Assembly (NCBI GenBank): GCA_964547425.1
Contig: CAZJNH010000004.1
Span: 7,226 to 71,225 of the forward strand
DNA from: an uncultured Candidatus Saccharibacteria bacterium
Lineage (GTDB): Bacteria > Patescibacteriota > Saccharimonadia > UBA4664 > CAZJNH01
Length of the DNA: 64,000 nucleotides
Reading direction: 5' to 3'
The stretch's first letter is position 1. Each line of letters begins with the position of its first letter. Of this stretch, positions 1 through 64,000 are shown piece after piece. The translations under genes and the position numbers were made by a program. Under the pieces are notes generated by a model. That model was not told the origin of the DNA. It searched no databases and saw only the letters and a program-made list of their open reading frames with translations.

Positions 1-14
1 TGCTAACTAGGTTC

Positions 15-548
15 TTGAAGCGACAACAAGGGTTCACACTGTTAGAGCTTCTTATCGTCATCGTGATCATCGGTATCCTCGCGGTCATTATTGTTCCGGG
101 TCTGTCCAGCGGTCCGAAGAGGGCCCGTGACGCCCAGCGCAAAGCTGACATGCGCGGAGTCAAAAACGCTCTAGAGACTTTCTACAACGACAACAACTCC
201 TACCCGGTTCAGACCACTACTGCCAGTACAACCGGCTTGACGGCCACTGCGTTGATCAACGCTACCACCGGTATCGTCACCAACTACCTGCCGGCGTTGC
301 CTTGTGACCCGCGCTCTAGTGTTAAGACCACGACGACAACCTCAACTCTCTGTACCGACACCGTAGACGGTTCGAACACCCTGCGTTATCTGTACAAGTC
401 AGCCGCCGCTGGTGCTGCCTACCGCGTATGTGCCACCCTCGAAAACGCGCAAGATGGCGATGATGGTAACACTACTTCGAACGTTTCCGAAGGTTACTCG
501 GTCACCAGTATCAACGGTACTGCTCCTGGTACTCTCTGTACCACCTAA
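15..548 (+). CDS. pilA: type IV pilin (prepilin-type N-terminal cleavage/methylation domain), paralog 1
   Basis: The TTG-initiated leader is MKRQQG|FTLLELLIVIVIIGILA, with G at -1, F at +1 and E at +5. The body is Thr/Ser-rich (TTTASTTGLTATAL, KTTTTTSTL) with C-terminal Cys residues. It is about 75% identical to the ORF at 2896. Confidence 0.8.
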   Translation: MKRQQGFTLLELLIVIVIIGILAVIIVPGLSSGPKRARDAQRKADMRGVKNALETFYNDNNSYPVQTTTASTTGLTATALINATTGIVTNYLPALPCDPRSSVKTTTTTSTLCTDTVDGSNTLRYLYKSAAAGAAYRVCATLENAQDGDDGNTTSNVSEGYSVTSINGTAPGTLCTT

Positions 549-555
549 TCACTAG

Positions 556-594
556 CAACTAAACTAAAAACCTCTGCCACCCGCGGAGGTTTTT
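556..594. terminator. bidirectional rho-independent terminator between convergent pilA and GT-C genes
   Basis: The sequence aaaaacctctgccacccgcggaggttttt forms a GC stem flanked by A-run and T-run. Confidence 0.5.
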
Positions 595-599
595 AGTTT

Positions 600-2225
600 C
601 TAGTGGGTTCGGCGGAGCAAAATGTAGCTGTAGGCGCCGATCCGGGAAATGGTTTTGACACTGTAGTGGGGCTTAAGCTGGGAGAGCCCCTCGTCGTTCA
701 CGATCGCCGTTTTAATCTGGTCGTCTTTGGTCACATCGGCAACGTCAGCTAGCGTGCTGGCCTCGAAGACCGGTCGATCAGTGTAGGTTAAAACTACGAA
801 GGATGACAAGGTTTGCTGCTCAGTGGGGTAAACCACAATCGGGCCTGGTGGAGCATACTTAGCCTGCCTGGACAGTTCCGCTACTGGCTGGGCATTTTGA
901 ATATAGTCAGCCGTGTAGAGCCGGTACTGTGAGGCAAAGGGGTAGACCGAGACACCGACTAAGATCGCACCCGAGAGTACCAATCCCGCTTTGAGCCGTG
1001 AGGAGTCGAACTGAAGAAAGCAGAAGGCCACCGCTCCCGAGAGGACAAAGATAACCGCGAGCAACGCGGTGTTGGAGCTAACCGTAAACGGGCAGGTGTA
1101 AAGAGCTGCCAGACTAGCCGCGATTAAACCGAGGATGGGTACCAGCCGCTTGCCTCGAAAAGCGTTAACTACCGTGACCGCCACCATAATCGCCAGAGCC
1201 GGGTAGGCCGGCGCGGTGTAGTGGATGATCTTGGTTTTAAGCAGTGAAAAAAATACAAATACGACTACCGTCATCACTAGTAACAACCGCTGGGGGCCTT
1301 TTTTACGCCAGTTCTCCACGATGGAGCCGGCGAAGCCGAATGGGAGCAGGAAAATCCAGGGGTAGAGCCGCGAATACAGGATTTCTAAGTAGTAGCTATT
1401 GCCACGATTGACGATAAAACCGACAGAGGCGTTGGAGTTGTAAGGGTCAACCACCGAGTCTTTAATCCGTTTCCATATGTGGAACCCAAAATAACTGTCC
1501 CAAAACTGGTGTCCCCACTGCATGAGTTCGGCGAAGTGCCAGGGCGCGGTGATGGCAACCGCGATGCCGCCGGCGATCCACAAATGCTTGCTGCGTAAAT
1601 ACTCTTTAATTTCTCCGTTCCAAGCCCAGACAAGTGCCAAAATGACGGGGATCAGTAGGGCCGTTGGGCCTTTAGTAAGAGCGCCAAGGCCAATAGCCGC
1701 CCCGAGCAAATAATAGAATTTGGGGCTTTCTTTGAGCCGCAGGGCAAAGTAAAAGGCCAGCCACCAGAAGAAAATCATCGGGCCGTCGAGGCGGCCGATG
1801 CGGAAAACATGGATTAGGCCGAAAGAAGTTAAAGCGACGTAAGCAGCGGCTAAACCGACGGTTTTGTCGTAGAGCCGTTTGGCGATGGCGTAGGTCAAAA
1901 CAATCGTGCCAATACCGGCCAATCCAGAGGGCAAGCGCGACCAAAACTCGATTTGGCCGGGGAGGCGGATTAGCAGGGCCTTGAGCCAAATAATCAGAGG
2001 GGGTTTTTCGAACCAAGGTACCAAGGAGCCGTCGGGGTTAAAGCGCCAGAACAGCGTGATCCAGTTGCCCGTTCGGTTGATGTTGTGGGCGACTTGGTGG
2101 TAGATCATCTCGTCACCGTCAAAAAATCGGTAACTGCCGAGCTTATATAAATACGCGCCGGAGCCGGCCAGTACTAGTAGCAATTCCGCCCAGTATCTTT
2201 TGGCCAGCTTCAGCGCTGATTGCAT
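600..2225 (-). CDS. GT-C fold glycosyltransferase, family 39/83-like (protein O-mannosyltransferase / ArnT-like)
   Basis: A 541-aa polytopic membrane protein. The N-terminal loop carries the DGDE motif (FFDGDEMIYHQVAHN) typical of PMT/ArnT-type enzymes. Many TM helices. Confidence 0.65.
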   Translation of the reverse strand: MQSALKLAKRYWAELLLVLAGSGAYLYKLGSYRFFDGDEMIYHQVAHNINRTGNWITLFWRFNPDGSLVPWFEKPPLIIWLKALLIRLPGQIEFWSRLPSGLAGIGTIVLTYAIAKRLYDKTVGLAAAYVALTSFGLIHVFRIGRLDGPMIFFWWLAFYFALRLKESPKFYYLLGAAIGLGALTKGPTALLIPVILALVWAWNGEIKEYLRSKHLWIAGGIAVAITAPWHFAELMQWGHQFWDSYFGFHIWKRIKDSVVDPYNSNASVGFIVNRGNSYYLEILYSRLYPWIFLLPFGFAGSIVENWRKKGPQRLLLVMTVVVFVFFSLLKTKIIHYTAPAYPALAIMVAVTVVNAFRGKRLVPILGLIAASLAALYTCPFTVSSNTALLAVIFVLSGAVAFCFLQFDSSRLKAGLVLSGAILVGVSVYPFASQYRLYTADYIQNAQPVAELSRQAKYAPPGPIVVYPTEQQTLSSFVVLTYTDRPVFEASTLADVADVTKDDQIKTAIVNDEGLSQLKPHYSVKTISRIGAYSYILLRRTH

Positions 2226-2294
2226 CCCAAATAGTGTAGCAGATAACGAAAAACTCTAAGAACTAAGTACTAAACCCTAAGTAAGATTAAAGAT
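2226..2294. repeat. left arm of palindromic element (copy A)
   Basis: The sequence aaactctaagaactaagtactaaaccctaagtaagattaaag has its reverse complement at 2676-2742 and recurs at 12136-12269. Confidence 0.6.
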
Positions 2295-2630
2295 CTAAGA
2301 AGAATGTTTTTCGAGGATAGCACCGAAAATCCTAGTTAGACTCCGAGCCTCTTCGATCAGGGATTGGTCGGAACGTAACAGCCTTAACCAGAGAGCGCTT
2401 TCTTTTGCTTCTTTCCGACAGATCTTGATTCGCAGGATATAGTCCTTATTACTCAACGCTTCGACAGCTTCGATGAAATTGGCGGCTACGGAACCTGAGG
2501 ATCGCACCAGTTGCTTGGCATCCTCTCTCGCAACAATGGACTGAGGTTGTCTTTTAACTAGATCTCGACAATCTTGCGCGAACTTAAACGTCCTGTCTTC
2601 TAGTCCGTATTTTTGCTCGGTTGCTTGCAT
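2295..2630 (-). CDS. four-helix-bundle protein (23S rRNA intervening-sequence-protein family)
   Basis: 111 aa. The segment LVRSSGSVAANFIEA and the overall pattern match the small four-helix-bundle family often found inside intervening-sequence hairpins. It lies between the inverted arms of the element. Confidence 0.6.
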   Translation of the reverse strand: MQATEQKYGLEDRTFKFAQDCRDLVKRQPQSIVAREDAKQLVRSSGSVAANFIEAVEALSNKDYILRIKICRKEAKESALWLRLLRSDQSLIEEARSLTRIFGAILEKHSS

Positions 2631-2742
2631 TCAAGCATTTTAATTTGGTCTCCGAATGAAACTCAAGCATTACTTTAATCTTTATTCTTTGACCTTACTT
2701 AGTCCTTAGAGTTTAGTTCTTAGAGTTTGACCTGTTGCACCA
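2631..2742. repeat. right arm of palindromic element (copy A)
   Basis: The sequence ctttaatctt..acttagtccttagagtttagttcttagagttt is an imperfect reverse complement of the left arm. Confidence 0.6.
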
Positions 2743-2895
2743 GGTAAGTTTCTGCTACTATACTGATAGCGGTTACGTTTCAGATTTTTAGTTAATTCTT
2801 CATAAGAGGCGGACATCATTTCTCTAGGTAAGCGCAATCAAAACAGGAGGGGTTTTTGGCTGGAACATGGAATCAAACATGCCCACGGGTTTACC

Positions 2896-3405
2896 TTGCT
2901 TGAGCTGTTGATCGTTATCGTAATCATTGGAATTCTTGCAATTATCATTGTTCCCGGCCTCGCCAGCGGCCCAAAGCGCGCTCGCGACGCAAATCGTAAA
3001 TCTGACTTGCGCGGCCTCAAGAACTCCCTCGAAACTTTTTACAACGACAACAGCTCCTACCCGGTACAAACCACCACCGCCAGCACCACGTCCCTTACCG
3101 CCACCGCTTTACTCAGCTCTACTACTGGTGTTGTACCAAATTATCTGCCGGCTTTCGAGTGCGACCCGAGATCAAGCGTGAAAACCACCACCACCACCTC
3201 CACTCTTTGTGTCGACACGGTTGACGGCTCCAATACCCTGCGTTACCTCTATAAATCGGGTTCTTCAGGTTCTTCTTACCGCGTCTGCGCGACGCTTGAG
3301 AACGCTCAAGACGGAGACGATGGCAACACAACTACAAACGTGTCCGAGGGGTACTCCGTGGTCAGTGTGAACGGTACCGCTCCCGGCACCCTCTGCACTA
3401 CTTAG
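2896..3405 (+). CDS. pilA: type IV pilin paralog 2 (start codon anomalous)
   Basis: The product (…HAHG)FTLLELLIVIVIIGILAIIIVPGLASGPKRARDANRK… is collinear with paralog 1. An AGGAGG Shine-Dalgarno sits at 2845-2850. There is no in-frame ATG or GTG before the G|F cleavage site. The only in-frame candidates are CTG at 2860 or ATC at 2872, or the TTG at 2896 which would delete the leader. Confidence 0.7.
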   Translation: MLELLIVIVIIGILAIIIVPGLASGPKRARDANRKSDLRGLKNSLETFYNDNSSYPVQTTTASTTSLTATALLSSTTGVVPNYLPAFECDPRSSVKTTTTTSTLCVDTVDGSNTLRYLYKSGSSGSSYRVCATLENAQDGDDGNTTTNVSEGYSVVSVNGTAPGTLCTT

Positions 3406-4398
3406 ATGGCAAGATTGGGACGAATTTTCAAACACCTCCGCGACCAACGCGGTTTTACTTTTATTGAGGTCATAACCACATCTGTAATCATCGGCATCGG
3501 CTTTACGGCCATCTTTGAAACCTTTATTGCCGCCAACAACCTGAACCGCCAATCAGCTCAGTATCTGGCCGCGTCCAAGTTCGCCCAAACCGAGCTCGAC
3601 TACTACCGCAGCCAGCTGTTCACTACCGACGTCACAGCTACTAGCGAAACCGACAGCACAAGTTTACTTAGTGGCAGTACCGACGTTTCCGGCTCAATGC
3701 CCAGCTTACCTGGGGGCACCGCAATTAGCTGCTCCTCGGCGGCATCAGGCACCTTAGGCAAATACGCTTGCGTAACTGTCGCGGCTGTCGAGACTGGGAT
3801 GTACCGTGTCACAGTGTTTGTAGGTTACCGCGAAGGCGGGACGGCCGAAAGAACGGTGCAGTTGAGCACGTACGTCGCCCAAAACGGCGTCGGCACCAAT
3901 CCCACCGTCTGGAATTATTACTTTGATCATTCCGATGCAGGACCAGCGAGAAGTATATTCACCCAGCCATCAACCTGGACCAATTCCTCAAACGCGGTTG
4001 ACGGAAGCATAGCGACCGCCTCAACGAATTCAAGTGGTCCCAGCTCCTGTTCGGTGTCTCAGAACGGTTTCACCGAGAACGGATGTATGTTTATTTATGG
4101 AACTAATTCGCCGCCACAGGGCGGAACGGGTATTACAACGGTCAAGGCACGGATATACGGCTCTAACTCTACCGCATACATCTATCAAGGTTGTACGAGT
4201 GGAACTTCCTGTTGGGGGACGGCTTTGGCAACCCTAACAATGCCCAGCGGTAGTGCTACTTTTGGTAGCTGGGTTACATTATCTGCGCCCAGTGGGGGTT
4301 GGACTTGGCCGATTTTGAAACACCTCGTCTTGGGAGTAAACGGTTGCTCTACGGTTCCTTGCTCGATCTCAGAAGTTCAACTCCGGGTGTTCCAGTGA
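3406..4398 (+). CDS. minor pilin / pseudopilin (prepilin N-terminal domain), 330 aa
   Basis: The N-terminus is MARLGRIFKHLRDQRG|FTFIEVITTSVIIGIGF. The body is Ser/Thr-rich with a C-terminal Cys pair. Confidence 0.7.
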   Translation: MARLGRIFKHLRDQRGFTFIEVITTSVIIGIGFTAIFETFIAANNLNRQSAQYLAASKFAQTELDYYRSQLFTTDVTATSETDSTSLLSGSTDVSGSMPSLPGGTAISCSSAASGTLGKYACVTVAAVETGMYRVTVFVGYREGGTAERTVQLSTYVAQNGVGTNPTVWNYYFDHSDAGPARSIFTQPSTWTNSSNAVDGSIATASTNSSGPSSCSVSQNGFTENGCMFIYGTNSPPQGGTGITTVKARIYGSNSTAYIYQGCTSGTSCWGTALATLTMPSGSATFGSWVTLSAPSGGWTWPILKHLVLGVNGCSTVPCSISEVQLRVFQ

Positions 4399-5078
4399 TG
4401 AAATTACTGCGCAACCAACGCGGATTTACGTTGTTGGAGATGACAATTTCGACCGTTATGTTTAGTGTCTTGATCGTAGTTATCTCCGGGATGGTTTCGA
4501 TTGGAATCACCAATTTCGTGCAAGGAGATGCCTACAACCAAGCCCAAAACGAAGCCAATGTGATCCTAAATGACATTGTCAGCAACATTCACCGCGGCAG
4601 CTCGGCAATCAATGCATGCTCCAACTACAATGACGCTCATCGTACCGATTGTAGCTTTGCCCTTTCTGGCTTCACCGTAGATATTCCGGCGCTCGATTCC
4701 AGCGGTAATGTCCTATATACCGATAACACCCATCGCACCATTTGCACCAACGAAGTTGTCTACTTCGGTTATATTGGTACGGGAACGGGCGGTCCTCTTT
4801 ATCGCCGAAGTATTGAGAGCTCTGGGAGTCCCTCAAGTTGTACGGCAACCAACGCGACAGTCAACAGCTGCCAACCCGGAGGAGGTTGTAGTGCCACAGA
4901 CTCTACTTTGGCCAGAAACTTTTACGCGTTGACCGTCACCGACTGCGCCGGAAACGCGAGCCTGACTAACAAGACATGTTTGAAGCTCGTCCTGACCATC
5001 AAGAAAAAAGTCAGCGGCCGCACCATTACACTGAGTTATACCAGCTACGCTACCCTAAACAGTAAAGGAACCGTGTAG
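4398..5078 (+). CDS. minor pilin (prepilin N-terminal domain), PilW/FimT-like
   Basis: The ATG at 4398 overlaps the upstream stop (TGATG). The N-terminus is MKLLRNQRG|FTLLEMTISTVMF. The ORF-track start at 4299 is probably too far upstream. Confidence 0.65.
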   Translation: MKLLRNQRGFTLLEMTISTVMFSVLIVVISGMVSIGITNFVQGDAYNQAQNEANVILNDIVSNIHRGSSAINACSNYNDAHRTDCSFALSGFTVDIPALDSSGNVLYTDNTHRTICTNEVVYFGYIGTGTGGPLYRRSIESSGSPSSCTATNATVNSCQPGGGCSATDSTLARNFYALTVTDCAGNASLTNKTCLKLVLTIKKKVSGRTITLSYTSYATLNSKGTV

Positions 5079-7780
5079 TGAATAAATGGTTCAGCAGAGG
5101 AGTCTTGAGTGAGCCGGCCGCGGTCGTCATCTTCGCGTTTATGATTATTGCGCTGGCTGTTGGCACTGCCGCGACCAGCCAGTGGACTTACTCCCACAAA
5201 AGCGCTTACGACACCATGGCAGTTGCTGCCGCTCAGGCCGGGCTTGATCATGCCATCTTGAAGCTCAATACCGACGAGAACTACTTTTCTGGGCCTTTAG
5301 CCTCCGGCGATACTGGCACCGGAGCGGGCAATAGCGAGGTGTCCCTGGAGCAAACCCTCTCCTCCTCAGGTCAATTTACGATCACTTACATAATCGCCTC
5401 GGTGAGCGATGGTAGTGCTTACAGCCAAACAGGTTACGAAAAGAACGTAACGGTTCAAGGGCGTGTCTACCAGAACAGTACCGGTAAACTACTTTCCAAA
5501 AGGGATGTCAGCGCTGGTCTTGAAGTTGGCTCCCAAAATTTCCCTTATCAGGTCCAAGCCGGGTATGGGCATATCACACTTCAAGACATCTCCACAGTTA
5601 ATACCACAAATGCCAACGGCCGGATCTTTAGCAACGGTAGTATCCGTATAACCAACTCCGCCGTTTTAAAAGGCTACGAAGTTGGAGCTGGCGACTTCGA
5701 ATGCCCGCTCGCGGGTGGAGCGACTTACCCGACTGGCGGTGCTGACACCGGAGGCCGCTGCACAGCCGCCCAGCAAGTAGCCCTTCAGTCTTATGCTGGC
5801 TCTCCAGGTAGCAGTACTTTGCTTCATTTAGCTCATGGCGCGAGCGATATATCCGGAGGTTTTACTCCTAATCCACCAACCGATAATGTTGGAACCGTAG
5901 TCCCAATGCCTGGTCAAACAGGATACGGAACAAACTACCCCAGCTGGCCGGACGATAGCCGCAACGGTGTAATTAACTCCATCGACACAGCATTAACCAA
6001 CGCCCCTCAAAACTGCGGTAGCACCGCCAGCTGGGTTAGCTTAGGTAACATTCATATTACCAACGGGTTTAGCCTAAACGGCAGCTGTGTTCTAACCATC
6101 GGTGGCAATATTTGGGTCAATAACAATATAGCCAGTACTGCTGCAAACACCTTTATAGTTTCAGACACCGACAAGAACGGGAACCCAATCCGCCGTCCCT
6201 TGATTGTGATGGTTGATGGTGCCACAAGCTCGGGATTCTCAGCCACGGATAACATCCAGCTGTTTGATAACTTTCACGTTACGCCTAACAAGTACGGAAT
6301 GGGTATAATTTTTGAAAGTGAGTACTGTGGCAGTGGTTGTGATCCTAGTATCGGGCCGGCTATACCAAGCAGTACGTTTTATAGCTCTACTTCAAACAGA
6401 ACTATTGACATTAACACAGAGGCTACCCAGGCTGCGCCAACCAGACAGATTACTTTGGATCAATCGGTACTTTTTGCCAAATGGGGCTACGTTGGCTTTG
6501 CCAACAATTCTGGCGGCACAGACCATGCTATGGTCAGGTCGCCTTATTGCATTGACGCGGTTGGCCAAAGTGTAATATTTCCTACGGTGGTTACCGGTTC
6601 AGATCTACATACTATTGATTGCTCTTTTTCCGGCGCCAGCTTAACGGGCGCCTCATACGTCAACTTGGGTCAGCTAAGCGGCAAAGTCTTTAAGGTCGGC
6701 GGCTACAAAGAAACCGCCGGCGGGAACTACGCCACTATTAATGTCATCGATACCTCTGGCGATGCAAACGCCAATCCGGGTAACGGAGATGGTGCTGTTA
6801 CGGTTGGCACCGACGGATTCCCGGTTGGCCACTACTACGATCGAATCTTCCACTGCTCAAACATATACTGCACGTTCAAGACAAACGTGGGCGGCGGATC
6901 CTACTCAAATAGTACAGCCAATATTGGGAGTGACAACTTACCGATAACGACCGATTCGTACTCCTGGCTTGATGCGAGTCATTGTAATAACGTTTCTTGC
7001 TCGAGTAATGCTAACTCATCAGTAGATTCAGGAAGCGCTGTGGGTTACCACAGCGATACGGCTATTGGAAGCGATGGATTCCCAGTAATTGCTTATAATG
7101 ATAGCACCGGCGCTATTAAGGTTGCGCACTGCGGCAACGTGTCGTGTTCGAGCGGTAACACAATTACCCCCCTCGGAGCTGCGCTCGGGTTCTCTGTCTC
7201 AATCGCGAAGGGCAGCGATAATTTACCGGTAATCTCATACCTAGGGCCGTCAAGCACTTATCCTCTAAAAGTAATTCACTGTGGCAATGTTTTATGCTCA
7301 AGCGGAAATGTAACTACTTCCGTTGACCCCAATCCTAACGCCAGTCTCAGTGGAACAAGTATTACAATCGGTAGTGACGGTTTTCCAATCATTGCTTACT
7401 TTACCAGTGGCAACACTTTGAGGGTTGCGCATTGCGTGAACGTATCATGTTCGAGTGGAAATGGCATTGTGGCCGTTGGTTCTAATAATCTTTCATCGGA
7501 TCCGGTGATTATTATAGGTAGCGATAATTTACCGAAAATCTTCTCCTACAACTCTGCTGATAAGCAAATATTAGTTGCATATTGCACAAACGTAAGTTGT
7601 ACTACCTGGGTCCGCCCGTTCGCTGCCGTCGTAGGCGGACCACTTGATGTCAGCTCAGGATCGTGGACCCCACATATAGGGGTTGCACTTGGGAGCGAAG
7701 GTTTTCCAATACTCTTTTATTACGATAATGTCTTACGTCAGTTCAGACTTTTACGTTGCGTAACCCAAACCTGTACCTAG
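5078..7780 (+). CDS. PilX_N-type pilus-associated large protein (putative tip adhesin) with C-terminal tandem repeats
   Basis: The N-terminus has a TM helix plus an AVAAAQAGLDHA motif like the PilX N-terminal domain. The 900-aa product ends in seven repeats of about 50 aa each (…IGSDGFPVIAY…L+VAHCGNVSCSSGN…). Confidence 0.6.
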   Translation: MNKWFSRGVLSEPAAVVIFAFMIIALAVGTAATSQWTYSHKSAYDTMAVAAAQAGLDHAILKLNTDENYFSGPLASGDTGTGAGNSEVSLEQTLSSSGQFTITYIIASVSDGSAYSQTGYEKNVTVQGRVYQNSTGKLLSKRDVSAGLEVGSQNFPYQVQAGYGHITLQDISTVNTTNANGRIFSNGSIRITNSAVLKGYEVGAGDFECPLAGGATYPTGGADTGGRCTAAQQVALQSYAGSPGSSTLLHLAHGASDISGGFTPNPPTDNVGTVVPMPGQTGYGTNYPSWPDDSRNGVINSIDTALTNAPQNCGSTASWVSLGNIHITNGFSLNGSCVLTIGGNIWVNNNIASTAANTFIVSDTDKNGNPIRRPLIVMVDGATSSGFSATDNIQLFDNFHVTPNKYGMGIIFESEYCGSGCDPSIGPAIPSSTFYSSTSNRTIDINTEATQAAPTRQITLDQSVLFAKWGYVGFANNSGGTDHAMVRSPYCIDAVGQSVIFPTVVTGSDLHTIDCSFSGASLTGASYVNLGQLSGKVFKVGGYKETAGGNYATINVIDTSGDANANPGNGDGAVTVGTDGFPVGHYYDRIFHCSNIYCTFKTNVGGGSYSNSTANIGSDNLPITTDSYSWLDASHCNNVSCSSNANSSVDSGSAVGYHSDTAIGSDGFPVIAYNDSTGAIKVAHCGNVSCSSGNTITPLGAALGFSVSIAKGSDNLPVISYLGPSSTYPLKVIHCGNVLCSSGNVTTSVDPNPNASLSGTSITIGSDGFPIIAYFTSGNTLRVAHCVNVSCSSGNGIVAVGSNNLSSDPVIIIGSDNLPKIFSYNSADKQILVAYCTNVSCTTWVRPFAAVVGGPLDVSSGSWTPHIGVALGSEGFPILFYYDNVLRQFRLLRCVTQTCT
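6780..7780 (+). repeat. 7 x ~150-bp in-frame tandem repeats inside the PilX-like gene
   Basis: The HC(x)NV(S)C(S/T) motif recurs at about 6851, 6981, 7130, 7278, 7430, 7579 and 7751. Each is preceded by IGSD(G/N)(F/L)P. Confidence 0.7.
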
Positions 7781-7802
7781 AGAACTTCACAGGTTCTCAA
7801 TC

Positions 7803-7811
7803 TGGTATAAT
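7803..7811 (+). promoter_or_regulatory. extended -10 promoter (TGGTATAAT) upstream of pilM
   Basis: TGGTATAAT matches the TGn + TATAAT consensus, 30 nt before the pilM ATG. The same 9-mer lies upstream of rmlB at 51411. Confidence 0.5.
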
Positions 7812-7841
7812 CAAAAGTGCTAATGCTATAGCAGATACCGA

Positions 7842-8900
7842 ATGAAAATCCCATTAGTGTACAGGCAGGGCGCTGTTTTTGGCTGTGACATTGGCAGCCA
7901 GACGGTGAAAGTAGTTGAATTGGGCGGAACTTATAAGAAGCCCAAGGTTGTTGGGTATGGCTACGCGCCGTTCGACCCAAAGACCATGGTTAAGGGCGCC
8001 ATCGCTAACCCCGAGGCACTGGCCAAGACGGTTAAAGCCCTGATTACCAAGCCTCAAACCGGGCAGATCAATGCCAAGAGGGTGGTGTCATCGATCCCCA
8101 TCTCCCAAGTCTTCGTTCGAACGCTGACTTTACCGCCGATGGACGCGGCCGATTTGGCCCAAGCCATCCAGCTGGAGGCCGAGCAGTACATTCCGGTGCC
8201 GGTAAGGGACCTATACATCGACCACGAAATCCTATCCCATAAAGTGGTGGGCAAGGAGTCAAAACTCGAAATCCAGATGGTGGCAGCTCCGCGCGCTATT
8301 ATTGACTCCTACATTCGCCTGTTCGACGCTTTGGGTTTGTTTACCGAGGTCATCGAGATCGGCCAGTCGGCCATCCTGCGCAGTTTGTTTTATAACGCCG
8401 GTGACATTACCCTTCTGGCGGACTTCGGTTCGGAGCTAACCGACTTTGTCGTCAGCGACCACGCTATCCGTTTAAGCTCCACTGTACCTGTAGGCGGAAA
8501 CAAATTGACTCAAGCCCTGCAAAAAGAGCTCAAGGTCACCGCCCAGCAGGCGGATGAGATCAAAAAACGTTACGGAATCGGTGAAAGCGGCCTGCGAAAG
8601 GAAATCCTAAAAGCGCTTAAAGATCCGTTAGATAGTTTGACCCACGAGATCTCCAAAGCCATCAAGTACTACCACGACCGCAGCGAAAACAACCAGTCAA
8701 TCCAGAAGATAGTTTTGTCCGGCGGCAGCGCCTATTTGCCCGGCTTAATGGAGTATCTAACCCAAACCTTCCGGCTGCCGGTAGTAATCGACGACCCGTG
8801 GCAAAACGTTAAGTTCGAGAAACTGCCGCAGCCATCGCCGCAGGAGAGGGCAATGTATACGACAGCGGTCGGGCTTGGGATTTTGGGGTTAAAGACATGA
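7842..8900 (+). CDS. pilM: type IV pilus assembly ATPase-like protein PilM
   Basis: Actin/FtsA-like fold. The N-terminus is VFGCDIGSQTVKVVEL, and the length of 352 aa is typical. Confidence 0.8.
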   Translation: MKIPLVYRQGAVFGCDIGSQTVKVVELGGTYKKPKVVGYGYAPFDPKTMVKGAIANPEALAKTVKALITKPQTGQINAKRVVSSIPISQVFVRTLTLPPMDAADLAQAIQLEAEQYIPVPVRDLYIDHEILSHKVVGKESKLEIQMVAAPRAIIDSYIRLFDALGLFTEVIEIGQSAILRSLFYNAGDITLLADFGSELTDFVVSDHAIRLSSTVPVGGNKLTQALQKELKVTAQQADEIKKRYGIGESGLRKEILKALKDPLDSLTHEISKAIKYYHDRSENNQSIQKIVLSGGSAYLPGLMEYLTQTFRLPVVIDDPWQNVKFEKLPQPSPQERAMYTTAVGLGILGLKT

Positions 8901-9436
8901 TTAATTTATTGCCGCCGGAAATTAAGGGCCAAATCGCTTTTTCTAAACGCAACGCCGCGCTAGTGCGGATCATTGCCGCGTTCGTCGCCTCCAGCGGAAT
9001 ATTGGGCGCCCTGCTGGTTTTTGGCTCCAAGAGCCTGGATGCCCAGGTGGTATCCGTCCAGCACGACTACGACAACCAGAAAAAGTCCTCGCCCGACAAC
9101 GGCAGTATCACCGCCCTGCAAGCCGTTAACCGCCGGTTAGCCATTATCCAGTCGCTTAACAACTCAAAACACCATTACTCGGCGTTGTTGCGAAGCCTTA
9201 GCGCCGCCATGCCAAGGGGCGCATACTTTTCGGTGATCGACCTGGCTGGAGACGACAAGCCGCTTAAATTAAGCATTCAGACCACCTCCTACTCGATCGC
9301 GACCAAAGTAAAGGATGCATTACTTAAATCGAAGCGGGTCGCGGGGGTAGACCTTGAAAGTATTGCCAAGGCCGACGCCGGCGGCGGCTACACGGTAGCG
9401 GTCACCATCGCTTTAAAACCGGGAGCTTCAAAGTGA
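8897..9436 (+). CDS. pilN: type IV pilus assembly protein PilN
   Basis: The MINLLPPE N-terminus is characteristic of PilN. It has a single TM helix and overlaps pilM by 4 nt. Confidence 0.75.
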   Translation: MINLLPPEIKGQIAFSKRNAALVRIIAAFVASSGILGALLVFGSKSLDAQVVSVQHDYDNQKKSSPDNGSITALQAVNRRLAIIQSLNNSKHHYSALLRSLSAAMPRGAYFSVIDLAGDDKPLKLSIQTTSYSIATKVKDALLKSKRVAGVDLESIAKADAGGGYTVAVTIALKPGASK

Positions 9437-9978
9437 GCCCGCGCCAATTCTTCTTCGGCTTAATTTCCCTTACCATCGTGGTTTTAATTGGCGGAGGCTA
9501 CTTCTTTTTCCATGCCACAAATAAATATAGCCAGGGTAATAAAAAACTGGACAGATTGCTGGCAGACATTAAGGTGCTGCAAGACCAGTCGCAGCGCCAA
9601 CGCCAATTAAAACACGATTACGACCATAAAGTGGTACCTAAACTACCGTTACTCGACCGGGCTCTGCCCAAAGATAAAGACCAGGCCTTAGCCACCCAGC
9701 AAATCAGCGATCTGGCGGCCAAAAATGGCGTCGCGTTCACGAACATCCAGTTCACCCCCAGCCAAGGCCCGTCTGCTACCAGCCAGACCCAATCCGCCAA
9801 CGGCGTTTTGGCGTTGCCGATCAGCTTTAGCACTACCGGTAGTTATAACCAAATCCAGGAGTTTTTGCAGGGTATCGAAAACTTTCCCCGGGAGTGTGAC
9901 ATCGTCAACGTAAGCTTGAGCGCGTCGGAGAATACCGTGTCGGCCAACTTAATCGTAAATATGTATCTACTGCCATGA
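9433..9978 (+). CDS. pilO: type IV pilus assembly protein PilO-like
   Basis: It sits at the position of pilO, with an N-terminal TM helix and a coiled-coil segment. Confidence 0.55.
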   Translation: MSPRQFFFGLISLTIVVLIGGGYFFFHATNKYSQGNKKLDRLLADIKVLQDQSQRQRQLKHDYDHKVVPKLPLLDRALPKDKDQALATQQISDLAAKNGVAFTNIQFTPSQGPSATSQTQSANGVLALPISFSTTGSYNQIQEFLQGIENFPRECDIVNVSLSASENTVSANLIVNMYLLP

Positions 9979-10241
9979 CTTTTAAACTGAAACTCAGTTT
10001 GCCGAAGGTCGATTTCCAGCGCTACCTGGGGCCAGGAATTTCGATTCTGGTTCTGCTGGCTTTTATGTACGTGGCGTTCTTGATCCGCGGCAGCCAAAAC
10101 CCGCAGGCCGATCCGGTGTACTTAAAACAGCAGATCGACAAGTTCGACCAAACCAAGATCCAGATCAAAACCGCCCAGCTTAACGCTCTGGGCAAAACGC
10201 CGGCCTCGGTTTCGCCGGGACGCAACCCGTTTAAACCTTAG
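9975..10241 (+). CDS. small membrane protein, possible PilP-like pilus assembly component
   Basis: An 88-aa protein with one TM helix, overlapping pilO by 4 nt. Assigned by operon context only. Confidence 0.3.
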   Translation: MTFKLKLSLPKVDFQRYLGPGISILVLLAFMYVAFLIRGSQNPQADPVYLKQQIDKFDQTKIQIKTAQLNALGKTPASVSPGRNPFKP

Positions 10242-12135
10242 CCGGCTTCGCTAGATTCTTTTGCGCCCAAGTATGGTGGCGGACTATTGCCCGCGCTCCA
10301 ACGGCGCTCCACAGCTGAACCTTGTTCATCGGCCCTTCGGCCCTCGATTGGTCGTTGTAAAAGTGGGCTTTGCCGTTTTTGTGGTAGTGAAGCTCCGTCG
10401 CGCCGATTTGGTTGATGGCCGACAAACTGGCTTCGGCGGTTTTTACTAAGGTTTCTTGGAGCAGCTGGCAGGTTTTTTCGCTAAACCGACTGGACTCGAG
10501 CTGGCGGACTAGACCGGCGGTGACAAAGGCGGTTTGTTTGGTCCAGCTGACGCGGCCGTGATAATCCAGGGTGGAGTAACCGTCTTTGGCACCAACCAGC
10601 GTCGGACCGGCCGGAGTGTAAAAGTATTTTTCACTTAACAACCGGCGGCAGAAACTGTCGAGGTCAGCCTCGGTCGGTTCACCGTAAAACAGGTCGTAAG
10701 CTTCGTCTGTGTGGTTCACCTCCAGCGTGCGGTACTGCAGTTTGCCATCTTCGGATTTGATGTCGTAAAGCGCCAGCGCCATGGCGGTCTCCCCGTCCCG
10801 GTTAATAAAGCGGTAGAGGTCTTTGACCTTTGACCATTTGGCGACGAGATGGGTTAGGGTCGCTTCCGGAAAACCAAAGAACTGGGCATGCTGTTTGATC
10901 AGCTCGAGTGCCTGGGGGTAAAACACCGCGTTAACGTCGTACGGCGCGATGATCGGGTGGACCATCTTGAAGGCCCGTTCGCTGTCACGCCAGTTGCCGG
11001 CGCCGTAGTACTCTTCGCGCCGGTGGCGGCGAAACAGTTCGGGAATTTTTTTGAAGGTTATCAGGTCGTTGGCGGCGGCTTCGGATACCAGATAATGAGC
11101 TGAGCGCTTTAACCTTTCTTGGTCGTGCTCCGAGAAGTCGCTAGGCTTAATCCGCTGCAACCCCAAAATGTAGTGTGGCTCGATGTCGATCATATTGCGG
11201 ATGATGTACATTTCCTGGACCTTTTTGACCAGATCCTGCATTAGCCGGCCAAGGCGGCTTTCGCGCTCCAGCAAATCGTCGAGGCTACCAGGGAACTCAT
11301 CGGCCTGCCGGCTTTTTTCGGCCTCCAGCTCGCCGGTGATGTTTTCGTGCCAACCGATGCCGACGGGATTAACCAGCGCCAAAGCTTTGCTGTACATATA
11401 TCGCCTAACATTAAGCAGGAGGTCGCCTTCACCTAGGTCCGCGGATTCCATCCAGTCGCGAGGAAACACCGTGCCGTAGTCGAAACCGCTGGTACGGTCG
11501 TTGCGGATTAAAAAATCTATCTCCCCAGACAGCCGGTTCATCAATCCGCCGCGATCGGCCGACGAGTTCACTCGGGTTTTGGCTACCGCGTGGCTAACTT
11601 CCGGCCGCGGCGGTTTGGGGTTGTCGGTCGTCAGCTTGAAGCTGATCGGTTTAGCGGTTCGGCTTTTTAGCCAGTAGCCATGGTGTGACTGCTGGCGGTG
11701 AACCTCGACCGATTTGTCTAAAGTGATTTTAACCCCGTACCAGGTGTTTTCGTAGAACCGGCGGTAGGTTAATTCAAAACCCCGCTCGGTGGCCTCGCCG
11801 CCGACGAAGTGCGGCAAAATGGCATCCGGATGCCGCCGCATTACCTGGGCAAAGGTTGGTTTCGGTTTGCCCGGCGGCTCAATCAGCCCGCGTACTCGCA
11901 GCATCGGCCCGATAGCCGGATCGTGGAAAAAAAGTTTCGAGTGTTTGAAGCGACCGCTAATTTTGACTTCGCCGCTGGCCAGCAGTTTTACATCTTCAAC
12001 CTCAAAGTCAGCTTGGTTTAATCCAACGGTTGCAAAGTAGAGGTGGTTGTCGGGTCCGGCGATCCGCAGCTGCTCATGCTCATCGATGTCGATATAGTAG
12101 GCGGACTCTAACCAAAGATTGTCATCAATTTTCAT
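10231..12135 (-). CDS. large conserved hypothetical protein (possibly (alpha/alpha)6-barrel glycoside-hydrolase-like)
   Basis: 634 aa with no signal peptide. The fold assignment is weak and rests on the C-terminal region only. Confidence 0.3.
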   Translation of the reverse strand: MKIDDNLWLESAYYIDIDEHEQLRIAGPDNHLYFATVGLNQADFEVEDVKLLASGEVKISGRFKHSKLFFHDPAIGPMLRVRGLIEPPGKPKPTFAQVMRRHPDAILPHFVGGEATERGFELTYRRFYENTWYGVKITLDKSVEVHRQQSHHGYWLKSRTAKPISFKLTTDNPKPPRPEVSHAVAKTRVNSSADRGGLMNRLSGEIDFLIRNDRTSGFDYGTVFPRDWMESADLGEGDLLLNVRRYMYSKALALVNPVGIGWHENITGELEAEKSRQADEFPGSLDDLLERESRLGRLMQDLVKKVQEMYIIRNMIDIEPHYILGLQRIKPSDFSEHDQERLKRSAHYLVSEAAANDLITFKKIPELFRRHRREEYYGAGNWRDSERAFKMVHPIIAPYDVNAVFYPQALELIKQHAQFFGFPEATLTHLVAKWSKVKDLYRFINRDGETAMALALYDIKSEDGKLQYRTLEVNHTDEAYDLFYGEPTEADLDSFCRRLLSEKYFYTPAGPTLVGAKDGYSTLDYHGRVSWTKQTAFVTAGLVRQLESSRFSEKTCQLLQETLVKTAEASLSAINQIGATELHYHKNGKAHFYNDQSRAEGPMNKVQLWSAVGARAIVRHHTWAQKNLAKPAKV

Positions 12136-12269
12136 CGTTATACTTAGGGTAACACTTCAAACTCTAAGAACTAAACTCGAAGTACTGAGTAAGTTTCAAG
12201 AGCAAAGTTCAAAGACTTAAAACTTATATCTTTAATCTTACTTAGAGTTTAGAACTTAGCTCTTAGCTC
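12136..12269. repeat. palindromic element copy B (arms adjacent, no cargo)
   Basis: The sequence caaactctaagaactaaactcgaagtactgagtaag … ctttaatcttacttagagtttagaacttagctcttag has the same arm sequences as 2226-2742. Confidence 0.6.
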
Positions 12270-13298
12270 TTACAGCAATGAGGCTTGGTCGGAGTTTTCG
12301 CTGGGGTTTTTTAAGCCGAGGTGGCTATAGGCTTTTTTGGTGACTTTGCGGCCGCGGGGGGTGCGTTCGAGAAAACCGACTTTAAGTAAGTAAGGCTCAT
12401 AGACGTCTTCGATGGTCGAGCGCTCTTCGGAGCACAATGCGGCGATGGTGTCGACACCGACCGGACCGCCGCCATGGTTTTTGATGACAGCCTCGAGCAA
12501 ATGGCGGTCAACCTCCTCTAGACCAAGCGCGTCAATTTTGAGCAAATCGAGAGCTTTACTCGCCAAATCAGCGGTAATTTTACCGTCACCCTTCACCTGG
12601 GCGTAATCCCGGGCACGGCGGAGCAGGCGGTTGCCGACGCGGGGGGTCAGGCGGGAGCGGTCGGCCAGAAGTTTGGCCGCCTCCGGTTCGATGTCGGCTT
12701 TGAGGATCCGGGCGGAGCGGCCGATGATCTTTTCGATTTCAGCCGGTTGATAATAGTTTAGTCGATGGACCATGCCGAAACGGTCGCGCAAAGGGCCGGA
12801 GATCGCCCCGGCTTGAGTTGTGGCACCGATGATGCTGAATTTTGGCAGGTCAAGGCGCAAGGACTTAGCCGAAGGGCCTTTGCCGAGCACCAGGTCGAGG
12901 CTGAAATCTTCCATCGCCGGATAGAGAATTTCCTCGACCGTTTTGGGCAAACGGTGGATTTCGTCGATGAATAAAATTTGGCCTTCCTCGATGCTGGTTA
13001 AAATCGAGGCCAGATCGCCGGCGCGCTCGATAGCGGGGCCGGAGGTAACTTTTATTGGGGTATTCATTTCGTTGGCGACGACGTGGGCGAGAGTAGTTTT
13101 ACCTAAGCCCGGTGGGCCGTACAGCAAAACGTGGTCGACCGGTTCCCCCCGTCCTTTTGCGGCAGCAATTGCCAGCTGGAGGTTGTCTTTGATGGTGTCC
13201 TGCCCAATGTAATCTTTGAAAGTATGCGGCCGCAGGGTTTCTTCGAGCTGGACCTCGCCGACTTCGATTTCTCCGGGCGTTGAGATACGCTCAATCAT
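12270..13298 (-). CDS. ruvB: Holliday junction branch migration helicase RuvB
   Basis: AAA+ protein with Walker [10 protein letters not shown], and RuvB-wide similarity including the C-terminal winged helix. Confidence 0.95.
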
Positions 13299-13843
13299 TT
13301 GGCTAAGCTCCTTAGAGCCTGCTTGATCCGCTCTTTTTCGTCGGAGACCGAAGCCGGTATTGAGGATGCCGCTTCGGCGGCCTGGGAAGGTGAGTAGCCG
13401 AGACCGACTAAGGCTTGATAAGTGTCATCGGTCGCCGAAGCGCTGGGAGTCAGTTTGCCCTTTAGATCAACGATCACCCGCTCCGCGGTTTTTTTGCCAA
13501 CTCCGACTACACCGGCAAACAGCTCGGCGCTGCCGCTTTGGACCGCTTGCATCACCTTGTCCGGCGAGCCGGCTGAGAGAATCGAAAGCGCCGATTTGGG
13601 ACCAACACCACTGACGGACAACAGTTTCATAAACAGCTCCTTAGCTTCGTAACTCGAAAAGCCGAAGAGAGAGTAGGCGTCTTCTTTGATGTTTTCGTAA
13701 ATATAAAAGCTGGCGCGGTCGCCAACTTTGGTTTCCTGCCAGTCCGGTAGGGTGAGGTAAATTTCATACTCAATCGAGCCGGCTTCAACCAGGGCCACCC
13801 CCGGCAGCTTTTCGGTCACTTCCCCCTTAATCCGTCCTATCAT
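13295..13843 (-). CDS. ruvA: Holliday junction DNA helicase subunit RuvA
   Basis: The N-terminus is MIGRIKGEV. The HhH motifs ([10 protein letters not shown]) and length are typical. Confidence 0.9.
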
Positions 13844-13862
13844 ATGGGTTAATTATACCTGG

Positions 13863-14852
13863 TTATAGGTTCTGGCCGTAGTAGATAATGTCTTCGATTA
13901 AGTAAACGCAGCGCTGGCGGATTTGCTCGTCGCCAAGAAATACATGGTAGTTTTTGAGCTTTTGGCAGCCTACCAGTACCAGATAAAAATACAGCCGCTG
14001 TTTAATGTTAGGGTCAAATTTTTCTTCGTAAAACTCTATCAACCAATCGAAGAAACGATTGGCCTTCGAAATTTCTCGCTTACCCTCCCAAAAGTGGCCG
14101 TTGTCGTCGAGTCTGACGTGGTCGAGCATTACCCTTAAACAGGCTATGTCCTCGAGATAATCGGCGGTTTTAACCGTTTCCCAGTCAACTAAATAGACCT
14201 CGTCGGTCGCGATAATTACGTTCCCCCACCACAGGTCATTGTGAATCAGCGATTTTTGAACATCGAAACGCCGGGGATACTTTTTTAAGTAAGCCTCGGC
14301 ATTGTCTATCACTTCGGTCAAAGCCGCCGATTTTTCTGGAAGTATTTGCCCGCACATCTCAAGTACCGGCTTCCGATAACGTTTAAGCCGCTTTTCCAGC
14401 ATGGCGGGATCGGCGTGGCGGCGGCGCTTAATTTTATGCAGCTCCATTAGGTGGTCGGCTAAATGTTCACAAACCCGCGACGATAACGACTCGGAGTTGA
14501 ATTCCTGGCCAATCGGCACTTTGGTAACGATGATGTCGGTACCAAGTGAATTCTCGTAGTGGCGACTGGTTAGCGCCACTTCTGGTGGCTTGGTTAGCTT
14601 TTTCAGGTTCCTTATCTCACGCAAAAACGAGTCTGGCCTAGTATAGTTTTTTAGTACGTAATACTGATGGTTAATGAGCAGCGAAAAGACGCTTGAATGC
14701 TCCCCTCTTCCAATTAAGCCTATTGGTTGAATCGCCTCCACGGAAATGCCGCGCCTCTCAAGAATCGGAACCAGTTTGCGCTCCAGTTCTTCGAGCTGTT
14801 CGAGCTCCTTAAGGTGCTCCGTTTCTTCCTTGGTCGCCAGTTTTCTAGACAC
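13863..14852 (-). CDS. phosphotransferase (APH/choline-kinase-like protein-kinase fold)
   Basis: Brenner motif IHNDLWWGNVI (HxDxxxxN) and VDWE (DxE). It overlaps the 3' end of ruvC by 8 nt. Confidence 0.6.
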   Translation of the reverse strand: MSRKLATKEETEHLKELEQLEELERKLVPILERRGISVEAIQPIGLIGRGEHSSVFSLLINHQYYVLKNYTRPDSFLREIRNLKKLTKPPEVALTSRHYENSLGTDIIVTKVPIGQEFNSESLSSRVCEHLADHLMELHKIKRRRHADPAMLEKRLKRYRKPVLEMCGQILPEKSAALTEVIDNAEAYLKKYPRRFDVQKSLIHNDLWWGNVIIATDEVYLVDWETVKTADYLEDIACLRVMLDHVRLDDNGHFWEGKREISKANRFFDWLIEFYEEKFDPNIKQRLYFYLVLVGCQKLKNYHVFLGDEQIRQRCVYLIEDIIYYGQNL

Positions 14853-15333
14853 GGCTTTTTACACCTTTATGGCTGTGGGCGTGGGTGATGGCGATAGCCA
14901 GGCCGTCGGCGGCGTCGTCTGGTTTGGGAATTTCCGGCAACCCAAGCATGGTTTTAACCATTTCCTGGATCTGCTTTTTGTCGGCCCGACCGTAGCCGGT
15001 GATAGCTTGCTTGACCTGAAGCGGGGTGTACTCATGGACTCCCAACCCGGCCTCGGCGGCGGTCACAATCACCACTCCCCTAGCCTGGCCGACGGTCATA
15101 GCGGTCGTGACGTTGGCGGCGAAATATAAGAGTTCAACCGCGAATTGGTCGGGTTTGAATTCTTTGATCAGTTGGGCGAGCTCTTTTTGGATCGTCAGCA
15201 ACCGACGGGGCATTTCTTCACCGGCTGGCGTCGTAATAACTCCCGCCGATACGAACTTTGCTTTGCCGACCTGCCAGTCGATTACCCCAAACCCGGTCGT
15301 CGCTGTGCCGGGATCGATGCCTAAGATTCTCAA
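14845..15333 (-). CDS. ruvC: crossover junction endodeoxyribonuclease RuvC
   Basis: N-terminus MRILGIDPGTATTGFGVID with RNase H-like catalytic Asp residues. Confidence 0.9.
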   Translation of the reverse strand: MRILGIDPGTATTGFGVIDWQVGKAKFVSAGVITTPAGEEMPRRLLTIQKELAQLIKEFKPDQFAVELLYFAANVTTAMTVGQARGVVIVTAAEAGLGVHEYTPLQVKQAITGYGRADKKQIQEMVKTMLGLPEIPKPDDAADGLAIAITHAHSHKGVKSRV

Positions 15334-16067
15334 GAAGAAACCTCGTCCATAATTTCGGGAGCGATGTCCATGTTGGAATGTGTCGCCGTCACGTCTTCCA
15401 GCTCCTCCAATGCTTCAAGCATCTTGATGGCAGAACGGGCGGTTTTGGCGTCGTCGATTTTAGCCGGTTGCTTCGGTGCCAATACAAGCTCGGGCTCTTC
15501 GACGGTGTATTTTTCGTCGAGAGCTTTTTTGACGGATTCAAAATTAGTTGGTGTAGCGTAAACCCGCACCCCATCGTCTTCTTCGAAAACGTCATCGGCG
15601 CCGGCCTCGATGGCGTCCAACTCCGCCGCTTCTATATCCGAGGATTTAACAAACATCTGCCCTTTTTGGTCGAACTGGAACGCCACCGATCCGGGCGCGC
15701 CAAGATTGCCGCCGTGTTTAGTGAACGCGCTCCTAACTTCAGAGGCGGTGCGGTTGCGGTTGTCGGTCGCAGTTTCGACCATTACGGCAACGCCGCCGGG
15801 ACCGTAGCCCTCATAGGTAATCTCTTCGATCTGTCCGCCGCCCTCGCCGGTTCCTCGCTTAATTGAACGGTCGATGTTGGCGGCCGGCATATTGGCCTCT
15901 TTGGCTTTTTGGATTGCAAGCCGCAGGCGGAAGTTTTTTTCCGGGTCACCACCATGTTTGGCTGCGACAGCAATAGCGTTCGCGAGCTTAGTCCAGGCTG
16001 CGCCTTTGCGCGAGTCGGTAATAGCTTTCTTGTGCTTGATTTGGGCCCATTTGGAGTGTCCAGCCAT
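15330..16067 (-). CDS. yebC: YebC/PmpR family DNA-binding transcriptional regulator
   Basis: N-terminus MAGHSKWAQIKHKKA. The length is typical. Confidence 0.9.
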   Translation of the reverse strand: MAGHSKWAQIKHKKAITDSRKGAAWTKLANAIAVAAKHGGDPEKNFRLRLAIQKAKEANMPAANIDRSIKRGTGEGGGQIEEITYEGYGPGGVAVMVETATDNRNRTASEVRSAFTKHGGNLGAPGSVAFQFDQKGQMFVKSSDIEAAELDAIEAGADDVFEEDDGVRVYATPTNFESVKKALDEKYTVEEPELVLAPKQPAKIDDAKTARSAIKMLEALEELEDVTATHSNMDIAPEIMDEVSS

Positions 16068-16142
16068 GCGAGTATTTTACCTCAGAAAACGCTCGCTCCT
16101 ATAAGGGTTAAGTTTTCATAAAGCTTACGCTAAAATAGGGGT

Positions 16143-17000
16143 GTGACTCGCAGCCAAAAACTAAACCTGATCTTTGTGGCACTGCTGGTCGTGGCCTACG
16201 TGGCCGCGTCTATTATTACTCCGAAGCAGGCCTCTAACACGTACCATTTATCTCATGCCGCCATTGCTTTGCTTACCGTCAGCATCTTGGGGCTTTGGGC
16301 TCTGACCTGTTTTTTCGGAATTTTTGCCTGGCTAAGGCTCGACCGTTACGCCAATTTGCTGGCCGGCAAGGATCAACAAGCCTTTAGCCGAATCGGTTTG
16401 GGCGTGTTGCTTCTGGCGTACGGCCTGATAATTTCGTCCCTGGCTTCGGCCGCTGCCTTACCCAAAGAACTTAGCACTTACATCAACATCGTTATACCGG
16501 TTTTGGGTTTTTGGTATTTGCGGATAGGCACCAAAAGTTTATCGGTGTCTGCTCAGGCCGCACTCAGTCTCAAGTCTAAGCTGCTAACGGTTGGCCCACC
16601 GGTACTGTTATTAGGAGTTTTTTACGTCTTCCTGGCACTTTCCAATTCGACACCTAAGGGACCTCATGGACCGCTGCTACTGATAAGCACTGCGCTGGTC
16701 ATAGCGACATGGACCCTGGGCCTGCTAGCGGCTTTAAATATCGAAAGAGCCACCCACACTAGTGAGTCAGCCATACCAGCCCGCCCGCTAGCTCTGCTTT
16801 ACAACGGAATTTTAACGATGACCGGCGGCTACATCATCCTCGACGCGCTAATATCGCTTGGCAATGACCGCATTGCGTCCCTTCCGCTGCTCGTCGTCGT
16901 GGCGCTTATTTACGCGTTTATCGCCGTGGTCGGCCTGGGCTTTTATATCGTGTCGGCTAGCGCCCGTCAGCTAATCGCCGCCAAACGGCAGAGTCACTAG
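16143..17000 (+). CDS. polytopic membrane protein, function unknown
   Basis: Roughly 8 predicted TM helices. GTG start. Confidence 0.4.
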   Translation: MTRSQKLNLIFVALLVVAYVAASIITPKQASNTYHLSHAAIALLTVSILGLWALTCFFGIFAWLRLDRYANLLAGKDQQAFSRIGLGVLLLAYGLIISSLASAAALPKELSTYINIVIPVLGFWYLRIGTKSLSVSAQAALSLKSKLLTVGPPVLLLGVFYVFLALSNSTPKGPHGPLLLISTALVIATWTLGLLAALNIERATHTSESAIPARPLALLYNGILTMTGGYIILDALISLGNDRIASLPLLVVVALIYAFIAVVGLGFYIVSASARQLIAAKRQSH

Positions 17001-17001
17001 C

Positions 17002-18063
17002 ATGCTGCTGATTCAAAAAATGGTGCTTACACTCCTAGCGGTAGCACTGATCCCGGTCTTTTTGGTAGCCTCACTTTTTTATTTTACTGCTCCGTCATCG
17101 TTCAAGGGGTTTGGCGACATATTCCTGGTCGCTCTCTTCATACTATCTGTAGCTATAATTTTCGTGGCGTTCTATCTGGCACGCCGGATTAACGAACCGA
17201 TCCTTGGGTTATCGGTAGCGGCCGATAAGATGCGGGATGGGGATCTTTCCGCCCGAGCCAAGGTGGGCACCAAAGACAAAGACGAGATTGGCCAGTTGGC
17301 CTCTACGTTTAACGCTATGGCCGAGAACGTTGAGCGGGTCGACGAGATGAAATCGGAGTTTGTGCTACTAGCCTCGCACCAGCTGCGAACACCGGCCACC
17401 GCGGTTAAGGGTTTCATTTCTATGTTATTAGACGGATACGCCGGCAAACTTGATGGTAAGAACCGTAAGATGCTGAAAGCGGCATTCGAGGAGAATGAGC
17501 GGCAAATCAGCGTTATCAACAGTATTTTAGACGTTGCCAGACTGGAGTCGGGTGAGCTGTCGCTGGTGAGGGAGACACAGGATATTGGCGCCATCATCGA
17601 AGCCAGTGCCGCTGGGCAAATCCCGATTTTAGCTGCCCAAGACCAGAAGATTACCGTCAAGAAACCTAAGCAGCCAGTCAAAATATCTGTCGATGGAGAG
17701 AAACTACGGTTAGTGCTCGACAACTTAATCCACAATGCCAGTAAGTACTCAGACCGGGGAAAACATATAACCATAGAGTTAAAGAGTGATGCTGGGCATG
17801 TGTATATCAGCGTAACCGACGAAGGAATTGGCATCGCCCAAGCCGATCTTCCTCGCTTATTCAAGCGATTTTCGCGGATCTCAAGCCCTCAGACGGCCGG
17901 TATCCAGGGCGCCGGGGTGGGCTTGTATTTGGCGGAGAGGCTGGTAAAAATGCATAAGGGACAGATTCACGTTCAGTCGCAACCGGGCAAGGGCACGACC
18001 TTTACGATCGAGTTGCCTAATATTAAGGAGGAGCCAAAAAATGCCGCGGATTCTAGTAGTTGA
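17002..18063 (+). CDS. sensor histidine kinase (HAMP-HisKA-HATPase_c)
   Basis: Two TM helices, a HAMP domain, the H-box ASHQLRTPATAVKGF and the G-boxes GIGIAQ / GAGVGL. Confidence 0.85.
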   Translation: MLLIQKMVLTLLAVALIPVFLVASLFYFTAPSSFKGFGDIFLVALFILSVAIIFVAFYLARRINEPILGLSVAADKMRDGDLSARAKVGTKDKDEIGQLASTFNAMAENVERVDEMKSEFVLLASHQLRTPATAVKGFISMLLDGYAGKLDGKNRKMLKAAFEENERQISVINSILDVARLESGELSLVRETQDIGAIIEASAAGQIPILAAQDQKITVKKPKQPVKISVDGEKLRLVLDNLIHNASKYSDRGKHITIELKSDAGHVYISVTDEGIGIAQADLPRLFKRFSRISSPQTAGIQGAGVGLYLAERLVKMHKGQIHVQSQPGKGTTFTIELPNIKEEPKNAADSSS

Positions 18064-18406
18064 GGATTACCCTAATTTGCAATTATTGTACAAAACCGTA
18101 CTTGAAGCCGAGGGTTTCGAAGTCACCTCTGCGAGCGATGGGAATGAAGCCCTGGAAAAGGTACGGGAAAATGAGCCGGATCTAATACTGCTCGACCTAT
18201 TGATGCCGCGCCAAGACGGACTGCGGTTTCTGCGGGAGTTTGATGCCAAGGAGCATCCCGAGGTTAAAGTTATAGTTTTTAGCAATATGGCTTCGCCGGA
18301 ACTATCTAAGGAAGCCACGAGGCTGGGGGCCAGCCAGTACCTGGTAAAGGCCAAGTACACTCCCAAACAGATGGCTGAGGTCATCAAAAAATCTCTAAAG
18401 TCGTAA
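18041..18406 (+). CDS. single-domain response regulator (receiver only)
   Basis: The D…D…K receiver pattern (ILVVED…LILLDLLMP) in 121 aa. It overlaps the kinase gene. Confidence 0.8.
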   Translation: MPRILVVEDYPNLQLLYKTVLEAEGFEVTSASDGNEALEKVRENEPDLILLDLLMPRQDGLRFLREFDAKEHPEVKVIVFSNMASPELSKEATRLGASQYLVKAKYTPKQMAEVIKKSLKS

Positions 18407-18470
18407 CCCTCCGGGTTCTCGCCTCGGTGTCCTCCCAAGAAAAATTCCGAGACAAGCTCGGAGTTTTTCT

Positions 18471-18546
18471 TGGTGGGCCGTCCGGGGCTCGAACCCGGGA
18501 CACGAAGCTTAAAAGGCTCCTGCTCTACCAACTGAGCTAACGGCCC
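18471..18546 (-). tRNA. tRNA-Lys(UUU)
   Basis: GGGCCGTTAGCTCAGTTGGTAGAGCAGGAGCCTTTTAAGCTTCGTGTCCCGGGTTCGAGCCCCGGACGGCCCACCA folds as a cloverleaf with CCA encoded. Confidence 0.85.
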
Positions 18547-18597
18547 GCACCATAATAAGTTTAACCGAAGTATTATACCTATATCTGAACTAAACGA

Positions 18598-18628
18598 AAA
18601 CTCCCTTGATGGGAGTCTTCGTTTTTTA
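18598..18628 (-). terminator. rho-independent terminator downstream of the aaRS-like gene
   Basis: A gaaaactccc…gggagt stem is followed by a T-run on the minus strand. Confidence 0.45.
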
Positions 18629-18632
18629 GTGA

Positions 18633-19490
18633 CTAGTTATTGTTGTTGTTCACGAGGCCTCCTTTCTGTAGGGCGCTAATCATTCGCGTTAGCCCGATAC
18701 CTCCTCCGCAGCGCGGGAAGAATTTGAGCTGGAAGAATTCGTCCAGTTCTTTCTCGACCCGCTTTTGTCCGAACAGTCCGAAAAGCGTCTCGGCGTACTT
18801 ACCTTCGCTGATGCTGTAAAACTCTTTGTTCATTTCTTTGATGTCGGTGCTCCTTTCGGCGCTACCGATCGTTTCGTTGCCGTAAAGAATGACGTCGATT
18901 TTATAAGCATGGTCGTTCCCTTTTTTCTTCATGTTCCAAAAAGGCGAGGTCGAGCGGGGGAAGTCCCGGCAGAAGACTACCGGGCCAAAGTCGTTTTGCA
19001 TCCGGTTTTCGTGCTCATGCGTAAGCTCATCGGTCCGGTAAGACCGTTTCAGCTGATCGTAGGTTTTGTAGTAGTAGCCGGTTCGTTGGCCGAAGCCGAG
19101 GTGCTCCAACAGCGCGGTTTCGAACTCGACCAGGTCCTTGATGCCGCCTTTGAGCTCAAATTCGAACATCGGGAAGATTAATTTATGTCTTCCCGGTATA
19201 GGATTTTGTTCGTTCCGATAGCTGGTGCTAACGCAGAAGACACCGGGCAGGTCGGGCTTTGTTAATAGCTCGTACTCCAGCCACATTTGCCCCGTTTGTG
19301 GCAGCGGCCACTTTTCTCCGGCGTAGTCGTAGGTGGCAACCGTTCCCGGATCTTCGCAAGCCGCCAAGATACTGAGGCGGTCTTGAGTACTGACTTCGTA
19401 GAAGCCTCGCGCTAGGCAAAAGTCGCGCAGTTGATTAACCACCTGGCTAAAGGCCAAGCTGTCTTCGACCCCTTTGTAATTAGTTAACAT
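18633..19490 (-). CDS. class II aminoacyl-tRNA-synthetase-like catalytic-core paralog (EpmA/AsnA-type amino-acid ligase)
   Basis: Motif 2 YRNEQNPIPGRHKLIFPMFEFE (compare FRNE…HNPEFTMLE) and motif 3 GGGIGLTRM. It lacks an anticodon-binding domain, and at 285 aa is too short for a full aaRS. Confidence 0.5.
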   Translation of the reverse strand: MLTNYKGVEDSLAFSQVVNQLRDFCLARGFYEVSTQDRLSILAACEDPGTVATYDYAGEKWPLPQTGQMWLEYELLTKPDLPGVFCVSTSYRNEQNPIPGRHKLIFPMFEFELKGGIKDLVEFETALLEHLGFGQRTGYYYKTYDQLKRSYRTDELTHEHENRMQNDFGPVVFCRDFPRSTSPFWNMKKKGNDHAYKIDVILYGNETIGSAERSTDIKEMNKEFYSISEGKYAETLFGLFGQKRVEKELDEFFQLKFFPRCGGGIGLTRMISALQKGGLVNNNNN

Positions 19491-19637
19491 TTTTCCTCCT
19501 TTTAGTTAATTTGGTGCATAAAAAAACAGCCCCGATGGGCTGTTTTTGAAAAAAACGCTCCTCGCCTTCACAGCTTAGAGTGTCTTAGTTTATGCATTTC
19601 CGGATACGTTAGCATAACCGAAATGCTAATGCAACAG

Positions 19638-20138
19638 TTAACTGTGTTTGGCGGGAATAAAGTTTTCGCCGACTACAGCTATCGGTACGGCGACAAGCCA
19701 GACTAAGCGGAGTGCGTAGATCCAATGGGCAATAATCGATTCATTTATGATTCGTGAGGACTGCTGAGAGTCGAGAAACGTCAGCACGCTGGAAATAAGT
19801 AGCGCGGCGGTTAGAACGGCGAGAATGAGCGTCACCGTAGTGCCGCCGTGGTTTTTACTTTTGTCGCGGTGGCCAAATTCGAGGATCAGAACCGGGATCA
19901 CAAACAGCGCCAGTTTAACCACGGTCAGGCTGAGATGACCGCCGAGATCGAAATGGAATTTATGCAGAAGTGTGAAAGCGCCGTCGGCGAAGGTCAAAAC
20001 CATGACTAGCCCAACGAAAGCCGAGAGTGCGAAGGTTTTGAGTTTACTTTGGCCCAAAATCAGTCCGTAAAGCAAAACCAAACTCAAAACTATCGCCATT
20101 ACCGTGTTAGTATTCAGCACCAAATTCGGTATACTCAT
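19638..20138 (-). CDS. membrane protein, function unknown
   Basis: 166 aa with 5-6 TM helices. Confidence 0.4.
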   Translation of the reverse strand: MSIPNLVLNTNTVMAIVLSLVLLYGLILGQSKLKTFALSAFVGLVMVLTFADGAFTLLHKFHFDLGGHLSLTVVKLALFVIPVLILEFGHRDKSKNHGGTTVTLILAVLTAALLISSVLTFLDSQQSSRIINESIIAHWIYALRLVWLVAVPIAVVGENFIPAKHS

Positions 20139-20230
20139 CCATTCTCATTATACCGCTTATCCTTAAACCCACCTTGTAATTTTCTAACCTGAAAAGGGTT
20201 ACACCCTTAACAGATTGGGGGAATACAAGG

Positions 20231-20854
20231 TTAGCGGCGCCAGAAGGGGCGGGACTGTTCGGCGTGGAGTTTTTTGAGTTGTTCGTAGAGGGCTTTTTCA
20301 TCTTTGGATAGCCGTGATGGGACCTTCACGCGGTAGATAACGGTGAGGTCGCCTTTGCGGCCGCCGCGGGTGGCCCGGCCCTTGCCGCGAAAGACTATGC
20401 CCTGGCCGTCTTGGGTGCCAGGCGGAACCGTTAATTCGATGCTTTCGCTGCCGATTTTGACCTTGAATTTGTCGCCTAAAACGGCTTGAGGGATGGAGAT
20501 TTCGACTTGGGCCTGGACGTTAGCCATAGCGGTTTCGAACATCTGCGAGAAGATGTCGCCAAAACCTCCGCCGCCGAAGCCGGAAAAATCGAAATCGTTT
20601 GGATCGAACCCGCCGAAACCGCCCTGGCTACCTGCTCCAACACCAGCATGACCGAACTGGTCGTACTGCTCGCGTTGCTTGGGGTTCGACAAGACAGAGT
20701 AGGCCTCGTTCACTTCCTTGAACTTCGTCTCATCCCCACCCTCTTTGTCCGGATGCAGTTTGTGCGCCTGCTTGCGGTAGGCGCGCTTAATTTCGTCGGC
20801 CGACGCGGATTTGGCTACTCCCAAAATGTCGTAATAGTCACGCGTTGTGGCCAC
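20231..20854 (-). CDS. dnaJ: DnaJ-family co-chaperone (J domain + G/F region, no zinc finger)
   Basis: J domain with the HPD motif (YYDILGV…HKLHPDK) followed by a GGFGG-rich region. 207 aa. Confidence 0.8.
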
Positions 20855-20867
20855 GCCGGCCTCCTAA

Positions 20868-22796
20868 TTATTTGGTCTCGGTGTTCTCTTCAGGCTTAGC
20901 TTCGTCGGCAGGTTTGTCTTCGGCTGGCTGCTCCGGAGCAGTTTCAGCGGTCTGTTCTCCATCCTCCGACTTCTGATCGGCGTCTTGCTCTGAGCCTGCC
21001 TGCGAGTACATCGCGGCGCCGACTTTTTGCATTTTTTCGCTCAAGTCGTTGCCGGCTTGTTCTAACTCTTCCTTGTTTTCACTTTCGAGTTTGAGTTTGG
21101 CGTTAGCGATCGCTTCTTCCAACGCTTTCTTGTCCTCGTCGGGCGCTTTATCGCCAGCATCCTTCAAGGTCTTTTCGGCAGTGTAGACCATATTGTCTAA
21201 ATGGTTTTTGGCTTCAATCGACTCCCGCTTCTGCTTGTCACTCTCCGCATTTGCTTCGGCGTCCGCCTGCGCCTTTTTGATGTCCTCTTCTTTGAGATTG
21301 CCGCTGCCCTGAATCGTAATGTGCTGCTCCTTGTTGGTCGCCTTGTCCTTGGCGTTGACGTTCAAAATTCCGTTGGCGTCGATGTTAAAGGTCACCTCGA
21401 CCTGCGGAATACCGCGCGGTGCGGGTGGAATGCCGTCTAGAATAAACCGGCCGAGTGATTTGTTGTCCTTGGCAAACTCGCGCTCGCCCTGCAAAACGTG
21501 GACTTCTACCGAAGTTTGGTTGTCGGCCGCGGTTGAGAAAACCTGGCTTTTGGAGGTCGGGATTGTGGTGTTGCGTTCAATCAGTTTCGTCATTACCCCA
21601 CCTAAGGTTTCAAGACCGAGCGATAGCGGAGTAACGTCGAGCAGCAAAATATCCTTAACTTCACCGGCCAGCACTCCGCCTTGGACCGCGGCGCCGATCG
21701 CCACGACTTCGTCAGGGTTTACGCCCTTTAACGGTTCCTTCCCAAAAATTTCTTTGACTTTGGCTTGGACCGCCGGCATACGAGTCATTCCTCCCACCAA
21801 GATGACTTCGTTGATGTCCGATGCCTGCAGACCGGCATCCTTCAATGCCGACTGGCAGGGCCCAACGGTTTTGGTGATCAAGTCCCCAACCAGCTGCTCC
21901 AGCTTGGCGCGAGTTAGCTTGTAGGTAAAGTGTTTGGGACCTGAAGCATCGGCGGTAATGAACGGCAGATTCACTTCAGTTTCGGCGGTAGTCGAAAGTT
22001 CGATCTTGGCTTTTTCGGCCGCTTCCTTGAGCCGCTGCATAGCAGCCTTATCGGCGGTCAAATCCACGCCCTGTTCTTTCTTAAACTCATCGACTAAATG
22101 GTTGATGATGACAATATCGAAGTCGTCACCACCCAAATGAGTGTCACCGTTGGTGCTTTTAACTTCGAAGACGCCTTCGCCTAGTTCTAGAATCGAGACG
22201 TCGAAGGTACCGCCGCCTAAGTCGTAGACCGCGATCTTTTCTTCTTTGTTCTTTTCCAAACCATAGGCTAGCGCGGCCGCTGTCGGCTCGTTGATGATCC
22301 GTTTAACCTCTAGCCCCGCGATTTTGCCAGCGTCCTTGGTAGCCTGGCGCTGTGAGTCGTTAAAGTAAGCCGGAACTGTAATAACCGCTTCAGTCACCGG
22401 CTGGCCGAGATAAGCCTCAGCGTCGGCCTTGAGTTTGCCTAGGATCATGGCCGAAACCTCTTCAGGATTAAACGACTTGTCACCCATTTTGACCGCCACT
22501 CCGCCGTTGGCTTTTTCGATCTTGTATGGCATTAACTTCACGTCGCGCTGGACTTCTTCGTCCTCGAATCGGCGTCCGATCAATCTTTTAATCGAAAACA
22601 CGGTGTTTTCGGCGTTAATGACCCCTTGGCGTTTCGCGGCCATACCAACCAACCGCTCGTCGTTTTTATTAACCGCCACGATCGACGGCGTTGTCCGCCC
22701 ACCCTCGCTATTAGCAATGATCGTCGGCTTGCCGCCTTCCATCACCGCCATCGCGGAGTTAGTTGTACCTAAATCGATTCCAATAATCTTTCCCAT
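20868..22796 (-). CDS. dnaK: molecular chaperone DnaK (Hsp70)
   Basis: The N-terminus [13 protein letters not shown] and full-length Hsp70 architecture. Confidence 0.97.
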
Positions 22797-22797
22797 C

Positions 22798-22956
22798 TTA
22801 TTTCTCCTTCTTACTTCTTATCTGCGCTTCTAACTCAGCTACACGCTTTGTTAGATCGTTCGTATGTCTGATTAATTCGTTCCCGCCTTTGTCGAGGGAA
22901 TACACCTCGTAAGCAATCAAGATAATAGCTACCCAAGTTATCCAAATCCAAATCAT
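22798..22956 (-). CDS. small membrane/coiled-coil protein (52 aa) translationally coupled between grpE and dnaK
   Basis: Its ATG overlaps the grpE stop (ATGA). It has a TM helix and the segment [16 protein letters not shown]. Its stop lies 2 nt before the dnaK ATG, and the dnaK Shine-Dalgarno is inside it. Coding status is unproven. Confidence 0.35.
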
Positions 22957-23390
22957 TTCGATCTCCTAACTTTAACAATCGCGTGTCGAATTACTTTGTC
23001 ACCAATCATGTACCCAGGCTGTAGCTCCTCCTCAACGAATTCCTTATCTCCCTCACCCTCGACACTAATGGCCTCGTGGAAATGAGGATCGAAAAGTTGA
23101 TTAACCGTATGTATCCGTTTCACATTTAGGTTCTTTAAGATACTTCTGCCTTGATTATCAATGTGGCTAATTCCTTTCGCCCAAACATCATTTTCTTCAC
23201 CGTTTGGAACCTGAAGCAATGCACGGCCGATACTATCCATTAGCGGAAGCACCTGTAAGATAATTTCTTGTTTAGCGATGTCGGTGAACCCGGACCGGTC
23301 GGCTTCGGTGCGGCGGCGGAAGTTGTCGAACTCGGCCTGCAGCCGCTGTAAATGCTCGGTCAATTCCTTGACAGTTGGTTTTTTAGACAT
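22953..23390 (-). CDS. grpE: nucleotide exchange factor GrpE
   Basis: GrpE-like C-terminal β-domain, and its position in the hrcA-grpE-dnaK operon. Confidence 0.85.
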
Positions 23391-24084
23391 TGATGGCCTC
23401 CTCGAGTTGGCGAGCCGCGTAATCCACCAGCCCCACTACTTCAACGTAATTTTGCCTGGTTGGCCCGATGACGCCTATAAAACTTTGGCCGTATGGTGTT
23501 CGGACTCTGCCGATGATCGAGGTCGCGCCGGCGGCTTTGCCGATCGGGTTCTCGGATCCAATCAGGATACTTACCCGATTCGCGTCCGGAAAGATTTCTT
23601 GCAAATACTCCGGCAGATAGTCGAGCAGCTGGGCGATTTCAAATAGCTGAGTCTGGGTTTGAAACTCCGGATGAGAAAACAGCTGGGACAAGCCGAAGCG
23701 ATGAATGTGATCCAGCCAGGTGGCTATCCCCAAGTTATGGGTGGCCTGGGCCAGCGAGTTGGCGGTGTTTTTGATTGCTTGCTCGGCTTCACCCGAACCT
23801 CGGATTTGGCGCCCGATAACCGCGGCGCTTCTTTTTGAAGCCTCCGGTTGGATGGTATTAACGTACAGCCGGTAACCTTTGTCGGTCGGAATCCGGCCGG
23901 CCGAAGTATGGGGGTGCGTGATCAAACCTTGCCGCTCAAGTTCCGCCATTTCCGAGCGGATAGTGGCCGGGGAGTACCCAAGCAAGTTGGCAATCGCCAA
24001 CGAACCGACCGGTTCGGCGGTTTGGGCGTAGGTTTCGATGATGGTTTTAAGCAGTTGTATCTGTCGTTCGGTCATAATTGGCAC
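23383..24084 (-). CDS. hrcA: heat-inducible transcription repressor HrcA
   Basis: Winged-helix N-terminus [23 protein letters not shown], with CIRCE immediately upstream. The ATG at 24075 is the more likely start. Confidence 0.85.
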
Positions 24085-24103
24085 TCACATTTCACAAGTG
24101 CCA
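24079..24103. promoter_or_regulatory. CIRCE-like degenerate inverted repeat (TGGCACT-N11-AGTGCCA)
   Basis: A perfect 7-bp inverted repeat overlapping the hrcA start. Its half-sites resemble CIRCE (AGCACTC). Confidence 0.4.
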
Positions 24104-24113
24104 TTATAAAAAC

Positions 24114-24140
24114 TTAGCACTCTCCAGTCAAGAGTGCTAA
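24114..24140. promoter_or_regulatory. CIRCE operator (TTAGCACTC-N9-GAGTGCTAA)
   Basis: An exact match to the canonical CIRCE consensus, upstream of hrcA-grpE-dnaK-dnaJ. Confidence 0.9.
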
Positions 24141-24223
24141 TGGGCTATACCTTAAGCATTTACAAATCCATTAAAAACTGGTACAATAGCGCGCATTCGT
24201 GAGGCCTACTCAAAGGAGAAACC

Positions 24224-24898
24224 GTGGCCGGTTACGAAGCAACTATCCAGCAAGCCGATGAACTGCGGATGTACGGCAATCAGAAGTCTGACGCAAGAAG
24301 GGCAATGAAACTCTACGTCCGGGTAGCTCTAGACCCAGACGCCCCAAAGCACCGGCAGCGTTATTGCTGGCAGCAGGCTGGGGTCAGTGCTATTCTGGAT
24401 GACGACCACGGATCGGCCTATTTCTTCCTCCAAAGAGCGAAGGAAGGCGCGACCGACCTGGAACGGGCAAACCTGTTGCGCGACGAGGGCAAGCTGCTGA
24501 TGCAAATGGCCAGTCTCAATGAGGCCGAGCAGGCGTTATCGCAGTCGCTCAGTCTCCTGGAAGACTTGCCAGATCAGGTGGCGGCCAAGGCGATGACGAT
24601 CGACTTCCTTGGCCGGCTCCATTCGATGCAAGGCAATCACGAGCAGGCGTTAGCCGACTTTACGACCGCCTGCGGGTTATTGCTTGTCCAGGGCACGCCC
24701 GAGCTTCGGCTCTACAACCGGCTGAACCTGGCGAGCGAGGAATCCCGAACCGGCGATTGGTTCATGTCCCGGGTCGACGCGATCCAGGCGTACAAGCTGG
24801 CCAAGACGAGTGGCGGACGGCCGCACCGGTTGCGAGCACTCGCCCTGCTGATCGGCGGACACCGGCTCGAAAGTTTGGCCAGAAAACTCTGGCACTAG
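24224..24898 (+). CDS. hypothetical protein, TPR-like helical repeats
   Basis: 224 aa, locally GC-rich. An AAGGAG Shine-Dalgarno and a TGGTACAAT -10 lie upstream. Confidence 0.4.
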   Translation: MAGYEATIQQADELRMYGNQKSDARRAMKLYVRVALDPDAPKHRQRYCWQQAGVSAILDDDHGSAYFFLQRAKEGATDLERANLLRDEGKLLMQMASLNEAEQALSQSLSLLEDLPDQVAAKAMTIDFLGRLHSMQGNHEQALADFTTACGLLLVQGTPELRLYNRLNLASEESRTGDWFMSRVDAIQAYKLAKTSGGRPHRLRALALLIGGHRLESLARKLWH

Positions 24899-24935
24899 AC
24901 CCCAGCGACGACTTCAGTCCGCTGGGGTCGTTGCT

Positions 24936-25721
24936 TTAGAGCTTGATTATTAGCAATGTTCGTTCGTGACCAAATTTGGCGTAGTTTTGCTCGGCCAAGT
25001 CACCTGTCCACTTCGTAAATGCCCGGCCATCAACGAGGTTTTCGAAAAAGTCCGGATGCTCAACAACTCCGGCAAAGCCATCTGAGTAACAAATCACCCT
25101 ATCACCAGCTCCGAGCTCGGCTTCGCCGGACATAATGAAGTGCTCGGCGGCTTTTTCGCCGGTTAGCGCGCCGTACGACGCCGGTTCATCCGGGTTGTTA
25201 CGGTAGTGGCTCCTGACTAATTTACGCCGCTCCGGTTTGTTCCAGTCGCCGTGCTTCGAGTCTTCCGCATTCGTCCAGGGAGCAACACCGTCGGGGCTGA
25301 CAAATTTCTTTTGCCCAGATCTGTCAAAAACCGCAATAAAGCAATCGCCGATGCTTTGCCAAGTTAAAGTATCGTTTTCGATCTTTCCACCGGCTGCTAC
25401 AGTCGCCGCGAAATCATTGATCAGATAATCGACTTTGCGACCAACATTTAGCTCGGCTACCCTGTCGTTGCACGATTTGAGGGAAGCTGACTTGATAAAT
25501 TCTTCGGCACAAACATCGGCAGCCTCTCTTGCCGAGCTGGGGTTGGGGTAGCTTTGCAGCAATTCCTCCCAGCTATAGCCGGTGAAGTCCGTAAACTCTA
25601 GGGGGTCACGAGTGATGCCGTCGGCGACGCAAAACGTGGAGCCGTCGATCGCGTAGGCGTCTTCGGTGGCATGCAGTTTTGCGTATTTCGTGTCGTCAAA
25701 CTGAAAAACTTGATGCCTCAT
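24936..25721 (-). CDS. PP2C/SpoIIE-like protein phosphatase (putative)
   Basis: Motifs AIDGSTFCVADGI and GDRVICYSDGF resemble the PPM metal-binding motifs. Confidence 0.4.
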   Translation of the reverse strand: MRHQVFQFDDTKYAKLHATEDAYAIDGSTFCVADGITRDPLEFTDFTGYSWEELLQSYPNPSSAREAADVCAEEFIKSASLKSCNDRVAELNVGRKVDYLINDFAATVAAGGKIENDTLTWQSIGDCFIAVFDRSGQKKFVSPDGVAPWTNAEDSKHGDWNKPERRKLVRSHYRNNPDEPASYGALTGEKAAEHFIMSGEAELGAGDRVICYSDGFAGVVEHPDFFENLVDGRAFTKWTGDLAEQNYAKFGHERTLLIIKL

Positions 25722-25723
25722 TA

Positions 25724-27505
25724 TTAATCCTGTTTTACTAAAACCATGAAGGCTTCGGGTGGGATATCGACAGAGCCGATTTTTTTCATCCTGGCTTTGC
25801 CTTTTTTTTGCTTCTCAAGCAGCTTGTTTTTACGGGTGACATCGCCGCCGTAAAGTTTGGCGGTAACGTTTTTGCCGACAGCTTTGATGTCTTCGCGGGC
25901 TAAAACCTTTGACCCGACCGCGGCTTGCAGGCTGACCTCGAATTGCTGGCGGGGAATAACTTCCTTTAATTTCTCCAGGACCTTACGGCCTTGCTGGTAG
26001 GTTTCACTGCGATGGACGATCTGGCTAAGGCTGTCGATTCCTTTACCGCCAACCAAAATATCCAGTCTCTGCAAATCCTCAACCTTATACCCAGTCAGTT
26101 CATAACTGTAGGAGCCGTAACCGCTGGTGACGCTTTTTAGCCGATCGTAAAAATCGGTCAGCACTTTAGCTAGTGGAGCCTCAAACATCACAAGTGCTAG
26201 GTCTGGGTTTAGATAATCGACGCCTCCTTGATTGCCACGGACATCATTAATTAGCGTTAAGACTTTTCCTAGGTATTCAGTCGGAACCACGATTTCACCC
26301 ATCATCCAGGGTTCGCGGATCTCGGCGATCCGGCTGGGGTCGGGAAGTTCCGAGGCCGCGCGGACAACTTTTTCGCTGCCGTCGGTTAACTTAACTTCAT
26401 AATCGGTGGATGGACTGGTGACCACCAACTCCTGGCCGTACTCTCTCTCCAGCCGCTCTTTGACGATGTCGAGATGGAGGAGACCCAAAAAGCCCAGCCG
26501 GTAACCGTGTCCCAAGATTTGTGAGTTCTCCGGCTCCGTGGTCAACGAAGAATCGCTCAACTTCAGTTTCTCCAAGGCTTCTTTGAGGGACTGATACTGA
26601 TCAGCCGAGACGGGATAAAACCCGGCGAACACAAACGGCCGGACTTCACGATAGCCCGGCAGGGGAGAAGCGGCCGGCTCGGCAACGGAGGTTAATGTAT
26701 CCCCTACCCTCGCCTCTTCGGCGGCTTTGAGGTTAGTGACGATGTAGCCAATTTCCCCACTAACTAACTTTTCTCCCTTAGTCTGAACGGGTTTAAAAAT
26801 ACCTACCTCGTTAGCCAGAACCTGGCGGTCCGATGACATTTGGTTGAGTTCACTCCCCTGCCCCACCGCGCCGTCAACGATCCTGACAAACAAAGTCACG
26901 CCGCGATACTCGTCGTACTTGGAGTCGAAAATCAAAGCTCTCAGCGGCGCGGCGGGATCACCTGAAGGAGCCGGGACTTTTTCCAGTACACGAGACAGAA
27001 TCTCCCCTACCCCATCCCCCGACTTAGCCGAAATCCGGATCACTTCGTTTGGCTCGCACCCAATTAATTTAGCCAGCTCCTCCGACGCTTTGTCCGGGTC
27101 TGCCGCCGGCAAATCTATCTTATTGACGGCCGGGATCAATACCAGCCCCGCAGCCTGAGCCAGATGAATGTTAGCTAAGGTCTGGGCCTGCACGCCTTGG
27201 CTAGCATCAACCAGGACGATCGCTCCTTCGCAAGCCGCCAGCGACCGCGAGACTTCGTAGCTAAAATCAACGTGGCCTGGCGTGTCGATTAAGTTTAGGG
27301 TGTAGCCCTGCCAATCCATCGTCACCGGCTGGAGTTTGATGGTGATCCCCCGCTCCCTTTCCAGGTCCATACTGTCGAGCAGCTGCGCTTTCATATTACG
27401 GACCTCAACTGTGCCGGTCAGCTCTAGCAAACGATCGGCCAGCGTCGATTTGCCGTGGTCGATGTGCGCGATAATGCAGAAGTTGCGGATTTTGTCTTGG
27501 GTCAT
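25724..27505 (-). CDS. lepA: elongation factor 4 (LepA)
   Basis: N-terminus IRNFCIIAHIDHGKSTLADRLL and full-length LepA. Confidence 0.95.
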   Translation of the reverse strand: MTQDKIRNFCIIAHIDHGKSTLADRLLELTGTVEVRNMKAQLLDSMDLERERGITIKLQPVTMDWQGYTLNLIDTPGHVDFSYEVSRSLAACEGAIVLVDASQGVQAQTLANIHLAQAAGLVLIPAVNKIDLPAADPDKASEELAKLIGCEPNEVIRISAKSGDGVGEILSRVLEKVPAPSGDPAAPLRALIFDSKYDEYRGVTLFVRIVDGAVGQGSELNQMSSDRQVLANEVGIFKPVQTKGEKLVSGEIGYIVTNLKAAEEARVGDTLTSVAEPAASPLPGYREVRPFVFAGFYPVSADQYQSLKEALEKLKLSDSSLTTEPENSQILGHGYRLGFLGLLHLDIVKERLEREYGQELVVTSPSTDYEVKLTDGSEKVVRAASELPDPSRIAEIREPWMMGEIVVPTEYLGKVLTLINDVRGNQGGVDYLNPDLALVMFEAPLAKVLTDFYDRLKSVTSGYGSYSYELTGYKVEDLQRLDILVGGKGIDSLSQIVHRSETYQQGRKVLEKLKEVIPRQQFEVSLQAAVGSKVLAREDIKAVGKNVTAKLYGGDVTRKNKLLEKQKKGKARMKKIGSVDIPPEAFMVLVKQD

Positions 27506-29079
27506 CGCAGCTCAAGCGGCCGCGTTACCACCTGCATCAGCCGGTCGATCACTTTGCGGGCTTCGTGGAGGTCAAGTAGATACGACGGCACTAGGTACGC
27601 CGCCAAGCCAATTACGGCAATCACGGCGAACTTCGGCGCGATGGTCCGAAAGCCAATATCCCCGGCGTACAGCGGCAAAAACCGCGCCACCAAAATATAA
27701 ATTGCGCTAGCCATTATGGTGTTGGCAAGCAGCATCTTAAACACCGCTGACATGATAGTTGATAGGCCAATGTTGCCGAGGCGTTTTTTGAGGATCGCCG
27801 ATAGCACTACGGTCTCAAGCGCCGCCGCGATCGATTGAGCCATCGCCAGTCCGACCACCCCAAAGCGGTGCGCCAGAATTATGCTCAAGACAATGTTGAG
27901 CGAAATGGCAAAGATGCTTAGGATCATCGGCGTTTTGGTATCCTGCAAAGCGTAGTACATCCGGCAGACCAAAAAGAAAAAGCTTTGGAAAACGATGACG
28001 CCAGCGAACCAGCCCAAAGTTGACGCGGTGGTCGGGTCGCCGAATCCAAATAGCAGCCGCACGATGTAGCCGCGCAGAATAATCGCCATTGTGCCCGCCG
28101 GGATGACAAGGAAAAGGATCAGCCGGCTGTTATAGACAAAATCCTCGATTAACTTTTCCCGACCGGTTTCGTTGGCCCGGCTGGCCATACGGGGAAACGC
28201 GGCGGTAGCGATGGCGCTGCCAAAGATCGCCAGCGGCACGTTTTTGAGGTTGTTGGCGTAGTAGTAGGCGGTCAGTGAGCCTTTGGCCAAAGTCGAACCG
28301 ATGACGGTTTGGGCGGTGTAGTTTATCTGGTCGATCCCCTGGTCGATCGAACGCGGCACCATTAATTTGATAACCCGGCGGACATCGCGGCGGTGGAAAT
28401 GGAAGCTAGGCCGGTACTTGTAGCCCAGCCCGGTCAGCCCAATGAGCTGGATCGCCGCCTGCAAAGCCGCGCCCAGCACCACCCCCCAGCCAACGCCATA
28501 GATCGAGTGGCTGCGGCTGAAAAAAACGATTCCGACGATAATGCCGACGTTATAAAACACTCCCGCCAGCGCGTAAAACAGGAAACGGTTGTAGGCTTGC
28601 TGGATGCTGCCCCAAACACTGGAGACCGCGAACAAGGTAGGCGTTAGAAGCATAATCCGGGTCAGGTTAACTGTGATGTGGTGACGGACAGGATCAAACC
28701 CAGGCGCGATCAGGTGTGTTAGAGGGTCGGCCAGAACAAAAATAACCGCCGCGATTATGACGGTCGCTACCACCAGCAAATTCAGCATTGCCCCCGAGAA
28801 CTGCCAGACCTCTTCGTGCTCTTCTTTAGATAAGTGAGTCGACAGTACGGGAATAAACGCCACCGCGAAGGCGCCGGAAACGAGTAGGGTGAACAGCAGT
28901 TCCGGCAATCGGAAGGCCGCGGTATAGGCGTCGGTTAGGGCACCGATGCCGAAGTGGGCCGCCAGCAAGCGGTCGCGTAAGAGGCCAAGCAAGCGGCTGG
29001 CTAAATACGACCCTGATATTAAAAAGGCCGCCGATCCTAACGAGCTTCGGCGATTTAATCTCTCAAATAACTTTCTCAT
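27502..29079 (-). CDS. murJ: lipid II flippase MurJ
   Basis: 525 aa, about 14 TM helices, with the MurJ N-terminal signature LGLLRDRLLAAHFG. Confidence 0.85.
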   Translation of the reverse strand: MRKLFERLNRRSSLGSAAFLISGSYLASRLLGLLRDRLLAAHFGIGALTDAYTAAFRLPELLFTLLVSGAFAVAFIPVLSTHLSKEEHEEVWQFSGAMLNLLVVATVIIAAVIFVLADPLTHLIAPGFDPVRHHITVNLTRIMLLTPTLFAVSSVWGSIQQAYNRFLFYALAGVFYNVGIIVGIVFFSRSHSIYGVGWGVVLGAALQAAIQLIGLTGLGYKYRPSFHFHRRDVRRVIKLMVPRSIDQGIDQINYTAQTVIGSTLAKGSLTAYYYANNLKNVPLAIFGSAIATAAFPRMASRANETGREKLIEDFVYNSRLILFLVIPAGTMAIILRGYIVRLLFGFGDPTTASTLGWFAGVIVFQSFFFLVCRMYYALQDTKTPMILSIFAISLNIVLSIILAHRFGVVGLAMAQSIAAALETVVLSAILKKRLGNIGLSTIMSAVFKMLLANTIMASAIYILVARFLPLYAGDIGFRTIAPKFAVIAVIGLAAYLVPSYLLDLHEARKVIDRLMQVVTRPLELR

Positions 29080-29099
29080 TAACTAGATTATATGCCAGC

Positions 29100-31001
29100 T
29101 TACGAAGCGGCGGGCTTTTGACGTAGTTTACCTTTGCCTTTGGTGGCCGGTTCGTCGGCGGTGTGTTCCCCGACTTCCTGGGTTGGCGACACCGAACCTT
29201 TTGGCTCTCCCATTAGTTCGAGGAAAGCCGGGCCTTCAATGGTTTCTTCTTTCATTAACCGCGCGGCAATCTCCTTAACCTTCGGCTTGTACTTCGCCAC
29301 GACTGTGTGGGCACGGCTGGTGGCTTCGTCGATCAAACCGGCTACCTCTTCGTCGATCATTTTGGCGACGTCTTCAGAGTAGTTTTTCATTTCGGAAAAG
29401 TCGCGGCCAAGGAAAATGGCGTCGGATTGCGAGCCGAACACGCGGTTACGCAGTTTAGCGTTACCGCTCATTCCGTAGTCCATCACCATCCGCCGGGCTA
29501 AACCGGTAGCGTTTTGGATATCGTTTGAAGCACCGGTAGTAATCTCGTTGTAGAAAATTTTCTCGGCGACACGGCCGCCCATCATCATTGCGAGCTCGTC
29601 CTTAAAATCGGCCACGGTGTGCATATGCTTGTCCTCGGCCGGCAAGCTCCAGGTAAATCCACCAGCGCTGCCGCGGGAGACGATCGAAACTTTGTGGACC
29701 GGGTGGGTGTTGGGCAATACGTGCGAAACGATAGCGTGCCCGGCTTCGTGATAGGCGGTAATCTCTTTTTCCTTAGCATTCAATACGTGGCTTTTGCGTT
29801 CCGGGCCGAGCAGGACTTTTTCGACGGAGTGATGAAGATCCTGCTGGGTAACCTTCTTGCGGTTAAAGCGGGCAGCGAGGATGGCTGCTTCGTTCATTAA
29901 GTTGGCCAAGTCAGCGCCGGAAAAGCCGGGGGTTTTTTTGGCGATTTCATTAAGATCGACTTCGGGTGCCAACGGTTTGCCTTTCGAATGAACGTCCAAT
30001 ATATCTTGGCGGTTTTTGAGATCCGGAGCGTCAAGGGTCACTCGCCGGTCAAAGCGCCCTGGGCGCAAAAGCGCTGGATCCAAAACGTCGGGCCGGTTGG
30101 TGGCGGCCATGACGATCACGTTGGTGCCTTGCTCGAATCCGTCCATCTCGGTCAGAATCTGGTTTAGGGTTTGCTCGCGCTCGTCGTGACCCCCGCCCAT
30201 GCCGGTACCGCGCTGGCGGCCGACAGCGTCGATTTCGTCGATGAAGATAATGCAGGGCGCGTTTTTCTTGGCCTTCATAAACAGGTCGCGGACACGAGAA
30301 GCACCAACACCGACGAACATTTCGACAAACTCCGAGCCGGAGATGCTAAAAAACGGCACTCCGGCTTCACCGGCCACCGCCCGGGCGAGCATCGTCTTAC
30401 CGGTTCCCGGAGGCCCGAACAGCAAGACGCCTTTGGGGATTTTGGCTCCCAGCGCTTCAAATTTGCTGGGATATTTTAAGAACTCGACGATTTCCGATAA
30501 TTCCTGTTTGGCCTCCTCCGACCCGGCAACGTCGGCGAAGGTTACCTTCTTTTTGTCGCTGCCGAATAGGCGCGCGCGGCTTTTGCCGAAGCTCATCGCC
30601 TGGTTACTGCTGCCCTGAGCCTGGCGCATCATAAAGTAGAAGAAGCCGATGATCACAATAATCGGCAGTAAGGTTATGGCGATGTCGAGGAAACGGCTCG
30701 AACCGGACACCGGGTTTTTGACGTTGACGGTAACCTTGCGCAGGTCTATCCCATAATCACTAAGCTTCGCGGAGTCTTCTTTGTTGGCCGACTGCTTCGG
30801 CGCGCTGCCATCTTTTAAGGTGATGAGCAGATGGCTGCCGGTGACATCGATGTGGTCGACTTTGTTGTCGCTAACCTCGTTGGCGACTTGGGACAGGTTG
30901 ACCTCTTGGGTCTTGGTCTGGGTGCCAGACATGACAAATAAAACCGCTAAGACTAGCAGTCCGACAACTAGAAAAATAAATTGCTTCTTCGGTACCTTCA
31001 T
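29100..31001 (-). CDS. ftsH: ATP-dependent zinc metalloprotease FtsH
   Basis: AAA Walker A GPPGTGKT, second region of homology, and the HEAGHA zinc motif. Confidence 0.97.
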
Positions 31002-31005
31002 TTAA

Positions 31006-31950
31006 TCACCCGCGTTTTATCAGATTGGAAGCCGCTGCCGCCCGCGGCAAAGCAACTGCCACTCTATCATAGCGGACTTCGAGTGACAACCGTCCGGCGA
31101 CGTCCCTTTTAATGCCCGTCCGCCCGGTTTTGGCCGACAGCGCCAGTTCCGTTAACTGCTTCCTGGTTAACTGCAAACCGGGTTCAAGCTGCCGGATCGC
31201 GGTTAAAAGCAATTCGGCGATGACCGCCAAGGACTGCTCGCGCATCCAGCCACGCGCGAAGCTAACACCTCCGGGAATCGGTTTGATCAGCTCCTCAAGC
31301 TGGCGGTCCAGTTCCTTACTGATTACGGCGGATAATCGCGCGGATTCTCGGTAGGATTGGAGTAGTTCGGGGAGCGCCCGTTCGGCAAAGATTAGTAGTT
31401 CCCGGCGTATGAAGTTGCGGCTGATATCGAGGTTTGAGTTAGTGCTGTCTTCACGCCAGGGCAAACTCTGGGCGGCGGCATAATCGGCGATTTCAGCTTT
31501 GGTTACTTCCCTAAAGGGCCGATAAATTCCTGGCCGGTCCGTAGCCGATAAGCGGCCCCGGCGATCGGTTCCCCTGGCCAGGTTGAACCACCCGGTTTCG
31601 AGCCGGTCATCGGAGTGATGAGCGGTGATAACTCCCGCAGCGCCGGTCTGGGCGGCCACACTATAAAGGAAGTCGTACCGTTGGCCGCGAGCAGCCGCTT
31701 CGCTATCGATAGTAGAGTTAGGTTTGCCCAAATAGGTTGGTAGACCCAGAATTGTCGCCAGCGACTCAACAGCTTCGGCATCCAGTTGCGAATCGGCTCG
31801 CCAGCCATGGTCAAAGTGGGCCACAACCAAATCGAGATCCCGCCGTTTGGCGAGGATATCAAGCAGAGAAATCGAATCTACTCCGCCAGAGACAGCCACG
31901 ACGTACTTCCCGGCCGGCGGGTATTTAACACGAGTCAAAAGCATAACCAT
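31006..31950 (-). CDS. tilS: tRNA(Ile)-lysidine synthetase TilS
   Basis: PP-loop SGGVDS. Its position upstream of ftsH is conserved. Confidence 0.85.
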   Translation of the reverse strand: MVMLLTRVKYPPAGKYVVAVSGGVDSISLLDILAKRRDLDLVVAHFDHGWRADSQLDAEAVESLATILGLPTYLGKPNSTIDSEAAARGQRYDFLYSVAAQTGAAGVITAHHSDDRLETGWFNLARGTDRRGRLSATDRPGIYRPFREVTKAEIADYAAAQSLPWREDSTNSNLDISRNFIRRELLIFAERALPELLQSYRESARLSAVISKELDRQLEELIKPIPGGVSFARGWMREQSLAVIAELLLTAIRQLEPGLQLTRKQLTELALSAKTGRTGIKRDVAGRLSLEVRYDRVAVALPRAAAASNLIKRG

Positions 31951-32006
31951 ATTTTACCAGTAAAAGGTTCGGTCCCGTCGCCTTGTGGGCAACGGGACCG
32001 ATCGAT

Positions 32007-32465
32007 CTACAGCACCGCGCTGACGGCCAGCGCCTCGTACGGCGTCAGGAATTCCCCTACGGCCTCAAGATCACGCTCGATCACTTTGAACTCCGGTGCG
32101 GTGATCAGTACGAAGATCTTGTCGTGGATCCGCTCGGCGTTGTGAATCTTGATTCGCTTCGCGGAAAGGTGGCCGTTCCTGGAGAGCGTCAGCTCAACGT
32201 ACTGTTGAGGCCAATACTCTGAGGGTGTTACCGGGAAGTCCGGGCAGATGCCGTACTCGACTTCTTTCCCATCCTCGTCCTCGAACTGAGTTGGAAAGAA
32301 GAGATTCTCGTAGTCATGCTTGGCATGTACGAGATTCAACGCCGCATCAAGCACCTGCTCGCTTTCGTTTAGTGCGTTACGAGGATTGAGCGGCGGTCGG
32401 GGTGTAAAGCGTGGGTCCCATCGCGCAGCTGCTATTTCGGCTGGCGTAAGGCGTCGGATTCCCAA
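32007..32465 (-). CDS. hypothetical protein (GC-rich)
   Basis: A 152-aa ORF with no recognisable motif. Confidence 0.35.
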   Translation of the reverse strand: MGIRRLTPAEIAAARWDPRFTPRPPLNPRNALNESEQVLDAALNLVHAKHDYENLFFPTQFEDEDGKEVEYGICPDFPVTPSEYWPQQYVELTLSRNGHLSAKRIKIHNAERIHDKIFVLITAPEFKVIERDLEAVGEFLTPYEALAVSAVL

Positions 32466-32636
32466 GTAGTTCCTCCTTGCCGGGTATCAAAAAACCGCTT
32501 CCCTAGAAAGCGGCCGGTGCTGGGGTGCATGGCAAACCGAGAGCGAAGTTAATCACTATTCGGCTTGTCACTGACACCTCATGACCTAATTATGATGGCA
32601 GCATAAGCGGTATGTCAATTTTGTTAAAAAAGAAAC

Positions 32637-33226
32637 CGCCCGCCTTCGTACTCATGTTCGGGTTTCCCCGATCACAAGCCTCCGGCGGGCGGGTTCAGAA
32701 GGAGCAGAAACTGGATGGACCTGACGGACCGAGATCACAGATCGAGATTCGTCCTTTCGGACAGCCTCTGTAGCCGCAACACGGACCGCCTGGACTTTGT
32801 TTAGCGCTACCTTACGGTGCATTCCCTTGTGAGGTTTGCTCTTTGGGGCAGCCTGTGGTCTTACCTTTCCCCGTTATCTTAGCGACCGAAGTCACCTTGC
32901 CGGTTCCAGTTATCCCACACTCTCCTGAGCTTTCGCTCCCTCCAGGCTATCCTCGTTGAGCCTTAGCTTCCGACGAATCGGCTTAGCGTTGGCTCGAGGT
33001 CCAGCTCCTTCTCCTTCTGAAGTCTCGTAAGCAACGGTGCCAGCTTCAGCCCGGAGGCTAAAGCAGGCATCGCTGCCTACAAAACTGGTGTAAATTGCAA
33101 AGAACGTAAGCGATAGGATATCAAAACGCCAATGGCGCGCTATCGTCAGGACCTTCAAAAATCCAGCCTAAAACGCTTATTTTTTTATGTAAATTTTTAA
33201 AGCTTACGCTTACTCACTCAACAAAA
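32637..33226 (-). ncRNA. candidate large structured noncoding RNA (class unassigned)
   Basis: Roughly 590 nt with no ORF of 100 aa or more on either strand. It ends at a strong terminator (CCGCCCGCC…GGCGGGCGG TTTCTTTTTT on the minus strand) and sits between tRNA-Met and a protein gene. Confidence 0.35.
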
Positions 33227-33301
33227 TGGTGGCTGTGGGTGGATTTGAACCACCGACCAACGGCTTATGAGTCCGCTGCTCTACCACTGAGCTACACAGC
33301 C
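33227..33301 (-). tRNA. tRNA-Met(CAU), elongator type
   Basis: GGCTGTGTAGCTCAGTGGTAGAGCAGCGGACTCATAAGCCGTTGGTCGGTGGTTCAAATCCACCCACAGCCACCA. It has U4-A69 as in tRNA-Met, with one A31·G39 mismatch in the anticodon stem. Confidence 0.75.
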
Positions 33302-33467
33302 GCACTGGCGGTCGGGTTGGATGGTGGCTCCGCCACCTCCCTGCGGTGCTCGGTAAGAACTAATCAATCTTACTTCTTACCTGCGCTCCTCGTCCACCGA
33401 ACCTGCGGTTCTTCATCCAACCAATCACTAAACAAGGCCCACATCCGGATTAACCGGCTGCGGGCCT

Positions 33468-33542
33468 TGGTAGCGGGGGTTGGATTCGAACCAACGACCT
33501 CCGGGTTATGAGCCCGACGAGCTGCCACTGCTCTACCCCGCG
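33468..33542 (-). tRNA. initiator tRNA-fMet(CAU)
   Basis: CGCGGGGTAGAGCAGTGGCAGCTCGTCGGGCTCATAACCCGGAGGTCGTTGGTTCGAATCCAACCCCCGCTACCA. It shows an unpaired 1:72 (C·U), A11:U24, and three G-C pairs closing the anticodon stem. It is near-identical to E. coli tRNA-fMet. Confidence 0.85.
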
Positions 33543-33587
33543 GCACAACATAGCAATATAGCACTTTATATCTGGAGGGTCAACGCG

Positions 33588-33968
33588 TCAGCCAAAGAGG
33601 AAGTGCCACCACTGTACCCAGTTAGCCGTTTTGGAGGTTTTTGTTTTAGCGGCCTCGGCTGGCGTTTGAGTGGCGGAGATTTTATCCCTCGGCAATATAA
33701 CTAGGGTTTCGCCGGGTTTTTGCAAGCCCAGTTTAGCCCTGGCAGCCTTTTCTTTATAGGCGTCGGTTTTGTAATACTCAATCTGATAGCCCAGCTCGGC
33801 GTTGTCTTCCTTTAGCTGGGAGACATCTCTTTGTAATTGCCCAATCTGCCCCTGAAGACTGGCGTTGTTGCGCACGGTCTGGACTAAAATGATTGCTAAG
33901 TAGATCGAAGATATTACTCCAGCTAAGCTAACAAACTTGTTGACCACGCTCTGATTTGGTTTCACCAC
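33588..33968 (-). CDS. septum formation initiator family protein (FtsB/DivIC-like)
   Basis: A single TM helix followed by a coiled coil (LQGQIGQLQRDVSQLKEDNAELGYQIEYYK). Confidence 0.6.
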   Translation of the reverse strand: MVKPNQSVVNKFVSLAGVISSIYLAIILVQTVRNNASLQGQIGQLQRDVSQLKEDNAELGYQIEYYKTDAYKEKAARAKLGLQKPGETLVILPRDKISATQTPAEAAKTKTSKTANWVQWWHFLFG

Positions 33969-34037
33969 TTAATTCTAACTTAAAACCATAAGCTTCTATA
34001 TTAAAGAAGTTGTTTGCTAAACTTAAGCCACCGCTGT

Positions 34038-34113
34038 GGGCCGGTAGCTCAGCGGTTAGAGCAGCGGGCTCATAACCTGTTGGTCGTAGGTTCGAATCCT
34101 ACCCGGCCCACCA
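34038..34113 (+). tRNA. tRNA-Ile2 (CAU to lysidine), or second tRNA-Met
   Basis: GGGCCGGTAGCTCAGCGGTTAGAGCAGCGGGCTCATAACCTGTTGGTCGTAGGTTCGAATCCTACCCGGCCCACCA. The C4-G69 and C5-G68 acceptor pairs are those preferred by TilS. Confidence 0.7.
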
Positions 34114-34273
34114 TTTTCCATCAGATTGCACAACGATTTGGCAATTATCTCTCGGTTACCGTTCCGCTTATGCTTAATTAAATCTATCTCTTGAAGGGCC
34201 AAGCGTATCTGTCTGACATACATCACGATGCGCTCGCCGGCGAGGTTGGTTAAGTTAGACGCCTCATTAACAT

Positions 34274-34588
34274 TTGGGAGGCGGTATGGCTCAAGACGGC
34301 CAAACCAAAGGCCCAGGCCGCGGATGGCACAAAGACCCGGAAGGGCACGCCCGAGCCGGTAAACTGGGTGGTGAAAAAGTCCTCGAGGAGCGAGGCAATG
34401 AATTCTATGCCGAGATCGGCCAGCAAGGCGGCTCGGTCAGCCCAGGTAACTTCAAAAACGACCCGGAAAGAGCTAGCGAAGCTGGTAAGAAAGGTGGCCA
34501 AAATAGCCACGGCAGCGCAAATCAGACCAGTATCGAAAGCCGCGAGCAGGATCAGTTTTACGAAGAGCTCAACCGTAGCCTGGAGTAA
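34274..34588 (+). CDS. KGG-repeat general stress protein (YciG-like)
   Basis: Repeated units DPEGHARAGKLGGEK and DPERASEAGKKGGQ. Confidence 0.65.
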   Translation: MGGGMAQDGQTKGPGRGWHKDPEGHARAGKLGGEKVLEERGNEFYAEIGQQGGSVSPGNFKNDPERASEAGKKGGQNSHGSANQTSIESREQDQFYEELNRSLE

Positions 34589-34633
34589 AAAGAAAAGCCC
34601 CCGGTGTGGGGGTTTTTCTTTTATCGGTGTTTT

Positions 34634-34831
34634 TTAGCCTTTTTTGAGGATCGGCAGGCCGGTGCGGGAGTTTTCGATCACCTTGTAGCCGTCAGGCAGT
34701 TCATCCATGGCGCCGGGGCGAACGTCGCGGGCGAAGAAGTAAATCCGCTGTTGGCGGCCGCCCTTTAGGGTTACGTCCTTCATGTGAAGGTTGTAGGTCT
34801 GACCTTTTGAGTTGGTGTGCTGAAAAGCCAT
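34634..34831 (-). CDS. small hypothetical protein (65 aa)
   Basis: A compact, basic β-rich sequence following the bidirectional terminator at 34593-34625. Confidence 0.35.
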   Translation of the reverse strand: MAFQHTNSKGQTYNLHMKDVTLKGGRQQRIYFFARDVRPGAMDELPDGYKVIENSRTGLPILKKG

Positions 34832-34901
34832 TGTTATTCCTTATTTACTTGATATACCCAGATTAAGCTAAGCTCAACAGGTTTGTCAATCTGTAAAAAC
34901 T

Positions 34902-35516
34902 CTAATTTTGCGGCGTATTTTGCGCCTGTTTTAGCTGCTCAACCAATTCCGTCGAGTTAAACGCCACTCTATAAAGGATAAAACACAGTGCCATATCAAG
35001 CGCGCCCAGAAGAACCGGGATCACCAAAGTCACTAGTGCTATGCCCTTCCCTGAGCTTAAGGTCTGATGAAAACTCCGCAAAAGCATCGGTACCAGCCAC
35101 CAGCGGTTTAAGCCTAATAGGACGAGCAGCAAGATTAAAAAACCGCTTTTGAGCAGAGGCGCGGTCAGCCGGTCAAACAAAGAGCCTTTGTTGGCGTACT
35201 CCGACTCAACGACGATTTCATTGCGGGCTTCGATGACGGCGTTAATAATCGCCCAAACGATGGTGTAGGCGATCAAACCCACTCCGCTCCAAAAAATCAC
35301 GATCACGGCTGTGCTGGCGACCGGAATCCTTGTTAAACCCCCAAGAATACCGAGGTAATCGCCGCTTTGGACATCCGATGATATCATCGCCCCTGAGACC
35401 CGGTAGATCACCAGCGCAATGTTGATACCGGTAAACACAAACAGGCTGACTAATAGATAAGTAATCGCTTCCAGCGGACTAGGTAGGACAAGCGATCGCC
35501 AGGAGGTTCTAACCAT
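34902..35516 (-). CDS. membrane protein, function unknown
   Basis: 204 aa with 5-6 TM helices. Confidence 0.4.
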   Translation of the reverse strand: MVRTSWRSLVLPSPLEAITYLLVSLFVFTGINIALVIYRVSGAMISSDVQSGDYLGILGGLTRIPVASTAVIVIFWSGVGLIAYTIVWAIINAVIEARNEIVVESEYANKGSLFDRLTAPLLKSGFLILLLVLLGLNRWWLVPMLLRSFHQTLSSGKGIALVTLVIPVLLGALDMALCFILYRVAFNSTELVEQLKQAQNTPQN

Positions 35517-35542
35517 AAGTAGAGTATATATGAAGGCCGGTT

Positions 35543-35863
35543 TTAATGCCTACGGCGACCGTGACGGATGAGATATAGGAGGATGGAAAATCCGGCGCCG
35601 TAAAGAGCACTGAAAACGATTAAGCCGACCGCGACCCCGGGGTTGAAGTTGGTAAACAAAGTATGGAAGGGCGCCAGCGCGAAGGAAATTTTTTCGTCCC
35701 CCATCACCTTTGGGCTGCCCAGAACCGTGACCAGCAGGTTGAAATTAAACAGCCAAAGTATCAGCCATAGCACCGACAGCGCAAGTAGCGTCGCCAGTAC
35801 GGAGTAAGACGGGATGAAGATGATGTGAAATGCGGTAGTTAAACGAGACTTAAAAGAGCTCAT
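35543..35863 (-). CDS. small membrane protein
   Basis: 106 aa with 3 TM helices. It overlaps the dsbA-like gene by 4 nt. Confidence 0.35.
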   Translation of the reverse strand: MSSFKSRLTTAFHIIFIPSYSVLATLLALSVLWLILWLFNFNLLVTVLGSPKVMGDEKISFALAPFHTLFTNFNPGVAVGLIVFSALYGAGFSILLYLIRHGRRRH

Positions 35864-36516
35864 AGCTGCGCCTCGATGGCCGGTTTCACGACCGAATAAG
35901 GCTGTAAGCCCTGAACCGCCTGCCCGCCGATCTCGAAGATGGTTAAGCCAAAGCCGGCTCGGGCGGCATCGTTAACTTCATCACCAACGATCCCTTTGTA
36001 CTGCCCGCTATCCAGGCATTTGTCGAACTGCGGTTGGTTGATTAATTCATAAGAGCTGGCGGCCAGGCGCTTGAGGTGACTGGCATCCAACGCGCCTATA
36101 TTGCGTCCTGTTAGACCACGAGACCAGAAGTTATTGTTCATATAGATTAAGGTCGCGTCAAAAAACTGCGGGAAAAAGCCTTGATCGTTGGCACAGCGAG
36201 TAGCTTGGGCCGCCTGCAGCGACTCTGGTCCGAGGCTTGGGTCATTTACCCAGTCGATTTTGACCTGGCCGGCATAGTCGCGGCGGACATCGGCCAGAAC
36301 CGAAGCATAGAAGCGGCTGCACTTGGAGCACTGAAAATCACCATAGACCCGAACCGTTAGTTTTGCCTCGGGCAGGCCAATGATAAGGGCTGGGTGCGAC
36401 GTAGGCGGAGTCATATCATCCATGATCGGAGGGGCAGGTTTTGAAGAGCCGCCGACCTTTATGATCAAGGCTGCTAAGCCGAGCACCATGCCAATTATCA
36501 GTAAATACTTTTGCAC
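35860..36516 (-). CDS. DsbA-family thiol:disulfide oxidoreductase
   Basis: N-terminal anchor plus a thioredoxin fold with the active site VYGDFQCSKCSRF (CxxC). Confidence 0.75.
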   Translation of the reverse strand: MQKYLLIIGMVLGLAALIIKVGGSSKPAPPIMDDMTPPTSHPALIIGLPEAKLTVRVYGDFQCSKCSRFYASVLADVRRDYAGQVKIDWVNDPSLGPESLQAAQATRCANDQGFFPQFFDATLIYMNNNFWSRGLTGRNIGALDASHLKRLAASSYELINQPQFDKCLDSGQYKGIVGDEVNDAARAGFGLTIFEIGGQAVQGLQPYSVVKPAIEAQL

Positions 36517-36587
36517 CGCCCAATTTTAACAGGTGAAGCGACTAAGCTATAATGCCTATAAACATTATGTTAAGGAGGGCGCGAAAA

Positions 36588-36716
36588 ATGGCATACGGTA
36601 AAAAATCCAAGAAGTTTTGGATAGTGGTTTATTTGATTGCCGCTGTAGTTATTTATGGAGCAATTTATTACTTCATCAAGCATCACGGTGGCAGTACCGG
36701 CGGTAGCCTCTACTAA
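36588..36716 (+). CDS. small membrane protein (42 aa)
   Basis: A perfect TATAAT lies at 36547-36553 and an AAGGAGGG Shine-Dalgarno 8 nt before the ATG. The product is MAYGKKSKKFWIVVYLIAAVVIYGAIYYFIKHHGGSTGGSLY. It is absent from the ORF track because it is under 60 aa. Confidence 0.45.
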   Translation: MAYGKKSKKFWIVVYLIAAVVIYGAIYYFIKHHGGSTGGSLY

Positions 36717-36720
36717 GTTC

Positions 36721-37398
36721 CTAGGGCCAGTTATAGCCTGGGAAGTAATCTGTCTTAATGTCCCGTTCTGGGACATTAAGCTTTTTCAGGGTAGTTTCGA
36801 AGCCTTCAACCATCGGTTCGGGGCCGGAGATCCAAAAGGTTGGATGGTCGGGCAGGAATTCTTTTAGTAACGCTTCGTCGATCCGCTGAGGCTCAACCAG
36901 ATAACGGGTCCGAAACTCCGGATGGCGCCCCGCCATTTCCTCCAGCTCAGTTTGAAACACAAACTCGTCGGTGCGGTTGCCGTAGAGCAAGCTGACATTC
37001 AGCGGCTGGCCGTCATGGTCGAGCTGTTTGAGGATCGACCGGTAAGGTGTAATCCCAATGCCGCCGGCGATAAAGACATGCTGCTTGGTTGGGTCATCCA
37101 TTATAAAATCACCGCCGGTTTTGATTGCCTCGATACTCTGCCCCGGCTGCAGGCCATCTAACGCGTGCTTAAAAGTCGATCCCTTCGGACTCAGCCGAGT
37201 AGTAATCCGAGTCGCCCCCTCAAACGGCGCGGCCGAAATAGTGAAAAACCGCCGGTCCTTGCGGTCATCCGGATGCTCATGGGGTAGCACGTAAATACAG
37301 TACTGGCCGGCCTGCCAAACCAGTTCCGGATTGGGTTTAAAGAAAAACGAAGTGGCGTCTCCAGCTTCCGGCGATTTATGGTCGAGGATGAGCTGCAT
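36721..37398 (-). CDS. FAD/NAD(P)-binding oxidoreductase (ferredoxin-NADP reductase-like)
   Basis: RFFTISAAP (RxYS-type FAD motif) and FIAGGIGITP (NAD(P) motif). Confidence 0.7.
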   Translation of the reverse strand: MQLILDHKSPEAGDATSFFFKPNPELVWQAGQYCIYVLPHEHPDDRKDRRFFTISAAPFEGATRITTRLSPKGSTFKHALDGLQPGQSIEAIKTGGDFIMDDPTKQHVFIAGGIGITPYRSILKQLDHDGQPLNVSLLYGNRTDEFVFQTELEEMAGRHPEFRTRYLVEPQRIDEALLKEFLPDHPTFWISGPEPMVEGFETTLKKLNVPERDIKTDYFPGYNWP

Positions 37399-37815
37399 TT
37401 ATTGGACTACGATGGTTCCCATAATCCCGGAGTCCAGGTGGTCGTGGTAACCCCAGCTGCCCTTTTTGACGAAGGTAAAGCTGTAGCTCTCCCCTTTACC
37501 AAGGCCCTTACCGGCATCAAACCCAGGCAAGTCGGTGTGGGTCGGGTGAGGATTTGAAGCCGGCCAAACTGGCGTGTCACTGTTGTTGGTAAAGGTTACC
37601 GTAGTACCTGACTTAACGGTTAGGGTGGATGGTGAAAACGAACTGCCGTCGAAGGTTACAGTGTTACCGTGCGCGGCCGGAGTGGCGGCGGTAGGAGTAG
37701 TGGTAGAAGATGCCGGAGTTGCCTGAGGTGTGGCGGTCTTTGTCCGATGAGTTGCCCACCAAGCGCCTCCGCCCAGAACTGCCAGTACGATGATCGTAAT
37801 TACTGCTTTTTTCAT
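37399..37815 (-). CDS. secreted cupredoxin-like domain protein
   Basis: A signal/TM anchor and Thr/Pro-rich linker precede a β-sandwich ending in the His cluster WGYHDHLDSGIMG. Its stop abuts the start of the oxidoreductase gene. Confidence 0.45.
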   Translation of the reverse strand: MKKAVITIIVLAVLGGGAWWATHRTKTATPQATPASSTTTPTAATPAAHGNTVTFDGSSFSPSTLTVKSGTTVTFTNNSDTPVWPASNPHPTHTDLPGFDAGKGLGKGESYSFTFVKKGSWGYHDHLDSGIMGTIVVQ

Positions 37816-37833
37816 TCTAAGTTCCTCCTTAAT

Positions 37834-38625
37834 TTAGTCTGTCTGGCGAAAAGCTAAGGTTGAAAGCCCGATCAGAACGAGCGCGAAACCGATCGTTACC
37901 AGAAGATCTAACCCAAGACCGGAGTGGCTGCCGACCCTCAGATAAAGCTGGCTGGCTTGAGGCGGCAGATTCGAGGTCGAAAATACGACCCGGCGCAGTA
38001 TGTCGACGGCGTAGGAAACCGGATTAACCTTGGAGGCAATATCGAGCCAGCGCGGCAAATTGATTAACGGGAAGACGGCGCCGGACAGGAATATCAGCGG
38101 AAAGGTGATGAACTGGAAGATGTACTGGCCGGAGTCGATCGAGCGCAGCCGGGCAACTATCGTTACACCTAGCGCCGATAGGGCCAAGGCCATCAAAAAC
38201 ATCGCCGGAATCAGCTCAACTACCAGCCTGACACTTAGGTGGATACCGACTAGCGGTGCGAAGATGAGAATAGTTAGAGCCTGGATACAGGCAGTAGTCG
38301 CGCCGCCAAGCACCTTACCGACCGCGATGGCTGTTCGGGGAATCGGCGCTACCAAAATTTCTTTTAGGAAGCCAAACTCCCGGTCCTGCAGGATCGACAC
38401 AGCGGCAAACGACGCCACGAAAATCAAGTTCTGGGCGATTATGCCCGGAAAAAGGAATTGGACAAATTTGATGCCTGGGATCGGCAAAGCCAGTGAAGAC
38501 GAAATACCATTACCGAAAATCAACAGCCAGAGGATTGGGAACGACAGGCCGGAAACGACGCGGATTTTGTTGCGCCAAAAACGCAGAATGTCACGGTACC
38601 AGATAATGAATATGCCTTTAATCAT
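37834..38625 (-). CDS. ABC-2 type transporter permease
   Basis: 6 TM helices in ABC-2 family topology. It overlaps the ATPase gene by 4 nt. Confidence 0.75.
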   Translation of the reverse strand: MIKGIFIIWYRDILRFWRNKIRVVSGLSFPILWLLIFGNGISSSLALPIPGIKFVQFLFPGIIAQNLIFVASFAAVSILQDREFGFLKEILVAPIPRTAIAVGKVLGGATTACIQALTILIFAPLVGIHLSVRLVVELIPAMFLMALALSALGVTIVARLRSIDSGQYIFQFITFPLIFLSGAVFPLINLPRWLDIASKVNPVSYAVDILRRVVFSTSNLPPQASQLYLRVGSHSGLGLDLLVTIGFALVLIGLSTLAFRQTD

Positions 38626-39425
38626 CGCCTGAACATCCCTCCGCCGGTTTTATAGTCGGCCTTAGCTTGGTCGGAATGGGCCAACTCTTCGTCACGGATG
38701 CCGTGGCCGGTTGATTTGATAAATACTTCATCCATACTCTTGGCTTTAAAGTGCTGTTTTAATTTCGCCGGGCTGGCTAGCGCCACCAGCTCACCTTGAT
38801 CGATGATGGCAATACGGTCGCAGTTATCGGTTTCAGGCAAATAATGGGTGGTAGCAAAAATCGTAATTTGTTCTTTGTCCCGCAGAGCTTTGAGGTACTC
38901 CCAGATCGAATTGCGGGTTTGGGGGTCGAGCCCGATCGTCGGCTCGTCGAGGAACAATACTTTCGGATGATGAAGCAAGCCGCGGGCGATCTCGAGGCGC
39001 CGTTTCATTCCGCCCGAAAAAGTTTTGACGGCTTTGTTGGCACGGTCGGACAACTCTACAAACTCCAACAGCTCCGTCGCCCGGCTTTTGAAAACTTGTT
39101 TGGGAACGTTGTACATCTTGGCGTGGAAGTATAGGTTCTCCCAGGCGGTCAGTTCGACGTCGAGCGCCGGATCCTGGAAAATAATGCCGATTGAGGAGCG
39201 CACTTCGCTTTGCTCGTGAACTACGTCGTGGCCGTTGACCTTGGCCTCCCCGCCGGTCGGGTGGAGCAAGGTACAAAGCATACTGATGGTCGTGGTTTTA
39301 CCGGCACCGTTGGGACCGACGAAACCAAAGATCTCGCCCTTTTTGACGGCGAAGGTTACGCCCTTAACGGCTTGGAAGCCCTTATATTCCTTGGTCAGAT
39401 TTTTGACTTCGATGGTGTTTGCCAT
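38622..39425 (-). CDS. ABC transporter ATP-binding protein
   Basis: Walker A GPNGAGKTT, signature LSGGMKRRL, and Walker B LFLDEPT. Confidence 0.9.
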   Translation of the reverse strand: MANTIEVKNLTKEYKGFQAVKGVTFAVKKGEIFGFVGPNGAGKTTTISMLCTLLHPTGGEAKVNGHDVVHEQSEVRSSIGIIFQDPALDVELTAWENLYFHAKMYNVPKQVFKSRATELLEFVELSDRANKAVKTFSGGMKRRLEIARGLLHHPKVLFLDEPTIGLDPQTRNSIWEYLKALRDKEQITIFATTHYLPETDNCDRIAIIDQGELVALASPAKLKQHFKAKSMDEVFIKSTGHGIRDEELAHSDQAKADYKTGGGMFRR

Positions 39426-39448
39426 GAATTGTCAGTATACCAAACCGT

Positions 39449-39994
39449 TCAAGCCCCTGGCTTTAGCTTGGCGGCAAATTTTTCCCTCAGTTTTTGTAGC
39501 TTCGGATTAATCACCAGCTGGCAGTAGGCTTGGGCGGGGTTTTTCGCAAAATAATCCTGATGGTACGCCTCAGCGGTATAAAAATGTTCGAGAGGTTTGA
39601 TTTCAGTCACGATCGGGTTTGGCCACAACTTGGCCACATCAGCTTTAGATTGCTCGGCTAATTTATGCTGCTCCTCGTCCTGATAGAAAATCACCGACCG
39701 GTACTGCGGCCCAACGTCGCTCCCTTGTCGGTTCGGAGTGGTCGGGTCGTGAATCGCCCAAAAAATGTCTAAAACATCCTCGTAGGAAATAATTTTGGGA
39801 TCGTAGAGGACTTTAACTACCTCAGCATGGCCGGTGGTTCCGGAACTAACCTGCTCGTAGGTTGGGTTCGCTTTTTGGCCGCCGGCGTAACCGGAGATGA
39901 CATCTTCGACGCCGTTAATTTGGCGAAACGAAGCGTCCAGGCACCAAAAACAACCGCCTCCCAAAATGGCGGATTCGGTAGTGCTCATGCTCAA
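39449..39994 (-). CDS. msrA: peptide-methionine (S)-S-oxide reductase MsrA
   Basis: Active site GGGCFWC. Confidence 0.9.
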   Translation of the reverse strand: MSMSTTESAILGGGCFWCLDASFRQINGVEDVISGYAGGQKANPTYEQVSSGTTGHAEVVKVLYDPKIISYEDVLDIFWAIHDPTTPNRQGSDVGPQYRSVIFYQDEEQHKLAEQSKADVAKLWPNPIVTEIKPLEHFYTAEAYHQDYFAKNPAQAYCQLVINPKLQKLREKFAAKLKPGA

Positions 39995-40539
39995 ACGCCA
40001 GTCCGGCCGCGATCAGGATGATCCTTGATATACCGCTGGCGGCATTCGTTAATCGCCTCGGCGACGTCTAAGGCATCGGCAATGGGCTTAAAGACAAAGT
40101 TCTCCTGCTCACCAGCGGTTTCAACTTCGATCTCACCGTAATTAAGTAAAGTAGCAAATACTCCCTTACGGGTACCACGCACGTCCTGGATTTGCTCCAG
40201 ATGCAGCTTGTTAACCGACCGGTTGAATAGTCCAATCTGGTCGATCTGCAGGTAGTGTTTGTTGGTTAAGATAATTCGGTTTTGCAGAAATATGTAGAGG
40301 GCAAAGAAGAAAGTAGCTACGGTTAAGACAGCAGCGATCATCAGAACAAAATTAATCGTTGCAGCCGAGATGGGGAGCGGCAGGCTACCCGAGTGGCCGG
40401 CCACAATAACACCGATCACCGGCAGTACCAAAAGCACAATCCCGGTGCTAATAGCAATCGGCAACAGGTTGATGATGTGACGATAGCGCACGAAGACGAT
40501 CTGCTCGTCCGGCTCAAGTTGTAGGTAGCTGGCTGTCAT
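39991..40539 (-). CDS. membrane protein with bacterial PH (YdbS/YdbT-like) domain
   Basis: Two TM helices followed by a bPH-like domain. It overlaps msrA by 4 nt. Confidence 0.5.
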   Translation of the reverse strand: MTASYLQLEPDEQIVFVRYRHIINLLPIAISTGIVLLVLPVIGVIVAGHSGSLPLPISAATINFVLMIAAVLTVATFFFALYIFLQNRIILTNKHYLQIDQIGLFNRSVNKLHLEQIQDVRGTRKGVFATLLNYGEIEVETAGEQENFVFKPIADALDVAEAINECRQRYIKDHPDRGRTGV

Positions 40540-40586
40540 AGCGAATCAAGCATAGCAAACAAGCCTGGTAGCTGGTAGGTGGGTTT

Positions 40587-41321
40587 TTACAAAGCCGTAA
40601 AGTGGATGGCGAGGTAGATTACCAGGGCGCCAAGAATGTTCATCAGTCCGGTTAGAGCTTTCGGATGGCGATGATGGCTTTCGGGCAGCAGGTCGCTGGC
40701 GCCGATATAGAGGAAGAAACCGCAGAAAAGCGCCAGGACCAAACCGAGTTGGGAATCGGATAGCGAGAAGAAAAAGGTTGAAACCACTCCCAGCACGGGC
40801 GCGGCGGCGTCAACAATCAGCCATCTCATCGCCCTTAAATTGCGGCCTTTGTGCCGCAAAACCAAGCCAACTGTATTAATTCCATCCGAGAAATCGTGGG
40901 CCAACACCGCCGCCGCCACGATCGCCCCGACCTGTGGTGAAACCTTAAACGCCAGCCCAATTCCAACTCCGTCAAGGAAACTGTGGATCGACAAGCTGGC
41001 GGCACCAAGATTGCCGCGATGGTCATGGCCTTCATCGTTATCCGAATGCGGGTGAAGTAAAAGCACCCGGTTTAAAAACATATAGGCGAAAAAACCGAGC
41101 GCGACGATCGCCGTTACAGTCGATTCCGTGTGCTGCTTCGAGCCCAAATCAAGAGCCTCCGGCAATAAGTCGAATAATGCTACGCCCATGACCGCGCCGG
41201 CGCTGAAACCAAGCACCAAATGAAGTTTATCCTGCTTCCATAAAGCAAAAATCCCGCCGATGGCGGTCGCTATAAATGCGGCAACCCCAAGAATAAGCGC
41301 CATATACATAATTAGTATCAT
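40587..41321 (-). CDS. ZIP family metal (zinc) transporter
   Basis: HSFLDGVGIG and HDFSDG ZIP signatures, and a His-rich loop HPHSDNDEGHDH. The start was moved to an internal Met because the longer ORF overlaps the next gene. Confidence 0.75.
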   Translation of the reverse strand: MILIMYMALILGVAAFIATAIGGIFALWKQDKLHLVLGFSAGAVMGVALFDLLPEALDLGSKQHTESTVTAIVALGFFAYMFLNRVLLLHPHSDNDEGHDHRGNLGAASLSIHSFLDGVGIGLAFKVSPQVGAIVAAAVLAHDFSDGINTVGLVLRHKGRNLRAMRWLIVDAAAPVLGVVSTFFFSLSDSQLGLVLALFCGFFLYIGASDLLPESHHRHPKALTGLMNILGALVIYLAIHFTAL

Positions 41322-41344
41322 AGCGTATAAAGTGTCACGAAAGA

Positions 41345-42502
41345 TTAGCGGTAGTAAGTGGTTGGGTGGGCGAACGCTAAAGTACCGCCACAAATGCCGG
41401 TTTGGCGTTCGATTTTGAGCTCGGTCGTAGAGGTCATCTGGATTAGTACTCGATTATTGCCCCGCACCGGCTGAGGGCCAATGTAGTTGTTCGGACCGTT
41501 CTGGGCATAACAGTAGATGGTCGGTCCGGGAGTAACTGTGCTAAATTCCCGGCTAAGAGTGCCGGAACTACGAGGGGTAAAGTTGAGTATTCCAGTATAG
41601 CCACCCAGGGATCCCATCGAAATTGCGCCGATAGTTGGGTCAGTGTTTTGGTGGACGAGCGCCAAACTCTTAGACCAACTCTCTACCCCACTGGCTGAAC
41701 CTTTGAACGAGTACCAGTTACCCTGGAGCGTACCCGGCTTGTCCTGGTCAACCTCACCGCAAACCGGCGCAACCGTCCGCTTAAACCGGCTCATCAGCTC
41801 GGTTTTGACCGGCTCCGAGAATAAACTAATCGGGCAAACCGTGTGGTCGGCTTTGCCGTAACGTTTCGGGTTGGCATAAACCAAGGCCGGTTGCCGTTTG
41901 TCTGCGACTCCAAAATCAAAGCCGTAGGCCGCACCCTGCCCAGCCGTGCCGACGATTTCACCAGGTTGGAGTAATACGTCGGTGTCGCTGTTGCAGTAAC
42001 GGTAGGTGTCACCCGGTCTTGGATGAGTGTCCTTACAACTGCCTTTTTGGTTGCCGATCACGGCGGCTAACTTTGGGCCCAGTTTGTTGATGTGGTCAAA
42101 GTTGGCTGAAACTCCGCGGCATGGCGAGAAAAAAAGATGGTAGTCGTCGGTTCTGATCTTGCCGTTTATGTATACGGTTTGCCGGTTGGCTTGGGTGATG
42201 CGAATTTTGCCTGGAGCGCGAACGGCTATGGCCGGAGCGGTTGGGCCATGTTTGGCAAAAACATAGTAGATGTGGTCGGTTGGAACGGTGTGATCTGGAG
42301 GCCCTAGATTACCCAGCGGAACTAGGTAAGAGAAGTCTGTGGGCGCCGTTGGGGCGGTGGTAAAAACCGGGCCGTTACCGCAACCACCAAGCTCGAGTTC
42401 GGGCTTTAGCTTGGGCCAGACCAAAATACCTAGAGTAATTAGAATCACAACCGGAACCAGGAATAACCATTTCCATTTGTTACGGCGTTTCTTGGTAGCC
42501 AT
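41345..42502 (-). CDS. Cys-rich secreted/membrane-anchored hypothetical protein
   Basis: An N-terminal basic region plus TM anchor, then about 10 Cys residues. No known domain recognised. Confidence 0.4.
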   Translation of the reverse strand: MATKKRRNKWKWLFLVPVVILITLGILVWPKLKPELELGGCGNGPVFTTAPTAPTDFSYLVPLGNLGPPDHTVPTDHIYYVFAKHGPTAPAIAVRAPGKIRITQANRQTVYINGKIRTDDYHLFFSPCRGVSANFDHINKLGPKLAAVIGNQKGSCKDTHPRPGDTYRYCNSDTDVLLQPGEIVGTAGQGAAYGFDFGVADKRQPALVYANPKRYGKADHTVCPISLFSEPVKTELMSRFKRTVAPVCGEVDQDKPGTLQGNWYSFKGSASGVESWSKSLALVHQNTDPTIGAISMGSLGGYTGILNFTPRSSGTLSREFSTVTPGPTIYCYAQNGPNNYIGPQPVRGNNRVLIQMTSTTELKIERQTGICGGTLAFAHPTTYYR

Positions 42503-42578
42503 AAGCGTTATTCTACGCCCTCAGAAGCTCGGTTCCAAAGACAAAGGTTGCAAGAAATAAAAAAATTTAGTAATAATA

Positions 42579-43562
42579 ATGCTAATGCTTATATCTAAAA
42601 AGGCTCTATCAAAGGTTCTGATCGCGGTTACGGCTTCGATGTTCGCTTTAGTATTAATGGCTCGGTTCGCATTCGCTAGCAATATTTCTTACGACCCATA
42701 CGCCGACGCGGTTCAAAGTTTCTCGGCGACAGGGATCACTAACCCCGCCAACGCTGTTGGTGCGCCGGATGGTAACTACACGACGACCGCGGGAGTCAAT
42801 GCCACGGTCACCCTGGATATGGGCTTTGGCGAGGAAGGCACAGGCAATTTAAGGATTTACTTCGGTACGATCCTGGCTGGTGCAACCGTCAAAGTTGACT
42901 TCCTGAACGGCCATTTCGGCGTCATCAAAAGCAGCACCACTTCGCTGATCACTAACACCAGTGCCTCGACAAGAGACTTTCCGTTCAGCTACGCGTCAAC
43001 TCACCAGGGTTACCGCTATGTTCGGATAACCTCCCAAGCTGAAGGCGGAACAAGCTTGGATGCCATCAGGGCCCTCGCCTACGTTGGCAGTACTCCTACC
43101 GTTGACACCGACGGTGACGGTCGGGCAGACCGCTTCGAACAAACTCACGGTACCGACCCGTTGGTGTTCGATAAACCGGTCAGCGCGGGCACCGTTTCTT
43201 CCGGCGGCAACGTCATTGGTGGACCCATTTCATCGGTTACTAACAACAATAGTTCGACGAAGAACATCCTTGAACCGATTATGGATCGGCTTCAGTTCCG
43301 CAAAGGCAGCCGGGTTAACACCGTTTCACCTTCTTCCAGTTGGTGGGACCGTTTCCTGCTGACCATTAGCAGTTATGAACTTTGCTTCGAAGGCTGGTGG
43401 TTCTGGCTCTTTGTTCTAGGCCTGCTAGCTCTGTTACTGCTTGCGTACCTTGTTGGGTACATTTCCGGGGAAAACTGCGAAGCTATAGACCCTGCCAACC
43501 GCAGCGGCCGGCAGAAGTTCCTGCACCGGATGGCCCGCAAAGCCCGCAAGAACAAACTTTAG
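42579..43562 (+). CDS. surface protein, N-terminal signal + C-terminal TM anchor, DTDGDG calcium-binding-like motif
   Basis: Signal peptide, β-rich body, VDTDGDGRAD motif, and a C-terminal TM helix with a basic tail. Confidence 0.4.
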   Translation: MLMLISKKALSKVLIAVTASMFALVLMARFAFASNISYDPYADAVQSFSATGITNPANAVGAPDGNYTTTAGVNATVTLDMGFGEEGTGNLRIYFGTILAGATVKVDFLNGHFGVIKSSTTSLITNTSASTRDFPFSYASTHQGYRYVRITSQAEGGTSLDAIRALAYVGSTPTVDTDGDGRADRFEQTHGTDPLVFDKPVSAGTVSSGGNVIGGPISSVTNNNSSTKNILEPIMDRLQFRKGSRVNTVSPSSSWWDRFLLTISSYELCFEGWWFWLFVLGLLALLLLAYLVGYISGENCEAIDPANRSGRQKFLHRMARKARKNKL

Positions 43563-43578
43563 AAAACTAAATTAACTA

Positions 43579-43612
43579 AAAAGCCCAGAACAATGTTCTG
43601 GGCTTTTTTTTG
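43579..43612. terminator. bidirectional rho-independent terminator
   Basis: aaaaagcccagaacaatgttctgggctttttttt. Confidence 0.6.
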
Positions 43613-43632
43613 GCTCTCGGTAGTGGCGGAAG

Positions 43633-44994
43633 TCAGAACGACTCTGCAGGACCCTCGGGGTTTGAATACCAAAGATTTTCTCCTTTTGATTTTTGAGACA
43701 AAATTTTCCCAGCCTTCCTCAGTCTAAATAAGGTGTCTTTAACCATCCTGCCAGTCAATCTGAGTCCAGCTGGGGCTTCAACCGATTGCATAATCTCGTT
43801 GAACGATCGGGGCGAGCCTCCCAGTAACCCAAGTACCATAATATTTTGATCTTCTTGGGGGAAACGGTTGGCTTCGGGGGAAGCCACAGCAGCTTTGGCT
43901 ACTAGCTGCCTGACCATTTCGGGGTTGCTGATAATATCATGGGCAAGGGCTTTACCTTCAGCAAGGAAAGTCTCTTTTCGAGTCGAAAAGTTTTCCAGGA
44001 TGTTAAGTGCCTCTTGCAGGGTCTCCCTTGACTCTGGTTCAATACTGATATCTGATAACTCCTGCAGATTGTACGTAGGAATGGCTAATCCTTGGTCGCG
44101 AAATCCAGTTAGGATGTAGTTCACATTGCTCCGCAAGCTTTTTTGTTCACTGTACGTTGAGTTCTGTTCAATTACATCATTGACAATAGACTCGGTGGTT
44201 AGCTCAACTCCCTCCTGCTTTGCAAGCAAACTGTTAATACTATCCGCAACGGCTTTCGAAAGTCCTGGCTGCTCAAAGCGAGGTTCGTATTCGGTAATTG
44301 TTTCAGGAAATTCATAACTGGGTTTCAGTCCCTTTGCAGAGGTCGCATCTATTTGGATTAAGCCTACCTGCTCAAGTTGCTGTAGTTGATTTCTGACCGT
44401 ATTACGCGATCCCTGCTCAACCGAGCTATAAAGAGATGCCAGATTTATGGGTAATTCATTTGTTAGCAGCTCCCTTAGGATCTCGATACGGCGATCGGGG
44501 GATCTTTTGTCCGCAGTTTTCGAATGAGTAAGCCCAAAAACTTCTTTGAGACTTTCTTTATGCTCTGAGGAAAATTTAAGTAGGTGCCCAGCCAGCGGCA
44601 CACCAAGCTCCATACCTTTTTCAGTTACGGTGTATCTAGCTCCTTGACCTGTAATCTCCTCTTTCGCTACTAGACCTATGGGGGCAAACGAGTCCTTACA
44701 ATAATCGAACCCCAGGCTTATATTTCCTTTCCACACCAAGTCTTCACCTTGAGTGTTGCGAAAAGCTCGAGCTAGGTCGCTACGGCCAAAGTCCTTTCGA
44801 GGGTGTTCAGCCATGGCCAGGAAAATAATGGCCTTTGCCTCATGATTCCCAACGGCGGATACAAGCTGTCCAAGTTCCTGGTCACTAACACGCTCGGGTG
44901 TAGTTTCGATCTCTTCTTTTTCTAAGAGTTCAGCCGCGAGTTCGCGGTGGCTAAACTTGCTTTGCTCACCAGATTCGGATTCTTGTTCATTCAT
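43633..44994 (-). CDS. hypothetical protein with repeated winged-helix-like segments (low GC)
   Basis: Lower-GC codon usage. Several segments resemble the ends of HTH/winged-helix domains (…QLQQLEQVGLIQID). The start was set at MNEQ (44994) so that the upstream repeat lies outside the gene. Confidence 0.4.
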   Translation of the reverse strand: MNEQESESGEQSKFSHRELAAELLEKEEIETTPERVSDQELGQLVSAVGNHEAKAIIFLAMAEHPRKDFGRSDLARAFRNTQGEDLVWKGNISLGFDYCKDSFAPIGLVAKEEITGQGARYTVTEKGMELGVPLAGHLLKFSSEHKESLKEVFGLTHSKTADKRSPDRRIEILRELLTNELPINLASLYSSVEQGSRNTVRNQLQQLEQVGLIQIDATSAKGLKPSYEFPETITEYEPRFEQPGLSKAVADSINSLLAKQEGVELTTESIVNDVIEQNSTYSEQKSLRSNVNYILTGFRDQGLAIPTYNLQELSDISIEPESRETLQEALNILENFSTRKETFLAEGKALAHDIISNPEMVRQLVAKAAVASPEANRFPQEDQNIMVLGLLGGSPRSFNEIMQSVEAPAGLRLTGRMVKDTLFRLRKAGKILSQKSKGENLWYSNPEGPAESF

Positions 44995-45047
44995 TGTCCA
45001 TATGATAGCAAAAAACGACCTGCCAGGTCGTTTAAGCATAGGGGCTA

Positions 45048-45065
45048 TGTCTCCGGGGGCGAGAT
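45048..45065. repeat. 17/18-nt direct repeat of the tRNA-Asn 3' end (att-like remnant)
   Basis: tgtctccgggggcgagat here matches tggctccgggggcgagat at 45181-45198. Confidence 0.5.
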
Positions 45066-45180
45066 AGCGGCTTCGCCTTCTCCGCTTCGCTACGACGAAC
45101 TCCCTGCTTCGCAGCCGAGTTCTCATCTCGGCCTGAAATCAAAAAGGTGTGGCAATGACGCGAGGTCATTTCCACACCTT

Positions 45181-45484
45181 TGGCTCCGGGGGCGAGATTC
45201 GAACTCGCGACCAATTGATTACACCGATCCCACTGTTTCCAATGAGGGTGGACTATATCATCATCCGCCGGTGGGCGGAGCGGGGCGCTTCCTCTTACGA
45301 GTACTCTCTTGCGAGATAGTCTCTGAACCTTACCCTCGCCTTTAAGAAAAAGACGAGGGGCTTGGCTGCTGATTACCTTATTCTAGGAACTTAGGTTTCC
45401 AGCAATTCACCCCGTTTTTCAAACCCGATTACTCGGGCAAGCTGCCTTTTGACAGTCAACTGCTCTACCGCTGAGCTACCCCGG
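45181..45484 (-). tRNA. tRNA-Asn(GUU) interrupted by a group I intron after nt 36
   Basis: Joining exons 45451-45484 and 45181-45221 gives TCCGGGGTAGCTCAGCGGTAGAGCAGTTGACTGT|TAATCAATTGGTCGCGAGTTCGAATCTCGCCCCCGGAGCCA. This has U1-A72, G73 and the loop CUGUUAA, as in E. coli tRNA-Asn. A rho-independent terminator lies at 45140-45180 on the minus strand. Confidence 0.75.
45222..45450 (-). ncRNA. group I self-splicing intron (229 nt)
   Basis: The 5' exon ends in U and the intron ends in G. P1 pairs the exon CUGU with intron GCAG. The P (AAUUGCUGGAAAC), Q (AAUCAGCAGCC), R (GUUCAGAGACUA) and S (GAUAUAGUCC) elements are all present, and GACUA pairs with UAGUC to form P7. Confidence 0.75.
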
Positions 45485-45514
45485 AACGCCGAGTTATTTT
45501 ATCTTTTTTACGGC

Positions 45515-45826
45515 TTACGGTAAAGAATTGCTTACTCCAGCCTCAACTTCACGATGGCAGTTCGCGCAGAGAAGGATGCACTTATCAAGCTCCTTGAGTA
45601 TCTTTTCCCAGGATCGGGTATAACCTTTGGCGCCAATCCCAAAGTTTTTCTCCTTCGGATATAGATGATGTATTTCCAAGGCACCTTGATAATAGCCATA
45701 CCCGCAAGCCAGACATTTACCCCCCAACTCAGCGACAGCCATAGCTTTTATTTTCTTACGACGTTTACTGACGGCTTGAACCATATACTTGCGGCGGTCA
45801 GCGTAAGTTCGAGTCTCTTTTCTCAC
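45515..45826 (-). CDS. HNH endonuclease (free-standing, possible homing endonuclease)
   Basis: CLACG…LEIHHLYPKE…N…LLCANCH is a canonical HNH zinc-finger nuclease motif. AT-rich. It ends 30 nt upstream of the tRNA-Asn 5' end on the same strand. Confidence 0.7.
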   Translation of the reverse strand: MRKETRTYADRRKYMVQAVSKRRKKIKAMAVAELGGKCLACGYGYYQGALEIHHLYPKEKNFGIGAKGYTRSWEKILKELDKCILLCANCHREVEAGVSNSLP

Positions 45827-45865
45827 ATACTAATTATATCGAGCAAACGAACGAAAAGCGAACGA

Positions 45866-46969
45866 TTATTCTAGCGATTTTTTGGCTTGGGGTAAAGGAG
45901 TTGCGGCTTGCTCGACGGCGCGATAATAGATTTCTTCGTAGCCGTCGGTCATCCGTTGGGCGTTAAAGTTCGTTAGTGCGTGTTCCCGGCAGGCTTTGCG
46001 GTTAATCCGATGGATTTTGCCGATCGCTTCCGCCATGCCTTCCTCGTCGTGGACCACGTAGCCGGTTTTGCCATCAACAATAATCTCCGGAATCGATCCC
46101 ATGTTAAACGCCACGACTGGAGAGCCGCAGGCCATCCCTTCGATCAGAGTAAGCCCAAAGGGTTCGGGCCAAGTGACCGGATGAAGCATACACAAAGCGC
46201 CGCTCATCAGCTTGGTTTTTTCGGCGTCATCGACCTCTCCGACCCATTTAACCTGGCCGTTAAGGTAAGGCTTCACATAGGTGTGGAAGTACTCCATATC
46301 GGCCGGGACGTCTTCGTTTAGCTTGGCGGCGATAATTAACGGGATTCCTAAGGCTTGGGCAACCGCGATGGCGTGGTGGGTGCCTTTTTCCATACAGATA
46401 CGCCCGACAAACAGTAAATAGTTGCCGGCTTTTTGGCCAAACGGATAATGCTGCATCGACAGGCCGTTATAAACCGTACCAGCGGTTTTGATCCGGGTGT
46501 GATGGGCCGTCTGGTTGTGTGAAATCGATACCAGATGAGGGCGGTTGAGTTCCTCGTATACCCGGTCGGTTCCGGCCTCGATCGGCCCGTGCAAGGTCAT
46601 CACCACCGGAGTTTCGGCGATGTTTGCCACCGGCAAACTTAGCATTATGTGGGCATGGTCATGGATAATGTCGAACTCTTTCTGATGTTTGTAGACCAAC
46701 CCAATATTTAACGCTGTGTAGGAGTTAACGCCGTAAAGTTCTTTGACTTTGTCTAGGCGCAAGGCGTGGGGATGAACATACACCAGTTTGGCGGAAGTAA
46801 GGGAGTCGCCGCTGGCAAATAAGGTAACTTCGTGGCCGCGGCGGACCAACTCTTCAGTTAACTCATAAACGACGCGTTCGGTCCCCCCATATTTCTGGGG
46901 CGGAACGCGTTCGACCAACGGGGCGACCATAGCGATTTTTAGTCGACGAGGCTGGGATTCTTTAGGCAT
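45866..46969 (-). CDS. glycosyltransferase family 4 (GT-B)
   Basis: N-terminus KIAMVAPLVERVPPQKYGGTERVV. The C-terminal region resembles the nucleotide-binding domain of retaining GT4 enzymes. Confidence 0.75.
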   Translation of the reverse strand: MPKESQPRRLKIAMVAPLVERVPPQKYGGTERVVYELTEELVRRGHEVTLFASGDSLTSAKLVYVHPHALRLDKVKELYGVNSYTALNIGLVYKHQKEFDIIHDHAHIMLSLPVANIAETPVVMTLHGPIEAGTDRVYEELNRPHLVSISHNQTAHHTRIKTAGTVYNGLSMQHYPFGQKAGNYLLFVGRICMEKGTHHAIAVAQALGIPLIIAAKLNEDVPADMEYFHTYVKPYLNGQVKWVGEVDDAEKTKLMSGALCMLHPVTWPEPFGLTLIEGMACGSPVVAFNMGSIPEIIVDGKTGYVVHDEEGMAEAIGKIHRINRKACREHALTNFNAQRMTDGYEEIYYRAVEQAATPLPQAKKSLE

Positions 46970-47205
46970 ATCAGCGCATTATAACCGTCCAAGCATAGCT
47001 ATCAACTGTGCATTTTTCCAACTCCTAGCCATCTCACCACTCTCATCCAAGTCGTCGCTGCGGATCAGTATTCTACTCCGTGGCTAAGTGCTTAGCAGAC
47101 TGGATTAGCCGCAGGACATCGACAGCCTGCACTTTATCGAGATATTTCAGATCAAAATCATAGTACCGCAGAAATCTGCGGTACCTGGCTCTGATTTTGC
47201 GCCGG

Positions 47206-47350
47206 TTCACCTGGCTCCCCCTCCGGATATTTTTGCCAGTTGAGCAGCCGTAACTGCGGCCGAATCCTTTTCTTTGAGCGACTCGTAGTAGATCATGTCG
47301 TAGATCTTCGACCTAGTGCTCCTCTCGGCCTTGGTTTTTAATTTTGCCAT
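47206..47350 (-). pseudogene. small ORF downstream of lexA, possibly frameshifted in a G5 run
   Basis: A GAGGGGGTG Shine-Dalgarno precedes 47 codons ending inside GGAGGGGGAG. The +1 frame continues for a further 40 protein-like codons (VNRRKIRARYRRFLRYYDFDLKYLDKVQAVDVLRLIQSAKHLATE). Confidence 0.25.
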
Positions 47351-47379
47351 TTTTTCACCCCCTCTTTTTTACTTACTTT

Positions 47380-48003
47380 TTAATACTTGCGGATGACTCC
47401 AATCACAACGCCTTGGATTTGTAGGTTGGCGTCTTTAGGGACAATGATCGGATCCATAGTTGAGTTAGCCGGCTGTAAGCGGATGTGGTCTTTTTCTTTG
47501 TAGTAGCGTTTGAGGGTGGCTTCGCCTTCGACCAAAGCCACAACGACTTCGCCATTTGAGGGGACTTCTTTTTCCTGAATCACCACAAAGTCACCATCCA
47601 TAATGGCGTCTTCGATCATCGATTCACCTTTAACCTGCAAAACATACGAATTGCGGCGTCCGACCATAAAGGGCGGCACGTCCAAGGTTTCGGCGTGGCC
47701 GGTGACGGCTTCGATCGGCTGGCCGGCGGCGATTAAGCCGAGGATCGGCAAACCTACGGCGTGGTCTTCGTCGAACTCTTCGCGTTTGGGTTTGATTAAC
47801 TGGATGGAGCGGGCCTGGCCGACGCCTTTACCGAGATAACCTTTTTCAACCAAAGTCTCAACGTGGCTGGCGACGGTCGCGACCGAGGACATGTCGAGTG
47901 ACGCGGCGATTTCACGGTAGCTGGGCGCGTAGCCGTGCAGTTCGATGAATTGCGTGATGAAGTCCAGGACTTCTTTTTGTCTCTTTGTTAGCGGCTGTGC
48001 CAT
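47380..48003 (-). CDS. lexA: LexA repressor
   Basis: Winged-helix N-terminus and S24 peptidase C-terminus (VKGESM… with a downstream Lys). Confidence 0.9.
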   Translation of the reverse strand: MAQPLTKRQKEVLDFITQFIELHGYAPSYREIAASLDMSSVATVASHVETLVEKGYLGKGVGQARSIQLIKPKREEFDEDHAVGLPILGLIAAGQPIEAVTGHAETLDVPPFMVGRRNSYVLQVKGESMIEDAIMDGDFVVIQEKEVPSNGEVVVALVEGEATLKRYYKEKDHIRLQPANSTMDPIIVPKDANLQIQGVVIGVIRKY

Positions 48004-48033
48004 TGCTTGCCTCCTGCTAGTTCTAAAAAATAA

Positions 48034-48057
48034 TGTTCGCCTTTAGTATGGCGAACA
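48034..48057. promoter_or_regulatory. candidate LexA operator (TGTTCGCC-N8-GGCGAACA)
   Basis: A perfect 8-bp inverted repeat 31 nt upstream of the lexA start. The GTTC/GAAC half-sites resemble the Gram-positive SOS box. Confidence 0.5.
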
Positions 48058-48093
48058 AAACCCGTAACGTCAAGACTTTTATGCTTTCTTGGA

Positions 48094-49902
48094 CTAATTA
48101 AACTGCTTCGTGATCGGGAAGTCGTTGCTGGAGGAGTAATAGGAGTCGATTGTGTCGGTCTTGGTGACTTTACCATCCAGATTCATAACGTCACGCCAAA
48201 ACCGGGTGTGTGAGGGCTTTGTGGCGTCGCTATTGCCGGTGACGAAGACCGGCCCGCGAATCCGCCCGGACTTAGTCTTGGTACCGTAATAATCAAACTT
48301 CAGCGTGGTTCCGGAAATAACGGTCTGGATCAGGATATAGTGGCCGGTATCGTTGACGAACTTCAGGTCGGCTTGCGGGTAAAAAATCGTCGCGTCCACT
48401 CCGGGAATGCCGAAGGGAGCGGTGTAGTAAAACACAGCGTAGGAGTGGTTGTGGCGTTCGGTAATTGGCAGGCCTGCGAGTAGCGCCGCGCGGAAGGCGG
48501 TCGAGGCGACTTGGCACAGCCCCCCGCCGTACTGAAACTCTTCGTGGTTGCCGACAATAACCAGTCCCGGGACAAAGCCTTCGGCTGGGCCAACGTCGCC
48601 GAGGATTTTTCCAAAAGAGAATGTCTCCCCCGGCTTCAGCAGCACCCCGTTAAACTTAGAGGTCCCGACGGTAATGTTGGTAATCCGGTTGGGCGGCGAG
48701 CCGGGAAAGTAGGTTACTCCCTCGCTGATCAATTCTTTAATCCCGAGGTGGTTGAGGTTTTCCTCCGTCACGTCCGGATGGGAAACGGCCACGGTTAAGG
48801 TCAGATCCCGGTCCTCGGCCGGCATATTTAGCGCCTCCGTGATGTCGTTAATAGCCCCGACGCGGTCGAGGGCAATACCGTCCCGGCTGGGCTGAAAAAC
48901 CGTCGCCCGCCCGCCGACGATCGAAAGAGCGGCGTTCTGCCCTTTTTGGTCGACTTTAGCCGCCAGTCCGGCGACATAACCCGCAATAGCGGTTCGATCC
49001 ATTTCGAGATTAACGCCCGGAACCGCGCGGATTACCAGGTCATTCAAGCTCAGGCTGCCGAGCTGGGTGCTTTGCGAAGAGGTAATTTTGATCCAACTGA
49101 TAATGTCCCCCAGCCCGGCGGTGTAGGTAGCGTGGCTGACCTTCAGCTTTAGCGGACCGGCTAAGAATGTGTCGGCCTGGTGTTTGGCGGCTTCGAGTTC
49201 CGGCTTGCCGATCAGGGGATTCAGTACGTAAACCGGCATCACAACCGGCGAGGAGTTTGTGTGCGCCAGATGATCTTTGATCTCGGTGGCGCCCAAACCT
49301 AGATCGAGCCGTCGGCCCGACACCGAAGGGTTAACTTTGACGCTGCCTCCTTTGAAGCTAAGCGTCGCGTCGCTGACCGGTTTATCAACAATATCGGAAA
49401 TGTTGACGATGTATGGCGTCAATTTGGCATTACTGAAACTGTAGACCGCCACGTTAGTGGAGCGCGAAAATAGTGAACGCAGCCTGGAACGGACCTGGCC
49501 CAGGAGCGATCCTTGGCGGCCGTAGTTCATCGCGACATCCACGGTTTTTTCGGTGTCGAACTTAAAGTCCAAACTCGAAACCGGAATATATACGATAGTG
49601 TTGTTATACTTCAGCCCCAGTTGCTGGCCCGAGAAATCGTTGACCTTAGCTTGGACTGCTTTGACAGCGTCTGCCCGGGTCATTCCGCCCAGGTACACTC
49701 CGGCCGCGTTAACTCCCGGAACCACTTTGCCGCTATAAACCTTTTCAAACCCAACCAGCAGTAATCCGGCGATAATAACCAGCGCCAAAACAGCCGCGGC
49801 GGCGGTTTGCCAGCGGGGACGGCGGGGCGGAGCCGGTTCAGCCTGTTCGTCGATCGGCAAACTGTCCGGCAGAGCGTCCACTTTTATGTCTTTCTTGACC
49901 AT
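48094..49902 (-). CDS. VanW/YoaR-family protein (cell-wall associated)
   Basis: An N-terminal TM helix, and a VanW domain with GGGLCQVASTAFRAALLAG. Confidence 0.65.
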   Translation of the reverse strand: MVKKDIKVDALPDSLPIDEQAEPAPPRRPRWQTAAAAVLALVIIAGLLLVGFEKVYSGKVVPGVNAAGVYLGGMTRADAVKAVQAKVNDFSGQQLGLKYNNTIVYIPVSSLDFKFDTEKTVDVAMNYGRQGSLLGQVRSRLRSLFSRSTNVAVYSFSNAKLTPYIVNISDIVDKPVSDATLSFKGGSVKVNPSVSGRRLDLGLGATEIKDHLAHTNSSPVVMPVYVLNPLIGKPELEAAKHQADTFLAGPLKLKVSHATYTAGLGDIISWIKITSSQSTQLGSLSLNDLVIRAVPGVNLEMDRTAIAGYVAGLAAKVDQKGQNAALSIVGGRATVFQPSRDGIALDRVGAINDITEALNMPAEDRDLTLTVAVSHPDVTEENLNHLGIKELISEGVTYFPGSPPNRITNITVGTSKFNGVLLKPGETFSFGKILGDVGPAEGFVPGLVIVGNHEEFQYGGGLCQVASTAFRAALLAGLPITERHNHSYAVFYYTAPFGIPGVDATIFYPQADLKFVNDTGHYILIQTVISGTTLKFDYYGTKTKSGRIRGPVFVTGNSDATKPSHTRFWRDVMNLDGKVTKTDTIDSYYSSSNDFPITKQFN

Positions 49903-49984
49903 AACGTTTTAAGTATATCTGAAACCCCGATCACGATGAATCATTTTGTCCTTGATTGACAAACCGGCCTGGCAATCGTAAGGT

Positions 49985-50560
49985 TTGCCAAGATTCGAGG
50001 CGGAGTTGTTCCTCAACAAGGAGGCAGGCGTGAAGGTCACCGAGTCCGGCATCTCCGGGCTGTACTTCGTTGAGCTCGACGTGCGTGGAGACGAGCGCGG
50101 CAGCTTCACCGAGGTGTACCAGCTGGAAAAGATGGCTGCGGGCGGTTTGCCGGAACTCGGCGCCGTGCAATGGAATCGCAGTGTTTCCCAGTTGGGGACT
50201 TTGCGGGGCATCCACGCCGAGCCGTGGAAGAAGTTCGTTGCCGTGATGTACGGCGAGGCCTTCGGCGCCTGGGTGGATCTGCGGCCGGAGTCCCCGACCG
50301 CCGGCAAGGTTGAAACCTGGCAGCTGGACCGTGGCCATGCGGTGTTCATCACCCGGGGTATCGGTAACGCCTTCCAGGCGCTGACCGAACCGACGGTCTA
50401 CTGCTATTTGGTTAACGACCATTGGTCGCCGGACGTGAAGTATCGCGCGGTGGCGTGGGACGATCCGGCGCTCGCGATCGACTGGCCGATCACCGATAAT
50501 CGGTTGATCCTGTCCGACAAGGACCGGCAGAACCCAACTCTCGAGGAGGTACTGGGATGA
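49985..50560 (+). CDS. rmlC: dTDP-4-dehydrorhamnose 3,5-epimerase
   Basis: Cupin fold with the motifs GLYFVELDVRGDERGSFTEVY and catalytic His/Tyr residues in place. Markedly GC-rich. Confidence 0.85.
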   Translation: MPRFEAELFLNKEAGVKVTESGISGLYFVELDVRGDERGSFTEVYQLEKMAAGGLPELGAVQWNRSVSQLGTLRGIHAEPWKKFVAVMYGEAFGAWVDLRPESPTAGKVETWQLDRGHAVFITRGIGNAFQALTEPTVYCYLVNDHWSPDVKYRAVAWDDPALAIDWPITDNRLILSDKDRQNPTLEEVLG

Positions 50561-51371
50561 AGGTCGTCTATACGGGAGCGAACGGACAGCTCGGCCGAGC
50601 TTTAGGCAAGGTCTGGCCGGAAGCAATCGGCCTTGACCGCGAAGCGCTCGACCTGACTTGGCCCGACTACGCCATCCGGGAAAGGATCATGCAGTACGAG
50701 CCGGATGTAGTCATCAACTGCGCGGCGTACACCAGGGTCGACCTGGCTGAAGTGGAACCGTTCGACGCGCTTCAGATCAACGGCACGGCGGTTGCACCGA
50801 TCGCCGACGCCTGCAACAAACTGGACGCGCTGCTGATTCAGATCTCGACCGACTACGTCCACCCACGCGCGGAGTCGATCTACGCCGAATCCAAGCTGTG
50901 GGGCGAACGGGCGGCTGAGACTTCGAGGCGATACTGCATCATCCGCACCAGCTGGGTGTTTGGGGATGGCAGCAACTTCGTCCGCACGATGGCCGGATTG
51001 GCCGACAGACCGAGCCTTGAGGTTGTCGATAATGAAGTTGGCCGGCCAACGTACGCCGAGGATCTGGCGGCCGCGATCAAACACATTGTCGTCCGCGACG
51101 AAGATCCTTACGGGCTTCTTTGCATCCAAAACGACGGGGATGTGATCAGTTGGGCCGGCCTGGCCAAACAGATCTTCGCCGAGTTGGGTTCGCGAACCAA
51201 AGTGGTTCCGATCCTTGCCTCCGAATGGGGCCGCCGGGTGAAGGAGCAAGGCAAGCCCTACGCCAAGCGTCCCTTAACTTCGACCTTCGACCTCGGCTGG
51301 CTAGAGGAATACGGCATCGCAATGCCCGATTGGCGGCTGGCTGTGCGCCGATACCTCGCAACGCTTGACAC

Positions 51372-51387
<16 letters not shown>
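50557..51387 (+). CDS. rmlD: dTDP-4-dehydrorhamnose reductase
   Basis: N-terminus MKVVYTGANGQLG and an SDR-extended fold. GC-rich. Confidence 0.8.
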
Positions 51388-53699
<2,312 letters not shown>

Positions 53700-54562
53700 A
53701 TGAAGGGCATTATTCTGGCCGGCGGATCGGGCACGCGTTTGTACCCGATCACCCAGGGCATCTCGAAACAGATTATGCCGATCTACGACAAGCCGATGAT
53801 CTACTATCCTTTGTCGACTTTGATGCTAGCTGGAATTAACGAAATCCTGATTATTTCCACGCCGCATGATCTGCCAGGATTCCAGCGTCTGCTGGGCGAC
53901 GGTTCGCAGTGGGGCTGCAAGTTCAGCTACGAGATCCAGGAAACTCCGGGTGGATTAGCCCAAGCTTTCATCATCGGCGAGAAGTTCATTGGCCAGGACA
54001 AAGTTTCCTTAATTTTAGGCGACAACATTTTTACGGATCGAACTTGAGCGAGAAACTCCAGGGCTGCATCAATCCGGCGGGCGGCATTATCTTCGCCTAC
54101 CACGTCTCCGATCCGGAGCGCTACGGAGTTGTGGAGTTCGGCAAAAATATGAAAGCCGTATCGATCGAGGAAAAACCAGCCAAGCCCAAAAGCCATTACG
54201 CAATCCCCGGTTTGTATTTTTTCGACAACGAAGCTATCGTGGCCGCTAAACAAGCCACCCCCAGCGCCCGGGGAGAATTAGAAATCACCGAGGTGCACAA
54301 TTACTATCTCCGAAAAAACCGGCTCAAAGTTGTAGTGATGGACCGCGGCACCGCCTGGCTCGACACCGGCACCTTTGACTCATTAGTCCAAGCCGCCGAA
54401 TTTGTCCGCGTGATCGAACAGCGCCAGGGCCTCAAAATCGGCTGCGTCGAAGAGGTGGCCTACCGCATGGGTTTCATCACCGCCAAACAGCTTAAAGACT
54501 TAGCCAAACCGCTTTTAAAGTCAGGTTACGGGCAGTATCTTGAAGAGGTACTAAATGAGTAA
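53700..54562 (+). pseudogene. rmlA: glucose-1-phosphate thymidylyltransferase, frameshifted
   Basis: The N-terminal 115 aa ([18 protein letters not shown]…LGDNIF) stop after a T5 run at 54028-54032. The remaining 170 aa (YGSNL… to the end) continue in the +1 frame. A T6 run there would restore a full-length RmlA. Confidence 0.7.
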
Positions 54563-56465
54563 AAAAACTACTGCTTCCGGTTTGGGCTTAGACCGCTGGC
54601 TGCTCGGCGGTTTATTGGCGGCGGGGTTACTCAGCCTCGTTCTCCATATATTCTTGCTGCCGCTGTGGTTAGTCTTCCCGGCTGTATGGTTTGTCGCGGT
54701 TAATAGAAAAAATTGGTTAATCAACCTGCCGTTAATGTTTATGCTGAATCTTTGCTTCCTGATCCTAGCGGTCGCAGGTATGTCGTTTCTTCACATCCAT
54801 TTCGGCGCGATTTCCTTGGGCTTGGCAGGTATAGGCCTCAGCTTACTGGGATGGAAATTTAAAGAGAAACTGCGCCCAATATTCGAAACCGGGATAGACC
54901 ACTCGAAATTCAAGGATTTAGTGGCGGTCGCAGTTATTTACGGGCTGTTCGGCGTAGCGTTCGTCGCCCGAGTTGTAAGTGTTTTTCAGGCTCCAGCTCC
55001 GATCCTACACGACCCGGTTGCTCACGCGGTTTGGACCAAAAGCCTGCTGCAGTCCGGCGTCATAAACTTTTTTTACTCCCCTGGACTGCACATTATTTCG
55101 GCGTTCACGACACTGGCCGCCGGCTTAACTATTGCTCGCTCGATCAACCTTGTCACCAATTTCTTGAGTGCCTTCAGCGTACTTAGCTGGGGGCTTGCCG
55201 CCTTTGTGGTGGTAAGGCGTCGCAGTTATGCAGTAGCCGTCGCGGGCCTGACCCTGCTTGTTCCAATCCCCGCTTTACTTTACTTTACGGCCGGAAAAAA
55301 CGCGTTAGTCGTAGCGATCGCCTTCTTGCCTTTGGTGTTCGTTTTACTTGGCCGGGTTTTTGATAAGGCCAAGCATTGGTGGGCTTTGGCGGTCGCACTT
55401 GCGGCCGTAGGTTTTATTCACTACCCGACTTTTGGCTATGTTCTGGTCACGGCTGGGTTGGCCACCGCGGCGGTTTTTGCCCGGGATTTGGCCAGACGCC
55501 GATTTAACATCAAACTGGCACTCCGGCTTGTCCTGTCTTTAGCTTTACCAGCGATCATTATCGCTGGTTGGATCTGGCTTCATCCCGAGGCCAGCACTTC
55601 TGCGACAGGGGCTGCCGTCAGATCCCACGGCGCAGTTCAGGCGATCCGCGACAGCTTGGCAGAGTTTAAAGGATTCATTAAAACCAATGGGTCGAAGGTT
55701 CCTTTAGTTAGCTTTTTGTTTGTTCCGGTTTTATTTATTGGGGCAGTTTACGCCTTAGTCCGCAAGTTTCGGCCAGAGTCTTTGATAGCCTTGGCATTTT
55801 TAGCGGCAGTGTTTTCCATACCAACGCTTATCCGAATTCTGGGCACCAACAATGGTGACATTATCCGATCATCAGGTGTATTGTTGGTCTTCCAGGCCTT
55901 AACTTTGCTGGCTGCTTTTTTGATCAGCGACCAATGGTCTCAGCGCGATTGGTCTTGGATGAAGTGGCCGCTGGTAACGGCAAGTTTGTTGATTGTATGC
56001 GCCGCGGGGGCAAAACAGTATTACGAGTTCAAAAAAGCCAGCCATAATACCGCGGTTGTAGATGCTTATGATCTCGACGCGTTTAGCTGGATCAACCAAA
56101 ACTTAGATGGCGGCGCCAAGTTTATCAACAACGCAACCGTCAACCCCAAACGCCCTCTAGTTATATACCCGACCGATGGCGGCATGTGGCTACCGGTTTA
56201 CACCAGTAGCGCGATTTCGATGGGTTTTGTCGAAGCCGGAAACCAGGCTACCGCCGACCACTACAAAACATATCTGGGCCTATCGGTAAGCCAGTCTGTC
56301 GGCACCACGCTTTGCCGCTTTAAGGCTGAGGGTTACAACTACTACTACCAAGACGTAGGTATTTTTGGGCCATCATTCGATGCCAGTAAGTACCCCCTCA
56401 ACCTGAAGAAAATCTATACCAATCCCGAAGTCCAAATTTACAAGCTCGCCGATTGCCTTAGCTAG
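54555..56465 (+). CDS. large polytopic membrane protein (possible glycan polymerase/GT-C-like)
   Basis: 636 aa with at least 14 TM helices. No soluble catalytic domain was recognised. Confidence 0.35.
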
Positions 56466-57405
56466 TCTCGGCCAGCCGGGGCCGGGCAAAAAAGAGCCAC
56501 AATATAAACAAACTGCTAAATAGTACCGCCCGGTCGATGAGTGAGACTGAGAGCAGCTGCGCTGTCGAGAAACCGACTACACTCGAGGAGAAAATATAAA
56601 TCGCCTCTTTAACACCGAGATTGGCTGGGGTGATGTTAACAAATAGGCTCAGGCTGCCCAGCGTACTCAAAAGCAACAGGCTGGCGAATGAAATCGGCAG
56701 ATGAAGAGCGGTCACGATAATCTTGGTGTCGACGATGGTTAGTAGGACATTGAAGGCGGTAATCGCTATTAGCTGGAGCATCAGGCGTCGATCGTTGGAG
56801 ATTACTCTCCAGCCGTCGTTGACTTGGCGGACCCTTCGCCAGAGTCTGGCGGGGATACCCTTGTTTTCACCAAGCTCAGACCGGCTGCCGGGCAGTTTTA
56901 CAACCGATAGAGCAATCGAGCCGACGAAAATAGCCGCAAACATCAAAAGCAGAGTGTAGTACTGCGGATTCGCCTGGGCCCGCAACAACCATAGGGCCAG
57001 CAGGCCAAAGCTTGAGCTAACTAGAAAAACAATAATGTAGTTACCCGACAAAATCGAAATGTAGTCGGCATAGTCCAGGCCATGTTTTTGTTTCAAGTAG
57101 ATGCCGCGAAAACCGAAACCGGCTCCCACCGGCGCGAAGAAATTACCGACCGAAGCTACTAGCGAAATATAGAAGCTTTCGGCGTATGAGATTGATTTTT
57201 TAAACGGCAGCAAAATCAGTTTGATAAAAACGCCGTTGGAGAAGATGCCGACCAAGTCGATAGCAAAAATAATCAGCAGCAGAGCAATGTTAAGGTGCAA
57301 TAGCGGTGTAAAGTTGTGCTGGTTTAAGCGAAAATAGATCAGAAATAGCGCAATCGGTAACGCGGTCAGAATCAACCGAGCCGGCTTCGAACTTACTAAC
57401 TTCAT
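56458..57405 (-). CDS. flippase-like/lysylphosphatidylglycerol-synthase TM-region family membrane protein
   Basis: 315 aa with 8 TM helices, consistent with UPF0104-type topology. Confidence 0.45.
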   Translation of the reverse strand: MKLVSSKPARLILTALPIALFLIYFRLNQHNFTPLLHLNIALLLIIFAIDLVGIFSNGVFIKLILLPFKKSISYAESFYISLVASVGNFFAPVGAGFGFRGIYLKQKHGLDYADYISILSGNYIIVFLVSSSFGLLALWLLRAQANPQYYTLLLMFAAIFVGSIALSVVKLPGSRSELGENKGIPARLWRRVRQVNDGWRVISNDRRLMLQLIAITAFNVLLTIVDTKIIVTALHLPISFASLLLLSTLGSLSLFVNITPANLGVKEAIYIFSSSVVGFSTAQLLSVSLIDRAVLFSSLFILWLFFARPRLAETS

Positions 57406-58325
57406 TGCTGTCGGTACTGCCGTAATTTTTGCAGCCCATCTTCAAGCGAAATTAAAGGCCGGCCTAATAGTTGTTTCATCTTAGAGTTGTCGGGCTGACG
57501 CCTGGTCATATCCCCTTCTTTCAGAGCGGGTAAATGGACGATCTTTGACTTGGATCCGACGGTCTTAATGATGGTTTCAGCCAATTCCTTGATCGTAATC
57601 TCGGAGTCGTTGCCGATATTGATAACCTCGTTTTCGGTGTCTTTACGGTCAAGTACCTTTATGGTGGCTTCGATATTGTCGTCGACGAAACAGAAGGTCC
57701 TCGTTTGGCTGCCGTCACCATAGACCGTAATGTCTTTGCCTTGTTCGGCGGCGTCCAAAAACTTGGACATCACAAAGTCGGTGCTTTGGCGCGGCCCGTA
57801 GGTGTTAAAAAAGCGGAAAATGGTGAAGTTCAGCCCGAATTCCTTTTGGTAGGATTTTAGGAATGACTCGCCGACGTTTTTAACCACCGCGTAGGGAAGC
57901 CGCGAGTTTAGTGGCGTAGTTTCTTCGTGTTGCGGAAGCTCCACCGGTTCGCCGTACACTTCCGATGACGATGAGAACAGCACTCGTTTTACTCCAGTAC
58001 TTTTGGCCAAATCGAGGACGTTACGAAAACCTTCAATGTCGTTTAGGACCATCACCGGATTTTCGAGAGTCCGTTTTACCCCAACTACCGCGGCGTAGTG
58101 ATAGATGTAATCGAATTTGTGGCTGTGAAAAACCGGGGAGAGATCCCGGAATGAGTTGGCATCCGCCTTGATGAAGGTAACGTTTTTGCCCGAAGGAATA
58201 TTCTCCTCTTTTCCGGTAAGTAAATTGTCGACGATTACGACTTCATTACCGGCGTCTTTAGCCAGTTTCTCAGCCAAGTTACTGCCAATGAATCCAGCCC
58301 CGCCTGTCACCAAAAAATTACTCAC
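57402..58325 (-). CDS. NAD-dependent nucleotide-sugar epimerase/dehydratase (SDR)
   Basis: N-terminus [13 protein letters not shown] and catalytic YAVVK. Confidence 0.8.
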   Translation of the reverse strand: MSNFLVTGGAGFIGSNLAEKLAKDAGNEVVIVDNLLTGKEENIPSGKNVTFIKADANSFRDLSPVFHSHKFDYIYHYAAVVGVKRTLENPVMVLNDIEGFRNVLDLAKSTGVKRVLFSSSSEVYGEPVELPQHEETTPLNSRLPYAVVKNVGESFLKSYQKEFGLNFTIFRFFNTYGPRQSTDFVMSKFLDAAEQGKDITVYGDGSQTRTFCFVDDNIEATIKVLDRKDTENEVINIGNDSEITIKELAETIIKTVGSKSKIVHLPALKEGDMTRRQPDNSKMKQLLGRPLISLEDGLQKLRQYRQQ

Positions 58326-59218
58326 AAGAGTCCTTTCGGCAAATTCGAACGGTTGGTCAGCAAAACGTTGCTGTTAGCCAACGACGCCAATTGCCTGCTG
58401 GTTTTAATTCTTGAGAGTCCAGATTTTCGTTCATCGATTTCAAAGCAGTTTTTGTATAGTTTCATTAAACTTTCGGCGAGATCTTCGGTGTTTGTGCCGC
58501 TTCGCCGAAGCATCCCAGTATCAAACTCTAACAGTAAGTCTACCCCTTTCCCGATGGTTTTTTTGCCTCCGGCCAGTACCTGTCCTTCGTACCCTTCGAC
58601 ATCCATTTTGATCAAATCAACACTTAATTTCTTGTCCCTTACAAAATTATCAATGGTTTCGAGTTCGATTGTGATCTTTTCGCTCCCGGGCTTCGCCGCT
58701 ATCGAATGTGTGCCGATGCTATCCTTTGCCAGGGTAATTTTTGTCTGTCCCCGCTTCTCCCCCAGTGCTTTCGTGACAATCGTAACGTTCCTCGCTTTGT
58801 TATGCTCAACGTTTTTACGCAAAATTGCTATGTTTTCGGGAACAGGCTCGAACGCGTAAACCTTCCCTTTGGCTCCGACACTATCGCTGCCTATAAGAGC
58901 GTAGATCCCTAAATTTGAGCCTACGTCTAGGACAGTCATTCCGGGTTTTAGCAGAGTCCGGTAAGTATTGAGCTCGAGCTCTTCATAGTCCTGGTTGATA
59001 ATGCTGGGAACCATAGATACGTCTTTGGTATGAACATAAAGCTCCTTGCCCCTAAAGTTTATTAATTTTTCTTCCCGTTTGTGGCTGAGCAGGAAGAGCC
59101 GCTTAAACACCCACGAAGTAACTGGGAGTCGGTGTACCCAGGTATTACGAAACATCCGCCGCGCGATTTTAATTAACGCTAGGGTCGCTCTTTCGATTGG
59201 TGAAGGTTGTTCTTTCAT
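58322..59218 (-). CDS. FkbM-family methyltransferase
   Basis: VLDVGSNLGIYAL SAM-binding motif and FkbM-type length. Confidence 0.7.
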   Translation of the reverse strand: MKEQPSPIERATLALIKIARRMFRNTWVHRLPVTSWVFKRLFLLSHKREEKLINFRGKELYVHTKDVSMVPSIINQDYEELELNTYRTLLKPGMTVLDVGSNLGIYALIGSDSVGAKGKVYAFEPVPENIAILRKNVEHNKARNVTIVTKALGEKRGQTKITLAKDSIGTHSIAAKPGSEKITIELETIDNFVRDKKLSVDLIKMDVEGYEGQVLAGGKKTIGKGVDLLLEFDTGMLRRSGTNTEDLAESLMKLYKNCFEIDERKSGLSRIKTSRQLASLANSNVLLTNRSNLPKGLL

Positions 59219-61191
59219 GGCAATATCCTAGTGAGGTAAAAAGTTGTGGTTGGGTAGCTAACGGTTCCGATCGGTTTAGCGCAGGGCAGCGCAAGAGGGT
59301 GGATCGACAAGGCAAATTGAATGTTTGCCTTAACAAACGGGCTGCAGTCGAATTTTACGACGAAGGTGTCCTCGGTGTTAGCCCGGATCGGATCGGCCAT
59401 CGCGGCATCATCAACGAATATCGCATGGCCTTCCCGATTGTAAATGTTTTCGTACTTATTACCCAACTTGCTCCAAACCATCTTGTCGGGATAGACCTGA
59501 GTACCGCCGATTGAACGCCTTCCAGCCAACAATCCAAAATTCTCATACTCCATGGCGTCTGACCCAACCGTCACCCAGCTGTCCGACGGGCCCGACACAC
59601 TCTCCATCCGGCTTACCAACCGACTGTGCGTCAGCTCGCCAAGCCCCTTATATATAGGCAATACGCGGAAGCTGCTAACCGCCGTGAACAAAAACAGCAA
59701 CGCCGCCGCCAAAGTTAGCCGGCCAGCTACAAAAGCCCCAACTATTGCCGAAAACGCTCCGGCTAGCCCTATGATCACGTAGGGATTAGCCAGGAATTTT
59801 GGATAGTGGCCGATGATAAACCAGCCAACGGCAATCAGGATTAAAAAAGTAATCAGGCTAAAAATCGCGGCGGCTTTGTCGAGTTTTGGCTGAGATATCC
59901 CCGCCCTTCTGACTTTTTTAATGAAATACAGCATATGGAGCAGGCCTAAAAAGCCGATTCCGATTACCAGCCGCTTGTTAGGAACCTTTTGCAGAAATAG
60001 CAGTTTAAATAACCCGCTTCCGTAGGGCAGAAAAGCTCTCGCGAAAAACAGCAGGGCTAGCACCTGGAGGCTGGTAAAAATCCAATCCGGCCTGCGCTTT
60101 TTCTTCCATTCATAAAGTTGGAGCATCAGACCGGGAACAATTAGAAACGGCAGCAACAGGATAAAGTTCGAAGCCTCGCTGGGGTTGCGGAAGAAATAGT
60201 GGCTGCGGTATATGCCTTGCTCTATCGGCATCACGAAAGAATCGAAGATATTTAAGGCCTTGAGATCGCCGCTTTCTGCCACCCTGTGTCCGGGATAAAC
60301 CGAGTTGTTAACGGCCGCAATCGCTTTATTGTGGGTGAGCAAAAACAGTACCAGTACCGCTCCAGCAGCGATAACGGAAGCTAGTATCCAGATAGATCTT
60401 TTTAGAAGGGTGCTCCACTCGATCTTTTCACCGTAGCGGCTATGCAATAAATAACCCACGCCGAAGAAAAGTAAGACGACGGCGACAGGAATCTGAAACG
60501 GCGGATATAGGATTAAACCGAAACAGGCGGCGATAAATCCGAGAGCGGCCGCTTGTACCATTCGGCTTTTTGGTAGATTTTTGATTAGCCTAATTGGCTC
60601 GTTGCCAATAATCCGCATTGCCAGAATTGCCATCATGAAACTGTAGGCGGCCGATAAAAACGCCGTGCTTTGGTACCACCACAATTCGAATGGAGATGCC
60701 CCAACCGCCAAGCTAAACAGGATCGCGAAGAGTTTTTTGCCGGGCATTAAGCGCAGCACAAAAAAGTAACAGCTCACTATGAGTAAATACATCAGCAGCC
60801 ACCACCTAAAAGCAAAGGCGGACTCCAGTGGTAATACAAAAAAGCTCCAGTTTTGGGGCTTAAAGATCGTTGACCAATCCTTGGTGGGAACCTCAGCCTG
60901 TAAGCTCAAATCCTGGCCGTCCCCCATATGGGAATTTATCCTCGGAAAGCCTTGCCTGGATTGAGCGACCGTTAACTGGGTGACAACCAACCATTCATCG
61001 GAGCGGATCGTTCTCGCCTTGCCAAAGATAAGGCTTGGGTCTTTGGCGGGTCCGTTTAGGCTCGCCCGATACACTCCGGCCGACGTCCCGCTAACACGCA
61101 GAGCGGCCAGGATAACTACTACGGCAAACAATGCGACGGGAAAGGTCCACACTGACTTTCGCGCCCATCTGCCCAGTTTCTTTATTTGCAT
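59215..61191 (-). CDS. large polytopic membrane protein (YfhO/GT-C-like, function unknown)
   Basis: 658 aa with at least 12 TM helices. It is co-oriented with, and overlaps, the methyltransferase gene. Confidence 0.35.
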   Translation of the reverse strand: MQIKKLGRWARKSVWTFPVALFAVVVILAALRVSGTSAGVYRASLNGPAKDPSLIFGKARTIRSDEWLVVTQLTVAQSRQGFPRINSHMGDGQDLSLQAEVPTKDWSTIFKPQNWSFFVLPLESAFAFRWWLLMYLLIVSCYFFVLRLMPGKKLFAILFSLAVGASPFELWWYQSTAFLSAAYSFMMAILAMRIIGNEPIRLIKNLPKSRMVQAAALGFIAACFGLILYPPFQIPVAVVLLFFGVGYLLHSRYGEKIEWSTLLKRSIWILASVIAAGAVLVLFLLTHNKAIAAVNNSVYPGHRVAESGDLKALNIFDSFVMPIEQGIYRSHYFFRNPSEASNFILLLPFLIVPGLMLQLYEWKKKRRPDWIFTSLQVLALLFFARAFLPYGSGLFKLLFLQKVPNKRLVIGIGFLGLLHMLYFIKKVRRAGISQPKLDKAAAIFSLITFLILIAVGWFIIGHYPKFLANPYVIIGLAGAFSAIVGAFVAGRLTLAAALLFLFTAVSSFRVLPIYKGLGELTHSRLVSRMESVSGPSDSWVTVGSDAMEYENFGLLAGRRSIGGTQVYPDKMVWSKLGNKYENIYNREGHAIFVDDAAMADPIRANTEDTFVVKFDCSPFVKANIQFALSIHPLALPCAKPIGTVSYPTTTFYLTRILP

Positions 61192-61218
61192 ATCGCTAGA
61201 TTATACTTGGTTGGTGAG

Positions 61219-61951
61219 CTATAACCCACCACGGTATTTGTTTAGGCGGTACGCGCTTTTGCGGCGAGTTAAGCCCGGTGATTCTTTTCTGGAAATCGGC
61301 CCCGGCAACTTTAAACTCAGCCGGGAACTGCTGAAGAAATTCAAGAACGGCGTGGCGATCGATTTCGAGGACAAGGTAAAGAATTATTACGATGTGTTGG
61401 CGCCGGAAGACAAACAAAGAATGGAGCTAGTGATCGGTGACTTCACGAAGCATAAATTCAAACAGAAATTTGACTGCGTCGTAGCTTGCGAGGTCATGGA
61501 ACATATCGATGATGACAAGAAGTTCTTAACTGAAATTGCCAAGCTCCTAAAACCAGGGGGGCAAATACTTATTTCGGTACCGGCGCGGCAAAAATTCTGG
61601 ACGGTACACGACGAAGTTGTCGGCCACGTCCGCCGCTATGAAAAAGCGGCGACAGCCAAATTATTTGAGGCTGCCGGATACAAAAACGTACGCGTTTACT
61701 CCTATGGCTTCCCGTTTGTGAATTTTTTCTGGTTCTTGCGGTCCTTCCACGGCAGAATTCAAAAACGGCAAAAGGCCGGCTGGTCGAAGGAGAAGCAAAC
61801 CAAGGAAAGCGGTGTCGGCCAGCTGCCCAAGTTTCTGGATGTATTTGGAGTTGTGGTCAACAAATACACCTTCTACCTGCCAAACATATTGTCTTCCGTA
61901 TTCGACAACTACGATCTATCAGAGGGCTATATTATCGACGCGGAGCGCTAG
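61219..61951 (+). CDS. class I SAM-dependent methyltransferase
   Basis: Motif I FLEIGPGNF, and post-I region VACEVMEHIDD…LLKPGG. The start was moved to the GTG at 61219 to avoid overlap with the convergent membrane gene. Confidence 0.65.
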
Positions 61952-63116
61952 CTTTCACTGCCGTTTGATAAACCTCGACGATAGCTTGATTTCGCCGCTC
62001 GATCGAGAATTGATGGCCACTTTTGAACTTATTTTTGCCGGCGAACGCCATTTTGGCTAACTCTGCGCGGTTGGCAACGCAATAAGTCAGGGTCTTAGCC
62101 AGTTCGGCGTACAACACTTTATTGAAGTTCGGCTTGGTCACCGAATCCATATCAGCCTTTGAAGGAATGACCACTTTTGATAGTAATGAGCTTGGTACAC
62201 GCATCAGTAATCCATCAACCTTGTCGTCCACCAGCTCAGGGATAGCAAACTGGTCGGTCGCAACTACGGGGGTTCCGCAGGAGAGGGAGTCTAAAATGGC
62301 CATGCCGAAGGTGTCTTCTTTGGTCGGCAGGATATAAAGGTCAGCGGGGATAAAAAACTGTTCCGCAATTTCTTTAGTAGAGAAGTTCGGTTCCAACAAT
62401 CTAGCATTCGGCAGTGCGTACTTGTCTACTACCTCCTTGGCATCGGCGGATATTACCGTTAGATCGATAGCGCCACCACCTTGCTGGTTCAAGGTTTGTA
62501 CAGCTTTGAGTAGTTCCTCGAGCCCCTTCAAGTAACATTGGTTGCCGACAAACAGCACCTGTAGCTTGTCGCTGGAGTTTTTGAGGTAAACGTATTTAGC
62601 TTTGTAGCCGTAAGCTTCGGCCGGTTTGAGCGCTGGATAAACGACGTGGATTTTGCCTTTAATCGATTGGTATTCGCCATCATCAAAATACTCTTCTAGG
62701 GTCTTTTTGGCCGCATTACTTAAACAGAATATCGCTTTGCAGTTGGGGTTTTGTAAAAACCGCAGGATTTCCGGCTTTTTGCCCGGATCAGGGACAAAGT
62801 TGCTTAAGCCGGCTACGTGTTCGACATCAACAACGTAAGGTAAGTTCGGCGGATCGCGGTCGATGATGTTGATGTAGTGATAGAGATCGGCCTTGTCGCC
62901 AGAAGCTTTGCGGACAAAAAACAGCTTTTCGGCCAGTCTGATCAGCGACTTTCCTAGCGGAAGTTCCCTAAAGTGGCGGTGCAAGAAAACGAAACGGCTG
63001 ACCAGCTTGCTGGGTTTGGGCAGCAAGTACTCGACTCCGGCCGGCGGATCGTCAACCAGTGACCGGTGAATGCGATGAAGCGATTTGTAATTTCGGTAAA
63101 CTAATCTGACCTTCAT
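61932..63116 (-). CDS. glycosyltransferase family 4
   Basis: The C-terminal motif EDTFGMAILDSLSCGTPVVATD…GLLM is the GT4 EX7E region. Confidence 0.8.
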   Translation of the reverse strand: MKVRLVYRNYKSLHRIHRSLVDDPPAGVEYLLPKPSKLVSRFVFLHRHFRELPLGKSLIRLAEKLFFVRKASGDKADLYHYINIIDRDPPNLPYVVDVEHVAGLSNFVPDPGKKPEILRFLQNPNCKAIFCLSNAAKKTLEEYFDDGEYQSIKGKIHVVYPALKPAEAYGYKAKYVYLKNSSDKLQVLFVGNQCYLKGLEELLKAVQTLNQQGGGAIDLTVISADAKEVVDKYALPNARLLEPNFSTKEIAEQFFIPADLYILPTKEDTFGMAILDSLSCGTPVVATDQFAIPELVDDKVDGLLMRVPSSLLSKVVIPSKADMDSVTKPNFNKVLYAELAKTLTYCVANRAELAKMAFAGKNKFKSGHQFSIERRNQAIVEVYQTAVKASAPRR

Positions 63117-63961
63117 TTAACCTTCTCGATGAGTTTTTGCAGTTGGCTGGCAATTCGGTCGGTAGAGAAACGGTCCTGGTAAAGTTGGCGGCCTCTTTCC
63201 CTTATTTTAAACAGTTCTGCCCGGTGCTGAGCAGCCCATTCAACGGTTTTGGCTAGAGCCTCCGAAGATCCTTGTTCGACAAGCAACACATTGCGGCGGT
63301 CACGAAAACCGACCTCTTCATCGATTTTACCCACGACGGTTGGTTTGGCCATAGCCAAAAACTGGTAGGTTTTGCCGGAAATAACCAGGCGTGACTGCGG
63401 AGTGTTCCCAAACGGCCCGCCCAGGCACAAATCAGCATCCGCGATCATTTTAGGCAGCTCGTCGTACGGTACCCACCCTACTAATTCTACGTTTTCCAGG
63501 TTTTTGTTGATGACGGCAGACCTTAACTTCTCGTATCGCGCGGGCTGGTTTGATCCGCCGACGATCGTGAATTTTATTTCTGGTTTGGAGCGGAGCAGTT
63601 CGGCGGCGCCGAGAATTATTTCCACGCCGTGAAGCGGTAAAAGCGTCCCATAGAAAAAGACCTTAAACTGCTTGGTCTTCTTTGATTTTGCCGCCGGCCC
63701 AAACAATGATTCATCGGCGCCGACGTACACCGTTTCGTATTTACTCACGCGGAGCCCGTAGGACTTGGCTGAGCTTTGAGAGTGCAGTTTGGTATCGCTC
63801 AATATCTTTTGAGAGCGGGCCATAAAAAAAGCCAAATAGCTTCGAAGTAGTTTGCTCAAGAGCGAGTCAGGCTTTAGTATTTGATGCTCATTTACCAGCC
63901 AATTATCCAGATTGATAAATTCGTCGAAAATCAAAGGCTTGCCAGCGGTCAAAATCCGCAC
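63113..63961 (-). CDS. glycosyltransferase family 4-like (C-terminal domain; 5' end may be misassigned)
   Basis: FFYGTLLPLHGVEIILGAAELL… resembles the GT4 donor-binding domain. The gene is short and may start upstream of the called Met. Confidence 0.55.
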   Translation of the reverse strand: MRILTAGKPLIFDEFINLDNWLVNEHQILKPDSLLSKLLRSYLAFFMARSQKILSDTKLHSQSSAKSYGLRVSKYETVYVGADESLFGPAAKSKKTKQFKVFFYGTLLPLHGVEIILGAAELLRSKPEIKFTIVGGSNQPARYEKLRSAVINKNLENVELVGWVPYDELPKMIADADLCLGGPFGNTPQSRLVISGKTYQFLAMAKPTVVGKIDEEVGFRDRRNVLLVEQGSSEALAKTVEWAAQHRAELFKIRERGRQLYQDRFSTDRIASQLQKLIEKVK

Positions 63962-64000
63962 AAGACCGAGGATCTCGTGGCCGCGAAAACCAAGAATATA

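Follow-up and report, generated by a model that had tools for sequence, protein, structure and literature searches.

An ArnT-fold glycosyltransferase embedded in a Saccharimonadia type IV pilus locus is a candidate pilin O-glycosyltransferase

Which acceptor is served by a membrane glycosyltransferase whose gene lies among type IV pilin genes? The question is raised by a 64,000-nucleotide stretch of DNA (hereafter the window) from the metagenome-assembled genome of an uncultured Saccharimonadia (CPR) bacterium, the host being assigned by its DnaK, which is 76–81% identical to Candidatus Saccharimonadales/Saccharimonadia proteins. In cultivated Saccharibacteria, host attachment, motility and survival depend centrally on type IV pili; for pilin glycosylation in the group there are to date only sequence-based predictions (PMC11623550). 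The original prediction for this locus was a pilin O-glycosylation module of the protein O-mannosyltransferase (PMT) type with a novel mechanism. A pilin-dedicated GT-C enzyme emerges here as the best-supported reading, given a gene position kept in five loci, but neither the PMT type nor the novelty is upheld.

The glycosyltransferase gene (GT; 600..2225, minus strand) encodes the predicted 541-residue polytopic enzyme with a DGDE loop motif, on which the open reading frame, the Pfam matches and residues 36–39 agree. As predicted, it converges on pilA-1 (1..548, ORF 15..548; plus strand), ending 51 nt from the pilA-1 stop codon; a hairpin (561..599; 17-nt arms, 94% complementary, 5-nt loop, an A-run and a T-run on either side) separates the two genes and likely serves as a bidirectional terminator. 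The GT had also been placed directly upstream of the second pilin gene, pilA-2 (2860..3405, plus strand). These two genes are in fact divergent, not tandem, and between them lies a gene for a 111-residue four-helix-bundle protein of the 23S_rRNA_IVP/TIGR02436 family (2295..2630, minus strand; TIGR02436, 2.4e-15), upstream of the GT on the same strand. This gene is bracketed by 57-nt imperfect inverted repeats (2251–2307 and 2672–2728, together 2251..2728; 75% complementary), is found in one related locus (L002) and absent in two others (L003 and L176), and is probably outside the glycosylation function.

Beyond pilA-2, on the plus strand, lie two S/T-rich minor pilins, one of 330 residues with a PilV/GspH-like N-terminus (3406..4398) and one of 226 residues as called in the public assembly (4398..5078; MKLLRNQRG/FTLLEM, with the slash marking the cleavage site here and below). 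They are followed by a 900-residue pilus-associated protein (5078..7780, plus strand) with an N-terminal TM helix and, at its C-terminus, about 7 repeats of about 50 residues ('IGSDGFP...HCxNVSCSSGN'); a Pfam family was sought for this protein and none was found. Its counterpart in L176 has 879 residues, and it is a candidate tip or adhesin subunit and alternative acceptor. The genes pilM (7842–8900; PilM TIGR01175, 3e-55), pilN-like (8897–9436) and pilO (9433–9978; PilO, 6.3e-11), all on the plus strand, form the pilus assembly platform (7842..9978) and are syntenic with those of L094 and L176. A separate envelope-glycan cluster at 45.8–64 kb of the window contains rml genes, a UDP-Glc dehydrogenase, GT4s and a flippase-like protein. 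A search of the locus and of window ORFs of at least 150 residues turned up neither an Und-P-sugar synthase (GT2) nor a GtrA/SMR-type flippase, the window's ORFs include no DprE1/E2-like genes, and no arn genes lie within the 64 kb; that donor-synthesis genes were not found in the locus weighs against pilins as acceptors.

Both pilin genes encode a class III signal peptide (G/F-T-L-x-E), a hydrophobic helix at the N-terminus and a small globular domain, and the AF2 model of PilA-1 is a 'lollipop' with a helix at residues 14–65 followed by a beta domain. The 182-residue major pilin PilA-1, whose start codon opens one base upstream of the window, has the leader MLTRFLKRQQG/FTLLE and a GspG/PilA-type N-terminus (N_methyl PF07963, E = 4.6e-10; TIGR02532, 1.8e-8), and matches a public 182-residue protein (P0030) at 100%. 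PilA-2, a second major-pilin paralogue, has the same mature N-terminus; no ATG, GTG or TTG precedes its G/FTLLE cleavage site, and the reading frame likely starts at the CTG at 2860, 9 nt after a Shine-Dalgarno sequence (AGGAGG, 2845–2850), the TTG at 2896 given in an earlier listing falling inside the mature pilin. The mature part of PilA-2 is 86% identical to PilA-1 in amino acids and 73% in nucleotides, with 93 synonymous and 25 nonsynonymous codon differences (dN 0.10, dS saturated), and the pilA-2 sequence is identical in an independent Logan assembly.

The two paralogues are Thr-rich, as had been claimed, and each carries Ser/Thr tracts: TTTASTTGLTATAL in PilA-1, TTTASTTSLTATAL in PilA-2, and KTTTTTSTL in both. 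Thr makes up 22–23% of their globular part, with a longest S/T run of 7, against a mean of 15% and a longest run of 5 in 73 related pilins; they rank as the most Thr-rich, with the most extreme S/T tracts, among 80 pilins compared. In the AF2 model the Thr tracts are coil of low confidence (pLDDT 52–62), and this placement, together with the highest Thr content of the 80, speaks for the pilins as acceptors. Since pilins are S/T-rich in general, the Thr excess over relatives is modest (18.6% versus 14.9%, p about 0.01, for sequences that are non-independent). The tracts are, moreover, lineage-specific and not conserved across GT-linked pilins: one pilin linked to a GT orthologue (P0032) contains only 9% Thr, and the Cys-bounded insert is absent from the GT-linked pilins of the sister genome (L176), which speaks against.

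The GT has about 13 TM helices and a C-terminal alpha/beta extracytoplasmic domain (approximately residues 456–541). The motif F-D36-G37-D38-E39 directly follows TM1, and this acidic motif in the first extracytoplasmic loop, with the GT-C fold, places the enzyme in the GT-C superfamily. Its Pfam matches are PMT_2 (2e-23) and PMT PF02366 (4e-10), the latter weak and partial (40 bits, model positions 60–226 of 245). The best NCBIfam match is ArnT NF009784 (2e-28), at 99 bits well under the equivalog cutoff of 567, and the best PDB sequence match is ArnT 5EZM (5e-10; phmmer, residues 23–437). The AF2 model (pLDDT 89.3, pTM 0.90) has ArnT 5F15 as its best Foldseek match over the full length (TM 0.70, E 1e-16, 570 columns), compared with TM values of 0.30–0.46 to Pmt1/2/4; PDB ranks 1–39 (E down to about 3e-2) are all GT-C proteins, comprising ArnT, STT3/AglB/PglB, ALG, Pmt, Emb, Aft and PimE. 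Four residues (D147, K185, W229 and Y336) are invariant across 29 homologues, and four more (D38, E39, K74 and R253) nearly so. Alignment with ArnT pairs the DE, FEKPP, TKG, R and Y-x-x-P elements of the GT with segments that we take, from the published ArnT structure, to hold catalytic and phosphate-binding residues.

Pfam searches of the GT returned no MIR or PMT_4TMC domain (E<=0.01), as would mark a GT39 enzyme, no Wzy_C domain (PF04932), as in PglL/TfpO, and no TPR domain, the modelled C-terminal domain being a small alpha/beta unit. An EmbC/TfpW-type proline motif is likewise absent when sought as Y-x6-P-x5-8-P, a pattern that takes in the EmbC form and approximates that of TfpW. Two distant homologues (P0019 and P0020) are fusions of PMT_2 and Wzy_C. 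With full-length similarity to ArnT and conserved catalytic and phosphate-binding residues, the GT is ArnT-like (GT83-like), not PMT-like (GT39), so that only the ArnT half of the predicted 'PMT/ArnT-like' assignment stands; with its sub-threshold equivalog score and no arn operon around it, it does not qualify as an ArnT orthologue. Its nearest characterised relative thus modifies a lipid, not a protein. Clustering with a lipid A transferase had been named in advance as an outcome that would refute pilin glycosylation, and to the letter this is what was found. The finding loses force because the host belongs to Saccharimonadia, which, like Patescibacteria at large, are generally described as without lipid A, so ArnT's canonical acceptor should be absent.

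The gene neighbourhood is informative about the acceptor. In five pilus loci from different samples, GT orthologues with 42–55% identity fill one and the same slot, with the major pilins on one side and the minor-pilin operon on the other. The GT always adjoins a major pilin and converges on it at a distance of about 45–50 nt; this arrangement is common to L002, L003 and L092 (each a different sample, with orthologues at 52–55% identity) and to L176. In L176, the closest relative genome (DnaK 88% identical), the slot contains two tandem GT paralogues (44% and 42% identical to the window GT, 46% to each other) that retain the catalytic residues; two major pilins lie on one side of the pair, a pilA-2-like gene with the minor-pilin operon on the other. 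A more distant relative (L094; DnaK 77%) has the order pilB-pilC-pilA-pilM-N-O, with pilM directly after pilA and no GT, and the minor-pilin block is missing as well. The GT-linked minor-pilin blocks encode proteins of 133, 152 (called as 124), 440 and 530 residues in L003, and of 334, 232 and 879 residues in L176; a pilB/pilC/pilM/N/O context of the pilins is seen in relatives. A comparison with 1.84 billion representative proteins yields just two members of the GT clade, at 625 and 414 bits, before scores drop to 214 bits for the next match. In the wider ArnT-like family, from Patescibacteria and others (26–37% identity), none of 80 loci has a pilin within 1 kb and three have PilB/C/M within 10 kb; conversely, no GT homologue lies within 5 kb of any of 80 related metagenomic pilin loci.

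Because the same slot is kept in five loci while the wider family is not linked to pili, pilin O-glycosylation by the GT is the best explanation, which we hold with moderate confidence, the acceptor being assigned from gene neighbourhood and synteny. On this view, one small Saccharimonadia clade would have taken on an ArnT-fold GT as an accessory gene dedicated to its type IV pilus locus. Prepilins would be anchored in the cytoplasmic membrane through their N-terminal helix and expose the globular domain to the exterior, and the GT active site (the D38/E39 loop after TM1, with K74, D147, K185, R253 and Y336) would face the outer leaflet. From a polyprenyl-phosphate-monosaccharide donor, the enzyme may transfer a sugar to Ser/Thr hydroxyls of exposed, flexible pilin loops before the subunits polymerise; such sites may lie in the alpha-beta loop 'QTTTASTTGLTATAL' or in the Cys-bounded insert 'KTTTTTSTL', and the C-terminal tail is a further possibility. 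Such a modification might mask pili from phages, hosts or proteases. In function, the proposed scheme has its counterpart in P. aeruginosa TfpW. What the analysis establishes is the fold, the conserved catalytic and phosphate-binding residues, the make-up of the locus with its conservation, and the lineage of the host; pilins as acceptor, the O-linkage, the donor lipid and sugar, and the biological role are proposals.

The alternative that survives best is that the GT transfers sugar from a polyprenyl-phosphate carrier to a non-protein envelope component (a cell-wall polysaccharide, a teichoic-acid-like polymer or a glycolipid), as ArnT, GtrC-type and YfhO-type GT-C enzymes do, and that its position in a pilus locus is a historical accident kept by synteny within a small clade. 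The closest characterised homologue and structure, ArnT, is lipid-modifying, the envelope-glycan cluster of the window could be served by the GT, and, as most Patescibacteria members of the family are not pilus-linked (no pilin within 1 kb in all 80 wider-family loci), the default role is probably envelope glycan modification. Every pilus-linked case, furthermore, comes from one lineage, and the five loci may reflect a single ancestral insertion. However, the slot has been kept over divergence to 42–55% protein identity in five samples, one of them with an in-situ tandem duplication, no GT is present where pilM directly follows the pilin, and a sharp score gap separates the GT clade from all other homologues; we consider an envelope acceptor unlikely. 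Less probable still, and in our view improbable, is that the GT acts on the minor pilins or the 900-residue repeat protein instead of the major PilA paralogues. The GT travels with the minor-pilin block (3406–7780 in the window) in every locus, both are missing from L094, the minor pilins are S/T-rich, and the Thr tracts of the major pilins are not conserved; yet it is a major pilin that the GT always adjoins and converges on (at about 45–50 nt), the most extreme S/T tracts are in the window's major pilins, and the precedents TfpO and TfpW act on major pilins. A GT39 protein O-mannosyltransferase as in Actinobacteria, using polyprenyl-phosphate-mannose on the Thr-rich tracts, is very improbable: the weak PF02366 match and the DE motif in loop 1 are set against the missing MIR and PMT_4TMC domains, the low TM values to Pmt1/2/4 and higher sequence scores against ArnT models, and the identity of the sugar cannot be inferred.

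With pilin O-glycosylation as the preferred reading, the small clade may have recruited an ArnT-fold enzyme as a dedicated pilin O-glycosyltransferase whose copy number diversifies together with the variable pilin loops, a proposal that we regard as evenly poised; cited in this connection are the single GT found with Cys-insert pilins in the window and the pair of GTs that the sister genome combines with different pilins. A locus-linked candidate enzyme makes the question of pilin glycosylation testable. If the reading is correct, members of the ArnT family can switch from lipid acceptors to proteins, pilin glycosylation gains a third enzyme family after PglL/TfpO and TfpW, and the pili that CPR episymbionts rely on would have their first identified glycosylation system. 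It would also suggest how these ultrasmall bacteria could alter or hide their pili from phages or hosts, the part played by TfpO and TfpW in Pseudomonas. Even a refutation would leave the locus as an illustration of how envelope-modifying GT-C genes come to be embedded in pilus operons.

Among known systems, GT39 enzymes (yeast Pmt1/2 and actinobacterial Pmt) share with the GT the GT-C fold and the DE motif in loop 1, and use a polyprenyl-P-mannose donor to modify secreted proteins in regions rich in Ser/Thr; the GT is without their MIR and PMT_4TMC domains, and its structural similarity to them is much weaker. The target of PglL/TfpO (PilO) enzymes is pilin Ser/Thr, glycosylated on the outer side of the inner membrane, and tfpO also adjoins pilA, but these are Wzy_C proteins of a different fold that transfer preassembled Und-PP-linked oligosaccharides, not single sugars from Und-P carriers. 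ArnT (GT83; undecaprenyl-phosphate-L-Ara4N:lipid A transferase) is the best full-length match in sequence and structure, C-terminal domain included, although identity is only 17–18%, and whereas ArnT is encoded in an arn operon and modifies lipid A, the GT lies in a pilus locus of a host in which that acceptor is not expected.

The original prediction took known pilin systems to be of the PglL/TfpO type, which overlooks TfpW. This pilin O-arabinofuranosyltransferase of P. aeruginosa group IV strains is a GT-C enzyme whose gene immediately adjoins pilA; from a polyprenyl-phosphate monosaccharide donor it O-glycosylates several Thr/Ser residues in the alpha-beta loop region of the pilin. As a GT-C enzyme acting on pilin Ser/Thr, TfpW means that the mechanism class is not new, contrary to the 'distinct mechanism' first envisaged. 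TfpW has 646 residues, 11 predicted TM helices, a C-terminal TPR domain, a DDX motif and an Emb-like YX6PFX7P motif (bioRxiv 10.1101/2020.04.19.049825), whereas the window GT has 541 residues, the ArnT fold, a DGDE motif, and a small alpha/beta C-terminal domain instead of TPR. The tfpW gene is downstream of pilA and co-directional with it, the window GT convergent; TfpW genomes carry D-Araf donor genes (dprE1/E2 and others), none of which was found near the window GT. The two are nonetheless alike in being polytopic GT-C enzymes with an acidic motif in the first extracytoplasmic loop and a gene that adjoins a major pilin, and the co-diversification of GT and pilin, if real, would resemble that of the P. 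aeruginosa pilin groups.

The glycosyltransferase gene (GT; 600..2225, - strand) encodes a 541-aa polytopic protein (Pfam PMT_2, 2e-23; a weaker PMT match, 4e-10) and is convergent with the pilin gene pilA-1 (listed as 15..548, + strand; prepilin N-terminal methylation motif PF07963, 4.6e-10), in agreement with the original prediction; a hairpin with 17-nt arms (561-599) lies between the two stop codons. The true start of pilA-1 is one base outside the window, and the 182-aa product reconstructed on that basis (MLTRFLKRQQG↓FTLLE) matches a public NCBI protein at 100% identity. GT is not, as had been proposed, directly upstream of the second pilin gene, pilA-2 (ending at 3405), because a gene encoding a 111-aa four-helix-bundle protein (4HB; 2295..2630, - strand; 23S_rRNA_IVP / TIGR02436 family) lies upstream of GT on the same strand; the GT/4HB pair is divergent from pilA-2. 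Downstream of pilA-2 are genes for two minor pilins and a 900-aa repeat protein, followed by pilM, pilN and pilO. The sequence of window 251-8344 is identical in an independent Logan assembly.

The 4HB gene belongs to an Avd-like family and is flanked by 57-nt imperfect inverted repeats (window 2251-2728), giving it a cassette-like appearance; it is found at the same place in one related pilus locus (L002), and is absent from two others (L003 and L176). A DGR/Avd role for it was considered and rejected, as there is no nearby reverse transcriptase and the two pilin genes differ mainly by synonymous changes, with differences scattered over their whole length. A PADLOC defence-system search with the GT and 4HB proteins gave no matches.

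The DGDE motif of GT is genuine (F-D36-G37-D38-E39), and is located straight after the first transmembrane helix. The best curated sequence match is to ArnT (NCBIfam NF009784, 2e-28; 99 bits versus an equivalog cutoff of 567), and the only solved relative by sequence is Cupriavidus ArnT (5EZM, 5e-10). An AF2 model of GT (pLDDT 89.3, pTM 0.90) likewise retrieves ArnT as the top Foldseek match in the PDB, over the full length (TM 0.70, E 1e-16), with STT3/AglB/PglB at 0.49-0.57 and Emb at approximately 0.47. A domain search of GT detected no MIR, PMT_4TMC, TPR or Wzy_C domain. Residues D38, E39, E73/K74, D147, K185, R253 and Y336 are conserved and, in the alignment to 5EZM, pair with ArnT positions which, from the ArnT structure, we take to be catalytic or phosphate-binding; across 29 homologs, D147, K185, W229 and Y336 are invariant, whilst D38, E39, K74 and R253 are nearly so. 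Thus, as judged from sequence and model, GT is an active-looking ArnT-fold GT-C enzyme, and is neither a GT39 PMT nor an ArnT ortholog. Two distant 882-aa homologs (P0019 and P0020) have a PMT_2 GT-C domain fused to a Wzy_C (O-antigen ligase / PglL-type) domain.

Orthologs of GT (52-55% identity) are present in three further loci from different samples (L002, L003 and L092), in each case convergent with a major pilin gene approximately 45-50 nt away. In L002 the order is pilC-pilA, GT with the 4HB gene, then a minor pilin; in L003 it is pilB-pilC-pilA, GT, then four minor pilins. In the closest relative genome (GCA_964478595.1, locus L176; DnaK 88%), pilB-pilC-pilin-pilin is followed by two GT paralogs, arranged in tandem and encoded on the opposite strand; beyond them come a pilA-2-like pilin, three proteins (334, 232 and 879 aa) and pilM-N-O. 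Its GT pair is 44% and 42% identical to the window enzyme and 46% identical to each other, with the key residues kept. These tandem paralogs (L176 9180-12364) accompany three divergent pilin paralogs, an arrangement which suggests that enzymes and pilins diversify in step with each other. A more distant genome (GCA_038230095.1; DnaK 77%) is syntenic on both sides (pilB-pilC-pilA-pilM-N-O ... ruvBA ... APH), with GT and the minor pilins both missing from the corresponding slot.

The clade is rare. An HMMER search run exhaustively against 1.84 billion representatives returned 15,032 homologs, of which only two, at 625 and 414 bits, fall in the GT clade; the best of the others reaches 214 bits, and a profile search of metagenome contigs with the clade alignment found nothing. 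A metagenome scan with the pilin clade, which retrieved 80 related pilin loci, added no instances of the module, as all 80 lack a GT homolog within 5 kb. Pilus linkage as a family-wide trait of Patescibacteria ArnT-like GT-C enzymes was rejected: of 80 GTDB loci with proteins 26-37% identical to GT, mostly from Patescibacteria, not one shows a pilin motif within 1 kb; genuine pilins occur within 3 kb in two, and PilB/C/M within 10 kb in three. Because the orthologs keep their slot, whilst the wider family is not pilus-linked and the related metagenome pilin loci are without GT, the linkage is a specific, retained property of this rare clade; it survives approximately 45-58% protein divergence and in-place duplication. 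The five GT-pilin loci may trace to a single insertion, since all belong to one lineage.

For pilA-2, there is no in-frame ATG, GTG or TTG ahead of the G↓FTLLE cleavage site. The TTG listed as its start (2896) lies within the mature pilin, and the public call (169 aa) drops the leader and the first mature residues. The in-frame reading is ...L(CTG 2860)EHGIKHAHG↓FTLLE, with AGGAGG (2845-2850) 9 nt ahead of the CTG, which is likely the start codon. The mature regions of pilA-1 and pilA-2 (27-548 and 2884-3405) share 86% protein identity but only 73% DNA identity, with 93 synonymous and 25 nonsynonymous codon differences. The low dN (0.10) and saturated dS indicate that the duplication is old, or that a copy was acquired from a relative, with both copies long kept under strong purifying selection, which in turn speaks for expression of pilA-2, its unusual start notwithstanding. 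That pilA-2 is a pseudogene or a silent cassette, as the lack of a canonical start might imply, is unlikely given these values, the good Shine-Dalgarno sequence and the identical independent assembly.

Both Thr tracts described in the original prediction are present in each window pilin. Thr makes up 22-23% of their globular part, against a mean of 15% in 73 related pilins, and their S/T run reaches 7 residues, where the longest in those relatives is 5. In an AF2 pilin model (pLDDT 76.5), helix alpha-1 spans residues 14-65, whilst the first tract (66-81), the second tract within an approximately 20-residue insert (105-130), and the C-terminal tail are modelled as low-confidence coil, consistent with exposed loops. 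Seven GT-linked pilins have in common a Cys-bounded S/T-rich insert and an invariant C-terminal NGTAP...C tail, neither of which occurs in related Saccharimonadia pilins. Strict co-occurrence of these features with GT nevertheless fails, as both are absent from the GT-linked pilins of L176; since, in addition, one ortholog-linked pilin has just 9% Thr, the tracts, though real in the window, are lineage-specific and not a signature of the system. The N-G-T-A-P...C extension (pilA-1 residues 172-180; alignments A4 and A7) is invariant in the six pilins of A7 and also present in pilA-2; it includes an N-x-T sequon and a conserved Thr, and may serve as a modification site or as a disulfide-anchored tail.

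We lean towards a mechanism in which GT, embedded in the cytoplasmic membrane so that its DE loop and its C-terminal domain face outwards, would take a polyprenyl-phosphate-monosaccharide as donor and transfer the sugar to Ser/Thr residues in exposed loops of membrane-anchored pilins, prior to pilus assembly. A less probable reading, which still carries some weight, is that GT modifies a non-protein envelope component, as its likeness to the lipid A-modifying ArnT would allow, and that its place in the pilus locus, retained as it is among the orthologs, is incidental. The window DnaK is 76-81% identical to Candidatus Saccharimonadales / Saccharimonadia proteins, and the nearest named relatives of the pilins and of GT likewise come from Saccharibacteria or Patescibacteria; lipid A is generally regarded as absent from Patescibacteria, and the canonical acceptor of ArnT is therefore not expected in this host. 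It is improbable that the real acceptors are the minor pilins, which neighbour GT in several loci and are absent together with it in GCA_038230095.1, or the 900-aa protein, given the convergent major pilin gene beside each ortholog in L002, L003 and L092. The C-terminal part (6900-7780) of the 900-aa ORF (5078-7780) contains approximately seven tandem repeats of approximately 50 aa ('IGSDGFPvIAY...kVaHCgNVSCSSGN') with paired Cys residues, for which Pfam and NCBIfam give no match; the protein is possibly a beta-propeller-like tip adhesin, and L176 encodes an 879-aa counterpart. The PMT-type O-mannosyltransferase of the original prediction is very doubtful despite the DGDE motif, as GT has neither MIR nor PMT_4TMC and its TM scores to Pmt1/2/4 are 0.30-0.46, versus 0.70 to ArnT.

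With regard to a donor pathway for pilin glycosylation, the locus and the window ORFs of at least 150 aa yielded neither a GT2 polyprenyl-phosphate-sugar synthase nor a GtrA/SMR flippase. A separate envelope-glycan cluster (window 45866-63961) encodes three GT4 enzymes, RmlD, an RmlB-like protein, a UDP-glucose dehydrogenase, an FkbM methyltransferase, a flippase-like LPG_synthase_TM protein, a 658-aa DUF7657/DUF7654 protein and a 636-aa protein without family; no GT2 was detected in it. An RmlA-like ORF (53909-54562) aligns to the 286-residue RmlA model at positions 109-285 only; as listed, it lacks the N-terminal third, which could reflect a frameshift, an alternative start or gene truncation. 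A group I intron (Rfam RF00028, 100.5 bits; 45180-45490, - strand) splits the anticodon loop of a tRNA gene for which ARAGORN makes no call, and a small ORF just upstream (approximately 45540-45830, - strand) contains HNH-like CxxC...CxxC motifs.

The nearest non-pilus homologs of GT (approximately 31% identity; L004 1521-7318 and L006 3744-12229) adjoin giant TIG/Big/He_PIG surface proteins, in L006 with dTDP-rhamnose genes also nearby. Human TMEM260 is a GT-C O-mannosyltransferase specific for IPT/TIG domains (PMC10214176), and the analogy with these TIG-protein neighbours hints that protein acceptors may be common in the family. Pilin glycosylation in Saccharibacteria has so far been predicted from pilin sequence alone, with no enzyme proposed (PMC11623550), and a literature search for links of ArnT, GT39 or GT-C enzymes to pilins in CPR found nothing; the loci described here plausibly encode a lineage-restricted, pilin-adjacent GT-C glycosyltransferase system. 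Of the original prediction, the observed layout is confirmed in part and the reading of it is supported in part. The premise that pilins are glycosylated by PglL/TfpO-type enzymes only had overlooked TfpW of P. aeruginosa, a GT-C enzyme encoded immediately downstream of pilA which transfers D-arabinofuranose from a polyprenyl-phosphate donor onto several pilin Thr/Ser residues (bioRxiv 10.1101/2020.04.19.049825; PMC11841053). TfpW differs from the ArnT-like window GT in its TPR C-terminus, DDX motif and Emb-like proline motif, none of which the latter has, but the mode of action proposed for GT resembles that of TfpW in outline.

Follow-up and report, generated by a model that had tools for sequence, protein, structure and literature searches.

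RNase III cuts the intervening sequences (IVSs) of bacterial rRNA genes out of the transcript, and the rRNA ends are not rejoined. They are found in the 23S rRNA of Leptospira, Coxiella burnetii, Xanthomonas and Brucella and in the 16S or 23S rRNA of CPR bacteria, and they encode proteins of the S23p or 23S_rRNA_IVP family (PF05635), to which the four-helix-bundle protein described here also belongs. Further features common to the rRNA IVSs and the present element are a length of about 430–520 nt, an open reading frame (ORF) lying within a long inverted-repeat stem and preceded immediately by heptamers, the sense orientation of the ORF relative to the host transcript, a base composition that is AT-rich relative to the host, an inferred horizontal acquisition and an ORF that is deletable (PMC4990558; PMC11270868). 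In the Coxiella 23S IVS the heptamers are tandem GACAGAT repeats upstream of the S23p ORF, at the first of which RNase III cuts, and with the shared protein family this makes the link to rRNA IVSs that was drawn in the original prediction a real one (PMC4990558). Since 1993 the IVS elements have lacked an explanation; their S23p ORF, which was never assigned a function, was suspected to be "a component required for mobility" (PMC4990558). In contrast to the rRNA IVSs, which sit in rRNA helices 25 or 45, the present element and about 80 related copies lie between protein-coding genes, and a separate ORF-less copy of the same lineage is found elsewhere in the same genome.

Phased 7-nt intergenic units are also known from tandem heptamer arrays, namely the cyanobacterial STRR-type repeats and the TAACTGA repeats of Beggiatoaceae, Cyanobacteria and Bacteroidetes, which often end a few nucleotides before a start codon, are patchily distributed across phyla and are suspected to have a binding protein (PMC4679880). 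Those are direct repeats without an associated gene, whereas here inverted pairs of arrays surround, or replace, the four-helix-bundle gene. The REP/BIME palindromes with their RAYT genes (Y1 HUH) likewise place a short gene between inverted palindromes, with gene-less palindromes dispersed in intergenic spacers, but their cargo is a Y1 HUH transposase instead of a four-helix bundle and their repeat is a single imperfect palindrome instead of phased heptamer arrays. Finally, the Avd protein shows a homologous pentameric, basic four-helix-bundle fold, and its ligand is a structured RNA in which the template lies between an upstream and a downstream segment (10.1101/2023.10.23.563531; PMC10053308).

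Cargo and ORF-less copies

The DNA analysed is a stretch of 64 kb, hereafter the window, in which a palindromic repeat had been predicted at two loci, once with a four-helix-bundle gene and once empty. Both palindromic loci are present where they had been placed, the arms of the first flanking the ORF at 2295–2630, and the labels given to the neighbouring genes, GT-C/PMT_2 and RuvB, proved right in Pfam profile searches. The features are as follows.

2251–2728, minus strand: cargo copy, whole element with both arms, the leader and the four-helix-bundle ORF, read in gene sense on the minus strand
2672–2728, minus strand: 5′ arm (gene sense) of the cargo copy, phased heptamers
2631–2671, minus strand: leader of the cargo copy, from the 5′ arm to the ATG, conserved with the homologous copy L106
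2295–2630, minus strand: four-helix-bundle ORF, 111 aa, 23S_rRNA_IVP / S23p / Avd-like family
2251–2307, minus strand: 3′ arm (gene sense) of the cargo copy, ending in ...CTTAGATCTTTAATCTTACTTAGGGTTTAGTACTTAGTTCTTAGAGTTT
12159–12273, plus strand: ORF-less copy, about 115 nt, no ORF; 5′ half 12159–12214, 3′ half 12216–12273

The cargo copy was delimited by its inverted repeat, by a predicted RNA fold of the whole element in which the arms close the ORF, and by homology to the ORF-less copy. Its arms, 2251–2307 and 2672–2728, are 57 nt long and 75% complementary, with a 19-nt core of 95% complementarity. The defining trait of the arms, missed in the original prediction, is that they are phased heptamer arrays. 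In gene sense the 5′ arm reads AAACT CTAAGAA CTAAACT CTAAGGA CTAAGTA AGGTCAA AGAATAA AGATTAA AG, the arms being built of CTAAGNN and AGNNNAA units in 14-nt and 7-nt phasing, and on this side the likeness to the ORF-less copy extends to about position 2737. At the other end the 3′ arm overlaps the final four codons and the stop codon of the ORF, while a local hairpin with a stem of 6 bp, TGCTTG-AATG-CAAGCA (2622–2637), has the start codon in its loop. The copy has the same orientation as the GT-C gene downstream. The neighbouring ORF labelled pilA has no Pfam match, yet the pilin N-terminus FTLLELLIVIVIIGILA can be read from its sequence.

The arms of the ORF-less copy, 12164–12214 and 12216–12266, are 51 nt long and 71% complementary, the best core of 21 nt reaching 86%. 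Read on the plus strand, the ORF-less copy is collinear with the cargo copy in gene sense and is therefore antisense to ruvB and to the downstream gene; its final heptamer overlaps the ruvB stop codon (12270–12272). At the junction, ACTTAAAA|CTTATATCTTTAATC, or ACTTAAAA|CTTATATC in its other written form, the leader just 5′ of the ATG meets the bases that follow directly on the stop codon, and what the copy lacks relative to the cargo element is precisely the ORF together with part of the leader. The collinearity and the ORF-precise junction bear out the earlier notion of a loaded and an empty state of one element.

The arms are repeats rich in A and T, and the loci are predicted to fold only a little more stably than shuffled sequences (RNA z-scores of −1.5 and −1.4 for the empty copy and −2.2 for the cargo copy, DNA z-score −2.0), as might be expected if the resemblance of the two loci were a coincidence between low-complexity spacers or if both were ordinary terminators. 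In the folding test that had been proposed, the arms close the ORF in the predicted fold of the cargo copy, the thermodynamic significance is weak, with z-scores of −1.4 to −2.2, and the predicted stems are imperfect, at 70–75% complementarity. The shared sequence, on the other hand, speaks decidedly against a coincidence. Exact 15-, 18- and 20-mers are common to both loci and missing from the rest of the 64 kb; the 15-mer AACTCTAAGAACTAA is found at 2252(+), 2713(−) and 12160(+), with 8 matches at up to three mismatches versus 1.3 expected and none of 100 shuffles reaching 8, and the 18-mer CTAAGTAAGATTAAAGAT at 2277(+) and 12228(−), with 0.02 expected; the counts of the 15- and 18-mers were never reached by shuffles. 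A blastn search of the hairpin against the whole window gave two significant matches, 44 nt at 91% identity (E 1e-10) and 37 nt at 92% (E 7e-9), both within the cargo element, as is a third, sub-threshold one (16 nt, E 0.002), all others in the window having E≥0.4. The similarity is thus not of the kind that AT-rich motifs show at equal frequency throughout these 64 kb, and since the window has a GC content of about 52%, the AT-rich arms do not reflect background composition. Moreover, the order of segments is collinear in the two copies, matching arms surround the closest homologue in another assembly, and a scan for promoters and terminators at the cargo locus stayed at background level, with no terminator-like G+C stem and T-run at the arms. 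The shared k-mers, the blastn matches and the arms of the homologue in the other assembly rule out the coincidence or terminator reading, whose probability is considered negligible. In an Rfam search nothing reached the gathering score, a relaxed search yielding only chance matches to generic hairpin and miRNA models. The case is built on homology and comparative data, with folding energy set aside, and these show the two loci to be homologous, as a cargo-bearing and an ORF-less version of a single element.

The suggestion that the element is MITE-like is not supported as a whole. The ORF-less copy is small, non-coding, AT-rich and intergenic, has terminal inverted repeats and matches, in the same order, the two ends of a longer element that bears a gene, all as in MITEs. 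The term, however, implies transposase-driven mobilisation in trans, and the parent element in the window shows no recognisable transposase in Pfam and TIGR profile searches and no readable target-site duplication, with one ORF-less copy in 64 kb, at 12159–12273.

Insertion sites and family-wide architecture

The gene order around the ORF-less site, yebC-ruvC-ruvA-ruvB-X-pilO, is syntenic in relatives, and the spacer between ruvB and the next gene measures 18, 18 and 73 nt in three of them versus 134 nt in the window, the 73-nt spacer of the third being unrelated sequence. With spacers of just 18–73 nt in these relatives, the hairpin constitutes a presence/absence polymorphism, in which, owing to the distance of the relatives (62–65% protein identity), insertion and precise loss look alike. 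The vacant spacers read GCTAAGCTAGAAG and GCTACTCTATAAG, and GCTAAG is seen there. In the window CTAAG is found at both outer edges of the ORF-less copy but is also the repeat unit, and as the arms themselves are CTAAG repeats, a target-site duplication is not readable. At the cargo site, upstream of the GT-C gene, one relative (L096) carries an element of a different four-helix-bundle subfamily with CCAGAAT-type arms and another (L095) an ORF-less remnant, which makes this site a hot spot of element turnover.

The nearest relative of the protein, in L106, is 72% identical and likewise has CTAAG-type arms, in another gene context. Its 5′ and 3′ arms are 72% and 83% identical to those of the cargo copy, and the two leaders have the motif TAATGCTTG...GGAGA...TTAAAAT in common, whereas third codon positions at conserved residues of the two ORFs are 45% identical. 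The arms, conserved above synonymous sites, are under purifying selection. Between the same two ORFs pN is 0.18 with synonymous sites saturated, and the protein is under strong purifying selection as well; the Coxiella IVS ORF, by comparison, has been judged to be decaying and untranslated.

Among homologous loci, inverted heptamer arms were found at 64 of 79 distinct ones (81%) from more than 10 phyla, arms being called where the complementarity of the flanks exceeded the 99th percentile of 1189 control ORFs. The same control screen also caught RAYT-like genes with REP-like flanking repeats (L079, L067, L013). In a full copy about 4–8 phased 7-nt units form the 5′ array; a short leader and the gene for the four-helix bundle of about 110 aa follow, and the 3′ array then repeats the 5′ array in reverse complement. 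Chains of 4 phased heptamer cores are the commonest, and in 49 elements the chain is followed by an AAACAAA unit, most commonly 12 nt from the ATG (18/49). The heptamer class co-varies between the arms (CTAA/CTAA 25, CGAA/CGAA 19, ACAA/ACAA 5, CCAA/CCAA 3). Arms of one element pair better with each other than with those of other elements, 16.9 versus 12.0 overall and by +2.2 within the same heptamer class (p=0.011), a slight advantage that fits two inverted arrays of one binding site as well as it fits a stem. Among the arm mismatches G:U is not in excess over A:C (118 versus 136, p=0.29), and sense RNA is consequently not singled out as the selected form versus DNA or a protein-binding array. 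No description of inverted heptamer arms around non-rRNA members of the family, or of ORF-less derivatives, was found in a literature search confined largely to open-access journals.

The premise that proteins of this family typically reside in rRNA hairpins fails for the subfamily of the window. In a clustered rRNA motif search an rRNA operon lay within 10 kb of none of about 80 sampled loci, and no rRNA is present in the window, where both copies lie between protein genes. Instead, 92% of the sampled loci (72/78) are directly downstream of a co-oriented protein gene, the downstream gene being co-oriented at 59 of 70, with median gaps to the flanking genes of 75 nt upstream and 80 nt downstream. 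Copies are wedged in operons as unrelated as ybaB-recR, grx-trxB, coxS-coxL and cas2-cas1. IVP genes have previously been found between cas genes (PMC3936711), and on the Anabaena cylindrica plasmid pANACY.01 such a gene lies between cas2 and cas1 within AGTAAAA heptamer arrays; the analysis suggests that the reported CRISPR-cas associations of the family are insertions, not function. Cultured hosts of such elements include Anabaena cylindrica PCC 7122, Mucilaginibacter lappiensis ATCC BAA-1855, Flavobacterium cellulosilyticum and F. cyanobacteriorum. ORF-less copies are also known from other genomes, with single ones in L018, L052, L081, L086 and L103, two mutually similar ones in L057, and four within 20 kb in L024, each with the same leader remnant.

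The four-helix-bundle protein and its repeats

The ORF product scores 39.9 bits against PF05635 (cut-off 33.8) and 56.7 bits against TIGR02436 (cut-off 24). PF05635 is its sole domain, and HUH or Y1 motifs are absent. The AF2 model (pLDDT 93.2) has helices at residues 10–26, 31–55, 60–83 and 88–109, and the best Foldseek matches are 2RLD (TM 0.77–0.80), deposited as five chains, and 2GSC; the sequence profile also matches 2RLD (E 8e-16). To our knowledge no catalytic activity has been assigned to this kind of cargo. The protein family comprises about 10,000 clusters at 50% identity, with a conserved motif GxxRxxxSxxxNxxE (PMC3936711). In the window subfamily R42-x3-S46-x3-N50-x2-E53 is invariant among 32 sequences, and the leading glycine of the motif is replaced by Q39. 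Relatives of the protein were found neither in IMG/VR viral contigs and GenBank phages nor in PHROGs and PADLOC, which leaves a phage vector or a known defence role unsupported.

As PF05635 is the family that Avd resembles (PMC10053308) and the model aligns, weakly (E 0.6–0.9), to the Avd structures 4DWL and 8UB7, the gene could in principle encode the Avd accessory subunit of a diversity-generating retroelement of which the repeats would form a part. The stand-alone pentamers 2RLD and 2GSC are, however, structurally much closer, and no reverse transcriptase or TR/VR pair lies beside the gene here or at the inspected homologous loci, where the neighbours are pilins, a glycosyltransferase, recR, trxB and coxL; the lack of PADLOC, PHROG, IMG/VR and GenBank phage relatives points the same way. 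Such an identity is essentially refuted and has to be regarded as very improbable.

The protein and the heptamers vary together. On one face of the C-terminal helix, residues E/T versus R/K/H track T versus G in the heptamer core (Fisher p=3e-8), and the association survives a control for GC content (likelihood-ratio test p=4.5e-7), is not explained by core phylogeny and does not extend beyond columns i, i+7 and i+10; the column-145 position is E106 in the window protein. Since the Arg codons are diverse, the association lies at the level of the amino acid. It covers the T and G cores, the ACAAA and CCAAA classes having too few members. As confounding factors, GC content, codon-level overlap with the heptamer, core phylogeny and a C-terminal linkage block were considered, none of which explains the association, although part of it could stem from the C-terminal codons being linked to the 3′ arm. 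The pattern suggests that the protein binds its own repeats, and the charge switch on the helix face would predict a direct, reprogrammable 7-nt recognition by a protein of about 110 aa.

Such binding might in itself be the primary purpose of the arrays, if the four-helix-bundle pentamer were a post-transcriptional regulator of the host akin to TRAP or CsrA, with its own flanking sites for autoregulation and with the solitary arrays and hairpins as its regulon instead of transposon relics. The co-variation of residues and heptamers on a single helix face would suit this role, as would the modal four cores followed by an AAACAAA unit, commonly 12 nt from the ATG, a number that fits a pentamer such as the five chains of 2RLD. 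Consistent with it are also the conservation of the arms above synonymous sites, the lack of G:U bias together with a pairing only weakly better within than between elements, the occurrence of solitary direct arrays of the same heptamers upstream of unrelated genes, and the TAACTGA arrays abutting start codons, which have been proposed as regulator sites (PMC4679880). A host regulator, however, would be expected to be inherited vertically and in single copy, and yet proteins more than 50% identical are present in more than 10 phyla, different subfamilies replace one another at the same site, copies are wedged into the unrelated operons listed above, and the ORF-less copy lies between ruvB and a gene whose orthologues manage without a hairpin. 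Host regulation as the primary role is accordingly considered unlikely; it would be compatible with a mobile element that autoregulates and is thus in part a complement to the explanation preferred below.

Proposed spread of the cassette and possible origin of the ORF-less copy

The preferred explanation, which is regarded as reasonably probable, is that both loci belong to one lineage of an IVS-type palindromic heptamer-repeat cassette that resides outside rRNA, is spread horizontally and has an ORF-less derivative. The cassette is probably mobile. It would spread by inserting into short spacers between genes, perhaps at sites that resemble a heptamer, like the GCTAAG of the vacant ruvB spacers, and, having no promoter of its own, would depend for expression on read-through of host operon transcription. 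Once transcribed, the arms would pair to a long AU-rich duplex, and RNase III-type cleavage as in rRNA IVSs would free the cassette RNA and leave the flanking RNA unharmed, so that insertions would be nearly neutral. The pentameric protein would bind the heptamers, one unit per subunit, its helix face switching between acidic/Thr and basic together with the T or G of the heptamer core, and this binding would serve autoregulation, the maintenance or mobility of the element, or both. The ORF-less copy would arise by deletion across the paired arms and then either stay in place or propagate in trans.

How the ORF-less copy came to lie beside ruvB may be pictured differently, namely as the wreck of a full cassette that had inserted there and lost its ORF in situ by slippage or deletion, only full copies being able to move. 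The junction removes exactly the stretch between the complementary leader and trailer, which is the expected product of a palindrome deletion, the window holds a single ORF-less copy, and the remnant in L095 is in place where its relative L096 has a full copy. Less easily accommodated are the four ORF-less copies of L024 with their common leader remnant and the two similar ones of L057, which are more simply understood as copying of the ORF-less form, and the orientation of the copy in the window, which is antisense to the host operon whereas 92% of full copies are sense, so that a wreck would need a rare antisense insertion as its source. A wreck in situ is therefore a possible but doubtful origin.

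Under the preferred explanation of a horizontally spread cassette, the rRNA IVSs would be one particular form within a far larger family, whose members normally lie between protein genes within inverted heptamer arrays, exist with and without the gene and turn over at hot spots. A bolder proposal, put forward tentatively and considered improbable as it stands, is that the cassettes form a large cross-phylum class of mobile elements without a transposase, in which the product of the sole gene, an Avd-like four-helix-bundle pentamer, reads about five phased heptamers in a sequence-specific manner, one per subunit, with a few residues on the C-terminal face of helix 4 determining the specificity (E/T for C-T-AAA, R/K/H for C-G-AAA). 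The complex of protein and repeats, not the stem alone, would then maintain or move the element, perhaps with the help of a polymerase, reverse transcriptase or recombinase of the host or acting in trans that it recruits, and one system would have given rise to the rRNA IVSs, to the IVP genes of cas operons and to many of the "orphan" heptamer arrays.

Heptamer arrays of this kind might be caught by repeat-based searches. In JGI metagenomes an exact 23-mer of the 3′ arm had no match and an 18-mer of the 5′ arm had 9, none of them a close relative. The latter are mostly solitary direct heptamer arrays in unrelated genomes, one (L103) being an ORF-less hairpin, and in another (L104) TAACTGA-type and AAACTCT-type arrays adjoin each other.

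A palindromic element in two homologous states

The original prediction that one palindrome is shared by two loci, one of them with a four-helix-bundle (4HB) gene, is borne out by the coordinates, by shared k-mers and by blastn.

The two copies and their neighbours in the window
2295-2630, minus strand: 4HB ORF, 111 aa, within 2226-2742
2251-2307 and 2672-2728: inverted arms of the ORF-bearing (cargo) copy, 57 nt, 75% complementary (95% over a 19-nt core)
12136-12269: imperfect palindrome without ORF, between ruvB and a 634-aa gene
12164-12214 and 12216-12266: arms of the ORF-less palindrome, 71% complementary, best core 21 nt at 86%
12270-13298, minus strand: ruvB, adjoining the ORF-less palindrome
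10231-12135, minus strand: gene without known function, 634 aa, the other neighbour of the ORF-less palindrome

Exact 15-, 18- and 20-mers are common to both loci and absent from the rest of the 64 kb, the 15- and 18-mer counts were reached in no shuffle, and the significant blastn matches of the hairpin within the window are the two cargo arms only (E-values 1e-10 and 7e-9). Together with the window's GC content of about 52%, these results rule out a generic AT-rich motif as the source of the similarity, and the observation stands. Two small local palindromes lie nearby: ACCTGGTGCAACAGGT (2730-2745) just beyond the 5′ arm of the cargo copy, and TGCTTGCATTCAAGCA (2622-2637), which has the 4HB start codon in its loop and has no conserved counterpart in L106, the locus that encodes the nearest relative of the window protein (72% identity).

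Read along its plus strand, the hairpin shows its segments in the same order as the gene-sense (minus) strand of the cargo copy. The 5′ arm matches through ...AAAG, the alignment then skips to the TTAAAA preceding the start codon, and CTTATATCTTTAATCTTACTTAG, the post-stop sequence, follows directly. This jump, clearest in the comparison with L106, which has the same CTAAG-type arms among other neighbouring genes, shows that the ORF-less hairpin is the element lacking precisely the ORF and some of the leader.

Profile searches place the encoded protein firmly in PF05635 (23S_rRNA_IVP) and in TIGR02436 (four helix bundle protein), and an AlphaFold model from a 32-sequence alignment has four helices (pLDDT 93). 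The structures most like it are 2RLD and 2GSC, both stand-alone pentamers, while Avd, the accessory protein of diversity-generating retroelements (DGRs), is a weak match; DGR membership is ruled out, as no RT is found at the window locus or the inspected homologous loci. Between the window and L106 the 4HB gene has a pN of 0.18 and the arms are 72% (5′) and 83% (3′) identical, against 45% identity at third codon positions of conserved residues, which indicates that protein and arms are both constrained.

Heptamer arms and their distribution among bacteria

The arms are not arbitrary palindromes but phased heptamers, a regularity that the original prediction did not include, with CTAAGNN repeated about four times in the window and followed by three or four units of AGNNNAA. 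In the commonest type across the family, a 5′ arm of (NNNCTAA)n units that closes with AAACAAATTCAAATG is matched by a complementary 3′ arm, TTTGAATTTGTTTAGG...; the cores vary among elements (CTAAA, CGAAA, ACAAA, CCAAA), and both arms of one element agree. Arms pair better with their own partners than with arms from other elements (16.9 vs 12.0), an excess also seen inside one heptamer class (+2.2, p=0.011). The predicted folding energies of both elements have z-scores of -1.4 to -2.2 against shuffles, and stem complementarity is only 70-75%. As G:U mismatches between the arms also show no preference over A:C, a DNA-level or protein-binding role of the arrays appears no less likely than a role as RNA stem alone. 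Long arrays 3′ of 4HB genes, namely (GGTTTAG/GGTTTAGTATTTAG)n, which resembles TTTAGGG telomere-type repeats, and (TTTGTGA)n (L087 downstream of 10345, L028 downstream of 4801), suggest that heptamer arms can expand into long tandem arrays. On an unrelated metagenome contig (L104, ~6030-6260), TAACTGA-type arrays, a type described previously (PMC4679880), and AAACTCT-type arrays are adjacent in one spacer.

The window protein has thousands of relatives (10,149 clusters at 50% identity, E<=1e-3). A one-genome-per-species scan gave at least 596 confirmed 4HB loci, and the best 80, 50-60% identical to the window protein, come from Patescibacteria, Desulfobacterota, Bacteroidota, Verrucomicrobiota, Planctomycetota, Acidobacteriota, Chloroflexota, Nitrospirota, Omnitrophota, Gammaproteobacteria and others. 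Flank complementarity exceeds a threshold set at the 99th percentile of 1189 ORFs taken from these loci as controls in 81% of 79 distinct elements (median 17 vs 7 in controls). The strongest "controls" are RAYT-like transposases with REP-like repeats, one small GIY-YIG gene, host genes that lie between arms belonging to adjacent heptamer elements (L069, L024), and 4HB genes of greater divergence whose heptamers differ, e.g. GTATCAC and AAGTAGC; the presence of RAYT and divergent 4HB genes among them validates the screen. The IS200/RAYT-like Y1 transposase genes of L079 (3202-3744), L067 (1332-2036) and L013 (1389-2078, minus strand) have their own REP-like palindromes, unrelated to heptamer arms, in genomes that also carry 4HB cassettes. 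The 95-aa GIY-YIG nuclease gene of L075 (13317-13604), another small gene inside a palindrome, lies between the inverted repeats cattgcgagg...gaagcaatc and gattgcttcg...ctcgcaatg.

The elements reside in operon spacers in sense orientation, at a median distance of 75-80 nt from the neighbouring genes and co-oriented with the upstream gene in 72/78 and the downstream gene in 59/70 cases; examples are ybaB-4HB-recR, grx-4HB-trxB and coxS-4HB-coxL. None of about 80 sampled 4HB loci is near rRNA. Distant 4HB subfamilies of cultured organisms are likewise within heptamer arrays, one of them on a Bernardetia plasmid. Another, on the Anabaena cylindrica PCC 7122 plasmid pANACY.01 (L108, record 155585-155932), is a 4HB gene that separates cas2 from cas1 and runs on the strand opposite to them, with AGTAAAA heptamer arrays forming 60-nt outer arms and an inner pair, which shows how the family gets reported as "CRISPR-associated"; previous reports that place the family at cas loci (PMC3936711; PMC10910872) are compatible with its insertion into the spacers of operons.

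The same combination of arms, leader and trailer, but without an ORF, is found in L018, L052, L081, L086 and L103, in two copies in L057 and in four copies inside 20 kb of L024, all four with the same leader remnant. A second architecture, in which the 4HB ORF is located between two complete ORF-less hairpins and not inside one, is seen in L024 (1552-10568) and L057 (9740-10656), the upstream arm being T-rich and the downstream arm A-rich, and could result from tandem insertion or rearrangement.

Orthologous sites differ in both the presence and the type of element. Three assemblies that share the gene order yebC-ruvC-ruvA-ruvB-X-pilO have orthologues of the 634-aa protein (X) at 62-63% identity. 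The ruvB-to-X spacer measures 134 nt in the window and 18 nt in both L092 and L093; in L094 it is 73 nt long and unrelated in sequence. The short spacers, tttGCTACTCTATAAGTA and gtttGCTAAGCTAGAAGA, are heptamer-like, which hints at a target preference of the element and makes any target duplication at ruvB-X unreadable. At the cargo site of L096 (GT-C protein 55% identical), the pilin and GT-C genes are separated by a 4HB gene from another subfamily (QIQRAARSIAANITEG type) whose arms are CCAGAAT-type (26 nt, 85% complementary); L095 lacks an ORF there and retains remnants of CCAGAAT-type arms, so that at least two element types have occupied this site. In three Saccharimonadia-type assemblies (L003, L004, L107) the ybaB-recR spacer is the site of a 4HB cassette, with 66-70% identity to the window protein, which suggests that cassettes are retained vertically for long periods at some sites and turn over at others.

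Co-variation of protein and repeats, and a possible mechanism

When 32 CTAAA-class and 26 CGAAA-class elements are compared, most of the class information lies in one alignment column, four to five residues before the C-terminus (E106 in the window protein; mutual information 0.71 vs a maximum of 0.52 in 300 label permutations). The column holds E or another non-basic residue in 30/32 CTAAA elements and R, K or H in 20/26 CGAAA elements (Fisher p=3e-8), and the signal persists after GC control (LRT p=4.5e-7). Class-linked arginines are encoded by CGN and AGR codons alike, which places the signal at the protein level. Outside the C-terminal face the protein does not separate the classes; as the nearest neighbour is of the same class in only 36/58 cases, the signal is not a deep clade split. 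Among cross-class nearest-neighbour pairs the residue type is switched in 17/22, for example L051 (R) versus L049 (T) at 79% core identity. The signal is limited to columns 138, 145 and 148 (i, i+7, i+10, one helix face), and the other C-terminal columns of the same alignment carry none. These data provide evidence, but not proof, that the 4HB protein recognises the heptamer, the main caveat being residual linkage of the C-terminal codons to the adjacent 3′ arm.

The cassette may be pictured as a selfish insertion that spreads horizontally and is expressed via read-through, with the paired arms letting the transcript be processed around it so that the insertion is tolerated. The pentameric 4HB protein would bind the heptamer arrays for autoregulation and/or maintenance or movement, and deletion across the paired arms would yield the ORF-less copies. 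In rRNA-borne relatives RNase III cuts the stem and the rRNA remains fragmented, as in Coxiella, where the cut in the intervening sequence (IVS) falls at the first tandem heptamer upstream of S23p (PMC4990558); IVP ORFs have been described from CPR bacteria as well, again within rRNA insertions (PMC11270868).

Among known elements, the ORF-bearing rRNA IVS is the nearest in kind. Because the copies described here lack its defining location in rRNA, they are not filed as IVS, and they are likely elements of the same type that occupy a different niche. The layout is similar to REP/RAYT and MITE, but these cassettes come without a transposase. The earlier interpretation as a mobile, MITE-like IVS element is supported in part, namely for the occurrence of one element type with and without an ORF. 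PADLOC, PHROGs, IMG/VR and GenBank phages gave no match for the 4HB cassette, and no description of inverted heptamer arms in non-rRNA members, ORF-less derivatives or residue-repeat co-variation was found in the incompletely searchable literature.

Other features of the window

At 45183-45506 (minus strand) a group I intron (RF00028, 100.5 bits, 45229-45468) interrupts a tRNA gene that was missed by ARAGORN and the Rfam tRNA model. With splice sites placed by reading the sequence, the exons are ...GGGGTAGCTCAGCGGTAGAGCAGTTGACT and TGTAATCAATTGGTCGCGAGTTCGAATCTCGCCCCCGGAGCCA, and joining them would give the anticodon loop CU-UGU-AA of a tRNA-Thr(UGU). Three tRNA-Met(CAT) genes, two on the minus and one on the plus strand, lie within 900 nt (33227-34113) and presumably represent initiator, elongator and/or tRNA-Ile2 precursors. 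Finally, a 41-nt inverted repeat with a 5-nt loop (18411-18498) overlaps the 3′ part of tRNA-Lys(TTT) (18471-18546, minus strand) and could be a partial tRNA duplication.

What the first reader, a model, noticed from the sequence alone, without database searches (positions are those of the whole stretch)
5078..7780. 900-aa PilX_N-type pilus protein with seven novel Cys-containing ~50-aa tandem repeats
The N-terminus is a TM helix plus an AVAAAQAGLDHA motif, like PilX N-terminal domains. The C-terminal 330 aa consist of seven in-frame repeats, each with IGSD(G/N)(F/L)P(V/I)I(A/S)Y … L(K/R)VAHC(G/x)NV(S/L)C(S/T)SGN. I do not recognise this repeat as a known adhesin or β-propeller family. Following two major pilins and two minor pilins and preceding pilMNO, it is a good candidate for a pilus-tip adhesin. 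In an epibiotic Saccharibacteria-type organism that would suggest host attachment.
Basis: partly seen in the sequence, partly recalled or inferred. Interest (0 to 1): 0.7.

Follow-up and report, generated by a model that had tools for sequence, protein, structure and literature searches.

The report
Pilus cap protein with lectin-like propeller
This gene most likely encodes the cap subunit of a type IV pilus in a Saccharibacteria-like bacterium, extended by a seven-bladed, lectin-like propeller that probably binds sugars on the host cell; a similar protein has already been described in a cultivated relative, so it is a new variant and not a new kind.

Summary
Window 5078-7780 (+) is a 900-aa ORF with an N-terminal hydrophobic helix and seven C-terminal ~45-50-aa repeats, each ending in CxxxxC. 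Each repeat scores 17-65 bits against a family unit HMM; shuffles reach at most 6 bits.

The protein has three modules:
- **Pilin head (aa 11-151).** A 55-residue helix plus a β-sheet, with no canonical G|FTLxE motif.

The repeat is not unique. More than 1,000 proteins carry it, and 829 of 830 blades keep the Cys pair. No Pfam or NCBIfam model covers it. It is a remote relative of the PLL lectins and recurs at the ends of fibres: MAT fibres, collagen-like stalks and prepilins.

The head-plus-solenoid module is the conserved gene before pilMNO in Saccharibacteria-like pilus loci, usually about 470 aa without a propeller. Only this protein and one relative carry the fusion.

The tip-adhesin reading is well supported by inference, but TM7x PilX2, ComZ and cyanobacterial PilX anticipate it. 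Verdict: new variant of a known kind.

The parts
5078..7780 (+). Whole gene: 900-aa trimodular PilX/ComZ-class pilus protein (GTG start, stop codon included)
   Evidence: conserved N-terminus with P0002
5078..5272 (+). aa 1-65: short leader (MNKWFSRG|VLSEP, no canonical G|FTLxE, Glu at +4 not +5) and a long hydrophobic alpha-1 helix (aa 11-65) including the PilX_N-like AVAAAQAGLDHA motif
   Evidence: AF2 helix 11-65, pLDDT 86-94; PilX_N hits in 9 of 48 relatives
5375..5530 (+). aa 100-151: three long antiparallel strands forming the pilin-head beta-sheet
5552..6619 (+). aa ~159-514: beta-solenoid module made of many short strands, with disordered loops at aa 242-270
6686..6715 (+). aa 537-546 (KVFKVGGYKE): strand after the solenoid, inferred to return to the pilin sheet; propeller-less relatives end just after the equivalent strand
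   Evidence: E537-546
6716..6793 (+). aa 547-572: linker; the junction YKE[TS][AG]GGNY is shared with P0002
6794..6874 (+). Propeller blade 1 (aa 573-599), degenerate; Cys 593/598
   Evidence: unit HMM 17.4 bits
6911..7009 (+). Blade 2 (aa 612-644); Cys 636/641
   Evidence: 16.7 bits
7025..7165 (+). Blade 3 (aa 650-696), near consensus; Cys 685/690
   Evidence: 65.2 bits
7187..7312 (+). Blade 4 (aa 704-745); Cys 735/740
   Evidence: 47.3 bits
7355..7465 (+). Blade 5 (aa 760-796); Cys 786/791
   Evidence: 59.0 bits
7493..7603 (+). Blade 6 (aa 806-842); Cys 836/841
   Evidence: 24.5 bits
7652..7777 (+). Blade 7 (aa 859-900); Cys 894/899; the protein ends one residue after the second Cys
   Evidence: 17.1 bits
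3406..4398 (+). Minor pilin (330 aa, G|FTFIE), weak PilV/GspH/GspJ-like; likely partner in the tip complex
4398..5078 (+). Minor pilin (226 aa from ATG 4398, G|FTLLE); 1-nt overlaps with both neighbours (TGATG, TAGTG) suggest translational coupling
15..548 (+). Major-type pilin (G|FTLLE)
2896..3405 (+). Second major-type pilin paralog (true start probably upstream, see Noticed in passing)
7842..9978 (+). pilM (7842-8900), pilN (8897-9436), pilO (9433-9978): pilus alignment subcomplex immediately downstream

Best explanation
The gene encodes the capping (PilX/GspK/ComZ-class) minor pilin of the core type IV pilus of a Saccharibacteria-like bacterium. Its N-terminal hydrophobic helix and small beta-sheet head let it join the two upstream minor pilins in the priming complex that ends up at the pilus tip. 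Because it lacks the canonical Glu5 it can only be the terminal subunit. A rigid ~350-aa beta-solenoid is predicted to be inserted in the pilin head, as in ComZ, and to act as a bulky plug or stalk. In this lineage a seven-bladed propeller, probably stiffened by disulfides and of the PLL-lectin type, has been added to the C-terminus. It is displayed at the distal end of the pilus, where it most likely binds cell-surface glycans of the host or prey bacterium multivalently, through sites between the blades. Pilus retraction would then pull the epibiont onto its host. Shown here: gene, repeats, operon position, predicted folds, family relationships, and the variable presence of the propeller. Inferred: tip location, disulfides, glycan binding and the host-attachment role.
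Confidence: 0.6

Rival explanations
1. It is a tip-located DNA receptor of a competence pilus. Like ComZ, the pilin-plus-solenoid module, and perhaps the propeller, bind extracellular DNA for uptake, which nucleotide-auxotrophic Saccharibacteria need.
Against: The protein is acidic overall (37 K+R against 59 D+E; propeller 12 against 21). The propeller's closest structural and sequence relatives are lectins, and the same domain decorates adhesive fibres. The ComZ DNA-binding lysines were not mapped here. ruvABC adjacency is simple synteny on the opposite strand.
Confidence: 0.12
2. It is a pilus-tip enzyme. The propeller is a polysaccharide lyase or hydrolase, or another catalytic propeller, that locally degrades host cell-wall or capsule glycans, like a phage tailspike carried on a pilus.
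Against: Foldseek places 24 lectin chains before any enzyme, with a gap in E-value. Family-level sequence hits are to lectin models, not enzyme families. No enzyme Pfam or NCBIfam hit was found. The most conserved residues are structural (Gly, Asp, Pro, Tyr, Leu, Cys repeated in every blade) rather than a single active site.
Confidence: 0.1
3. It is not part of the filament. It is a membrane-anchored surface or periplasm-like protein that only primes or plugs assembly, with a PilY1-like regulatory role, and the propeller acts in cis at the cell surface.
For: It has no canonical prepilin cleavage motif. TM7x PilX1 and PilX2 are also not predicted PilD substrates. PilY1 also carries a seven-bladed propeller.
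Confidence: 0.13

Closest known systems
Nanosynbacter lyticus TM7x PilX2 (Grossman et al., bioRxiv 2024, PMC11623550)
   Same: Saccharibacteria. It is the largest minor pilin of its set, has a non-canonical (non-PilD) leader and a C-terminal seven-bladed propeller whose best structural matches are PLL/CV39L lectins, and is proposed as a tip adhesin. Deletion halves host binding.
   Different: PilX2's propeller is described as RCC1-repeat type; this protein has no RCC1 hit at E<=1 and uses a Cys-pair repeat family. PilX2 lies in a pilin-only locus serving a second pilus, whereas this gene lies next to pilMNO in the core locus, in the slot occupied in relatives by a propeller-less ~470-aa protein.
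ComZ of Thermus thermophilus (PDB 6QVI; PMC6561018) and cyanobacterial PilX proteins (bioRxiv 10.64898/2026.02.12.705559)
   Different: 12% sequence identity. ComZ has no C-terminal propeller. ComZ binds DNA, and nothing here shows that. The insertion topology is inferred from secondary-structure order only.
PLL / PHL / CV39L seven-bladed beta-propeller lectins (Photorhabdus, Chromobacterium; PMC6943638)
   Different: 12-16% identity, far below the curated cutoff. PLL lectins are free soluble proteins, and their Cys residues form intermolecular bridges. Here every blade carries an invariant CxxxxC, the Trp residues of the sugar sites are not evidently conserved, and the domain is fused to a pilin.
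PilY1 / PilC tip adhesins of Proteobacteria
   Same: A large pilus-associated protein with a C-terminal seven-bladed propeller that works with the PilVWX minor pilins at the tip, combining plug and adhesin roles.
   Different: PilY1 is a separate non-pilin protein with a Sec signal. Here the propeller is covalently fused to the PilX-class cap itself. No PF05567 hit, and PilY1 is not among the top structural matches.
Modular pilins of Streptococcus sanguinis (PilB vWA, PilC lectin; PMC8179133) and Bdellovibrio MAT fibres (PMC10769870)
   Same: The same design principle: a binding module grafted onto a filament or fibre subunit. 17 of 90 members of this propeller family carry the MAT-fibre N-domain.
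   Different: The grafted domains and scaffolds differ, and there is no sequence relationship to the S. sanguinis modules.

Membership tests
PilX/GspK-class capping minor pilin (Pfam PilX_N, PF14341) | Match to the PilX_N HMM at or above the gathering score (25.5 bits) | tested here: not met
   No PilX_N hit at E<=1 for this protein. 9 of 48 relatives of the N-module hit it, best E 6e-5. Homology is supported only transitively.
PilX/GspK-class capping minor pilin (Pfam PilX_N, PF14341) | N-terminal hydrophobic alpha-1 helix and pilin-type beta-sheet head | tested here: met
PilX/GspK-class capping minor pilin (Pfam PilX_N, PF14341) | Lacks the conserved Glu5 of polymerising pilins | tested here: met
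   The leader reads SRG|VLSEP (Glu at +4, no Phe1), whereas the four upstream pilins have G|FT[LF][LI]E. The cleavage site itself is unproven.
PilX/GspK-class capping minor pilin (Pfam PilX_N, PF14341) | Encoded with GspI/J-like minor pilins in a pilus operon | tested here: met
   The same gene order is seen in L001, L003, L004, L005 and L006.
PilX/GspK-class capping minor pilin (Pfam PilX_N, PF14341) | Physically located at the pilus tip | not testable with these tools
   Needs immunogold EM, cryo-ET or pilus proteomics.
ComZ-like pilin with inserted beta-solenoid | Pilin fold plus a large beta-solenoid | tested here: met
ComZ-like pilin with inserted beta-solenoid | Solenoid inserted between the penultimate and last strand of the pilin sheet | tested here: inconclusive
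   A strand at aa 537-546 follows the solenoid, and the short relatives end right after the equivalent strand. Coordinates were not inspectable.
ComZ-like pilin with inserted beta-solenoid | DNA binding | not testable with these tools
   The protein is net acidic.
PLL/CV39L beta-propeller lectin family (NCBIfam NF052350, NF052348) | Seven-bladed propeller of ~48-aa W-motifs | tested here: met
PLL/CV39L beta-propeller lectin family (NCBIfam NF052350, NF052348) | Score above the curated HMM cutoff (350 bits) | tested here: not met
   No hit for this protein. Relatives hit at E 1e-3 to 6e-14 but far below the cutoff. No PDB sequence hit with the family profile.
PLL/CV39L beta-propeller lectin family (NCBIfam NF052350, NF052348) | Inter-blade sugar sites with a stacking Trp | tested here: inconclusive
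   Only 3 Trp in the 345-aa domain against one per site in PLL lectins (PMC6943638). No residue-level superposition was possible.
Cys-pair seven-blade repeat family (uncurated; >1,000 proteins) | Seven ~48-aa units G-x-D-G-x-P-x-I-x-Y ... L-K-V-x-H-C-x4-C | tested here: met
   Seven unit-HMM hits. E down to 1e-148 to family members. 108 of 121 members have seven units. 829 of 830 blades keep both Cys.
PilY1/PilC (Pfam PF05567) | Match to the Neisseria_PilC/PilY1 HMM | tested here: not met
   No hit at E<=1. Not in the top structural matches.
TM7x PilX2-type propeller pilin | RCC1-type repeats in the propeller | tested here: not met
   No RCC1 Pfam hit at E<=1. The repeat belongs to a different sequence family.
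TM7x PilX2-type propeller pilin | Sequence homology to TM7x PilX2 | not tested

The most novel reading that the evidence does not exclude
The Cys-pair propeller is an uncurated, widespread receptor-binding cartridge that bacteria graft onto the distal ends of unrelated fibres: MAT trimers, collagen-like stalks and pilins. In this Saccharibacteria lineage it has been fused directly to the PilX cap of the core, probably essential, type IV pilus, so the cap itself became the host-recognition lectin. Its gain or loss between genomes that share ~80% RuvB identity would then be a switch of host range for an obligate epibiont.
Probability: 0.3. Interest if true: 0.65.

Novelty: new variant of a known kind. 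Interest (0 to 1): 0.45.

Why it matters
How ultrasmall epibiotic CPR bacteria recognise their host cells is largely open. The only genetic evidence so far points to a propeller-bearing PilX on a type IV pilus of TM7x. This locus shows a second way to reach the same design. It is probably independent, although homology to PilX2 could not be tested. A lectin-type propeller from a different and very large uncurated repeat family is fused to the ComZ-like cap of the core pilus, and it is present in one close relative and absent in another. That gives a concrete, testable candidate for a host-specificity determinant. It also identifies a family of more than 1,000 proteins, with seven invariant Cys pairs, that deserves a curated model and a solved structure.

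Tried and rejected
- Full-length and N-terminal word-indexed searches found only the protein itself and P0002. The exhaustive profile search was needed to find the ~50 propeller-less relatives.
- Direct sequence searches against PDB with the protein, the family profile and canonical member P0005 found nothing at E<0.1.
- The Pfam DUF1936 and Metallothionein hits in relatives cover only the 14-residue Cys segment and were dismissed as compositional.
- The weak hits to phage baseplate hub and DUF7288 were not reproducible across relatives.
- No DNA-level tandem repeat is present.
- The blade-by-blade comparison with P0002 gave no diagonal signal, so a shared versus independent origin of the two propellers could not be settled that way. 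Only the shared junction motif favours one ancestral fusion.
- The AFDB fold library was unavailable.
- The PLL structure paper PMC5122772 was not held.
- Cluster look-up gave no taxon names.
- Promoter and terminator scans were at chance level.
- I considered a metal-binding role for the CxxxxC pairs. I rate it below disulfides because the proteins are extracellular and the pairs sit in separate blades, but I could not measure distances in the model.
Full report
**1. Observation**

Window 5078-7780 (+) is an uninterrupted 900-codon ORF. Its GTG start overlaps the stop codon of the upstream minor-pilin gene (TAGTG). An AAAGGA Shine-Dalgarno-like sequence lies 8 nt upstream. The first residues (MNKWFSRGVLSEP...) are conserved in the only full-length relative, P0002 (MKTFWQKGVLTES...).

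The C-terminal third contains seven repeats. Each has a G-[ST]-[DE]-[GN]-[FL]-P motif followed about 20 residues later by CxxxxC. A 48-position unit HMM built only from other proteins finds exactly seven units (aa 573-599, 612-644, 650-696, 704-745, 760-796, 806-842, 859-900). They score 16.7-65.2 bits, while 200 shuffles of the region never exceed 6.1 bits. Tandem Repeats Finder sees nothing at the DNA level, so the repeats are ancient and diverged. Neither the repeat nor the N-terminal module occurs anywhere else in the window.

**2. Context**

The gene is the last of a run of pilin genes:
- Two major-type pilins (15-548 and 2896-3405).
- Two minor pilins with canonical G|FT[LF][LI]E leaders (3406-4398 and 4398-5078).
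- This gene.
- pilM, pilN, pilO and a conserved 88-codon ORF.

The three genes 3406-4398, 4398-5078 and 5078-7780 are joined by 1-nt overlaps.

The only full-length relative, P0002 (879 aa, 35% identity), lies in a fully syntenic locus of an uncultured Candidatus Saccharibacteria MAG. The gene order there is pilB, pilC, pilins, PMT glycosyltransferases, pilins, this gene, pilMNO, an 88-aa ORF, a 640-aa gene and ruvBAC. RuvB is 82% identical between the two genomes, PilM 64%, and this protein only 32%. So the protein evolves quickly.

**3. The N-terminal 555 residues**

Curated libraries give nothing significant for this protein, and PilX_N does not hit at E<=1. Word-indexed searches found only P0002.

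An exhaustive profile search of 1.84 billion representatives found 52 proteins at E<=1e-3. Nearly all are 450-500 aa, so they are this module alone. For four of them I obtained genomic context. Each follows minor-pilin genes, and the three contigs that extend far enough (L003, L004, L006) show it directly upstream of pilM. One of these organisms (L003) has RuvB 80% identical to the window's, yet its protein is 484 aa with no propeller.

Scanning all 48 aligned members against Pfam, the two most frequent families are PilX_N (9 members, best E 6e-5) and DUF7305 (9 members). Bactofilin-type solenoid hits come next.

AlphaFold2 with this alignment gives a moderately confident model (pLDDT 75, pTM 0.75). 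It shows:
- A 55-residue helix (aa 11-65).
- Three long antiparallel strands (aa 100-151).
- About 25 short strands (aa 159-514).
- A final strand at aa 537-546.

This protein reads SRG|VLSEP. It has no Phe1 and its Glu is at +4, unlike its four upstream neighbours. I therefore place the N-module in the PilX/GspK/ComZ class on structural and contextual grounds. The HMM criterion is not met for this sequence itself.

**4. The C-terminal 345 residues**

Searched alone, this region has more than 1,091 homologs at E<0.01, the best at 1e-148. So the repeat is not peculiar to this protein.

The family consensus unit is DsxGxVGxYTSIAIGaDGLPVISYyDxTNgdLKVAHCGNaaCSsGNt. Of the 121 best hits, 108 have exactly seven units and the domain is normally C-terminal. 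Of 830 fully aligned blades, 829 keep both cysteines.

No Pfam or NCBIfam model covers the family. The Pfam DUF1936 hits touch only the 14-residue Cys segment.

AlphaFold2 with 122 sequences gives a confident all-β model (pLDDT 87.8, pTM 0.89) with 27 strands. Two methods agree on its closest structural relatives:
- **Foldseek against the whole PDB:** more specific. The first 24 chains are all PLL, PLL2-5, PHL or CV39L lectins (E 4e-12 to 9e-8, TM up to 0.78), and other propellers begin only at E 3.6e-7.

Sequence evidence points the same way at family level. Of 90 members, 29 hit NCBIfam CV39L_fam_lectin (best E 9e-10) and 20 hit beta_propeller_lectin (best E 6e-14), all far below the curated cutoffs. 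The window protein itself hits neither. A family profile finds no PDB sequence at E<0.1. The domain is thus a distant, uncurated branch of the PLL-type propeller lectins.

Two features differ from PLL lectins. Each blade here has an invariant CxxxxC in the loop between the third and fourth strands (model residues 130 and 135 flank strands 125-129 and 140-143). PLL lectins use Cys only for intermolecular bridges and rely on a Trp in each inter-blade sugar site (PMC6943638). This domain has only three Trp. A disulfide in each blade is the most economical reading, but it is inferred, not measured.

**5. What the family's other architectures say**

Among the 90 members scanned:
- 17 carry the N-terminal domain of Bdellovibrio mosaic adhesive trimer fibres, the chimeric prey-recognition fibres (PMC10769870).
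- About 7 carry collagen-like adhesin stalks.
- 5 carry genuine prepilin leaders. Four of 121 have G|FTLxE by regex.

The propeller is always distal. This recurrent placement at the far end of fibres supports a binding function, independently of the fold matches.

**6. Synthesis and mechanism**

The protein is a three-part fusion: a cap-type pilin head, a ComZ-like solenoid and a PLL-like propeller.

The first two parts form the conserved gene of this slot in Saccharibacteria-like core pilus loci. The third part is present only in this protein and P0002 among 1.84 billion representatives, and absent in an equally close relative. The junction (YKE[TS][AG]GGNY followed by a similar first strand) is shared with P0002, which favours one ancestral fusion. 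Blade-by-blade correspondence could not be shown.

The composition is 41% Gly/Ala/Ser/Thr, matching the pilins here and not the cytoplasmic proteins. The TM7x study used the same criterion.

The most likely mechanism is as follows. The protein nucleates pilus assembly with the two upstream minor pilins and ends up as the terminal subunit. The solenoid plugs and stiffens the tip. The propeller binds host surface glycans multivalently, and retraction draws the cell to its host.

The rivals rank lower (DNA receptor, tip enzyme, non-filament plug). The reasons are the protein's net negative charge, the lectin-first fold ranking, the family-level lectin hits, the absence of enzyme-family hits, and the fibre-tip architecture of relatives.

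**7. Comparison with what is known**

The idea is not new. Grossman et al. (PMC11623550) showed that TM7x has two large PilX proteins lacking PilD signals. PilX2 carries a heptabladed propeller that they superposed on CV39L and likened to PLL lectins and PilY1, and its deletion lowers host binding from about 10.6% to 4.6% of host cells bound.

The window protein differs in three ways:
- **Repeat family:** no RCC1 hit.
- **Locus:** it sits next to pilMNO rather than in a pilin-only locus.
- **Architecture:** it combines a ComZ-like solenoid with the propeller in one chain.

I could not align it with the TM7x sequences.

**8. Verdict**

It is a new variant of a known kind. Interest is moderate at 0.45. 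The most useful outputs are a concrete host-specificity candidate and an uncurated propeller family of more than 1,000 proteins with seven invariant Cys pairs.

Noticed in passing
window 45229-45468 (-): Strong group I intron match (RF00028, 100.5 bits, E 7e-25, full-length model). It lies between a 497-aa ORF with no Pfam hit (43633-45126, -) and a GT4/GT1 glycosyltransferase (45866-46969, -). No tRNA is found at the site and there is no rRNA in the window, so its host gene is unclear.
   Followed up: partly
window 600-2225 (-); L001 4557-7741: A PMT/PMT_2-family glycosyltransferase sits between the two major-pilin paralogs, and the Saccharibacteria relative has two in the same place. The pilins carry Thr-rich tracts (TTTASTTGLTATAL, KTTTTTSTL), which suggests pilin O-glycosylation.
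   Followed up: no
window 2806-3405 (+): The second major-pilin paralog has no ATG, GTG or TTG before the conserved helix. The frame is open upstream and reads ...IKHAHG|FTLLELL, with ATC where the first paralog has its start codon, and an AGGAGG lies about 20 nt upstream. It is either a non-canonical start or a paralog that has lost its start.
   Followed up: partly
window 2295-2630 (-): A 111-aa gene of the '23S rRNA-intervening sequence protein' family (PF05635, E 5e-10) is inserted between the PMT gene and the pilin genes.
   Followed up: no
window 10231-12135 (-); L001 14976-16898; L003 4045-5967; L004 11467-13374: A 634-aa protein with no Pfam hit is 49-63% identical in relatives and always lies between the pilO/88-aa genes and ruvB. 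It is a conserved unknown next to the pilus locus.
   Followed up: no
window 9975-10241 (+): An 88-aa ORF overlapping the end of pilO is conserved (44-49% identity) at the same position in relatives and has no family assignment. It may be an additional small pilus-assembly component.
   Followed up: no
family members P0004, P0005, P0012 and others (C-termini): Many members of the Cys-pair propeller family end in a conserved tail after the last blade (C-x-P-[YF]-x-R-[RP]-R, for example PYFRRR or PYHRPR). This might be a sorting or anchoring signal. The window protein lacks it and ends one residue after the last Cys.
   Followed up: no
window 5078-5104: The public annotation of this gene (P0001, 891 aa) starts nine codons downstream of the conserved N-terminus and so removes the RG|VLSE leader. 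A second assembly (P0173, 900 aa) uses the longer start.
   Followed up: yes

Follow-up and report, generated by a model that had tools for sequence, protein, structure and literature searches.

A tRNA-Asn(GUU) gene on the minus strand of the window (the whole 64-kb stretch of DNA that was analyzed) lies in two separate pieces with a small nuclease gene beside it, which raises the question of what divides the tRNA gene, whether it could still supply a functional tRNA, and how the nuclease gene is related to it. The reading that we hold with high confidence is that of a tRNA-Asn(GUU) gene into which an IA-type group I intron, 230 nt long and ORF-less, is inserted between U35 and U36, with an HNH endonuclease gene adjacent. 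The host is taken to be a Patescibacteria-like (Saccharimonadia-like) bacterium: the window also encodes DnaK, LepA, and FtsH, and most named relatives of its LepA (63-69%) carry Saccharimonadia or Patescibacteria labels, with two labelled otherwise, the titles of MAGs being an unreliable source of taxonomy.

The split tRNA-Asn gene and its group I core

When 45485..45452 (34 nt) is joined to 45221..45181 (41 nt, CCA encoded), ARAGORN identifies the joined exons as a 75-nt tRNA-Asn(GUU), which has U1-A72, G73, the loop CUGUUAA, and perfect pairing in all of its arms. Together with the Rfam match described below, this bears out a first-pass annotation of the locus, which had recognized a group I intron within tRNA-Asn(GUU) from these same tRNA features and from an exon-final U and an intron-final G, both of which are present in the sequence. 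The intron boundaries, which are set by the tRNA register, place CAAAAGGCAGC at the beginning of the intron and GGAUCGGUG at its end, with omegaG at 45222. They also revise that annotation in three respects: the insertion had been placed between nucleotides 36 and 37, which is impossible because the base following U35 is C; the tRNA 5' end is at 45485, not 45484; and the insert measures 230 nt instead of 229 nt. The same tRNA-Asn(GUU), the same 35/36 site, and omegaG were found in all 79 of the related loci that were reconstructed. With default settings, ARAGORN called no tRNA in the unspliced region, while the tRNA-Asp(GTC) with a 212-nt "intron" returned there by its intron mode is spurious. 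The gene and its flanking signals are arranged as follows, all on the minus strand:

45496..45524 (-), promoter-like site TTTACC-17-TAAAAT, a consensus match that stops 11 nt short of the tRNA 5' end
45452..45485 (-), tRNA-Asn(GUU) 5' exon, nt 1-35 with position 17 absent, ending in C32 U33 G34 U35
45222..45451 (-), group I intron, 230 nt and ORF-less, from RF00028, the MFE fold, and covariation
45181..45221 (-), tRNA-Asn 3' exon, U36 to A76, with G73 and an encoded CCA
45141..45180 (-), terminator-like hairpin and T-run directly after the CCA, read from the sequence

The -35 hexamer of the promoter-like site overlaps the final codons of the HNH gene, and the site is a candidate promoter by its match to the consensus, which is not evidence of function. 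The terminator-like hairpin was passed over by a terminator scanner due to the loop-length limit of that program.

An Rfam scan with RF00028 (Intron_gpI), which had been proposed in the first-pass annotation, returned a match at 45229-45468 (-) with 100.5 bits and E = 7e-25, well above the gathering score of 50, and the alignment extends over the full model (positions 1-253 of 253). Helices P2 to P9, including P7.1 and P7.2, were recovered by an unconstrained MFE fold. Across 81 homologous cores, in a MAFFT alignment fitted to no structure, 86.4% of the P2-P9 positions can pair, as compared to 35-49% for slid partners and a mean of 66.7% (maximum 68.2%) in 200 column shuffles, and many of the helix changes among these cores are double-sided. 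The individual elements are listed below, with paired fractions taken from the same 81 sequences:

45442..45445 (-), internal guide sequence GCAG (P1 3' strand), intron nt 7-10, pairing with C32-U35
45424..45437 (-), P2 hairpin CCCGA-GUAA-UCGGG, 97% paired, with 4-6 pair types per position
45408..45414 (-), P3 5' strand CGGGGUG, partner 45281-45287, 90% paired, also in the MFE fold
45328..45404 (-), P4-P5-P6/P6a domain, with P4 as UGCUGG/UCAGCA and P6a as CCCUCGUC/GGCGAGGG
45317..45321 (-), P7 5' strand GACUA, the last nucleotides of the R element, from the 81-core alignment
45292..45316 (-), P7.1 UCUC-GCAA-GAGA and P7.2 CUC-GUAA-GAG, in the MFE fold, 95% and 75% paired
45281..45287 (-), P3 3' strand CGCCCCG, from the MFE fold and the 81-core alignment
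45264..45279 (-), P8 hairpin UCCGCC-CACC-GGCGGA, in the MFE fold, 63% paired when the MAFFT alignment is taken as it stands
45251..45255 (-), P7 3' strand UAGUC (S element), from the Rfam alignment and the 81 cores
45231..45244 (-), P9 hairpin CAUUG-GAAA-CAGUG, from the Rfam alignment and the MFE fold

These elements form a complete group I core, in which P3 encloses P4-P6, P7 creates the pseudoknot, and compensatory changes occur in P3, P4, and P6. P3 exchanges CG with UA and GC with AU and UA across the 81 cores, and in P4 pairing reaches 99%, with complete compensatory exchanges, followed by P6 (91%), P5 (81%), and P6a (79%). The P7 strands GACUA/UAGUC had been proposed to pair in the first-pass annotation and both are present; they are invariant in 81/81 cores, and this invariance is neutral on P7 pairing. 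The P, Q, R, and S strings named in the same annotation were likewise located, at intron nt 45-57, 78-88, 124-135, and 193-202, respectively. Pairing in P8 is only 63% because this region varies in length, and for P9 it is ~79% when the loop-closing pair is included or 74% with the four P9 pairs alone; the weaker pairing of both helices is probably a misalignment of stems of variable length. P1 had been predicted from CUGU and GCAG and is indeed formed by them, with GCAG at intron nt 7-10 and a U35.G7 wobble at the 5' splice site, and the 5' exon end CTGT together with a GCAG at the expected place was present in 79/79 reconstructed loci. P1 comprises just 4 bp, and a convincing P10 was not found in the window intron. 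Between P7 and P3' there are two extra hairpins, P7.1 and P7.2, as is characteristic of subgroup IA, and from these the intron is judged to be IA-like.

An intact core and an intact tRNA both bear upon whether this locus might instead be a decaying relic that has lost intron splicing, its role having passed to an uninterrupted tRNA-Asn gene elsewhere in the genome. Our view is restricted to 64 kb of that genome, related genomes do contain uninterrupted tRNA-Asn genes, and a past rearrangement is evident from a copy of the tRNA 3' end located downstream:

45051..45065 (-), direct repeat of 15 nt (ATCTCGCCCCCGGAG), without a mismatch to tRNA positions 45198-45184

The score of this copy was reached in 0/300 shuffles, and it is probably a recombination or integration scar. 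We nevertheless consider a relic to be very unlikely, as every core helix is intact, the Rfam score of 100.5 bits exceeds that of every other locus scanned (52-88 bits), and no tRNA arm contains a mispair. A downstream copy of the tRNA 3' end was also considered as a general feature of such loci and rejected, since it was present at only 8 of 77 loci (65 of which have >=300 nt downstream).

Published introns at the same site and the splicing register

The classical bacterial tRNA hosts of group I introns are the cyanobacterial tRNA-Leu(UAA) with insertion at 34/35, tRNA-fMet at 33/34, and Azoarcus tRNA-Ile and Agrobacterium tRNA-Arg at 36/37. The window intron differs from these in both its 35/36 site and its subgroup, which is IA-like and not IC3. 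The first-pass annotation had suspected a new insertion site or lineage, on the view that tRNA-Asn is not an established host, and the literature contradicts both points. Williams raised the number of intron-split bacterial tRNA classes to 21 (Williams 2020, bioRxiv 10.1101/2020.01.27.920355), and Nakagawa et al. cite the "Asn.4Ug" class of Williams' tFind and report that 95 complete Patescibacteria genomes contain 15 tRNA-Asn(GUU) genes interrupted at 35/36 by group I introns, one of which was confirmed by product sequencing to self-splice precisely at 35/36 in vitro (mSystems 2026, PMC13011429). Nearly all Patescibacteria tRNA introns were classed as IA and none as IC, the class to which 81% of bacterial tRNA introns were assigned (PMC13011429).

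The window shares with the published Patescibacteria cases the host gene, the site, U(-1) and omegaG, and an IA core with P7.1 and P7.2, and standard tRNA finders fail alike on both (here with the Asp(GTC) call of the ARAGORN intron mode). The gene of GCA_016700035.1, for which splicing was demonstrated experimentally, matches the window at 33 of 34 nt in the 5' exon and at 67.8% in the core of its self-splicing intron, and the spliced tRNAs of the two share 91% identity. The cores of six published introns are 61-68% identical to that of the window, and one of the six, from GCA_016699245 (Paceibacteria), groups with the window core and the cores of related GTDB loci on a neighbour-joining tree. 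The cores of the published Saccharimonadia genomes, GCA_016700035.1 among them, cluster with those of L048, L055, and L062, related loci in which an HNH gene does precede the tRNA-Asn. The window sequence is absent from the sequences in the supplementary tables of PMC13011429. The intron itself adds little beyond Nakagawa et al. 2026, relative to which the HNH gene is the more informative part of the locus.

Only two registers combine an exon-final U with an intron-final G, namely Asn 35/36 and a register shifted by -2, in which the intron would be excised at 33/34 to leave a tRNA-Thr(UGU) instead of tRNA-Asn(GUU). ARAGORN does call the shifted product tRNA-Thr(tgt), and both ARAGORN and tFind make a Thr call for many homologues (PMC13011429); yet we regard excision at 33/34 as extremely improbable, given that the sequenced spliced product of a close homologue corresponds to 35/36 excision and that the conserved GCAG pairs with the CUGU ending in U35, a 4-bp P1 that exists in the Asn register only. 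For U33 there is no conserved G, as the base 5' of GCAG is either C or G among relatives and the U33.G alternative is consequently not conserved. The tRNA body, with its U1-A72 and G73, is also 87-89% identical to the uninterrupted tRNA-Asn(GUU) genes of the related loci L097 and L035.

With the Asn register, and by analogy to the validated homologue, the window copy is likely to splice along the usual group I course. A precursor would be transcribed from the promoter-like site to the terminator-like hairpin, and P1 would form between C32-U35 and GCAG, thereby setting the U35.G wobble at the 5' splice site. Exogenous guanosine would attack after U35, the terminal G (45222) would then occupy the G-binding site in P7, and the free 3'-OH of U35 would attack after this terminal G to ligate U35 to U36 and yield the 75-nt tRNA-Asn. 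Should the genome have no other tRNA-Asn gene, as holds for the published cases, splicing would be essential. The locus would also be one more case of a genome that seems to be without tRNA-Asn only because standard finders miss a group I intron at 35/36, which affects the completeness scores of Patescibacteria genomes.

The HNH gene and its linkage to tRNA-Asn genes

Immediately upstream of the tRNA gene is an HNH endonuclease gene that was overlooked in the first-pass annotation:

45515..45826 (-), HNH endonuclease gene, free-standing, encoding 103 aa from a GTG start and with its stop 29 nt upstream of the 5' end of the tRNA
45833..45838 (-), TATAAT box, separated by 6 nt from the start codon of the HNH gene, a consensus match only

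The protein scores 18.9 bits against Pfam HNH (PF01844), which is below the 21.4 gathering cutoff, and some of its relatives carry a precomputed PF01844 match. A CxxC...HH...CxxCH motif is invariant in 23 sequences, and the window protein retains all of the invariant Cys, His, and Asn residues. Its AF2 model (pLDDT 80.5) contains a strand-strand-helix arrangement; a Foldseek search of the model against the PDB gave no significant match, with HNH domains as the best hits (E >= 0.1), and the best hit of a PDB profile search was the En domain of a group II maturase (E = 4e-4). Any nuclease activity of the window protein, and any target for it, is putative. A TATAAT box also precedes the start codon by 6-12 nt in intron-encoded and free-standing HNH relatives, and that of L097 (TATAATTAGTAT, directly followed by GTG) is near-identical to the box in the window.

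There are >1237 homologues of this protein at 60-73% identity, and the family extends to 543 or more GTDB species genomes and to 564 or more viral contigs, almost always at tRNA-Asn, a distribution that also suggests phages as a reservoir for the nuclease. Among 80 GTDB loci, which are those most similar to the query and not a random sample, the HNH gene is inside the P1 loop of the intron in 58, upstream of a split tRNA-Asn in 11 and downstream of one in 2 (13 free-standing beside a split gene), and upstream of an uninterrupted tRNA-Asn in 3, while the remaining 6 are cut by a contig end. Every locus that is not cut has the HNH gene in or directly beside tRNA-Asn(GUU). Of 65 distinct HNH loci in phage tRNA arrays, 43 have tRNA-Asn as the closest gene even though it constitutes only 15% of the tRNAs in the HNH-bearing arrays. 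A BLAST search of 44000-47000 against phage genomes found only short matches, which fell in the HNH gene and in the conserved core of the intron. That the upstream ORF is an unrelated McrA-like restriction nuclease and merely a chance neighbour, a reading that takes its cue from the JGI label "5-methylcytosine-specific restriction endonuclease McrA" on some relatives and from a weak PDB profile match (E = 0.046), can be set aside as exceedingly unlikely given the constant association with tRNA-Asn(GUU) at uncut GTDB loci, the 58 intron-internal copies, and the phage neighbourhoods.

The HNH gene is instead a member of a homing-endonuclease-like family tied to tRNA-Asn genes. Most relatives have it inside the intron, where the final codons read Q-L through the guide sequence GCAGCUU. 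An intron-encoded endonuclease is therefore a feature of 58/80 relatives and not of the window, whose 230-nt intron contains no ORF and whose endonuclease gene is free-standing beside it, a less ordinary arrangement. This also sets the window apart from the published Patescibacteria cases of a homologous HNH gene, which lie inside the intron; PMC13011429 covers nuclease genes only inside introns >500 bp, reports four HNH cases in its 95 genomes, concludes that horizontal transfer is limited, and makes no mention of a free-standing HNH gene. The arrangement of nuclease and intron seen here is apparently undescribed.

In Patescibacteria, the HNH cassette exists in four states: beside an uninterrupted tRNA-Asn, or upstream of, downstream of, or within the P1 loop of a split one. 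The window has the upstream state, and cassettes consisting of a TATAAT box and an ORF of ~104 aa are also common in phage tRNA arrays. The states are intermixed in the tree of the HNH proteins as well as in that of the introns, both of them neighbour-joining trees built from short alignments, implying repeated switches. Identity to the window in the HNH protein is not correlated with identity in the intron core (Spearman -0.14, p = 0.24), although this is a weak comparison as the HNH identities span only 59-73%. From these states, we tentatively suggest that the window may be one stage in a series by which a homing endonuclease and a group I intron join into one mobile element, or part from one. 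Decayed copies of the IGS-P2-P3 region after free-standing HNH cores, which would indicate a duplication, were sought by local alignment to the intron start of the same locus and rejected for the nucleotide sequence (p >= 0.1 in 11/11 loci), and only a protein-level '-[LVIF]-P-' remnant follows these cores. Upstream of the window HNH gene there is no relic 5' exon (p = 0.73), with L025 alone having one (p = 0.007).

Comparison with known homing systems

The HNH protein most likely promotes, or once promoted, the DNA-level spread of the locus. If it does act upon tRNA-Asn DNA, the window would be a case of collaborative homing in a tRNA gene of a bacterial chromosome. Collaborative (trans) homing, which pairs a free-standing endonuclease with an ORF-less intron at the same site, has been described for F-CphI and the psbA intron of cyanophage S-PM2 and for mobE and the nrdB intron of T4 (PMC3984707; PMC2790892). 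The window likewise combines an ORF-less intron with a separate endonuclease gene next to the interrupted gene. Relatives of the window nuclease that are located inside the intron correspond to the end state predicted by that model, whereas the known examples are from phages and protein-coding genes, unlike the chromosomal tRNA gene of the window. A further difference is that this nuclease family coexists with uninterrupted tRNA-Asn genes (in L025, L035, L043, L093-96, and L097), which is indirect evidence against an obligatory protection by the intron and weakens a simple model of intron-conferred immunity. The HNH family loci constitute a large comparative data set on how endonuclease genes and group I introns unite. 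A second known system is T4 SegB, a free-standing homing endonuclease of the GIY-YIG family encoded in a phage tRNA gene cluster (PMC2330249). The likeness is that of a small nuclease gene among tRNA genes, as phage relatives of the window HNH also sit in tRNA arrays, but SegB belongs to a different nuclease family, whereas the HNH family of the window has a specific link with tRNA-Asn and, among Patescibacteria, with the intron of that gene.

A group I intron within the tRNA-Asn(GUU) gene

A full-length match to the Rfam group I intron model (RF00028) is located at 45229-45468 of the minus strand (100.5 bits vs. a gathering score of 50, E = 7e-25), which was the single group I match in an Rfam scan of the 64-kb window. 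ARAGORN in default mode called nothing at this locus and reported only a tRNA-Lys and three tRNA-Met(CAU) genes across the 64 kb. Once the two exons were joined, however, ARAGORN called a 75-nt tRNA-Asn(GUU) having perfect pairing in all four arms, U1-A72, discriminator G73, an encoded CCA, and the loop CUGUUAA. The features of the locus are as follows.

45826..45515, minus strand: HNH ORF, 103 aa, GTG start, ending 29 nt 5' of tRNA-Asn
6 nt 5' of the HNH start codon: TATAAT box, a consensus match only; several architectures have one with the ORF, at 6-12 nt
Ending 11 nt 5' of tRNA-Asn: promoter-like site TTTACC-17-TAAAAT, a consensus match only
45485..45452, minus strand: tRNA-Asn 5' exon
45451..45222, minus strand: group I intron, 230 nt
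45221..45181, minus strand: tRNA-Asn 3' exon
Immediately 3' of the CCA: long hairpin, then TTTTT, a consensus match only

The first-pass annotation was correct in its structural reading of a group I intron in tRNA-Asn(GUU), and the P, Q, R, and S strings and GCAG guide that it listed were all found in place. The tRNA 5' end moves from 45484 to 45485 and the intron grows from 229 to 230 nt. Its placement of the insertion between nt 36 and 37 was off by one: U35 is followed by C, which leaves no U36 in the 5' exon and puts the site at U35/U36. In its intron mode, ARAGORN read the unspliced minus strand of 45100-45600 as a tRNA-Asp(GTC) that has a long extra arm and a 212-nt intron; Nakagawa et al. 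(mSystems 2026, PMC13011429) warn about annotation artefacts of this type.

The presence of dnaK, lepA, and ftsH in the window, together with lexA adjoining the tRNA-Asn locus, indicates a cellular chromosome, and named LepA relatives at 63-69% are mostly assigned to 'Candidatus Saccharimonadia', 'Saccharibacteria', or 'Patescibacteria group'. The window also contains a tRNA-Lys(UUU) at 18471-18546 and three CAU-anticodon tRNA genes inside 900 bp (33227-34113; two minus strand, one plus), presumably initiator Met, elongator Met, and Ile2. Downstream of tRNA-Asn is a 497-aa ORF (43633-45126, minus strand) with weak HTH_20 and HTH_11 matches (E about 0.008). A perfect 15-nt direct copy of the 3' end of tRNA-Asn (ATCTCGCCCCCGGAG; 45051-45065, minus strand, repeating 45184-45198) overlaps the start listed for this ORF, and the real start is therefore probably further in, near MNEQ. 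The repeat lies about 120 nt 3' of the tRNA gene, past the terminator-like hairpin, and was probably left by recombination or by an integrating element; of the 77 related loci examined, 65 of them with downstream sequence of ≥300 nt, 8 have comparable repeats at 115-190 nt.

Splice register and intron fold

When the intron boundaries were slid from -4 to +2, only two shifts retained both U as the last base of the 5' exon and G as the last base of the intron: 0 (Asn GUU, 35/36) and -2, in which excision at 33/34 would yield tRNA-Thr(UGU). The same ambiguity was described by Nakagawa et al. (PMC13011429), whose sequencing of spliced products placed excision at 35/36. Here, the GCAG guide (intron nt 7-10) pairs with C32-U35 to form a U35.G wobble, while the base 5' of GCAG is either C or G among relatives, leaving a U33.G pairing unconserved. 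Furthermore, the joined exons share 91% identity with the validated spliced tRNA-Asn of GCA_016700035.1 and 87-89% with uninterrupted tRNA-Asn(GUU) genes. We consider the tRNA-Thr register highly improbable and read the gene as tRNA-Asn interrupted at 35/36.

Unconstrained RNAfold (-84.3 kcal/mol) yielded P2, a 7-bp P3 around P4-P5-P6, P8, P9, and two small hairpins 3' of P7 (P7.1 and P7.2). A hand-drawn structure was mapped onto 81 homologous cores in a plain MAFFT alignment; 75 of the cores came from the retrieved loci and 6 from Table S3 of PMC13011429. Over all helices, 86.4% of cells were paired, compared with 35-49% after sliding partners by 1-3 columns and a mean of 66.7% (maximum 68.2%) in 200 column shuffles. 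P7 was 100% paired with invariant GACUA/UAGUC, P4 was 99% paired with UA/AU, CG/GC, GC/CG/AU, and GC/UA exchanges, and P2 was 97% paired with 4-6 pair types per position, followed by P7.1 (95%), P6 (91%), and P3 (90%). Pairing was weaker in P9 (74%) and P8 (63%), probably owing to variable stem length and misalignment by MAFFT. Subgroup IA is recognized by P7.1 and P7.2, and their presence in the window intron agrees with the published survey, in which Patescibacteria tRNA introns are nearly all IA and none IC (PMC13011429).

The HNH gene and its arrangements

The HNH ORF scored 18.9 bits against Pfam HNH, below the cutoff, and matched solved HNH domains weakly by both structure and sequence. 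It has >1,237 homologues at 60-73% identity, and the CxxC, HH, and CxxCH positions are invariant among homologues. An AF2 model (pLDDT 80.5) places a strand-strand-helix arrangement after a long helix at the N terminus.

Of the first five homologue groups retrieved, four (L003-L012) have the ORF in the P1 loop of the intron: the HNH start comes 28-47 nt after a tRNA-Asn 5' exon, and the 3' end of the ORF overlaps the group I core. The fifth (L002) has the window's arrangement, with the ORF ahead of the tRNA gene. A scan of GTDB species genomes found at least 543 encoding an HNH relative. Among the best 80 loci kept, the HNH gene was within the intron in 58, upstream of an intron-split gene (the window arrangement) in 11, downstream of one in 2, and 10-30 nt upstream of an uninterrupted tRNA-Asn in 3, with 6 cut by contig ends. 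All 79 rebuildable loci had tRNA-Asn(GUU), site 35/36, and omegaG. An uninterrupted tRNA-Asn also lies 3' of the abundant P0056 class and of the window's closest HNH relative (P0001, 73%), whose locus, L097, shares TATAATTAGTAT before the GTG start with the window. The nuclease also occurs alongside uninterrupted tRNA-Asn genes, so self-tolerance does not depend on the intron; possible alternatives would be an I-HmuI-like nickase or target divergence.

In about 60 of 64 intron-encoded ORFs, the guide sequence GCAGCUU is read in frame as x-Q-L. At that place, 8 of 15 free-standing genes beside an intron retain a hydrophobic residue and Pro, and the window tail, VSNSLP, has this pair shifted by one residue. 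Genes beside uninterrupted tRNAs end earlier, with terminal residues such as IIKL or IISV. One locus (L025:1900-2500) is a mosaic of a relic 5' exon (GGTAGAGCAATTCGTTGT followed by GGAACA...), intron-type sequence, HNH, an intact intron-less tRNA-Asn, and a partial second tRNA copy (anticodon stem to T arm, with a 34-nt insertion), with a relic 3' exon downstream of HNH. The relic's anticodon stem is unlike that of the resident tRNA, suggesting a foreign donor. The relic exons are direct evidence of at least one switch from intron-encoded to free-standing. Free-standing loci are scattered across the intron-core and HNH trees alike; the cores closest to the window (L017 and L065, 77%) are both from intron-encoded loci, and the closest HNH is from an intron-less one. 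From these sequence comparisons, we conclude that the architecture has likely switched several times.

Large serine recombinase genes lie directly 3' of tRNA-Asn in L002 (3244-4809) and L009 (3029-4633) and are missing from the otherwise identical L008 and L010, so tRNA-Asn resembles an integration site for mobile elements. An AdoCbl-II riboswitch match slightly over its gathering score (L035:3092-3169, 37.8 bits), ~700 nt downstream of tRNA-Asn, has no relation to the intron finding.

Viral contigs carry at least 564 HNH relatives (44-64% identity). Of the best 80 kept (L098-L177, IMG/VR), 76 sit in tRNA arrays, and the nearest tRNA was tRNA-Asn(GUU) in 43 of 65 distinct loci, even though Asn accounts for just 58 of the 393 tRNAs there. 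The HNH ORF often stops about 9 nt inside the tRNA 5' end, and tRNA-Asn flanks HNH on both sides in L101, L105, L110, L150, and L156.

Relation to the published 35/36 intron family

The suggestion that tRNA-Asn might be a new host is out of date, as the family is both published and experimentally validated. In 95 complete genomes, Nakagawa et al. reported 35/36 group I introns in 15 tRNA-Asn(GUU) and 3 tRNA-Asp(GUC) genes, with in vitro self-splicing of the tRNA-Asn of GCA_016700035.1 and the tRNA-Asp of GCA_001029755.1 (omegaG-to-C as negative control); among 4,934 complete genomes, 19 of 28 such introns were from Patescibacteria (PMC13011429). The tRNA-Asn site had been catalogued earlier as 'Asn.4Ug' by Williams' tFind (bioRxiv 10.1101/2020.01.27.920355, as cited in PMC13011429). 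The window's intron strings have no match in the supplementary tables of PMC13011429, which makes this a further family member rather than a genome listed there. Free-standing endonuclease genes are not mentioned in that paper, and what merits follow-up is the free-standing HNH gene beside the tRNA gene, with the pattern across the family that it reveals. The window intron itself is an additional member of the published 35/36 tRNA-Asn family: its 5' exon differs by one base from that of the validated GCA_016700035.1 precursor, and the intron cores are 67.8% identical.
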